From IMG/VR virus record IMGVR_UViG_3300032024_000005, positions 1 through 25,078 of that record: a DNA stretch of 25,078 nt; one strand, written 5' to 3'. This stretch comes from a virus (taxonomy: Duplodnaviria; Caudoviricetes). Below the pieces are notes generated by a model that made no database searches, was not told the origin of the DNA, and worked only from the letters and a program-made list of their open reading frames with translations. A program made the position numbers and the translations under genes. Within the stretch, counting starts at the first letter, position 1. Each line of letters starts with the position of its first letter. Positions 1 through 25,078 of the stretch are shown here, in pieces.

Positions 1-207
1 AAGGCTCTTATAGAACTCCAACGTGTTGCTACAGACCCCGGGCACAAGTCCTCCTACGAAGCTAACAAGTACCTCCTCTCCGGCCTGTGGAAGCAGGACA
101 AGGGCAAGCAGGGCCGTCCCAGCAAAGAAGAGATCAAACGTCAGGCTAATGAACTCTTCCTCTCAAAGAACGACACAACCGAAGATTTGAAGCGGATTAC
201 CAACTAA
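1..207 (+). CDS. Probable terminase small subunit, C-terminal part (5' end outside window)
   Basis: Frame 1 is open from base 1 to TAA at 205-207: KALIELQRVATDPGHKSSYEANKYLLSGLWKQDKGKQGRPSKEEIKRQANELF...DLKRITN*. The ANKYL...GRPSKEE pattern resembles, from memory, small proteins upstream of TerL in this phage type. The stop overlaps the next ATG (TAATG). Not in the ORF track. Confidence 0.55.
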   Translation, partial: KALIELQRVATDPGHKSSYEANKYLLSGLWKQDKGKQGRPSKEEIKRQANELFLSKNDTTEDLKRITN

Positions 208-476
208 TGGCCATCAAACCCCCTAACCAAGCCTCCAAGGTCAGAGAAGCTCCCAATACCTTTGCCCAGAAGCGGCTCCGTGAGCGCAAGGGCGAGTACA
301 GGGAATTCGACCAAAACCCTAGGTCCCCTAAAGAAGATAGGCAAGCCTCTAAAGGTGACCGTATCTACAACAAACCAGAATTCAAACAAGCCGTAAAGAA
401 GACCGAGGATGATTTCTCTAATCGGTCTTACGGCATCTTAAAGAGATTGGACGGCAGCTCCGTCCCAAGGAGATGA
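207..476 (+). CDS. Hypothetical basic, hydrophilic protein (89 aa)
   Basis: Overlaps both neighbours (TAATG at 205-209, ATGA at 473-476). K/R/E/D-rich with no recognisable motif. Confidence 0.7.
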   Translation: MAIKPPNQASKVREAPNTFAQKRLRERKGEYREFDQNPRSPKEDRQASKGDRIYNKPEFKQAVKKTEDDFSNRSYGILKRLDGSSVPRR

Positions 477-790
477 CAATGCCTCGTGTACCCATGCCTA
501 ACGGCTATACCTACGAAACCGTAGCAGCCTCTCAGACTGACCAAGCCCTAGGCCCTGCTGGAGCTAAGGGTGACTACTTACACAGAATTATCATGGTTGT
601 GGCTACGGCTGCCACTGGTGCTGTGGACATTCAAGACGGCACAGATACAGCTATCTCCCTCCAGCCAAACTCCCCCGGCGGTGGTGTTGGTACTTACAGT
701 ATTGAGATTAACGCTGTCTCCAAAACAGGGGCTTGGTCAGTTACCACTGGTGCAGGCGTCTCCGTTATAGCTATTGGAAGCTTTACGTAA
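473..790 (+). CDS. Small beta-rich putative virion accessory protein (105 aa)
   Basis: G/A/T/V-rich with alternating beta-strand patterns (YETVAASQT...GDYLHRII...WSVTTGAGVSVIAIG). Overlaps the neighbouring stop and start codons. Confidence 0.6.
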   Translation: MTMPRVPMPNGYTYETVAASQTDQALGPAGAKGDYLHRIIMVVATAATGAVDIQDGTDTAISLQPNSPGGGVGTYSIEINAVSKTGAWSVTTGAGVSVIAIGSFT

Positions 791-1230
791 TGTCAGCAAC
801 AAATGCATTTGAAACAGCCCTCCTAACACTATATTTCAATAACACCGACCATGCCAACGTAGGTGATGCTGCTGGTATCCAGAACTCGGCCACGGCTGGC
901 TCATTTTACATCTCTCTCCACACAGGCGATCCCGGTGAAACCGGAGACCAGACGACCTCAGAGGCGACCTATACAAGTTATGCCCGTGTCGCTGTAGCCC
1001 GCTCAGGCGCTGGCTGGACCATTTCTGGTGCTAACGCTAGTAACGCCGCAGCTATTAGCTTCCCTGCTGCGACTGGTGGTACGAATACTATTACTCACTT
1101 CGGCATCGGTAGCGACTCCTCAGCCGCTGGCAACCTCTTCTTTAAAGGCGCTCTTACCGCCTCTATCGCAATCTCCTCAGGAATTACTCCGTCATTCGCA
1201 ATTGGCGAATTAGACGTCAACTTGGATTAA
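790..1230 (+). CDS. Putative virion structural or tail-fibre-associated protein (146 aa)
   Basis: The start is more likely ATG 790 (TAATG overlap) than 733. Motifs FYISLHTGDPGETG, EATYTSYARVAV, ISFPAATGG and ITHFGI match a widespread small phage fibre-associated family as I recall it. Confidence 0.65.
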   Translation: MSATNAFETALLTLYFNNTDHANVGDAAGIQNSATAGSFYISLHTGDPGETGDQTTSEATYTSYARVAVARSGAGWTISGANASNAAAISFPAATGGTNTITHFGIGSDSSAAGNLFFKGALTASIAISSGITPSFAIGELDVNLD

Positions 1231-1236
1231 CAGACT

Positions 1237-2067
1237 TTGGCTCTTGTCTACGCAGATCGTGTTCAGGAAACCTCTACCACCACCGGAACAGGTACGTATG
1301 ACCTTGCTGGTGCCGTAACAGGGTTTCAGACCTTCGTGGCTGGAATAGCTACTGGGAATACATGCTACTACACTGCGACAGATGGAACTGACTGGGAAGT
1401 CGGCCTTGGCACGGTCACTGATGCCGCGACAGATACACTGGCCAGGACGACAATTCTTGCCTCATCCAATGCGGGTGCTGCCGTAAGTTGGGGTGCTGGG
1501 GCTAAAACCCTGTTTGTCACCATACCCGCTTCCATAGTTGGAGGTTGGGTGCCTATAGCGACACTAACGCCAAGCGCTGCTGCAACAGCGGTGAAAACAG
1601 ACCTTTCGGCCTACCGTGCGCTGAGGATTACTGGGATAAATCTCATCCCCGCCACCGATGGCGTAACTTTTTTCATTCGACTGTCATCTGACAATGGTTC
1701 GAGCTACCTGGCAACAAATTATGCAGGCTTCCAATACGGCAAAGATAGTGCTGGCCCAGCCCTTACCATTAAAGCAACTGACACCACGGCTTTTGAATTA
1801 GAAACTGCCGGCACAGGCGGTTCTGACCAGATAGGCAACGCTGCCACCGATGGCGGGCTGGATTTTGAGATACTTATTTTCAGCTTCAATGCCGCCCAAA
1901 AGACAAAGGCTTTTGGAAAATTTGTCTATGGCAGTGAGGCCGGGAATATCCAGGGGGGTGAACTTCAGGAATGGCATACCGGGCAAACCGCGATGGATGC
2001 CATTCAGTTTTTGTTTTCATCTGGAAACATTACCTCTGGAACGATTGTCATTGAAGGCATGGTCTAA
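1237..2067 (+). CDS. Putative short tail fibre or adhesin-like protein (276 aa, two domains)
   Basis: TTG start. The N-terminal ~100 aa (ADRVQETSTTTGTG...WEVGLGT...LARTTILASSN...LFVTIPAS) look like a common fibre N-terminal module. The C-terminal domain ends FSSGNITSGTIVIEGM, a pattern common in aquatic phage fibre heads. Confidence 0.6.
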   Translation: MALVYADRVQETSTTTGTGTYDLAGAVTGFQTFVAGIATGNTCYYTATDGTDWEVGLGTVTDAATDTLARTTILASSNAGAAVSWGAGAKTLFVTIPASIVGGWVPIATLTPSAAATAVKTDLSAYRALRITGINLIPATDGVTFFIRLSSDNGSSYLATNYAGFQYGKDSAGPALTIKATDTTAFELETAGTGGSDQIGNAATDGGLDFEILIFSFNAAQKTKAFGKFVYGSEAGNIQGGELQEWHTGQTAMDAIQFLFSSGNITSGTIVIEGMV

Positions 2068-2070
2068 CCC

Positions 2071-2640
2071 ATGCTCGGCTTTCATGCAATATCAGTTGCC
2101 CCTATTTCTTCCCTTGTTATTGTTACGGGGGATATGGCGGCAACCACAAGCGTCGCATTTTCCACAAGTGCGACTCTTGTAGGCTCAGGTGCACTCCTTG
2201 GTATTACAAGTCCTACATTCTCTTTGTCAGGCACTGTTCAAGGCTCTGGGGCGCTCCTAGGCGCTACAACACTTACCTTCAGCCCCACAGCTACTGGCAT
2301 GCTGTTGGGGGTTCTAGCGGGCTCTATAAGCCCGGCATTCTCTTTATCAGGGACTGTGCGAGGCGCTGGAGCCCTCCTAGGCACCACGTCTGTCGCTTTC
2401 TCCCCAACCGCCGCTATGTTGGCAGTAGCATTTACTTCAGGTACGGCATCTTTTGTCTTCACTGTATCAGGAGGTATTACCCAACTTCCAGACTACACAT
2501 GGCAAAACCCAGATGGTTTAATCATTATCTACGGAACTGGGAGTGGAAGCTCCTTCCCCAGCATCATAAGGCCCAACCCCGGCGAGCCACCCGGTAAGCT
2601 TATCTACAACAGATCAAAGAGACATGGATATAGGAAATAG
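2071..2640 (+). CDS. Repeat-containing putative fibre protein (189 aa)
   Basis: N-terminal MLGFHAISVAPISSL, then six 20-aa G/A/S/T-rich repeats and a basic C-terminus. The TAG stop overlaps the GTG start of terL. Confidence 0.6.
   Translation: MLGFHAISVAPISSLVIVTGDMAATTSVAFSTSATLVGSGALLGITSPTFSLSGTVQGSGALLGATTLTFSPTATGMLLGVLAGSISPAFSLSGTVRGAGALLGTTSVAFSPTAAMLAVAFTSGTASFVFTVSGGITQLPDYTWQNPDGLIIIYGTGSGSSFPSIIRPNPGEPPGKLIYNRSKRHGYRK
2125..2484 (+). repeat. Six degenerate 60-nt (20-aa) coding repeats with a 120-nt super-period
   Basis: TGDMAATTSVAFSTSATLVG / SGALLGITSPTFSLSGTVQG / SGALLGATTLTFSPTATGML / LGVLAGSISPAFSLSGTVRG / AGALLGTTSVAFSPTAAMLA / VAFTSGTASFVFTVSGGITQ. DNA at 2218 (ttctctttgtcaggcactgt...ctcctaggc) matches DNA at 2338 (ttctctttatcagggactgt...ctcctaggc). 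Confidence 0.8.
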
Positions 2641-4199
2641 TGGCAATAGACGTAAAAGACCAAATACGTACAATAGCAGAAGGTGACCTTGAAGCATTCA
2701 TTAAACTCGTTCAGCCCCAAAGAGTCCTCGGAGATGTTCATAAGGAACTTATCCGCTGGTGGACACGTAGCGACGCCCGGTCTCACCAAATGGTCCTTCT
2801 GCCACGAGATCATGCCAAGAGCTACTTCGCCGCGTGCAGAGCAGCTTGGGAAATTACTAAAAACCCGGCAATTCGCATTCTCTACATTTCCTCTACCAGT
2901 AATCTCGCGGAAAAGCAACTAGGTCTTATAAAGCAGATCATTACGTCCCCAGTCTATCGTAAGTACTGGCCTGATATGACCCACCCGGATGAAGGCAAAC
3001 GAGAGAAGTGGACTAATAACGAAATCTCAGTAGACCACCCACTCCGCAAGATTGAGGCTATCCGTGATCCGACTGTCTTTACCGCAGGTCTTACTACTAA
3101 CGTTGTGGGTATGCACTGTGACATTGCCATTCTGGATGACGTCGTTACAAACGAAACAGCCTATACCGAAGAAGGCCGTGAAAAGGTCAGAACCCAGTAT
3201 TCACTCCTTGCTTCAATCGAGGGCGCAGATGCCCTTGAATGGGTGGTAGGCACTAGATACCATCCGAAGGACCTTTACAACGACTTACTCGCATCAAAGA
3301 TCGAACTATACGATGATACTGGAGAGCTTGTTTCGGACGAGCCCCTGTACGAAATCTTCCAGCGTGAAGTCGAAGACATGGGAGACGGTACTGGGACTTA
3401 CCTTTGGCCCAAGCAGCAACGAGCTGATGGTAAGTGGTTTGGTTTCGATCAGAATATTCTAGCTAAGAAGTATGCTCAGTACATTGACAAAACACAGTTC
3501 AGAGCCCAGTACTACAACAACCCGAATGACGCAGGCACGGCTTCGATCAAACCGGAATTCTTCCAATACTACGACCGCGCAAAACTTACCAGATCAGATG
3601 GCAAGTGGTACTACCAAGGTCAGAGACTCAATATCTTTGCCGCGATTGACTTCGCTTATTCTATCAGACTTAAAGCAGACTTCACATCGATTGTTGTGGT
3701 GGGTGTAGACGCTCTAGGAAATCACTACGTCCTTGACATCGAGCGGTTCAGAACCCAGATGATTAGTGATTACTTCGCGAAGATACTTCAGCTTCATGTC
3801 CGTTGGGACTTCAGGAAGCTACGTGCCGAAGTGACGTCCGCCCAAGAAATCATCGTTAAAGATTTGAAAGAAAACTACATCCGTCGTCATGGCCTATCTC
3901 TCTCAATTGACGAACACCGCCCCACTAGACAAGACGGCCAGAAGATCGAACGTATCGAAGCCATCCTCCAGCCGAAGTATAGTAATCGTCAAATGTGGCA
4001 CTACCACGGTGGTAACACACAAATACTTGAAGAAGAACTCATCCAGCAGAACCCTGCACACGATGACGTCAAGGACGCACTAGCTAACGCTGTCGCAATC
4101 TGCATTCCTCCGATGGCAAGCCGTTTAAGTTCACAAGCGCCGAGCTGGCAGAAGCCCGGTATCATAAATCCTCGTTTTGGTGGAATATCAGTTGGCTAA
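2640..4199 (+). CDS. terL: Terminase large subunit (519 aa)
   Basis: Walker A-like LLPRDHAKS, Walker B IAILDD, coupling motif VGTRY, RNase H-like nuclease motifs AAIDFA and HDDVKDA. Lies directly upstream of the portal. Confidence 0.93.
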   Translation: MAIDVKDQIRTIAEGDLEAFIKLVQPQRVLGDVHKELIRWWTRSDARSHQMVLLPRDHAKSYFAACRAAWEITKNPAIRILYISSTSNLAEKQLGLIKQIITSPVYRKYWPDMTHPDEGKREKWTNNEISVDHPLRKIEAIRDPTVFTAGLTTNVVGMHCDIAILDDVVTNETAYTEEGREKVRTQYSLLASIEGADALEWVVGTRYHPKDLYNDLLASKIELYDDTGELVSDEPLYEIFQREVEDMGDGTGTYLWPKQQRADGKWFGFDQNILAKKYAQYIDKTQFRAQYYNNPNDAGTASIKPEFFQYYDRAKLTRSDGKWYYQGQRLNIFAAIDFAYSIRLKADFTSIVVVGVDALGNHYVLDIERFRTQMISDYFAKILQLHVRWDFRKLRAEVTSAQEIIVKDLKENYIRRHGLSLSIDEHRPTRQDGQKIERIEAILQPKYSNRQMWHYHGGNTQILEEELIQQNPAHDDVKDALANAVAICIPPMASRLSSQAPSWQKPGIINPRFGGISVG

Positions 4200-5988
4200 C
4201 GGAAGTACATTAGATTTAGATAATATCCTAGTAAAGGATGATATAGCCTGTGAGTTATCGCGTCTATATATGGACTGGGAAATCCGCAGGGCTCCTTGGG
4301 TAAAGGAGAAGGCAGAAATACAGCGGTATGTCTTTGCTATAGATACTACAAATACAACCAACGCAGCCCTCCCCTGGAAGAATACGACTCACGTTCCTAA
4401 GCTCTGCCAGATCAGAGACAACCTCTTCGCTAACTACATGGCAGCTCTATTCCCAAAGTCCGATTGGCTGGAGTACATCGGAGCTGATCGATCTGAGCAG
4501 ACGAAGACTAAAGTCGACACAATTAAAGCCTATATGCAGCTTCTTATTGAACGGCCTGAGTTCAAGGCTGAAGTCTCCAAGATGCTTTATGACTTCATTG
4601 ACTATGGCAACGTCATCGCTGGTGTTGAGTGGATTGATGAAACCCAAACTATAAAGAACAAGAATACTCAGAAGATTGGCTTCGTAGGCCCAGTGCCTAA
4701 GCGGTACTCTCCTATCGACGTTCTATTTAATCCAATTGCACCATCCTTCAACAGGACTGGTAAGTTCATCAGAAGTCAAATGACTATGGGTGACTTTGCC
4801 ACGCAGTTGGCTCAAGAGACCCCTGCTGATAATCAAGAGGCTAGTCAAAAGCTATTAGCCTACATGCGCGACCTTCGTATTATGACTGGCAGGACAGCAG
4901 GTACGTATGACATCAAGAATGAAATCCTGAATATTTCGGGGTTTACTGACTATATCTCCTACCTTCGGAGTAATTACGTTGAAGTACTGACCTTCTATGG
5001 TGACTACTATGATATCGTTTCAGGAACACTCCATCAGAATAAAATCATTACTATCGTCGATAGACACAAACTGGTTTCGATTGTAGATAACCCAAGCCTG
5101 CTTGCTACAGACGGTCTCCATCACTGTGGCTGGCGCATCCGCCAAGACAGCCTGTACGCTATGGGTCCGCTAGATAACCTCGTTGGAATGCAATACCGCA
5201 TCGATCATCTTGAGAATTTGAAGGCCGACTGCTTCGATCTCATCGCATTCCCTCCTCTTATGATTAAGGGCCTAGTCGATGACTTTAAATGGGGCCCGAT
5301 GGAGCGTATAAACGTAGGCGAAGACGGGGATGTCAAACTTCTGTCTCCTGACGTAAACGCACTACAAGCCAACCTCGAAATCAACAATCTCATGAACTTG
5401 ATGGAGGAGATGGCTGGCAGCCCTAAGGAAGCCGCAGGCTTCAGGACTCCGGGTGAGAAGACCATGTACGAAGTCCAGCGTCTTGAGAACGCAGCTGCCC
5501 GTATCTTCGCTACCAAGATTCTACAGTTCTCGGTAATGCTCGAAGAGCTTCTAAACGACATGCTTGAGATGGCCCGTAGGAAGGCTACGTCACAGACTAT
5601 AAGGATGTTTGACTCTGAGTCATCTGCTGTTGTCTTCATGGATATAACTACAGACGATATCTCTGGCACTGGGCGCATTCGCCCAATGGCTGCACGGAAC
5701 TTCGCTGAGAAGGCAGAGCGCGTACAGAATATTAATAACTTCTTCCAATCTACACTTGGCCAAGATCAAGACATTAAGGCCCACTTCTCAAGCATTAAAC
5801 TCGCTGAGATGTTTGAAGACCTTCTTGACATTGACCAATACGATCTTGTCCAGCCTTATATTCGTTTGTCTGAAGAGGCTCAGGCTCAACGCCTGCAACA
5901 GGCAGGACAAGAACAGACCCAGATGGCAGCTTCTACACCATCGGGATTGACCCCCGAAGACCAGCCAGAGGATATCAGTCTACAATGA
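4192..5988 (+). CDS. Portal (head-tail connector) protein (~598 aa)
   Basis: Size and position after terL, with podoviral portal-like segments (LYDFIDYGNVIA, LYAMGPLDNLVGMQYRIDHLEN, GFRTPGEKTMYEVQRL) and a Q-rich C-terminus. The start is probably TTG 4192; GTG 4177 is the in-frame alternative. Confidence 0.88.
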   Translation: MANGSTLDLDNILVKDDIACELSRLYMDWEIRRAPWVKEKAEIQRYVFAIDTTNTTNAALPWKNTTHVPKLCQIRDNLFANYMAALFPKSDWLEYIGADRSEQTKTKVDTIKAYMQLLIERPEFKAEVSKMLYDFIDYGNVIAGVEWIDETQTIKNKNTQKIGFVGPVPKRYSPIDVLFNPIAPSFNRTGKFIRSQMTMGDFATQLAQETPADNQEASQKLLAYMRDLRIMTGRTAGTYDIKNEILNISGFTDYISYLRSNYVEVLTFYGDYYDIVSGTLHQNKIITIVDRHKLVSIVDNPSLLATDGLHHCGWRIRQDSLYAMGPLDNLVGMQYRIDHLENLKADCFDLIAFPPLMIKGLVDDFKWGPMERINVGEDGDVKLLSPDVNALQANLEINNLMNLMEEMAGSPKEAAGFRTPGEKTMYEVQRLENAAARIFATKILQFSVMLEELLNDMLEMARRKATSQTIRMFDSESSAVVFMDITTDDISGTGRIRPMAARNFAEKAERVQNINNFFQSTLGQDQDIKAHFSSIKLAEMFEDLLDIDQYDLVQPYIRLSEEAQAQRLQQAGQEQTQMAASTPSGLTPEDQPEDISLQ

Positions 5989-6245
5989 AAGCAGTATGGA
6001 CTCAAGACCTCCGAGACCAAAAGGCACGAGACGAAAGAGCTTCCGCGATAAAGAATTCAACGGTATTGATTAACAGACTGTTGACTATACTCTCAGACAA
6101 ATTCGAAATGATTGAGAGAAAAGGGTTCTCAGAAGAAGATTACATCTCCGCAGAGAACCTTCCTGAACTCCAAGCTTTCCGCAATGGCAAGCTTGCAACC
6201 TATAAAGAAATCGCAGACCTATTCGATTTCAAAACAGAAAGATAA
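5985..6245 (+). CDS. Hypothetical protein between portal and scaffold (86 aa)
   Basis: ATGA overlap with the portal stop; predicted helical; ends QAFRNGKLATYKEIADLF. Confidence 0.75.
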   Translation: MKAVWTQDLRDQKARDERASAIKNSTVLINRLLTILSDKFEMIERKGFSEEDYISAENLPELQAFRNGKLATYKEIADLFDFKTER

Positions 6246-6247
6246 GC

Positions 6248-6985
6248 ATGACCAAGCTTTTTACAGAAGACGATCTCGAAGACACAAATGAGATCGAAAT
6301 CCCCACAGACGCCCCCCTGAAACCCTTCCTTGAGAAATACAAGGATGAAAAGGGTGTAGCGAAAGCTATCGTCGAAAAGGATACCTTCATTGCCAGACTT
6401 CAGAGAGAGAACGCAGAGTTCCGTGCTAAGCAGGTAAATGAAGGAAATGTTGCAGAGATAGTTGACCGGCTGCTCGCATCCCGTACACCCACTCCCAATC
6501 CAGAGCTAGGCACCCCGCCCGGTTCCCAACAGAGTGAACAACCACAAACTCCATCAGGAATTTCTATCGCTGATGTAGAAAAACTGTTAGCCCAAAAGGA
6601 TCAACAGAACGCTGCTAAGACTAACGCCATCCAAGTCAGACAAGAGCTTGAAAAACTCTATGGTCAGAACTGGGTCTCGGAAGTCAAAAAGAAGGCAAAA
6701 GACCTTGGTGAAAGTCTCGAATTTATGGAGACACTAGCCCAGACTAAGCCCGCTGTTATGTTGAAATTGTTTACGACTGTTACAGAACCCCCACGGGCAC
6801 CTCTGTTTAACAATACCGTAAACACTACAGCAGCTACCCTAAACGCTGGGACTAACCAGCAGAGGACTATGAAGTATTATCAGGATATGAGGGCTAAAGA
6901 CCTCGTCCGGTATAACTCACCCGCTGTTCAGAACCAGATGCACAAGGACGCACTACAACTACGAGAGGCTTTCTTTGATGTCTAA
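6248..6985 (+). CDS. Capsid scaffolding protein (245 aa)
   Basis: Lies immediately before the capsid gene. Acidic N-terminus, coiled-coil segments (DTFIARLQRENAEFRAK) and a P/Q/S/T-rich linker. Confidence 0.75.
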   Translation: MTKLFTEDDLEDTNEIEIPTDAPLKPFLEKYKDEKGVAKAIVEKDTFIARLQRENAEFRAKQVNEGNVAEIVDRLLASRTPTPNPELGTPPGSQQSEQPQTPSGISIADVEKLLAQKDQQNAAKTNAIQVRQELEKLYGQNWVSEVKKKAKDLGESLEFMETLAQTKPAVMLKLFTTVTEPPRAPLFNNTVNTTAATLNAGTNQQRTMKYYQDMRAKDLVRYNSPAVQNQMHKDALQLREAFFDV

Positions 6986-7009
6986 TTTTAACATCACAGG
7001 AAATAACAC

Positions 7010-7234
7010 ATGAGTGGTTTTTCAGTCGCTGCGAACGATCATCTGATCCGTTCGAATTTGTGGTCGAGCCAGTTGAAGGAAGTGTTTGATGCCGAGCTGA
7101 TGGGAATGCAGTATGTAGACATTATTACTGACTTCCCTGATGGCACGACTCTCAATATTCCGTCTATCGGTCAGGCCGAAGTCCTCGATTACGTCGAAGG
7201 ACAAGCTGTAAGATACTCTTCAATGGATACCGGT
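7010..7234 (+). CDS. Major capsid protein, exon 1 (75 codons, MSGFS...SSMDTG)
   Basis: SD (AGGA) upstream of ATG 7010. Capsid-like N-terminus (LIRSNLWSSQL...DFPDGTTLNIPSIG). Ends at the U of the predicted U-G 5' splice pair (7234), exactly on a codon boundary. Confidence 0.88.
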
Positions 7235-7864
7235 TGCACAGTACACTGAAGTTGCCGGTTTAAAATTTCGCTATATGCTGGAACACCTTAAAACTTGAAG
7301 TACTAATTAGTGAAAATCTTCAAGGTAAAAACCCCACTGAGGGAAGGCAATCAGCAGGAAAGGACAATATGACTAATACCGAATTAGCATGGTTGGCAGG
7401 CATTTGGGAAGGGGAGGGAAGTATCCTTCTTTACTCTAGGCCAGTCGATAACAATAGAATACAAATAACACCATCTCTACAAATGTCTAATACCGACGTG
7501 CACATAATGAATAAAGCACGTAAGATATTAGAAGAACTTGGTTGTAGTTTTTCATGGCGGCAATACCGCCCTAAGAAAGGCACTAGAGATTGTTATAGAT
7601 TATCTTCGTCTAACGCAGAGTATATAAGCAAAACTCTTTCTGAAATTCTGCCTTATATGTACGGCGAGAAGAAGGCAATAGGTGAGACACTACTTGCATT
7701 CACTTCTAGGAGAGTGGAAAAAGCCAAGGATCAAAAAGGCGGTTTCAAGCACACTCCCTATGACGAGGAAGATTACGAATTCGTCCGTTCCTCAGAGACT
7801 ACACGCGAAAAGGCTTCGGCCTAAGATATAGTCCAACCCTCTCGGGAGACCTTGAGGTATTCTG
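7235..7864 (+). mobile_element. Group I self-splicing intron (630 nt, IB-like core) carrying a homing endonuclease gene
   Basis: Core elements: P ATATGCTGGAAC 7273-7284, Q AATCAGCAGG 7349-7358, R TCAGAGACTACA 7792-7803, S AAGATATAGTCC 7823-7834. Helices: P3 TTTCGC 7266-7271 with GCGAAA 7805-7810, P7 GACTA/TAGTC, P8 AGGC-TTCG-GCCT 7811-7822, P9 with a GAGA tetraloop 7838-7857, terminal G 7864. P1: exon ACCGGT 7229-7234 pairs with GCCGGT 7254-7259 (U-G wobble). P10: TGAAGTT 7247-7253 pairs with exon 2 AACTTCA 7865-7871. Confidence 0.95.
7369..7824 (+). CDS. Intron-encoded single-motif LAGLIDADG homing endonuclease (151 aa)
   Basis: N-terminal ELAWLAGIWEGEGSI is a LAGLIDADG helix, followed by beta-strand segments and the typical C-terminal LSEILPYMYGEKK. 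Inserted in the P6 loop of the intron. Confidence 0.9.
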   Translation: MTNTELAWLAGIWEGEGSILLYSRPVDNNRIQITPSLQMSNTDVHIMNKARKILEELGCSFSWRQYRPKKGTRDCYRLSSSNAEYISKTLSEILPYMYGEKKAIGETLLAFTSRRVEKAKDQKGGFKHTPYDEEDYEFVRSSETTREKASA

Positions 7865-8590
7865 AACTTCACGTTCACCATTGATCAGTACAAGTCTTCA
7901 GCTACGTTTATTACTAACCAGATGAAGCAGGACTCATTCTATATGGGTAAGCTTGTTTCGTCTTTCGTCCCTAAGCAGAACCGTGCTATTCAGGCGGCTA
8001 TGGAAGCCAAAATCCTGAACGTCGGCCCTCTTGCTCAGACTAACGCTGATACCAATGCCATCAACAGTGCATCGCATCGTTGGGTAGGTTCAGGTACGAA
8101 TGAAACAATGGCTCCACAGGACTTTGCGAAGGCGCTTTACGCCCTCCAGAAGGCCAACGTGCCAATGACTAATCTTGTTGCAATCGTAGACCCTAGCGTC
8201 GAGTACGCTTTGAATACGATGACCAACCTCGTCAATATGTCTAACAACCCTCGTTGGGAAGGCATTGTTGGTAGTGGTTTGTCGTCCGGTATGCGGTTCA
8301 TCAAGAACATCTACGGATTTGACGTCTATACTTCGCAGTTCCTTTATACCAATACGGCATCGGAAGCAATTTCCGGCGTAACTGCCGCTGCTGGTGTAAA
8401 CAACTGCTTCTTCTCGGCTGCTGGCGATGCTAAACCCATCGTTGGTGCGATCCGGCAGGCTCCTAATGTTGACTCTGAGTATAACAAGGACTTGCAGCGT
8501 GAAGAGTACGTGACGACTTCTCGGTATGCGTTCAAGTTGTATCGTCCCGAAAACTTTGTTGTCGTCGTAACCGACACCGATCAGGTTTAA
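7865..8590 (+). CDS. Major capsid protein, exon 2 (241 aa; spliced product 316 aa)
   Basis: The frame is open from 7865 (NFTFTIDQYKSSATFITNQMKQDSFY...), in phase with track ORF 7922-8590. HK97-fold-like segments: ALYALQKANVPMTNLVAIVDP, IYGFDVYTS, YAFKLYRPENFVVV. Confidence 0.9.
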   Translation, partial: NFTFTIDQYKSSATFITNQMKQDSFYMGKLVSSFVPKQNRAIQAAMEAKILNVGPLAQTNADTNAINSASHRWVGSGTNETMAPQDFAKALYALQKANVPMTNLVAIVDPSVEYALNTMTNLVNMSNNPRWEGIVGSGLSSGMRFIKNIYGFDVYTSQFLYTNTASEAISGVTAAAGVNNCFFSAAGDAKPIVGAIRQAPNVDSEYNKDLQREEYVTTSRYAFKLYRPENFVVVVTDTDQV

Positions 8591-8601
8591 TGGAGGAATA
8601 A

Positions 8602-9162
8602 ATGACTTGGATGAATAGTGACGGCTTGTACGTCAAATTTGCAAAAGAAGAAAGTGCTTCTGCCCGTGGTGGTGAATACGCACAGACCGATCAAGGTCGG
8701 CATGTGATCGAATTCAACATCGATTGGAAGGATGTACAGTCAACCTCTAACCTGGCACTTGGAAGTGTTGCTACAACCGCGAACCCTGAGACGGGCTCTC
8801 GTGTACGCATTCCAGAGGGCTTTATTCCAGAGTTCCTCGAAGCAACCGCTGCTGTAGCTTTTACAAGCTCTGGCACGATTGGAACGTCTACGATGGTCAT
8901 TGGCTATCTTAAGGCTTCTGATGAAACTGCACTGGATGTTGACATCCTTACCACGACTTCTTTTGTTGGCTCGGTATACGATGCCACCAACGAGAATACA
9001 TTGGTTAAGGTTGGGACGACTGGTGCTGGCGTAGCTTACGGCGTAGCCAATACGGAAAACGCTGTAATCTGTGTTGCTAACTCGCAACATGCTTCGCATC
9101 CGTACACCGCTGGTGTCCTGAAGTGCCGTCTTGTAGGGCGTTTCGGTCTAGCATCGATCTAA
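8602..9162 (+). CDS. Putative capsid decoration or minor head protein (186 aa)
   Basis: Strong SD (GGAGG), directly after the capsid gene. Beta-rich, with WMNSDGLYVKF, RIPEGF and YTAGVLKCRL segments. Confidence 0.6.
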   Translation: MTWMNSDGLYVKFAKEESASARGGEYAQTDQGRHVIEFNIDWKDVQSTSNLALGSVATTANPETGSRVRIPEGFIPEFLEATAAVAFTSSGTIGTSTMVIGYLKASDETALDVDILTTTSFVGSVYDATNENTLVKVGTTGAGVAYGVANTENAVICVANSQHASHPYTAGVLKCRLVGRFGLASI

Positions 9163-9175
9163 GGGAGTAGTATAA

Positions 9176-9823
9176 ATGACTACATCTTTAGATAAATCAC
9201 ACCAGATGGACTTTGCTGGTCTTGCGTTAAAAGCTAAAGACCTCGATCTGTCTGGTTCTCTAAGCCTTGCTGACGGAACAGCTATTACCGTAACAGGTGC
9301 AGAGCTTAATAAGCTCGATGACAGTCTTGAGACTAACATCTTAACCCCTTCTGCTGGTATTACAACCGATGCAGAAGACTATGCTTCAGGTATTATACGT
9401 AACGGTGATCTAATCATTACTCGTATTTACTTTGATCTTACCGGACTAGTTGGTTCAACAACTGACTTGGACATTATTGGTAAGTCAGCGGTTGCATCTA
9501 ATTTTGGCCAGATCACTACGGCCAAGAGTGGATTAATCCGTGGAGGTACTCTACAATGTTTGGAGGTTCCCGCAGGTGGGGCTGACGATGTTGATCTCTA
9601 CTCGGCTACTGTAGGTACGGGTGCAGAAAATGTTGACGTTAGTACGTTGACTGAAACTGCATTGGTAACTGCTGGTGGTGCGTGGACCGCTGGTTTGGTA
9701 AAGCCTTTGACTGGCTACCCAACAGCAAATGACTATCTGTATGTCTGTAATGGTGAGGCTGCTGTGCCCGGCACGTTTACTGCCGGTAAGTTCGTTCTCA
9801 CTCTTTATGGAATGACAGCTTAA
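9176..9823 (+). CDS. Putative virion structural protein (215 aa)
   Basis: SD GGGAG. G/A/T/D-rich and beta-rich; the C-terminal FTAGKFVLTLYG echoes the YTAGVLKCRLVG end of the preceding protein. Confidence 0.55.
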   Translation: MTTSLDKSHQMDFAGLALKAKDLDLSGSLSLADGTAITVTGAELNKLDDSLETNILTPSAGITTDAEDYASGIIRNGDLIITRIYFDLTGLVGSTTDLDIIGKSAVASNFGQITTAKSGLIRGGTLQCLEVPAGGADDVDLYSATVGTGAENVDVSTLTETALVTAGGAWTAGLVKPLTGYPTANDYLYVCNGEAAVPGTFTAGKFVLTLYGMTA

Positions 9824-9829
9824 GACTAA

Positions 9830-9856
9830 GCCCGCCCGTGGGCATTGTTCGCGGGC
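9830..9856 (+). promoter_or_regulatory. GC-rich intergenic stem-loop after the capsid gene block
   Basis: GCCCGC (9830-9835) pairs with GCGGGC (9851-9856). It is followed by ACTAATTT rather than a clean U-tract, so it may be a weak terminator or an mRNA stabiliser. Confidence 0.4.
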
Positions 9857-9877
9857 ACTAATTTAAAGGAGTTATAC

Positions 9878-10369
9878 TTGGCAAACGTAGCACATAGCGG
9901 ACTAACAGCAGCCAACCTACATGAACCTAAGGGCGTAGCAACAGCGTCTGCTAATCAATTGTATTTAGCAGATGGTGCTGCCTCAGGCGCGTGGACTACC
10001 GTACACGGCGGGTTAAACCAATATGTATTTACTGTTCATATGCAGGATGCTAGTTCGGCCACTGCTACGCTGAATTCAACGTATTTAGCCATGCCATTCG
10101 CATGTACGGTTACACAAGTCTACGGTATTTCTTTCGCAGCCATCGCTACGACCGATAACGTCATTACTGTTGCAAATAATGCTGGCTCAAGCATGGGCAC
10201 TATTACAGTAGCCTTCACCGGAGCAGCTATCGGCGATGTGGATACTATTACGGCGATTACAACTAATAACACATTTACAGCAGGGCAGAAGATGAGTCTC
10301 ATATCTAACTCTGGCTCTGCTACTGCCTGTCCGATGACGTTCACTATTATCGTTACGAGGACCGGCTAA
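9878..10369 (+). CDS. Putative tail or fibre-associated structural protein (163 aa)
   Basis: SD AAGGAG precedes TTG 9878, in frame with the track ORF at 9845. N-terminal HSGLTAANLHEPKGVATA...YLADGAASGAW motif and a T/A-rich beta C-terminal domain. Confidence 0.6.
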   Translation: MANVAHSGLTAANLHEPKGVATASANQLYLADGAASGAWTTVHGGLNQYVFTVHMQDASSATATLNSTYLAMPFACTVTQVYGISFAAIATTDNVITVANNAGSSMGTITVAFTGAAIGDVDTITAITTNNTFTAGQKMSLISNSGSATACPMTFTIIVTRTG

Positions 10370-10542
10370 TGCAAACTCTAAACGATGTCTTCAGCCATCC
10401 TTATATAACGACTCCTATAGCTACGGCAGCCGCTATCAATCCATGGATTACAGATGGCCTCCCAGTAGCGCTTCAGGTACTGGGTGTCATCTTTCTTGTA
10501 ATCCAGATATTCTACATCATCAAAAATAAAGGAAAGAAGTAG
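10369..10542 (+). CDS. Small membrane protein, putative holin or antiholin (57 aa)
   Basis: Not in the ORF track. MQTLNDVFSHPYITTPIATAAAINPWITDGLPVALQVLGVIFLVIQIFYIIKNKGKK*: one strong transmembrane segment and a basic tail. Overlaps both neighbours (TAATG, TAGTG). Confidence 0.65.
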   Translation: MQTLNDVFSHPYITTPIATAAAINPWITDGLPVALQVLGVIFLVIQIFYIIKNKGKK

Positions 10543-11255
10543 TGAAAAATTTAATTGCGGTTGTAGCTAGCATTTTCTTCCTTACTAATATCGTAGACGC
10601 TAAGACTCTCCCCGAAATTCACGAATTAGCAAATGATGTTGTTCTTTCCCTAGGAGACAGATCGGGGGACTTCTGCTCTGCTACCGTAATAGACAAAACC
10701 AAAAATTTAGCCTTAACAGCCAATCACTGCACTGAACGCGCCCGGAAGATTGTATACTTCGTAGATTGGACAGATAAGGTTTCAAAGAAGGTAAAATATG
10801 AATACTATCTTCCTCTGAATGTTACTAACCGGAAGATGAAAGAAAATGGTGAAATCTACTTTACCCAGAAATGTGAAGTCACTGTTCTTGGCACCGAGAC
10901 TGCAGCAGATGCCTCTATTTTAAAAATAGAAGATAGATGTCATTTTACTAATGAAGCAAAACTTAGTACAAAGAGCGTTAATTATGGGGACGTCGTCTAT
11001 ACTATGACCAACCCGTTCATGATTTACAACGCTGTCTCTGAGGGGAAGGTAACACAACCACAGGCATATCATGAAAAAATTCCAGCGTCCCCCGTCATTA
11101 TGTTCCAGGGGCAGCTTGCCCCCGGCAGCTCTGGTGGAGCGCTAGTAAATGAAGCTGGTGAACTTATTGGTATTACAAATTGGGGTGTTGGCTCTCTCGC
11201 TTTTGCCTCTCCTGTTTCTAACGTAATCAATTTACTGAATAAATTAAATGTCTAA
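10542..11255 (+). CDS. Trypsin-like (S1/PA clan) serine protease with N-terminal signal peptide (237 aa)
   Basis: Catalytic triad motifs ALTANHC (His), DASILKI (Asp) and APGSSGGALVN (Ser), then GELIGIT. MKNLIAVVASIFFLTNIVDA resembles a Sec signal peptide. No room for a PDZ domain. Confidence 0.88.
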   Translation: MKNLIAVVASIFFLTNIVDAKTLPEIHELANDVVLSLGDRSGDFCSATVIDKTKNLALTANHCTERARKIVYFVDWTDKVSKKVKYEYYLPLNVTNRKMKENGEIYFTQKCEVTVLGTETAADASILKIEDRCHFTNEAKLSTKSVNYGDVVYTMTNPFMIYNAVSEGKVTQPQAYHEKIPASPVIMFQGQLAPGSSGGALVNEAGELIGITNWGVGSLAFASPVSNVINLLNKLNV

Positions 11256-11631
11256 ATTCGGCACTAGGTCATTAAAGAATATGAAGGGGTTGCATCCAGA
11301 CCTTCTAAAGGTTTTGAATGAGGCTATAAAATCCCCTCCGTATGACTTTACTGTTATAGATGGTCTTAGGACAATGGCTGAGCAGAAGAAATTCGTAGCG
11401 CAGGGTAAAAGTAAGACGTTGAGGTCACGTCATCTATCAGGCAAGGCTGTGGACGTAATGTGTTTGATTGATGGCAAGGGGACTTGGGGAGTGGAGGTTT
11501 ATAAGACCTCCGCTAAGCATGTTCTCTCTTGTGCTAAGAAACTAGGTATCGCTTTGGTCTGGGGCGGTTCCTGGAAGAGTTTTCCAGACTATGTGCACTT
11601 TGAACTAGATAAGAAAAGGTATGGATATTAA
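11248..11631 (+). CDS. Endolysin, M15-family Zn peptidase (L-Ala-D-Glu peptidase type, T5 lysin-like; 127 aa)
   Basis: GLRTMAEQ, SRHLSGKAVD (SxHxxxxAxD), WGGSW and DYVHFEL motifs. Confidence 0.92.
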   Translation: MSKFGTRSLKNMKGLHPDLLKVLNEAIKSPPYDFTVIDGLRTMAEQKKFVAQGKSKTLRSRHLSGKAVDVMCLIDGKGTWGVEVYKTSAKHVLSCAKKLGIALVWGGSWKSFPDYVHFELDKKRYGY

Positions 11632-11810
11632 TGTTTGGAATGACTGGTGAACAGGTCTGGGGCGTAGTACGCACTGTGGCCGCTGCCGTTGGTGGTTATT
11701 TTGTTGCCAAGGGCGTTGTAGATGAAGCAACTTTGACCGCTGTTCTCGGCGGTGCTGGTACTGTCTTTATCGCTATTTGGTCTTTTGTATCTAAAAAGAA
11801 GGCTGTCTAA
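11631..11810 (+). CDS. Putative two-transmembrane holin (59 aa)
   Basis: Not in the ORF track. MFGMTGEQVWGVVRTVAAAVGGYFVAKGVVDEATLTAVLGGAGTVFIAIWSFVSKKKAV*: two hydrophobic segments and a basic C-terminus. TAATG overlaps at both ends; adjacent to the endolysin. Confidence 0.75.
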   Translation: MFGMTGEQVWGVVRTVAAAVGGYFVAKGVVDEATLTAVLGGAGTVFIAIWSFVSKKKAV

Positions 11811-12091
11811 TGGATTACGCGCTGTATACTATAGCTGCTGCTGGACTATTTACAGGGGCTTTTCTGGCAGCGCGTTCTTCCTCTTTCTGGATTGATCTAG
11901 GGAAAGACTTAATAAGGCGTTTGTGGCCTATGTTAGTAGCTTACATTCTCAATAACAGGCCGAAGAGCCCTAAAGAGTGGGAAGAATGGCGCAGACTGTC
12001 AACGATGAAACCTAGTGAGTTGTCAGCAAAGGAAAGAACTAGGCTTGCTGAGTTAAAGAAACTGAATGCTGAATATAGGAAGAATAGCTAA
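11810..12091 (+). CDS. Membrane-anchored protein, possible lysis accessory (93 aa)
   Basis: N-terminal hydrophobic helix (ALYTIAAAGLFTGAFLAA), an amphipathic segment (FWIDLGKDLIRRLWPMLVAYIL) and a basic helical C-terminus. No cysteine, so no lipobox. Confidence 0.55.
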   Translation: MDYALYTIAAAGLFTGAFLAARSSSFWIDLGKDLIRRLWPMLVAYILNNRPKSPKEWEEWRRLSTMKPSELSAKERTRLAELKKLNAEYRKNS

Positions 12092-12870
12092 TGGCAATGA
12101 AAAGAACCTTGTTGGAGATGGTCCAGGATATCTTGGTGTCTCTTGACGGTGATGAGGTTACTGCTATTACTGATACTGCTGAGAGCGCTCAGGTCGCAGC
12201 TATTATCCGTCAGTGTTTCTATGAAATAGCGGCTAATGCTAAACTACCTGAGCACTTCGCTTTATTTGAGTTGACAGAAACTTCAGCGTCGTCTCCTACG
12301 ATTATGACTAAGCCCAGTGATGTTATAACCATTGAGTGGATTAAGTATGAAAATGCTTTAACTGCTGACTCCCCGGTAACTGATTACAGAGATGTTACAT
12401 TCTTGGCTCTGGATGATTTCCAGCATCGCCAGCTTACAATGGATAGCACTGCTACTGATATATCGCGTTTCAATTACACAATTGGCAGTGACATCTTTCC
12501 GTTCGTTTACGTCAATACCAGAGCGCCGTTGTTCTATACGACTTACAACGACTCTACTATTGTCTTTGACGCAGTAAACGCAACTGAAGAAACCTATCTC
12601 CGCAAGACTAAGACGATGGTCTATGGTCTGAAAGAAGGCTCATGGACACACTCAGATAGTGCTGTCCCAAACCTAGACCACAAACTACACAACCTTCTCT
12701 TTCAGGAAGCTAAGGCTCAGTGTTTCTCAGAACTGAAACAGGTAGAAAACGCTAGAGCAGAGAAGAAGGCCAGGAGAGGGTGGCAGACTTTGTATAAAGA
12801 AAAGCATGACGTCCAAGGACAAAACGCTTATTGGGACCAGACTAAACTCCCTAATTATGGACGTAGATAG
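12091..12870 (+). CDS. Tail adaptor (tail tubular protein A, T7 gp11-like; 259 aa)
   Basis: N-terminal RTLLEMVQDILVSLDGDEVTAITDTAESAQVAAII is characteristic of podoviral adaptors. Lies upstream of the nozzle. Confidence 0.8.
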   Translation: MAMKRTLLEMVQDILVSLDGDEVTAITDTAESAQVAAIIRQCFYEIAANAKLPEHFALFELTETSASSPTIMTKPSDVITIEWIKYENALTADSPVTDYRDVTFLALDDFQHRQLTMDSTATDISRFNYTIGSDIFPFVYVNTRAPLFYTTYNDSTIVFDAVNATEETYLRKTKTMVYGLKEGSWTHSDSAVPNLDHKLHNLLFQEAKAQCFSELKQVENARAEKKARRGWQTLYKEKHDVQGQNAYWDQTKLPNYGRR

Positions 12871-13007
12871 TGCGTTGGTTTTGGTGTCTTATCAGGGGTT
12901 GTGATATAGAATATGTTGGCAGAACTGAGTGGGATATCGACGATGATTTTTTCCAGTGCAACTCATGTGGTAAGTGCTGGGACCCTAAATCTTATTTAAG
13001 AAGGTAA
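12870..13007 (+). CDS. Small Cys-rich putative zinc-ribbon protein (45 aa)
   Basis: Not in the ORF track. GTG overlaps the upstream TAG. MRWFWCLIRGCDIEYVGRTEWDIDDDFFQCNSCGKCWDPKSYLRR* has CxxxxC and CxxC pairs and fills the intergenic gap. Confidence 0.55.
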   Translation: MRWFWCLIRGCDIEYVGRTEWDIDDDFFQCNSCGKCWDPKSYLRR

Positions 13008-13011
13008 AGTA

Positions 13012-13338
13012 ATGACAACTGCTTTTATGAACTTCGGTCAAACTCTAGGCGAGGGTATTCCCGGTCGTGAGAATGACCGCGACGGCAAGTCTCGTGAGGT
13101 CCACCTTTCAGATGGTATGACCGTGAGGCTTGAGTCAAGAGACCCCTACGGCCACTGGCACATTGTATGGGGCAAGGGATACGCCCCCGCTGAAATCTCC
13201 GGTGCGTATACCGGCCCGGATCAGGCCTTTCGTGCTTTGACGTCTTATTTATCACAATTTAAATACAATACAAAGATAGTAGACGAAAAAGTCACAATTC
13301 CAGAAATCAAATATAAGTCAGTAAAGAAGGTTTCGTAA
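13012..13338 (+). CDS. Hypothetical protein in the tail module (108 aa)
   Basis: SD-like AAGG upstream; contains DPYGHWHI...PAEISGAYT; its stop directly abuts the nozzle start. Confidence 0.7.
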   Translation: MTTAFMNFGQTLGEGIPGRENDRDGKSREVHLSDGMTVRLESRDPYGHWHIVWGKGYAPAEISGAYTGPDQAFRALTSYLSQFKYNTKIVDEKVTIPEIKYKSVKKVS

Positions 13339-15471
13339 TTGGCGCGTTCTGCTGGGACAGTAGTAGAAAACAATTTCGTCAACGGACTTGTTACAGAAGC
13401 AACAGGACTGAACTTTCCTGAGAACGCGTGTACGTCCGCCAGCAACGTAGTCTTTAAAGAGACTGGTGAGGTTACCAGACGGCTGGGCTTTGATTATGAA
13501 ACAGCATATCAGCTGAATAGTATTACACGAAATTCATCTGCTATCGTAGAGTACGAATGGAAGGCAGCTGGCGGTATCGGAGACATTAACTTTGTTGTGC
13601 AGCAAATAGGCGATACTATATATTTCTATAGAGTATCCGCCGAAGACAGTCTTTCGCACGGACTCCATGCTACTACAATCTCATTGAGTACATATACAGT
13701 AGCCGGGGCACCTGCCGCCAGCACAGAGCCGTGCTCGTTTGCCACTGGCAAAGGGTATCTGTTTATAACAAATAAGTACTGTGAACCATTTTATGTATCC
13801 TATAACGCAGCTACTAATGCCTTTACTTCAACAGAGGTAGCAATACAGTGCCGTGACTTCGAGGGCGTAGATGATGCTCTTGACCCCGATGAACAACCAA
13901 CCACCCTAACTGAATTACACGAATACAACCTTCTAAACCAAGGCTGGGACATCTCGCCCGATGATGGCACAGCCTTACCTTTCGCTCAGGCTATAGACAA
14001 CTATTTCAGTGTTGTTGCCGCATACCCCAGCAACTCTCAGCAATGGTGGTTGTACAAGAGTACACAGGGACAGTTCATTCTGTCGAATAATGAACACGCC
14101 CAATTTGGTATAGGTAACAGTCTAGCACCGAAGGGGCACTACGTGCTGAATTGGTTTAATACTGATCGTAGTGGCGTTTCTTCACGGATTACTTCTGTAA
14201 CAGAACGGAGCGCTGGCTACAGAAGACCTTCAGTATGCGCTTTCTTTGCTGGTAGAGTTTGGTACGCTGGTGTAGAGTCCTCTGCCTATTTGGGTGAAAT
14301 TTACTATACTCAGATCATCGAGCGGGATGACCAGCTGGGTAAATGTTACCAGTCAAACGACCCCACGTCTGAAGAGCTATCAGACCTTCTGGATACCGAT
14401 GGTGGTATCGCCCGTGTCTTGGACATGGGCACTGTGTTCCGTATGTTCGCTACGCAAAAAGCGCTAATCATCTTCGCAAGCAATGGTATATGGAGTATTT
14501 CAGGAAGCGACGTAGCCTCTTTTAAAGCCACGGATTATACTATAAAAAAGATAAGTAACACCGCAGTGACCTCAGGACTTTCGTTTGTAGATGTTCTTGG
14601 TTCTCCGTTGTTCTGGACTGAGGATGGCATTTGGGCTGTCGCGTATGAAGGTGGTGATTTCACTCTTGTGTCTGTTTCTGACAAAAGAATTAAACAATAC
14701 TTTAAAGACATCCCAAGAGAGAGCAAAAAGTGGGCAAAAGGAGCTTATAATACTGTAGATAAAACAGTCCAATGGATTTATAGTTCATCCAAACCCAGTA
14801 CAGTTGACAGCCAGTATACTTATGACTCTGTGTTAGTTTTGAATACCACAACCGGGTCATTCTACCCTTGGACGATATACTCAGCTACTAAAACAGTAAA
14901 TGGAATTATATCTTCTCTAGGGCCTGCCTATGGCGCATTTGATACGGTAATAGATGCTTCAGGCAATACCGTAATAGATGCTTCAGGCAATACAGTCGTA
15001 GTAATTTCTGAGGCGGATACTAGCTCATTCAGATACTTCGTAACAAAGAATGTCTCAGGAACTACTTACAATAGTACATGGGCGGTTAGCGGGGATACGC
15101 GGTATTTGGACTGGGTTTCAGACGCAGAAAGTTATGACTATACCAGTCTTTTTATATCCGGGTACAGGGTTCATGCTGATGGCAATCGTTTGTACCAGGC
15201 TAATTATGTGACATTTTATTTGAAAGACGACACAGGGTCATCGGCCTTTGTACAGGGGCTTTGGGATTACTCTAATAATACTTTGAGTAAGAAATGGACC
15301 ACAGCCCAGCAGATTTATAACTCAACACCTACGTATAGGGACTACCGGGTACGAAAGATAAAGATACGAGGCTGGGGGCTGTCCTGCCAGTTCAAGATTT
15401 ACTCAGCGACCGGAGTTCCTTTTAGCGTAGTCGGATGGAGTGCATTTGAAACAGCCAACCCTCTCCCTTAG
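13339..15471 (+). CDS. Tail nozzle (tail tubular protein B, T7 gp12 / P22 gp10-like; 710 aa)
   Basis: TTG start. N-terminal NNFVNGLVTE, propeller-like repeats (CAFFAGRVWYAG, LIIFASNGIWSI) and C-terminal KIRGWGLSCQFKI...PFSVVGWS fit a podoviral nozzle. Confidence 0.82.
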   Translation: MARSAGTVVENNFVNGLVTEATGLNFPENACTSASNVVFKETGEVTRRLGFDYETAYQLNSITRNSSAIVEYEWKAAGGIGDINFVVQQIGDTIYFYRVSAEDSLSHGLHATTISLSTYTVAGAPAASTEPCSFATGKGYLFITNKYCEPFYVSYNAATNAFTSTEVAIQCRDFEGVDDALDPDEQPTTLTELHEYNLLNQGWDISPDDGTALPFAQAIDNYFSVVAAYPSNSQQWWLYKSTQGQFILSNNEHAQFGIGNSLAPKGHYVLNWFNTDRSGVSSRITSVTERSAGYRRPSVCAFFAGRVWYAGVESSAYLGEIYYTQIIERDDQLGKCYQSNDPTSEELSDLLDTDGGIARVLDMGTVFRMFATQKALIIFASNGIWSISGSDVASFKATDYTIKKISNTAVTSGLSFVDVLGSPLFWTEDGIWAVAYEGGDFTLVSVSDKRIKQYFKDIPRESKKWAKGAYNTVDKTVQWIYSSSKPSTVDSQYTYDSVLVLNTTTGSFYPWTIYSATKTVNGIISSLGPAYGAFDTVIDASGNTVIDASGNTVVVISEADTSSFRYFVTKNVSGTTYNSTWAVSGDTRYLDWVSDAESYDYTSLFISGYRVHADGNRLYQANYVTFYLKDDTGSSAFVQGLWDYSNNTLSKKWTTAQQIYNSTPTYRDYRVRKIKIRGWGLSCQFKIYSATGVPFSVVGWSAFETANPLP
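14942..14996 (+). repeat. In-frame 24-bp tandem repeat (2.3 copies; TVIDASGN x2)
   Basis: GTAATAGATGCTTCAGGCAATAC occurs identically at 14947-14969 and 14971-14993. Confidence 0.92.
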
Positions 15472-15874
15472 GCTAGGGACAGCTGAGGACGTCGAGACTG
15501 TGGTTAACTTTTCCAGAGCTCTCTTCGAAATATCCCCTTACAGTGTTGTCTCAACGTTTGACAGCAAGGTAGTCTGGGATAACTATCTAACCAGTCTTAG
15601 TATGCCTAAGTTCGAATTCATAACTATGGTACTCTGCGACGGGGATAAACCAGTAGGCTTCATGAGCTGTGGCAGCAACAAAGGCCAGTTCTCAGAAGAC
15701 AGATACGCAGTTGAAGTCGGCTTCTACATCCTACCTGAACACAAATCACTATCCTCAGTTAAACTACTTATATCAGCATTCCACTATTGGGCTAAGGAGT
15801 CAGACTGCAAGGCTGCATTCGTAGGTAAAATGAAAGATCGTAAAATCGAGACTTATAAGATGAAAGTGCTCTAA
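15446..15874 (+). CDS. GNAT-fold acetyltransferase-like protein (T7 gp13-like position; ~142 aa)
   Basis: LRLGTAEDVETV, VLCDGDKPVGFM, FYILPEHK and LLISAFHYWAKESDC follow the GNAT secondary-structure pattern. TTG 15446 follows SD GGAG; GTG 15440 is the alternative start. Confidence 0.7.
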   Translation: MKQPTLSLRLGTAEDVETVVNFSRALFEISPYSVVSTFDSKVVWDNYLTSLSMPKFEFITMVLCDGDKPVGFMSCGSNKGQFSEDRYAVEVGFYILPEHKSLSSVKLLISAFHYWAKESDCKAAFVGKMKDRKIETYKMKVL

Positions 15875-15919
15875 TGGCGCTATTTCACACTAACAAATTA
15901 AAGAAGGAAATAGCTTAAT

Positions 15920-16306
15920 ATGGCAATGGGACTGTCTATAGTTGGTGGTATTGTTTCTGCCATAGGTTCAGCAAAACAAGCTAAGGCTTCGGCCAAGGCA
16001 GAGAAGCTTCGTGAACGTATGTTGACTCTGGAGGCCATGCGTAAGCGCAGGGAGCTGATCCGGGAGTCTGTAGTAGCTAGGGCTACTGCTACATCAAATG
16101 CTACAGCTCAGGGTGCGGGTGAGGGCTCAGGATTAAAAGGCGGTATTGCCCAGGTTACCAGCCAGGCTAATCGGAATATTCTCGCTAGCAACCAGGATGA
16201 AGCTCTTGGGCACGGTGTCTTCAAGGCCAATCGTCAATACGCTAAAGCCGGTGGCATTATAGCCTTCGGCCAGGGTATCTCATCCTTGGGCTCCGCATTT
16301 GGTTAA
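15920..16306 (+). CDS. Small internal virion (ejection) protein, T7 gp14-like (128 aa)
   Basis: Hydrophobic G/A-rich termini (MAMGLSIVGGIVSAIGS; GGIIAFGQGISSLGSAFG) flank an A/R/K-rich helix. First of three genes after the nozzle and GNAT genes. Confidence 0.72.
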   Translation: MAMGLSIVGGIVSAIGSAKQAKASAKAEKLRERMLTLEAMRKRRELIRESVVARATATSNATAQGAGEGSGLKGGIAQVTSQANRNILASNQDEALGHGVFKANRQYAKAGGIIAFGQGISSLGSAFG

Positions 16307-19300
16307 TCAGCCTTACACTTCTATAGACCCGTCCGTCGCGCCTTCTGAAGACGTAGCGACGGGTCTTGACATTTCGCAAGTACCCCCTAATGTATCTCCA
16401 AAGCTGCCTGAGGAAGTGGCTAAGACACGCGCATCAAAGTATGATCTAGCTCTTGGTGATGCGTCACCAGGTATCCAGAGCGTTCAGGATGCTCTCTCAA
16501 GCGGTGGTGAAGACTCACTCCGTTTGACGTTAGCTAATGCGGAAGTCCGCAAGCGTTGGGAAGCCGCAGTTGAACTATTCAAAACAGGAGAGGCCACAGT
16601 CGACGGTGACACCATGAACGGTGTCCTTGACGCTGCAAAGAAACAAGTCTCTCCTTCTTCTGTCCTTGAAAAACAGTACGCTGAGAAGGCGTTGGGTTTG
16701 TCTCTAAGTTTAACTAACTCCCCAGAAGAAATTAATGATGCTAACACTCCACACAGCCAGGCTTTATATGATTTTTACAGCCGCCGTATTGCAGATGAAG
16801 AAATCTACCTAAAAGCCCAGGAAGATGCTGACGCCGCTATAGCGACACTCATCCCAGGCTATGGCGCACACGACGACCGCTTTTCGTCTGAGCAGAATAT
16901 ATCAAATTGGGCTGATTTCGGGACTAGCCTTATTCCATTTTATACCCAAAATGCGATGAGCACGAAGGAGCTAGGTGAACTCCTCTCTGCGTGGCTGCCT
17001 GGTAACAACAGAGCCGAGCAGTATGACTTCATCCACGGAATGAAGACAGAAGACAAGGCTGTTTTAATTCCACAAATCGTGGCCAGTATATCCGCAAGGT
17101 CTCCTACAGACGCCGCCATATGGGCACACGGGTTAACTGACTATTCAGCCATATCCGCTGAGCAGGATAACGCATTTGGTGTCCTGGATATCGCCAGCAT
17201 TGTCCCGGTAATAAAAGGCGGCAAGGTTATATCAGGAGCTGCCAGGAAGCTTGGTGGGCTCGTAGAAGGCGTAGGTGCTTCAAAAGAACGCCTAGTTATA
17301 GCCAAGAAGGGCGCAGAAGCCTTTAAGAAGGCTCAGGAGGCTGCTAACCGCGTTCCGGCATTTACTACAGCCAAGGAAGCAGAAACGTCGCTGACGGGGC
17401 TCCTAGATGGCCTACAATCGAAACGTCGTACCTTGATGGACCAGATGATCACTCAAGGAAGAGATGGCAATACGGCTAAAGCTGCTGTCCTCCGGTCTGT
17501 CCTTGAGAAGACTGCCCAAGATGTTTCTGATCTCGAAAAAGGTTTATCTGAGCTAAAAGGTGCTCCAAAGAGCAAGGCTGCTCCTTTGGTTGAGAGGCTC
17601 CGCAGGACAGCATTAGCAGTTCAAGACCCCAGCCTTGGGGTAGCTGAAAAGCTCTCTGCCTCAGGCCATCTGAACGAGGCTGCCAGACTCCAAGCCATGA
17701 AGCTTGTTGAAAAGACAGTTCCTCAGGCTGGTAAGACTATAAAGAGAGATTTCGCTGACCTTCTTAGTAATACTCCTACTTTATATTCTCCAGTAAAGAA
17801 GTTCTTGGACGCTGCTGACGCTTCGAAGATATTAGCTAATAGATTAACTGACTTCATGTCTGACCAGGAAATGCTTACTAAGGCATTAGGCAGCGTCGTC
17901 AACGTTTCCAGACTGGCCCCAGAGGCCCGTCAGATAGCTCTAGACGCAGCCGAAGCTGAGGTTAAGAAACAATTTGCACAAGCGAAAGACGGTGCTCTTG
18001 TAGTCATTGAAAAATTCAAGGATACAGACAACCCCTTTCTAAATACAAGTTACGTCGAAGCAGTCTTCGGCAAGCCAGATGGAACCTTCTTCGAGACAGC
18101 TCAGAAGGCACTGAACCACGGCAAGAACAGGTATGGAATGAATATCTCAGAAAGGGATATCTTCCAGGAAGGTGACGGCTATGCCATCAGAATTCGTAAA
18201 GACATTGACGAAACTTCTCCGAGTGTCCGTGATGCCCTCATCAGTCTTGATAACACAAGCAACACAGCACGTAACAAACTCTTTGGTTTAGTCCCGCTTC
18301 CGAAGAGTATGTCTTCAACAAAAGACACAGTGTCAAAGTTCCAGGCAGAGCAGCGTGCTGCTGTTACCCATGCTACCGTAGCTCGTCAGATGTTTATGAC
18401 ACGAATGATGGAGCCTGCTGGAAAGCTTTCTAAAGTAGAGCGCAAGTCCCTTGATACTATTATGGCCATGAACCGGGATGCTGGAGCAGGGAGTAATCGT
18501 GGCAAGTTCTTCCAGAACGGTTTTGAACTAGATCAAGCTTACATAGCTAAGTTCGACAGATTAGCTACACCAGCTGAGAAGGGAGCTTATGAAGCATTCG
18601 TAAAGGCTAGTGACGCTGACTACATCTTCAGGGCTGCTGAGGGTATTAAGGTTAAGTCCCGGCAAGGCATAGAGCGGATGTCCATGACTGCTCCCGGCAA
18701 GGATGGTACAGCATTCTCATTTGAAGGCAAGATTGTAAACGATCTGCCTTACGACAGCAAGCATGTCGGTAGTGTCTTCTACGCCCCTGATCTGACTACA
18801 AAGGGCAAGTACTATCGCTTGAGTGAGATCAAAGACGACCTAAAGAAGCAGATCAGGAGTGGTATTGATAACAAACAGCTTACTATTGTCCACGTCTATA
18901 ATCCTGAAGACGAGGCGATTCGTGCTGGTCTGAAAGTATCAGGTCCAGTTAATTTCGTTGTTACAAAGACACTGAAGCGCGAGCCTATTCGTTTCGACGA
19001 GCAGCTCCCCTACCGTGCTGGATTCCACGTCAAGTACAAAGACGAATTCTTTATCAAGCAGCCTAAAATATATTATGACTCATCTCGTAGACGTGTCTAC
19101 GCGGGTGATGTAGTTGCCCTTGGAGTGAGCAATTCTGCTAAGGCGCAGAAAGAGGTTAAGCTCCTTGAACGAGCCCGGCAAGCGGTCAAAGCGAAGGATG
19201 ATGTGGCTATCGGCGCAGTCATCAATGATGGTCTCCCACTCACGGCTAGTGAGATTAAGAAAATGTTCAAGACCACCTTCGATGTAGATACACCCTTCGC

Positions 19301-21464
19301 CGTTGTCGGTAATGGTCAGTCTAGTATCGAGGTTCTTGGTAATCAACTCGGCCATTTTGATGATTTCTCCAATAGTCCGTTTAACTTAAGCAAAGACGCT
19401 AATTCAGAATTCATAGGGCACAAAGACAGCCCTTTGTGGGCGATAAAGAACACTGGCACCGAGGACGTTCCTATCTGGGAGATGGGGACAGCGCGGACAG
19501 TTGATCCTATTGAGACACAAATAGAAGCAATGGGTAGACTAATACGGAATACCCATTACAACGACTACCAGATCGGAGCGGCCGAAAGTTGGGTACAAGA
19601 GTTCGGCGTCCAAAAAAATATGATTTCACTAAACGGTCGTACTGTACTCGCCGATGAACTTCGTCGTAATCCTGGTTTTTATCTAGTTCACGGCAAAGTT
19701 CTAGGAACGGGTGCTGAGGCTGATACTGCCCGTATAGCACAACGAGCAGTTCGGAACCTCGTTTCTCACAAGTCTTTAATAGCTGGTCATTTGTCACAGT
19801 TTCAAGCCTCCTTATTGGCTAGCGGATACGAAAGAAGCGGAGAAAAGTTTGTAGAAACGATTGACAATTGGTCTGCTCTCCTTCGTGGAGGTACACGTGA
19901 TAAGTTATCTGTGGCTGCTTACAAAGGTGCTGAGCTACTTCAACACGACCTCCCCAGTAAACTTCGGGCGATTGCTTTCCATACGAAACTAGGACTTGGG
20001 AACCCGGTTCAGATACTTCTCCAATCGCAGACGTTAGCGAACATTGGAGCGATTTCTCCGAAGCACGGTCCAAATGCAACGTTAGTGTCAGCTTGGATGC
20101 GTCGTCTAGACTTAATCCCCGGAGACGAAGCCGCCGTTCGAGACATCGCAGCAAAAGCTGCAAAGATAACTCCTGGCTGGAAGGCTGATGAGTTCGTTGA
20201 GTCATATAATCTCCTAAAGAAAACAGGGTTTGATTTAATTGGTGGTGATTTGTCATGGCGAAATGACATAGCTGACCCTAAGATATTCCAAGGCAGGGCT
20301 GGCAAGATACTTGAATGGTCTGCCGGTTTCTTCAACGGAACCGAACGCTTCGTTCGATTGTCTTCCTGGAACACGGCTTATAAAGAATACATAGAGAAAT
20401 TCCCTCGTCTAGCAGGCAAACTCGACAATGACGCTGCCAAGACTATCCTAAGCCGTGCTCAGGACTTGTCAGGTAACATGACCAGAGATGCTCATGCGTT
20501 CTGGCAAGAAGGGGCACTCTCAACCGTTACCCAGTTCTGGGGTTATACGGCTAGAATGTTCGATCTTATGACGGGCATGAGGCTTACTCCAATGGAGAAG
20601 ACGCGGTTGTTTACAGGCTGGGCTGCTTTGTACGGCCTTCCTGTTGCAGGTACTGCTGCTCTTCCATTCTTCCCGTTGAAGGATACAGTACGTGAGCAAC
20701 TCTTAGCCCATGAGACAAATCCTGACGAAGGACTCGTAGGGCTGATAATGAATGGTGTTACAAGTTCTACGTTAGCTATCGCTACTGGAACTCACTTCGA
20801 CATCGGTGACCGTTTAGGCCCGTCAGAACTCCCTATTTATAAAACTCTTGTACAGCCTAAATACGGCCAGACACCGCTTGATGCCATAGTTGATATAGGC
20901 ATGGGTGCGTCAGGCTCGATAGCTGCATCCATTCTCCAAGACGCGTCTCCTGTCATAAGGGGCTTGACTGAGCTGGTATCAGGGCGGGGCAGCTCGACTA
21001 TGCTGATGCAGGACGCTAACGATCTCTTTAGTAATGTCTCTTCTTATAATAATATACAGCGTGGCATGGCTATCTATAATACAGGACTGTACACGACTAA
21101 AGACGATAAAGTCATCTCAACTAAACACGATCCGTTCGATGGTGTCTGGCTTGCGTTAACTGGTGTCCAGACAACTGATCCTGCTAACGCCCGCGCCATG
21201 TCTAATTTGTTCAAGCAAGAACAAGATATGAAGACGCAGGCTAGGAACGACATGAAGGAATACCTTCGGTTGTACTTCTCAAGTATGAATGCAGGAGACA
21301 ACGAAGCAGCCCGCAGGTACATGCAAGGAGCCAGAACGTATGCTATTGGTGCTGCGTTGACTGAGAAAGAAATAAGACGTACGATTGAGACGGTGAGAAC
21401 TGAGAAGAGTATTCAGGATACCAGTCTTGAGAAATATGAAAAGTTTAAAAAGGAACAGCAATAG
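16299..21464 (+). CDS. Large internal virion (ejection) protein (1721 aa)
   Basis: Size and position; A/K/D-rich helical composition; the C-terminal region with hydrophobic segments (LFTGWAALYGLPVAGTAALPFF) resembles gp16-like proteins. The exact start is uncertain. Confidence 0.72.
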   Translation: MVNQPYTSIDPSVAPSEDVATGLDISQVPPNVSPKLPEEVAKTRASKYDLALGDASPGIQSVQDALSSGGEDSLRLTLANAEVRKRWEAAVELFKTGEATVDGDTMNGVLDAAKKQVSPSSVLEKQYAEKALGLSLSLTNSPEEINDANTPHSQALYDFYSRRIADEEIYLKAQEDADAAIATLIPGYGAHDDRFSSEQNISNWADFGTSLIPFYTQNAMSTKELGELLSAWLPGNNRAEQYDFIHGMKTEDKAVLIPQIVASISARSPTDAAIWAHGLTDYSAISAEQDNAFGVLDIASIVPVIKGGKVISGAARKLGGLVEGVGASKERLVIAKKGAEAFKKAQEAANRVPAFTTAKEAETSLTGLLDGLQSKRRTLMDQMITQGRDGNTAKAAVLRSVLEKTAQDVSDLEKGLSELKGAPKSKAAPLVERLRRTALAVQDPSLGVAEKLSASGHLNEAARLQAMKLVEKTVPQAGKTIKRDFADLLSNTPTLYSPVKKFLDAADASKILANRLTDFMSDQEMLTKALGSVVNVSRLAPEARQIALDAAEAEVKKQFAQAKDGALVVIEKFKDTDNPFLNTSYVEAVFGKPDGTFFETAQKALNHGKNRYGMNISERDIFQEGDGYAIRIRKDIDETSPSVRDALISLDNTSNTARNKLFGLVPLPKSMSSTKDTVSKFQAEQRAAVTHATVARQMFMTRMMEPAGKLSKVERKSLDTIMAMNRDAGAGSNRGKFFQNGFELDQAYIAKFDRLATPAEKGAYEAFVKASDADYIFRAAEGIKVKSRQGIERMSMTAPGKDGTAFSFEGKIVNDLPYDSKHVGSVFYAPDLTTKGKYYRLSEIKDDLKKQIRSGIDNKQLTIVHVYNPEDEAIRAGLKVSGPVNFVVTKTLKREPIRFDEQLPYRAGFHVKYKDEFFIKQPKIYYDSSRRRVYAGDVVALGVSNSAKAQKEVKLLERARQAVKAKDDVAIGAVINDGLPLTASEIKKMFKTTFDVDTPFAVVGNGQSSIEVLGNQLGHFDDFSNSPFNLSKDANSEFIGHKDSPLWAIKNTGTEDVPIWEMGTARTVDPIETQIEAMGRLIRNTHYNDYQIGAAESWVQEFGVQKNMISLNGRTVLADELRRNPGFYLVHGKVLGTGAEADTARIAQRAVRNLVSHKSLIAGHLSQFQASLLASGYERSGEKFVETIDNWSALLRGGTRDKLSVAAYKGAELLQHDLPSKLRAIAFHTKLGLGNPVQILLQSQTLANIGAISPKHGPNATLVSAWMRRLDLIPGDEAAVRDIAAKAAKITPGWKADEFVESYNLLKKTGFDLIGGDLSWRNDIADPKIFQGRAGKILEWSAGFFNGTERFVRLSSWNTAYKEYIEKFPRLAGKLDNDAAKTILSRAQDLSGNMTRDAHAFWQEGALSTVTQFWGYTARMFDLMTGMRLTPMEKTRLFTGWAALYGLPVAGTAALPFFPLKDTVREQLLAHETNPDEGLVGLIMNGVTSSTLAIATGTHFDIGDRLGPSELPIYKTLVQPKYGQTPLDAIVDIGMGASGSIAASILQDASPVIRGLTELVSGRGSSTMLMQDANDLFSNVSSYNNIQRGMAIYNTGLYTTKDDKVISTKHDPFDGVWLALTGVQTTDPANARAMSNLFKQEQDMKTQARNDMKEYLRLYFSSMNAGDNEAARRYMQGARTYAIGAALTEKEIRRTIETVRTEKSIQDTSLEKYEKFKKEQQ

Positions 21465-24025
21465 TGGCCGCTCTCAACCCAGCGATATCCCCTACACAGT
21501 CAGATAACTATACTACGAGGAGTCAAGGGCAGACCCCTAACAAGGCTTTCCAATATCTCTTTGGTGGTGTTGCTGATGCTGTCTCTACATTCAAAGCCAG
21601 CCAAAAGGATCAGGCTGCTGCAAACAAGGCCCAAGACGAGCTGAACTTCGGCAACGACCTGGGCTCAGCTACAGATGATATAGCCACAGGTGATCTTAGT
21701 ACTCCAGCAAGACACGTAGGTGGTGCTGGTTCAGCTCCTGTTAACTTCGAAGCCGCTAATGAAATCAATGGAACTGTCTCGCATCTCCGCAGGCTGAAGG
21801 ATGGAGTTAACCAGGGCACAGTAACTAATATTTACTTCGACACCCAGAGGATGGCCAAAGTTAAAGACCTGATGGTCAAGTACCCTCAGTACTCCCAGAG
21901 CTATATTGAGAAAGAGTTGGATGTTGCTTTAGGCCATAGTGCTGCTGTCCAATACCGGAAGGACTTGGCTCAGGCTCAGGATGAGCAGAACAAATTCGCA
22001 TCAGATGAAGACAAGCGTGTTGCGACTCTGAAGGCTAAGTGGGCTGAGGATGGTTACTTCGCTAATGAAGAAGTCAGGACTCACTATAAACAACTCACCG
22101 GGGCAGAGCTTAATCCTGTTGGCGACATCAACGAAGATGCAATGAATATCGCCATCTCCAGTGAAGTCAACATTGGAAAACAAATAGACAGACACATGTC
22201 TGAGCTTAATATGATTAAGGCAGACAAGGAAGCTCAATCTACGAGGGCTGAAGAGTACGCTACCGTTGATATGCAATCAGCGACGCAGAAGATGTTTTAT
22301 ACAGCGATGAATGCTGACAAAGCCCGTATCCAGTATCTCATGCGTCGTGGCAAGGATATCTCTCCTCAGGAAATCCAGGAGCTGACTGCTAAGATGGGAG
22401 AGATGGAGGGGCAGTTGAACATTGCCGCTGAAGGTATTGTCTCTAAGTACGCCCAATATATCCGTGATCCTAGAAAACGTGAAGACATTAAATCACTGAT
22501 GCTTGGTCCGTTTACTACCATGAAACAGTTAGTCGAGGATAAGAACTTCGGGGCTTTGAACGCTGTCTCTAACTATACCTCCGCTTTAAAGAACAGAAAA
22601 GACCTTGAGTTCGTATTGAAGAACGGGGATTTTGTCGCCAACCTCGAACTTGCTACCAAGAAATACGGTAGTGAAGCCATTTATAAATTCTTCGATCCTA
22701 GCCAAAACCTCGGTGTCGCTACGATGAACGAAGGACAGAAGGCACTCTTTGACAAGATCAGTCTTGATATCTACGGCGGCAACGTCCCTGTAGCTGATGT
22801 CTTAAACCAGCTAAAGGTATTAAAGGCAAATCAGAATGATGCTGCTGTTGTCTTCCAGGGCATTCAGAGGGCAGTTAACGCTGGCCTCGATCCTGGGGTG
22901 AGTAAGACCCAGGCTGCTGAGTATTTTGGTAAGACTTTGTTCGCGCCCGAAGGAGTTAACGTCCTTCGTGGAATGCAGGACCCTGGACGTGTATTTTCAA
23001 TGTTCGTTAACCCGATGATGACTGAAAAGCTTCGCGGGACTACGACATGGGATGAATACAGAGACTTTGCTATGGACCAGGCAGCTATCGTTATGAAGCC
23101 TGTTGGTGATACTATCGTTGATACGCAGAAGTATACGTATCGGGGTGTAGTCCAGTATGACGAAAAGTCAGGGAAGTTCGGTCTTGATACACAAGGTGTA
23201 GGAGCTGATCCTATTGACTTCAGACAGACCCAGCTGGGCCAGAGGGCTGTTAGCCAGATGAACCAGTATATGGATGCCATGAAGCCCATCCTTGATGCTG
23301 AGGGCATTACAGCTGACCAATTTCTCTCTGGTGTCCTTGTGGGCAAGGAATATAAGAAAGCAGCTAAAGAAGGATCGTGGCTCCAGAGAATGGGCACGGC
23401 TGTCTATGATGCTTTACAAAACGCCAGCCCAGCAAACCCCCAGCCAAAAGGCCGTCAACCGCCGTCTAAGACAAAGATTGACTTATTTGAGAATGAGGAC
23501 AGCTCTTTTCAAGGAAGCCCTCACCAAAGTATTGAAGGGCACCAGCGCAGAACAAATGTAATTAAAACAAGGTCCCCGATACTAAATCTTATCGGAGCTG
23601 CTGAGGGCGCTGACTTCAATACTATGTTCGGTGGAGGTAAACATGACCTCCCTAACATGACTGTCAAAGAAGTCTTACAGCTTCAGAAACAGAATGTTAA
23701 GTCAAAAGGGGGCTCCCCTGCTGGCGCTATGCAGGTGACTGACGACACACTAAAGGATTTAATTAAAGCCGGTGTAGTCAAACTTTCAGATAAGTTTGAT
23801 CAGGTTACTCAAGAGCGTATAGGACATGCTTTGTTAGAGAGAAGAGGCTATAGCAAGTTCATATCTGGGGAAATGTCTGTAGAAGACTTCGCAGACAGCC
23901 TAGCACATGAGTGGGCGAGCCTGCCGCTAGCTAATGGGCTATCTGCATATAAGGGAATAGCGGATAACAAGGCTAGAATAAGCAGACAACAGCTCCTTGA
24001 TGTTCTAGAGCGATTAAAGCAGTAA
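21464..24025 (+). CDS. Internal virion protein with C-terminal lysozyme-like (lambda R / GH104-type) muralytic domain (853 aa)
   Basis: C-terminal ~150 aa: LNLIGAAEG (putative catalytic Glu), FNTMFGG, SPAGAMQVTDDT, FDQVTQERIG, LAHEWASLP. Joined to the helical body by a P/Q/S-rich linker. Confidence 0.82.
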   Translation: MAALNPAISPTQSDNYTTRSQGQTPNKAFQYLFGGVADAVSTFKASQKDQAAANKAQDELNFGNDLGSATDDIATGDLSTPARHVGGAGSAPVNFEAANEINGTVSHLRRLKDGVNQGTVTNIYFDTQRMAKVKDLMVKYPQYSQSYIEKELDVALGHSAAVQYRKDLAQAQDEQNKFASDEDKRVATLKAKWAEDGYFANEEVRTHYKQLTGAELNPVGDINEDAMNIAISSEVNIGKQIDRHMSELNMIKADKEAQSTRAEEYATVDMQSATQKMFYTAMNADKARIQYLMRRGKDISPQEIQELTAKMGEMEGQLNIAAEGIVSKYAQYIRDPRKREDIKSLMLGPFTTMKQLVEDKNFGALNAVSNYTSALKNRKDLEFVLKNGDFVANLELATKKYGSEAIYKFFDPSQNLGVATMNEGQKALFDKISLDIYGGNVPVADVLNQLKVLKANQNDAAVVFQGIQRAVNAGLDPGVSKTQAAEYFGKTLFAPEGVNVLRGMQDPGRVFSMFVNPMMTEKLRGTTTWDEYRDFAMDQAAIVMKPVGDTIVDTQKYTYRGVVQYDEKSGKFGLDTQGVGADPIDFRQTQLGQRAVSQMNQYMDAMKPILDAEGITADQFLSGVLVGKEYKKAAKEGSWLQRMGTAVYDALQNASPANPQPKGRQPPSKTKIDLFENEDSSFQGSPHQSIEGHQRRTNVIKTRSPILNLIGAAEGADFNTMFGGGKHDLPNMTVKEVLQLQKQNVKSKGGSPAGAMQVTDDTLKDLIKAGVVKLSDKFDQVTQERIGHALLERRGYSKFISGEMSVEDFADSLAHEWASLPLANGLSAYKGIADNKARISRQQLLDVLERLKQ

Positions 24026-24035
24026 CATAATAGAT

Positions 24036-24080
24036 AAGAAAAAGGCCCCTTTGGTATAGAAACCTCAGGGGCCTTTTCTT
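24036..24080. terminator. Bidirectional rho-independent terminator
   Basis: AAGAAAAAGGCCCCT (24036-24050) ... AGGGGCCTTTTCTT (24067-24080). GC stem with an A-tract on one side and a T-tract on the other, between convergent genes. Confidence 0.88.
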
Positions 24081-24108
24081 TGACCTAAGTAGGAGAAATC
24101 AGAGCACC

Positions 24109-24366
24109 CTAGGTCAACAAATCTACAGTCTTTATACAGCCAAGTGGAATTGAGATGTGCCCGTTATATTCATCTGGGTCGTTTATACCTAGTGTGTGGG
24201 AAACTACGAGATAGTCTTCTCCAGCATAACTAAGATACCCATATGTAGTGCAGGGCTCAGGAGCCTTTACTTCGTCTCCTATTTTGTCAACAGCTACCCA
24301 TCCCCCTGAGGTAACGATGTCAATCCAGAGGACACAGACTTTACTGTGGAGAGGAGGCAATGTCAC
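24109..24366 (-). CDS. Hypothetical phage protein (85 aa)
   Basis: The pattern VLWIDI...GW...TYGYL...YLVVSH...IPLGCI recalls a common small phage family. Overlaps the upstream minus-strand gene by 4 nt. Confidence 0.7.
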   Translation of the reverse strand: MTLPPLHSKVCVLWIDIVTSGGWVAVDKIGDEVKAPEPCTTYGYLSYAGEDYLVVSHTLGINDPDEYNGHISIPLGCIKTVDLLT

Positions 24367-24545
24367 TTGAAATGGAACTCCAATTGCTCTTTGTGTAGTT
24401 GTGCCTTCAGTTCGTTACACTGAATAATGAGTTCAGCGCATAGTTTCTTATAGTGGTCTAGCTCAGCCTCTACTATTTCAAGATAGCTTGGATGCCGTCT
24501 CTTGATCAAACGAAGTCCGATTTCAACGTCCTCAGGTTTCCTCAT
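24363..24545 (-). CDS. Hypothetical coiled-coil protein (60 aa)
   Basis: ATGA-type 4-nt overlaps with both neighbours. Confidence 0.6.
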   Translation of the reverse strand: MRKPEDVEIGLRLIKRRHPSYLEIVEAELDHYKKLCAELIIQCNELKAQLHKEQLEFHFK

Positions 24546-24766
24546 ACTAGTTTACCTTTACTATCTGTATTATAGACGAATTCTCGTACTCTGAACTTGC
24601 CTGTTTGTGGGTCCATGTCTACTTCGTAGCGAGTGTTGTACCCGGACTGTTTCTTTTTCCTGCGCTGGGAAATAGCGTATGCGTTAGCTTCTCCCTTTGT
24701 CTCAAATACACGACTGCCTACGAATTCACCGATTGGTGGAGTTTTGACCACTACTCGCCATCCCAT
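24542..24766 (-). CDS. Hypothetical basic protein (74 aa)
   Basis: Part of the chain of overlapping minus-strand genes. The FETKGEA segment and RRKKK suggest nucleic-acid binding (weak). Confidence 0.6.
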   Translation of the reverse strand: MGWRVVVKTPPIGEFVGSRVFETKGEANAYAISQRRKKKQSGYNTRYEVDMDPQTGKFRVREFVYNTDSKGKLV

Positions 24767-25014
24767 GTATCATATTCATTAGGCTCTCTATAATCAACTT
24801 GAACAAGTTCAAAAACTAACCAACCAAGTAAGAGAGGCACGATGTACTCAAATGTGCTCTGTAGAGAATTCGGTATGCCACTATGTTGTACTATCTCTCT
24901 AGCAGGCCAGAAGACAGTATTTACTAACAAGGCTGTCTTAGGATACCACAAGCCTATAAGACCAACAAAAACTATAGCACCCAAAGCATGTAATGCAATA
25001 TCAGTCCAATCCAT
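24751..25014 (-). CDS. Small membrane protein (87 aa)
   Basis: The start is probably ATG 25014 (MDWTDIALHALG...), with GGAGG 9 nt upstream. Two to three hydrophobic segments. Confidence 0.6.
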   Translation of the reverse strand: MDWTDIALHALGAIVFVGLIGLWYPKTALLVNTVFWPAREIVQHSGIPNSLQSTFEYIVPLLLGWLVFELVQVDYREPNEYDTWDGE

Positions 25015-25078
25015 CAGGCATGACCTCCACAACAACCCGTTCAGCAGACAAAGCAGCTCTGTATCCAGAAGGTGTCTG
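25001..25078 (-). CDS. 3' end of an upstream minus-strand gene (partial)
   Basis: Open frame ...QTPSGYRAALSAERVVVEVMPDGLD* from the window edge to TGA at 25003-25001, overlapping the next start. Confidence 0.4.
   Translation of the reverse strand, partial: QTPSGYRAALSAERVVVEVMPDGLD

Follow-up and report, generated by a model that had tools for sequence, protein, structure and literature searches.

The window analysed here is a linear virus record of 25,078 nt, 54% complete and with 0 tRNA genes. It carries a podophage morphogenesis module (terminase, portal-like, scaffold-like, capsid, tail and internal virion proteins) within which the major capsid protein gene is split by a group I intron. 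The genes and features of this region are listed below, the first four as context, their order being that of the Zobellviridae ICBM1/ICBM2.

2640-4199, + strand: terminase large subunit gene
4177-5988, + strand: portal-like gene
5985-6245, + strand: small ORF
6248-6985, + strand: scaffold-like gene
7010-7234, + strand: major capsid protein exon 1; 75 codons, 3' end ...GATACCGGT (...MDTG); PHROG 267 match at residues 7-74; 84% identity to the intronless homologue in contig L005
7229-7259, + strand: P1 and P10 guide region; exon 7229-7234 pairs with guide 7254-7259, and guide 7247-7253 with exon 2 7865-7871; in-frame UGA at 7247-7249
7235-7864, + strand: group I intron; 630 nt, U7234 before the 5' site, terminal G7864; top-ranked join and core covariation
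7369-7824, + strand: predicted single-motif LAGLIDADG homing endonuclease ORF; 151 aa, in the P6a loop; PF14528 E 3e-5, above the cut-off; AlphaFold pLDDT 89
7865-8590, + strand: major capsid protein exon 2; 241 codons and stop; PHROG 267 E 2e-25; 53.6% to the Lentibacter phage ICBM1 major capsid protein

The best cultured matches are the Zobellviridae ICBM1, P12053L and SIO1 (capsid exon 2 at 53-54%, terminase at about 60%), which have the same gene order, and the best cultured capsid and terminase matches of this 54% complete contig belong to the Cobavirinae. Judged by best hits and gene order, the phage is likely a Zobellviridae-like podophage. Elsewhere in the window, four small virion-type ORFs lie upstream of the terminase gene and apart from the tail genes (473-2640), with a PF23140 Gp80 / PHROG 240 match among them at 733-1230; midway through the structural module (10542-11631), a gene for a trypsin-like serine protease (PF13365, E 2e-14) and one for an M15 peptidase endolysin overlap; and the stretch after the tail appendage gene (15440-24025) comprises genes for a GNAT acetyltransferase, an ORF of 128 aa, an internal virion protein of 1721 aa and a protein of 853 aa whose C-terminal part has an endolysin-like match.

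Splice boundaries and reading frame

A preliminary description of this locus had proposed that removal of 7235-7864 joins the two capsid fragments in frame, and this is borne out: exon 1 and exon 2 joined without these nucleotides encode 316 aa, the sole stop being the terminal one. In a scan of 105 x 75 = 7,875 donor/acceptor pairs, scored by protein similarity to three intronless homologues and by no splice rule, the DTG|NF junction (7234/7865) ranked 1. The PHROG 267 (major head protein) profile stays in register over both exons, exon 1 residues 7-74 corresponding to profile positions 34-101 and exon 2 residues 2-237 to positions 104-326. The same description had suggested a comparison of the spliced protein with intronless homologues; among 84 homologous capsid loci (4 GenBank phages and 80 viral contigs), 82 run across DTG|NF without a break.

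The unspliced capsid ORF extends over 7010-7249 and ends at UGA 7247-7249, so that unspliced RNA would yield the 79-aa fragment predicted earlier, and gene callers break the gene into ORFs of 79 and 222 aa. A full-length capsid ORF that could be read without splicing was found nowhere else in the window. Translation of exon 2 from its first ATG (7922) was considered as a source of capsid protein and rejected, there being no obvious Shine-Dalgarno sequence. The gene structure thus supports the view that the capsid protein would need splicing of the intron. Two sequencing runs, probably of DNA and with pieces of relatives only, showed no joint across the intron and weigh neither for nor against splicing. 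A search of 5900-9300 for sigma-70-type promoters returned 0 candidates against 4.1 expected.

The exons are brought together by a single guide, TGAAGTTGCCGGT (7247-7259), the only stretch of the window's + strand that pairs with the joined junction at 13/13 positions, G-U pairs being allowed; two other places reach 12/13. P1 consists of 6 bp closed by U7234-G7254 at the 5' splice site and P10 of 7 bp, in agreement with the earlier proposal of one 13-nt guide pairing with both exons and placing a U-G pair at the 5' splice site. An in-frame stop at most seven codons after the 5' junction is present in nine of ten complete capsid introns (the window's included), and most group I introns are said to have such a stop just 3' of the 5' junction (PMC3073962); the in-frame stop within P1 is an ordinary trait. 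The tenth intron, L102:430-1173 (protein P0054), has its capsid exon 1 frame open through the 5' intron half into the endonuclease, giving a 242-aa fusion with no early stop, an arrangement that resembles organellar introns and is unique among the ten.

Structure and class of the ribozyme core

The P, Q, R and S elements, at 7275, 7349, 7793 and 7824, occur together once in the window, and these elements and the terminal G (G7864) are intact as had been noted before. The core map below was drawn from an alignment of 11 capsid-gene introns.

7266-7365, + strand: 5' half of the core, from pair tables of the 11 introns; P3 7266-7271; P4 7276-7281/7351-7356; P5 7286-7289/7344-7347; P6/P6a 5' strand 7357-7365
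7294-7324, 7301-7312 and 7332-7343, + strand: P5 side helices, from pair tables across the 11 introns
7783-7864, + strand: 3' half of the core, first part; P6a'/P6' 7783-7791; J6/7 UCA; P7 7795-7801 with bulged A7796; P3' 7805-7810; RF00028 aligns with R and S
7783-7864, + strand: 3' half of the core, second part; P8 7811-7822 (UUCG loop); J8/7; P7' 7829-7834; P9 7838-7857 (GAGA loop, 2-nt internal mismatch); terminal G

In the 11 introns, 231 of 231 cells of P3, P4, P6 and P7 are paired, as are 434 of 456 cells over all 42 retained pairs; two candidate pairs that are mostly unpaired in the sister introns (7289-7344 and 7360-7788) had been dropped before these counts were made. Seventeen two-sided compensatory changes fall in 7 of the 21 pairs of P3/P4/P6/P7, namely in P3, P4 and P7. 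None of 1000 column shuffles matched the observed pairing of these helices, and slid controls gave 70-102. Relatedness is not taken into account by the shuffle, and it was the window's own sequence on which the helices were placed, so that the covariation is strong yet not independent evidence for a group I core. The P8 and P9 hairpins fold in all 11 sequences, and a bulged A7796 next to an invariant G7797-C7833 pair in P7 is likewise present in 11/11 introns; by the Tetrahymena model we take this to be the guanosine-binding site. The P6/P6a duplex amounts to 9.2 kcal/mol. Unconstrained MFE folding did not recover the core, and the core with the ORF deleted was modestly more stable than shuffled sequences (z -1.9). 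We also note that a UC/UU mismatch interrupts P9 of the window (7838-7857), whereas in most sisters this stem is an unbroken 7 bp, and that the P9 stems of L086, L087 and L088 are imperfect as well.

The Infernal search with Rfam RF00028, put forward in the preliminary description as a check, fails when taken alone: it gives 21.2 bits (E 0.16) over 7690-7856 of the window, below the gathering threshold of 50. Among 18 related loci, however, 14 pass the gathering score, the ORF-less ones at 59-84 bits, and the 4 below it (33-48 bits) are sisters with an ORF in P6a. The alignment of the ORF-less relatives runs through these elements too, the place of the ORF being taken by a short hairpin. The low score of the window is likely due to the ORF splitting the core between Q and R; it lowers formal Rfam membership and leaves the structural assignment to group I standing. 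With P1/P10 guide, P/Q/R/S, terminal G and covarying core all present, the earlier view of a complete group I intron in the capsid gene holds.

Members of subgroup IA, of the T4 td, SPO1 and Twort type, carry P7.1/P7.2 between P7 and P3'. No P7.1/P7.2 insert lies between P7 and P3' of the window intron, where there are just 3 nt (7802-7804), and by this criterion the intron would not be of the IA or IA2 type of T4 or SPO1; with IB-like motifs, it may be a candidate for subgroup IB. P7.1/P7.2 are also named as class features in a published account (PMC3984707). Clustered matches occur in other contigs: L168:793-3143 of one phage contig has four RF00028 matches within 2.4 kb, three of them above the gathering score, and P+Q matches lie close together in L186 (three) and L152 (two).

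A predicted endonuclease gene inside the ribozyme

The 151-aa LAGLIDADG ORF at 7369-7824, which the preliminary description had overlooked, takes up 456 of the 630 nt of the intron. Foldseek matches its AlphaFold model to I-CvuI, I-CreI and I-MsoI (E 4.5e-7 to 1e-6, TM about 0.6), and the family profile matches LAGLIDADG structures in the PDB. The modelled protein has one LAGLIDADG helix with its acidic residue and an I-CreI-like alpha-beta-beta-alpha-beta-beta-alpha fold. It shares size, fold and the LAGxxxGEG motif with these three enzymes, although identity to them is only 16-23%; among 43 homologues, the acidic motif residue (E16) hardly varies. The endonuclease ORF has a GC3 of 0.39, the exons one of 0.54.

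The ORF is interlaced with the ribozyme at both ends. It starts just after the 5' P6a strand, its Shine-Dalgarno sequence AAGGA sitting in the P6/P6a helix that pairs with 7783-7791, and its last 13 codons are the P6a', P6', P7, P3' and P8 strands, the UAA stop lying in P8/J8-7. The conserved endonuclease tail RSS(E/T)TTRE is the ribozyme R strand read as protein. The stop position differs among the sisters, with a tail of 8-23 codons counted from the conserved Arg and including the stop, and this variation fits the prediction of 'core creep' (PMC3073962).

The endonuclease (tblastn) and the intron (blastn) had no match in 50,697 GenBank phage records, and a single-sequence endonuclease search of viral contigs found nothing; an endonuclease alignment retrieved 15 viral, 13 metagenome and 2 genome contig loci, a word-index search 49 other close endonuclease clusters, and a profile search 1,542 representatives at E 1e-10 or better.

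The likely target region has a partial symmetry centred 3 nt 5' of the insertion site, with 5/6 pairs over 12 bp, which 3 of 929 centres reach and which is the best of 400 centres in 76 alleles. Over 22 bp the same centre gives 5/11 and is outside the top 10. The 12-bp symmetry is suggestive and the 22-bp symmetry ordinary. The DTG|NF site lies in the most conserved 20-nt stretch between -205 and +100 (0.89 identity, 76 alleles).

Sister introns and their insertion sites

Apart from the continuous loci, the 84 homologues include one that is truncated and one (L029) with an intron 6 nt upstream of the window's site; one of the 82 continuous loci, L020, has an intron at codon 45, which leaves 81/84 without an intron in that part of the capsid gene. 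The three nearest capsid relatives (L005, L006 and L007) are intronless, and in a FastTree phylogeny of 78 exon-2 sequences the intron-bearing genes do not group together but are dispersed between intronless ones. A further intron at precisely the window's site was found in none of the 84 loci, and homing to DTG|NF is thus a prediction.

Sister introns were gathered with the endonuclease alignment and the core motifs, duplicates of one contig being counted once. Ten complete introns, the window's included, occupy seven positions of the same capsid gene: after G45, after codon 46 (three introns), inside codon 48 (two), after D73, after G75 (the window), after N76 and inside codon 77. Two further sites were placed by eye from 5' ends only, after D41 (L193) and after T74 (L100), and the insertions thus fall in two short hotspots, codons 41-48 and 73-77. 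Each complete sister has the U/G register and a P1 of 4-8 bp, the register having been picked among top-scoring joins and hence being rule-guided. The guide fits its own exon best in 7/10 cases, ties in 2 and fits another exon better in 1, with a P10 of 1-7 bp.

The endonucleases closest to the window's are those of the N76 and T74 introns, at 63%. In the endonuclease tree, the window groups with these two at a support of only 89/90, and no branch was starred; the notion that the site follows the endonuclease clade is not established.

Two contigs have more complex arrangements. In L100:1-936 the 5' end and guide of the intron fit a site after T74, but downstream of its 3' end codons 48-75 come again in a divergent version, a duplication of some 27 codons; the stretch is either an assembly chimera or a recombinant between phages whose introns occupy different sites. 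L236:1801-2750, from the same contig as L127, contains an ORF-less intron of this class and, within about 500 nt after it, another stretch that looks like an intron and whose opposite strand carries a LAGLIDADG-like ORF.

A wider class with a possible preference for capsid genes

The exact P+Q pattern of the window intron matched 120 viral stretches, from which about 180 are estimated in the collection. Eighty loci with flanks were examined, 19 of which had no usable S element or downstream frame, leaving 61 to be scored. Matched against PHROG, the downstream frame had as its best hit major head in 36 of these, ribonucleotide reductase in 2, another family in 9 and none in 14; with eight loci added, major head accounts for 42/69, in seven PHROG families. 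These counts are to be read with the bias of the pattern toward relatives of the window intron in mind, and they include a few near-duplicates. The preliminary description had called capsid-gene introns less commonly described, which is overstated in view of the 36/61 loci here and of the published cases in LittleE, Tuc2009 and crAss-like Delta/Zeta phages discussed below. Introns with the same core motifs also precede capsid genes of PHROG 1357, 267, 9953 and 1328 in L235, L238, L244, L089, L095 and L097; L244 is ORF-less, and the endonuclease homologues in most of the others are distant (about 23-33%).

Discussion

We propose, with good confidence, that a mobile group I intron interrupts the capsid gene of this Zobellviridae-like podophage, and that it probably splices itself from the late mRNA and probably homes by means of its own LAGLIDADG endonuclease. 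This proposal draws directly on the splice boundaries, the restored frame, the paired core with its compensatory changes, the guide, the endonuclease fold and the scattered presence among intronless relatives.

Let us consider how such an element might work. Ribosomes would translate exon 1 and terminate at UGA 7247-7249, and would thus stay out of the core. Upon their release P1 might form, and guanosine bound in P7 would attack after U7234; P10 would align exon 2, and ligation after G7864 would produce the capsid mRNA for the 316-aa protein. Folding of P6a is expected to hide the endonuclease ribosome-binding site, and translation of the endonuclease would in turn unzip P6', P7, P3' and P8, so that a given RNA can probably either be spliced or serve for endonuclease synthesis, but not both. 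As a homodimer, the enzyme would cut a co-infecting relative at its intronless GAT-ACC-GGT-AAC region, and repair would copy the intron in. An intron endonuclease of PhiPA3 is reported to act in competition between co-infecting phages (PMC11620839). Homing would, we think, best explain the presence of the intron in the capsid gene.

The same data need to be considered with the assumption that the intron is real and that good splicing requires help, the LAGLIDADG protein being mainly a maturase, or host chaperones assisting, with DNA cutting weak or lost. LAGLIDADG maturases are known, including that of the Thermotoga 23S intron (PMC3984707), and some Bastillevirinae introns are spliced in vivo and not in vitro (PMC11878797); the weak MFE z-score of the core and the P9 mismatch are also consistent with assisted splicing. 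However, phage loci often contain introns that have this core and no ORF, the acidic motif residue of the endonuclease is conserved, and the intron is sporadic among close relatives, as expected for a mobile element. We therefore regard a chiefly assisting role as unlikely. The idea raised in the preliminary description, that the rate of splicing could limit head assembly as a regulatory step, is less probable still, and we rejected it. The capsid protein could not be made without splicing, and the stop codon overlaps the P10 guide, so that a terminating ribosome would be expected to cover P1. But 81 of the 84 homologous loci are intronless there, so these phages need no such control, the sister introns sit at seven different positions, and early in-frame stops are generic to group I introns; furthermore, LittleE virions assemble with spliced capsid protein, and the authors of that study presume very efficient splicing (PMC3706429). 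We found nothing that supports a throttle.

There is, lastly, the account in which the capsid gene is broken, the insert being either dead or non-splicing or else an artefact of assembly. The record is a single metagenomic contig, 54% complete, and its Rfam score is sub-threshold. This account would have to accommodate a perfectly restored frame, a 13/13 guide, an intact ORF, a fully paired core and ten further introns of the family in independent contigs; we rejected it on these observations and consider it hardly credible.

The family pattern, with its many nearby sites, retuned guides and capsid preference, rests on small numbers. We nevertheless find it the more interesting part, the single intron being an ordinary member of a documented kind. 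The predominance of loci before major head genes (36/61) over those before ribonucleotide reductase (2) suggests that the target is a conserved sequence in an essential gene, and it has been called 'mysterious' that group I introns of phages should prefer genes of nucleotide and DNA metabolism (PMC12350094, 2025). We offer tentatively, with rather less than even confidence, the possibility that a large, uncatalogued class of group I introns resides mainly in phage capsid genes and not in those of DNA metabolism, and that in these podophages one lineage of intron and LAGLIDADG endonuclease has 'walked' base by base within two hotspots, the guide being rewritten at each step while the endonuclease still cuts the same conserved capsid site of competing phages. 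If so, the family would provide a natural series in which to test whether group I introns arrive at new sites by reverse splicing or by relaxed endonuclease homing. Sister introns 1-6 nt apart with related endonucleases would provide such a test of intron movement; PMC3984707 speaks of no direct experimental evidence for the RNA route, and endonuclease genes are known to move between introns at neighbouring rDNA sites (PMC1299323). A practical consequence is that phages with such introns are mis-annotated, the capsid gene being split by gene callers and the intron missed by Rfam, likely because the ORF sits in P6a.

Comparison with known systems

Capsid-gene introns have precedents, although our literature searches returned no paper on them in Zobellviridae; a possible polymerase intron is what PMC10580990 offers for Zobellviridae and introns. 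The supplementary tables of PMC7886860, PMC12880540 and PMC11835236 could list more capsid introns. PMC11878797 places Bastillevirinae introns in polymerase, terminase and nucleotide genes and does not contain the word 'capsid', and PMC3984707 gives GIY-YIG, HNH, PD-(D/E)xK and EDxHD as the usual phage intron enzymes. In crAss-like phages of the Delta and Zeta groups, group I introns have been reported in the MCP gene (Yutin et al., 2021; PMC7886860). These are like the window intron in splitting the capsid gene of metagenomic phages; they were identified by their endonuclease domains and belong to phages of gut Bacteroidetes.

The closest precedent is the capsid-gene intron of mycobacteriophage LittleE (Pope et al., 2013; PMC3706429), for which splicing was demonstrated by RT-PCR and N-terminal sequencing, and whose authors also cite a capsid intron in Tuc2009. 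Both introns lie in the major capsid gene, follow a U at the 5' site, end in G and have intronless relatives, and both are associated with a single LAGLIDADG ORF related to I-CreI (gp14 in LittleE). The LittleE intron, however, is 819 nt long, resides in a siphovirus and has its ORF on the opposite strand, whereas that of the window is 630 nt long, belongs to a podophage and has its ORF on the sense strand, in P6a, overlapping the core. In this last respect the window intron resembles the 'core creep' introns of Edgell et al. (2011; PMC3073962), such as the Bacillus thuringiensis nrdF intron, whose GIY-YIG ORF in P6a overlaps P6a/P7/P7.1: in both cases the P6a ORF runs into the core, its tail varies among relatives and the ribosome-binding site is predicted to be sequestered. 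The window intron differs from the nrdF intron in encoding a LAGLIDADG rather than a GIY-YIG enzyme, in having no P7.1 between P7 and P3', and in having a capsid gene as its host.
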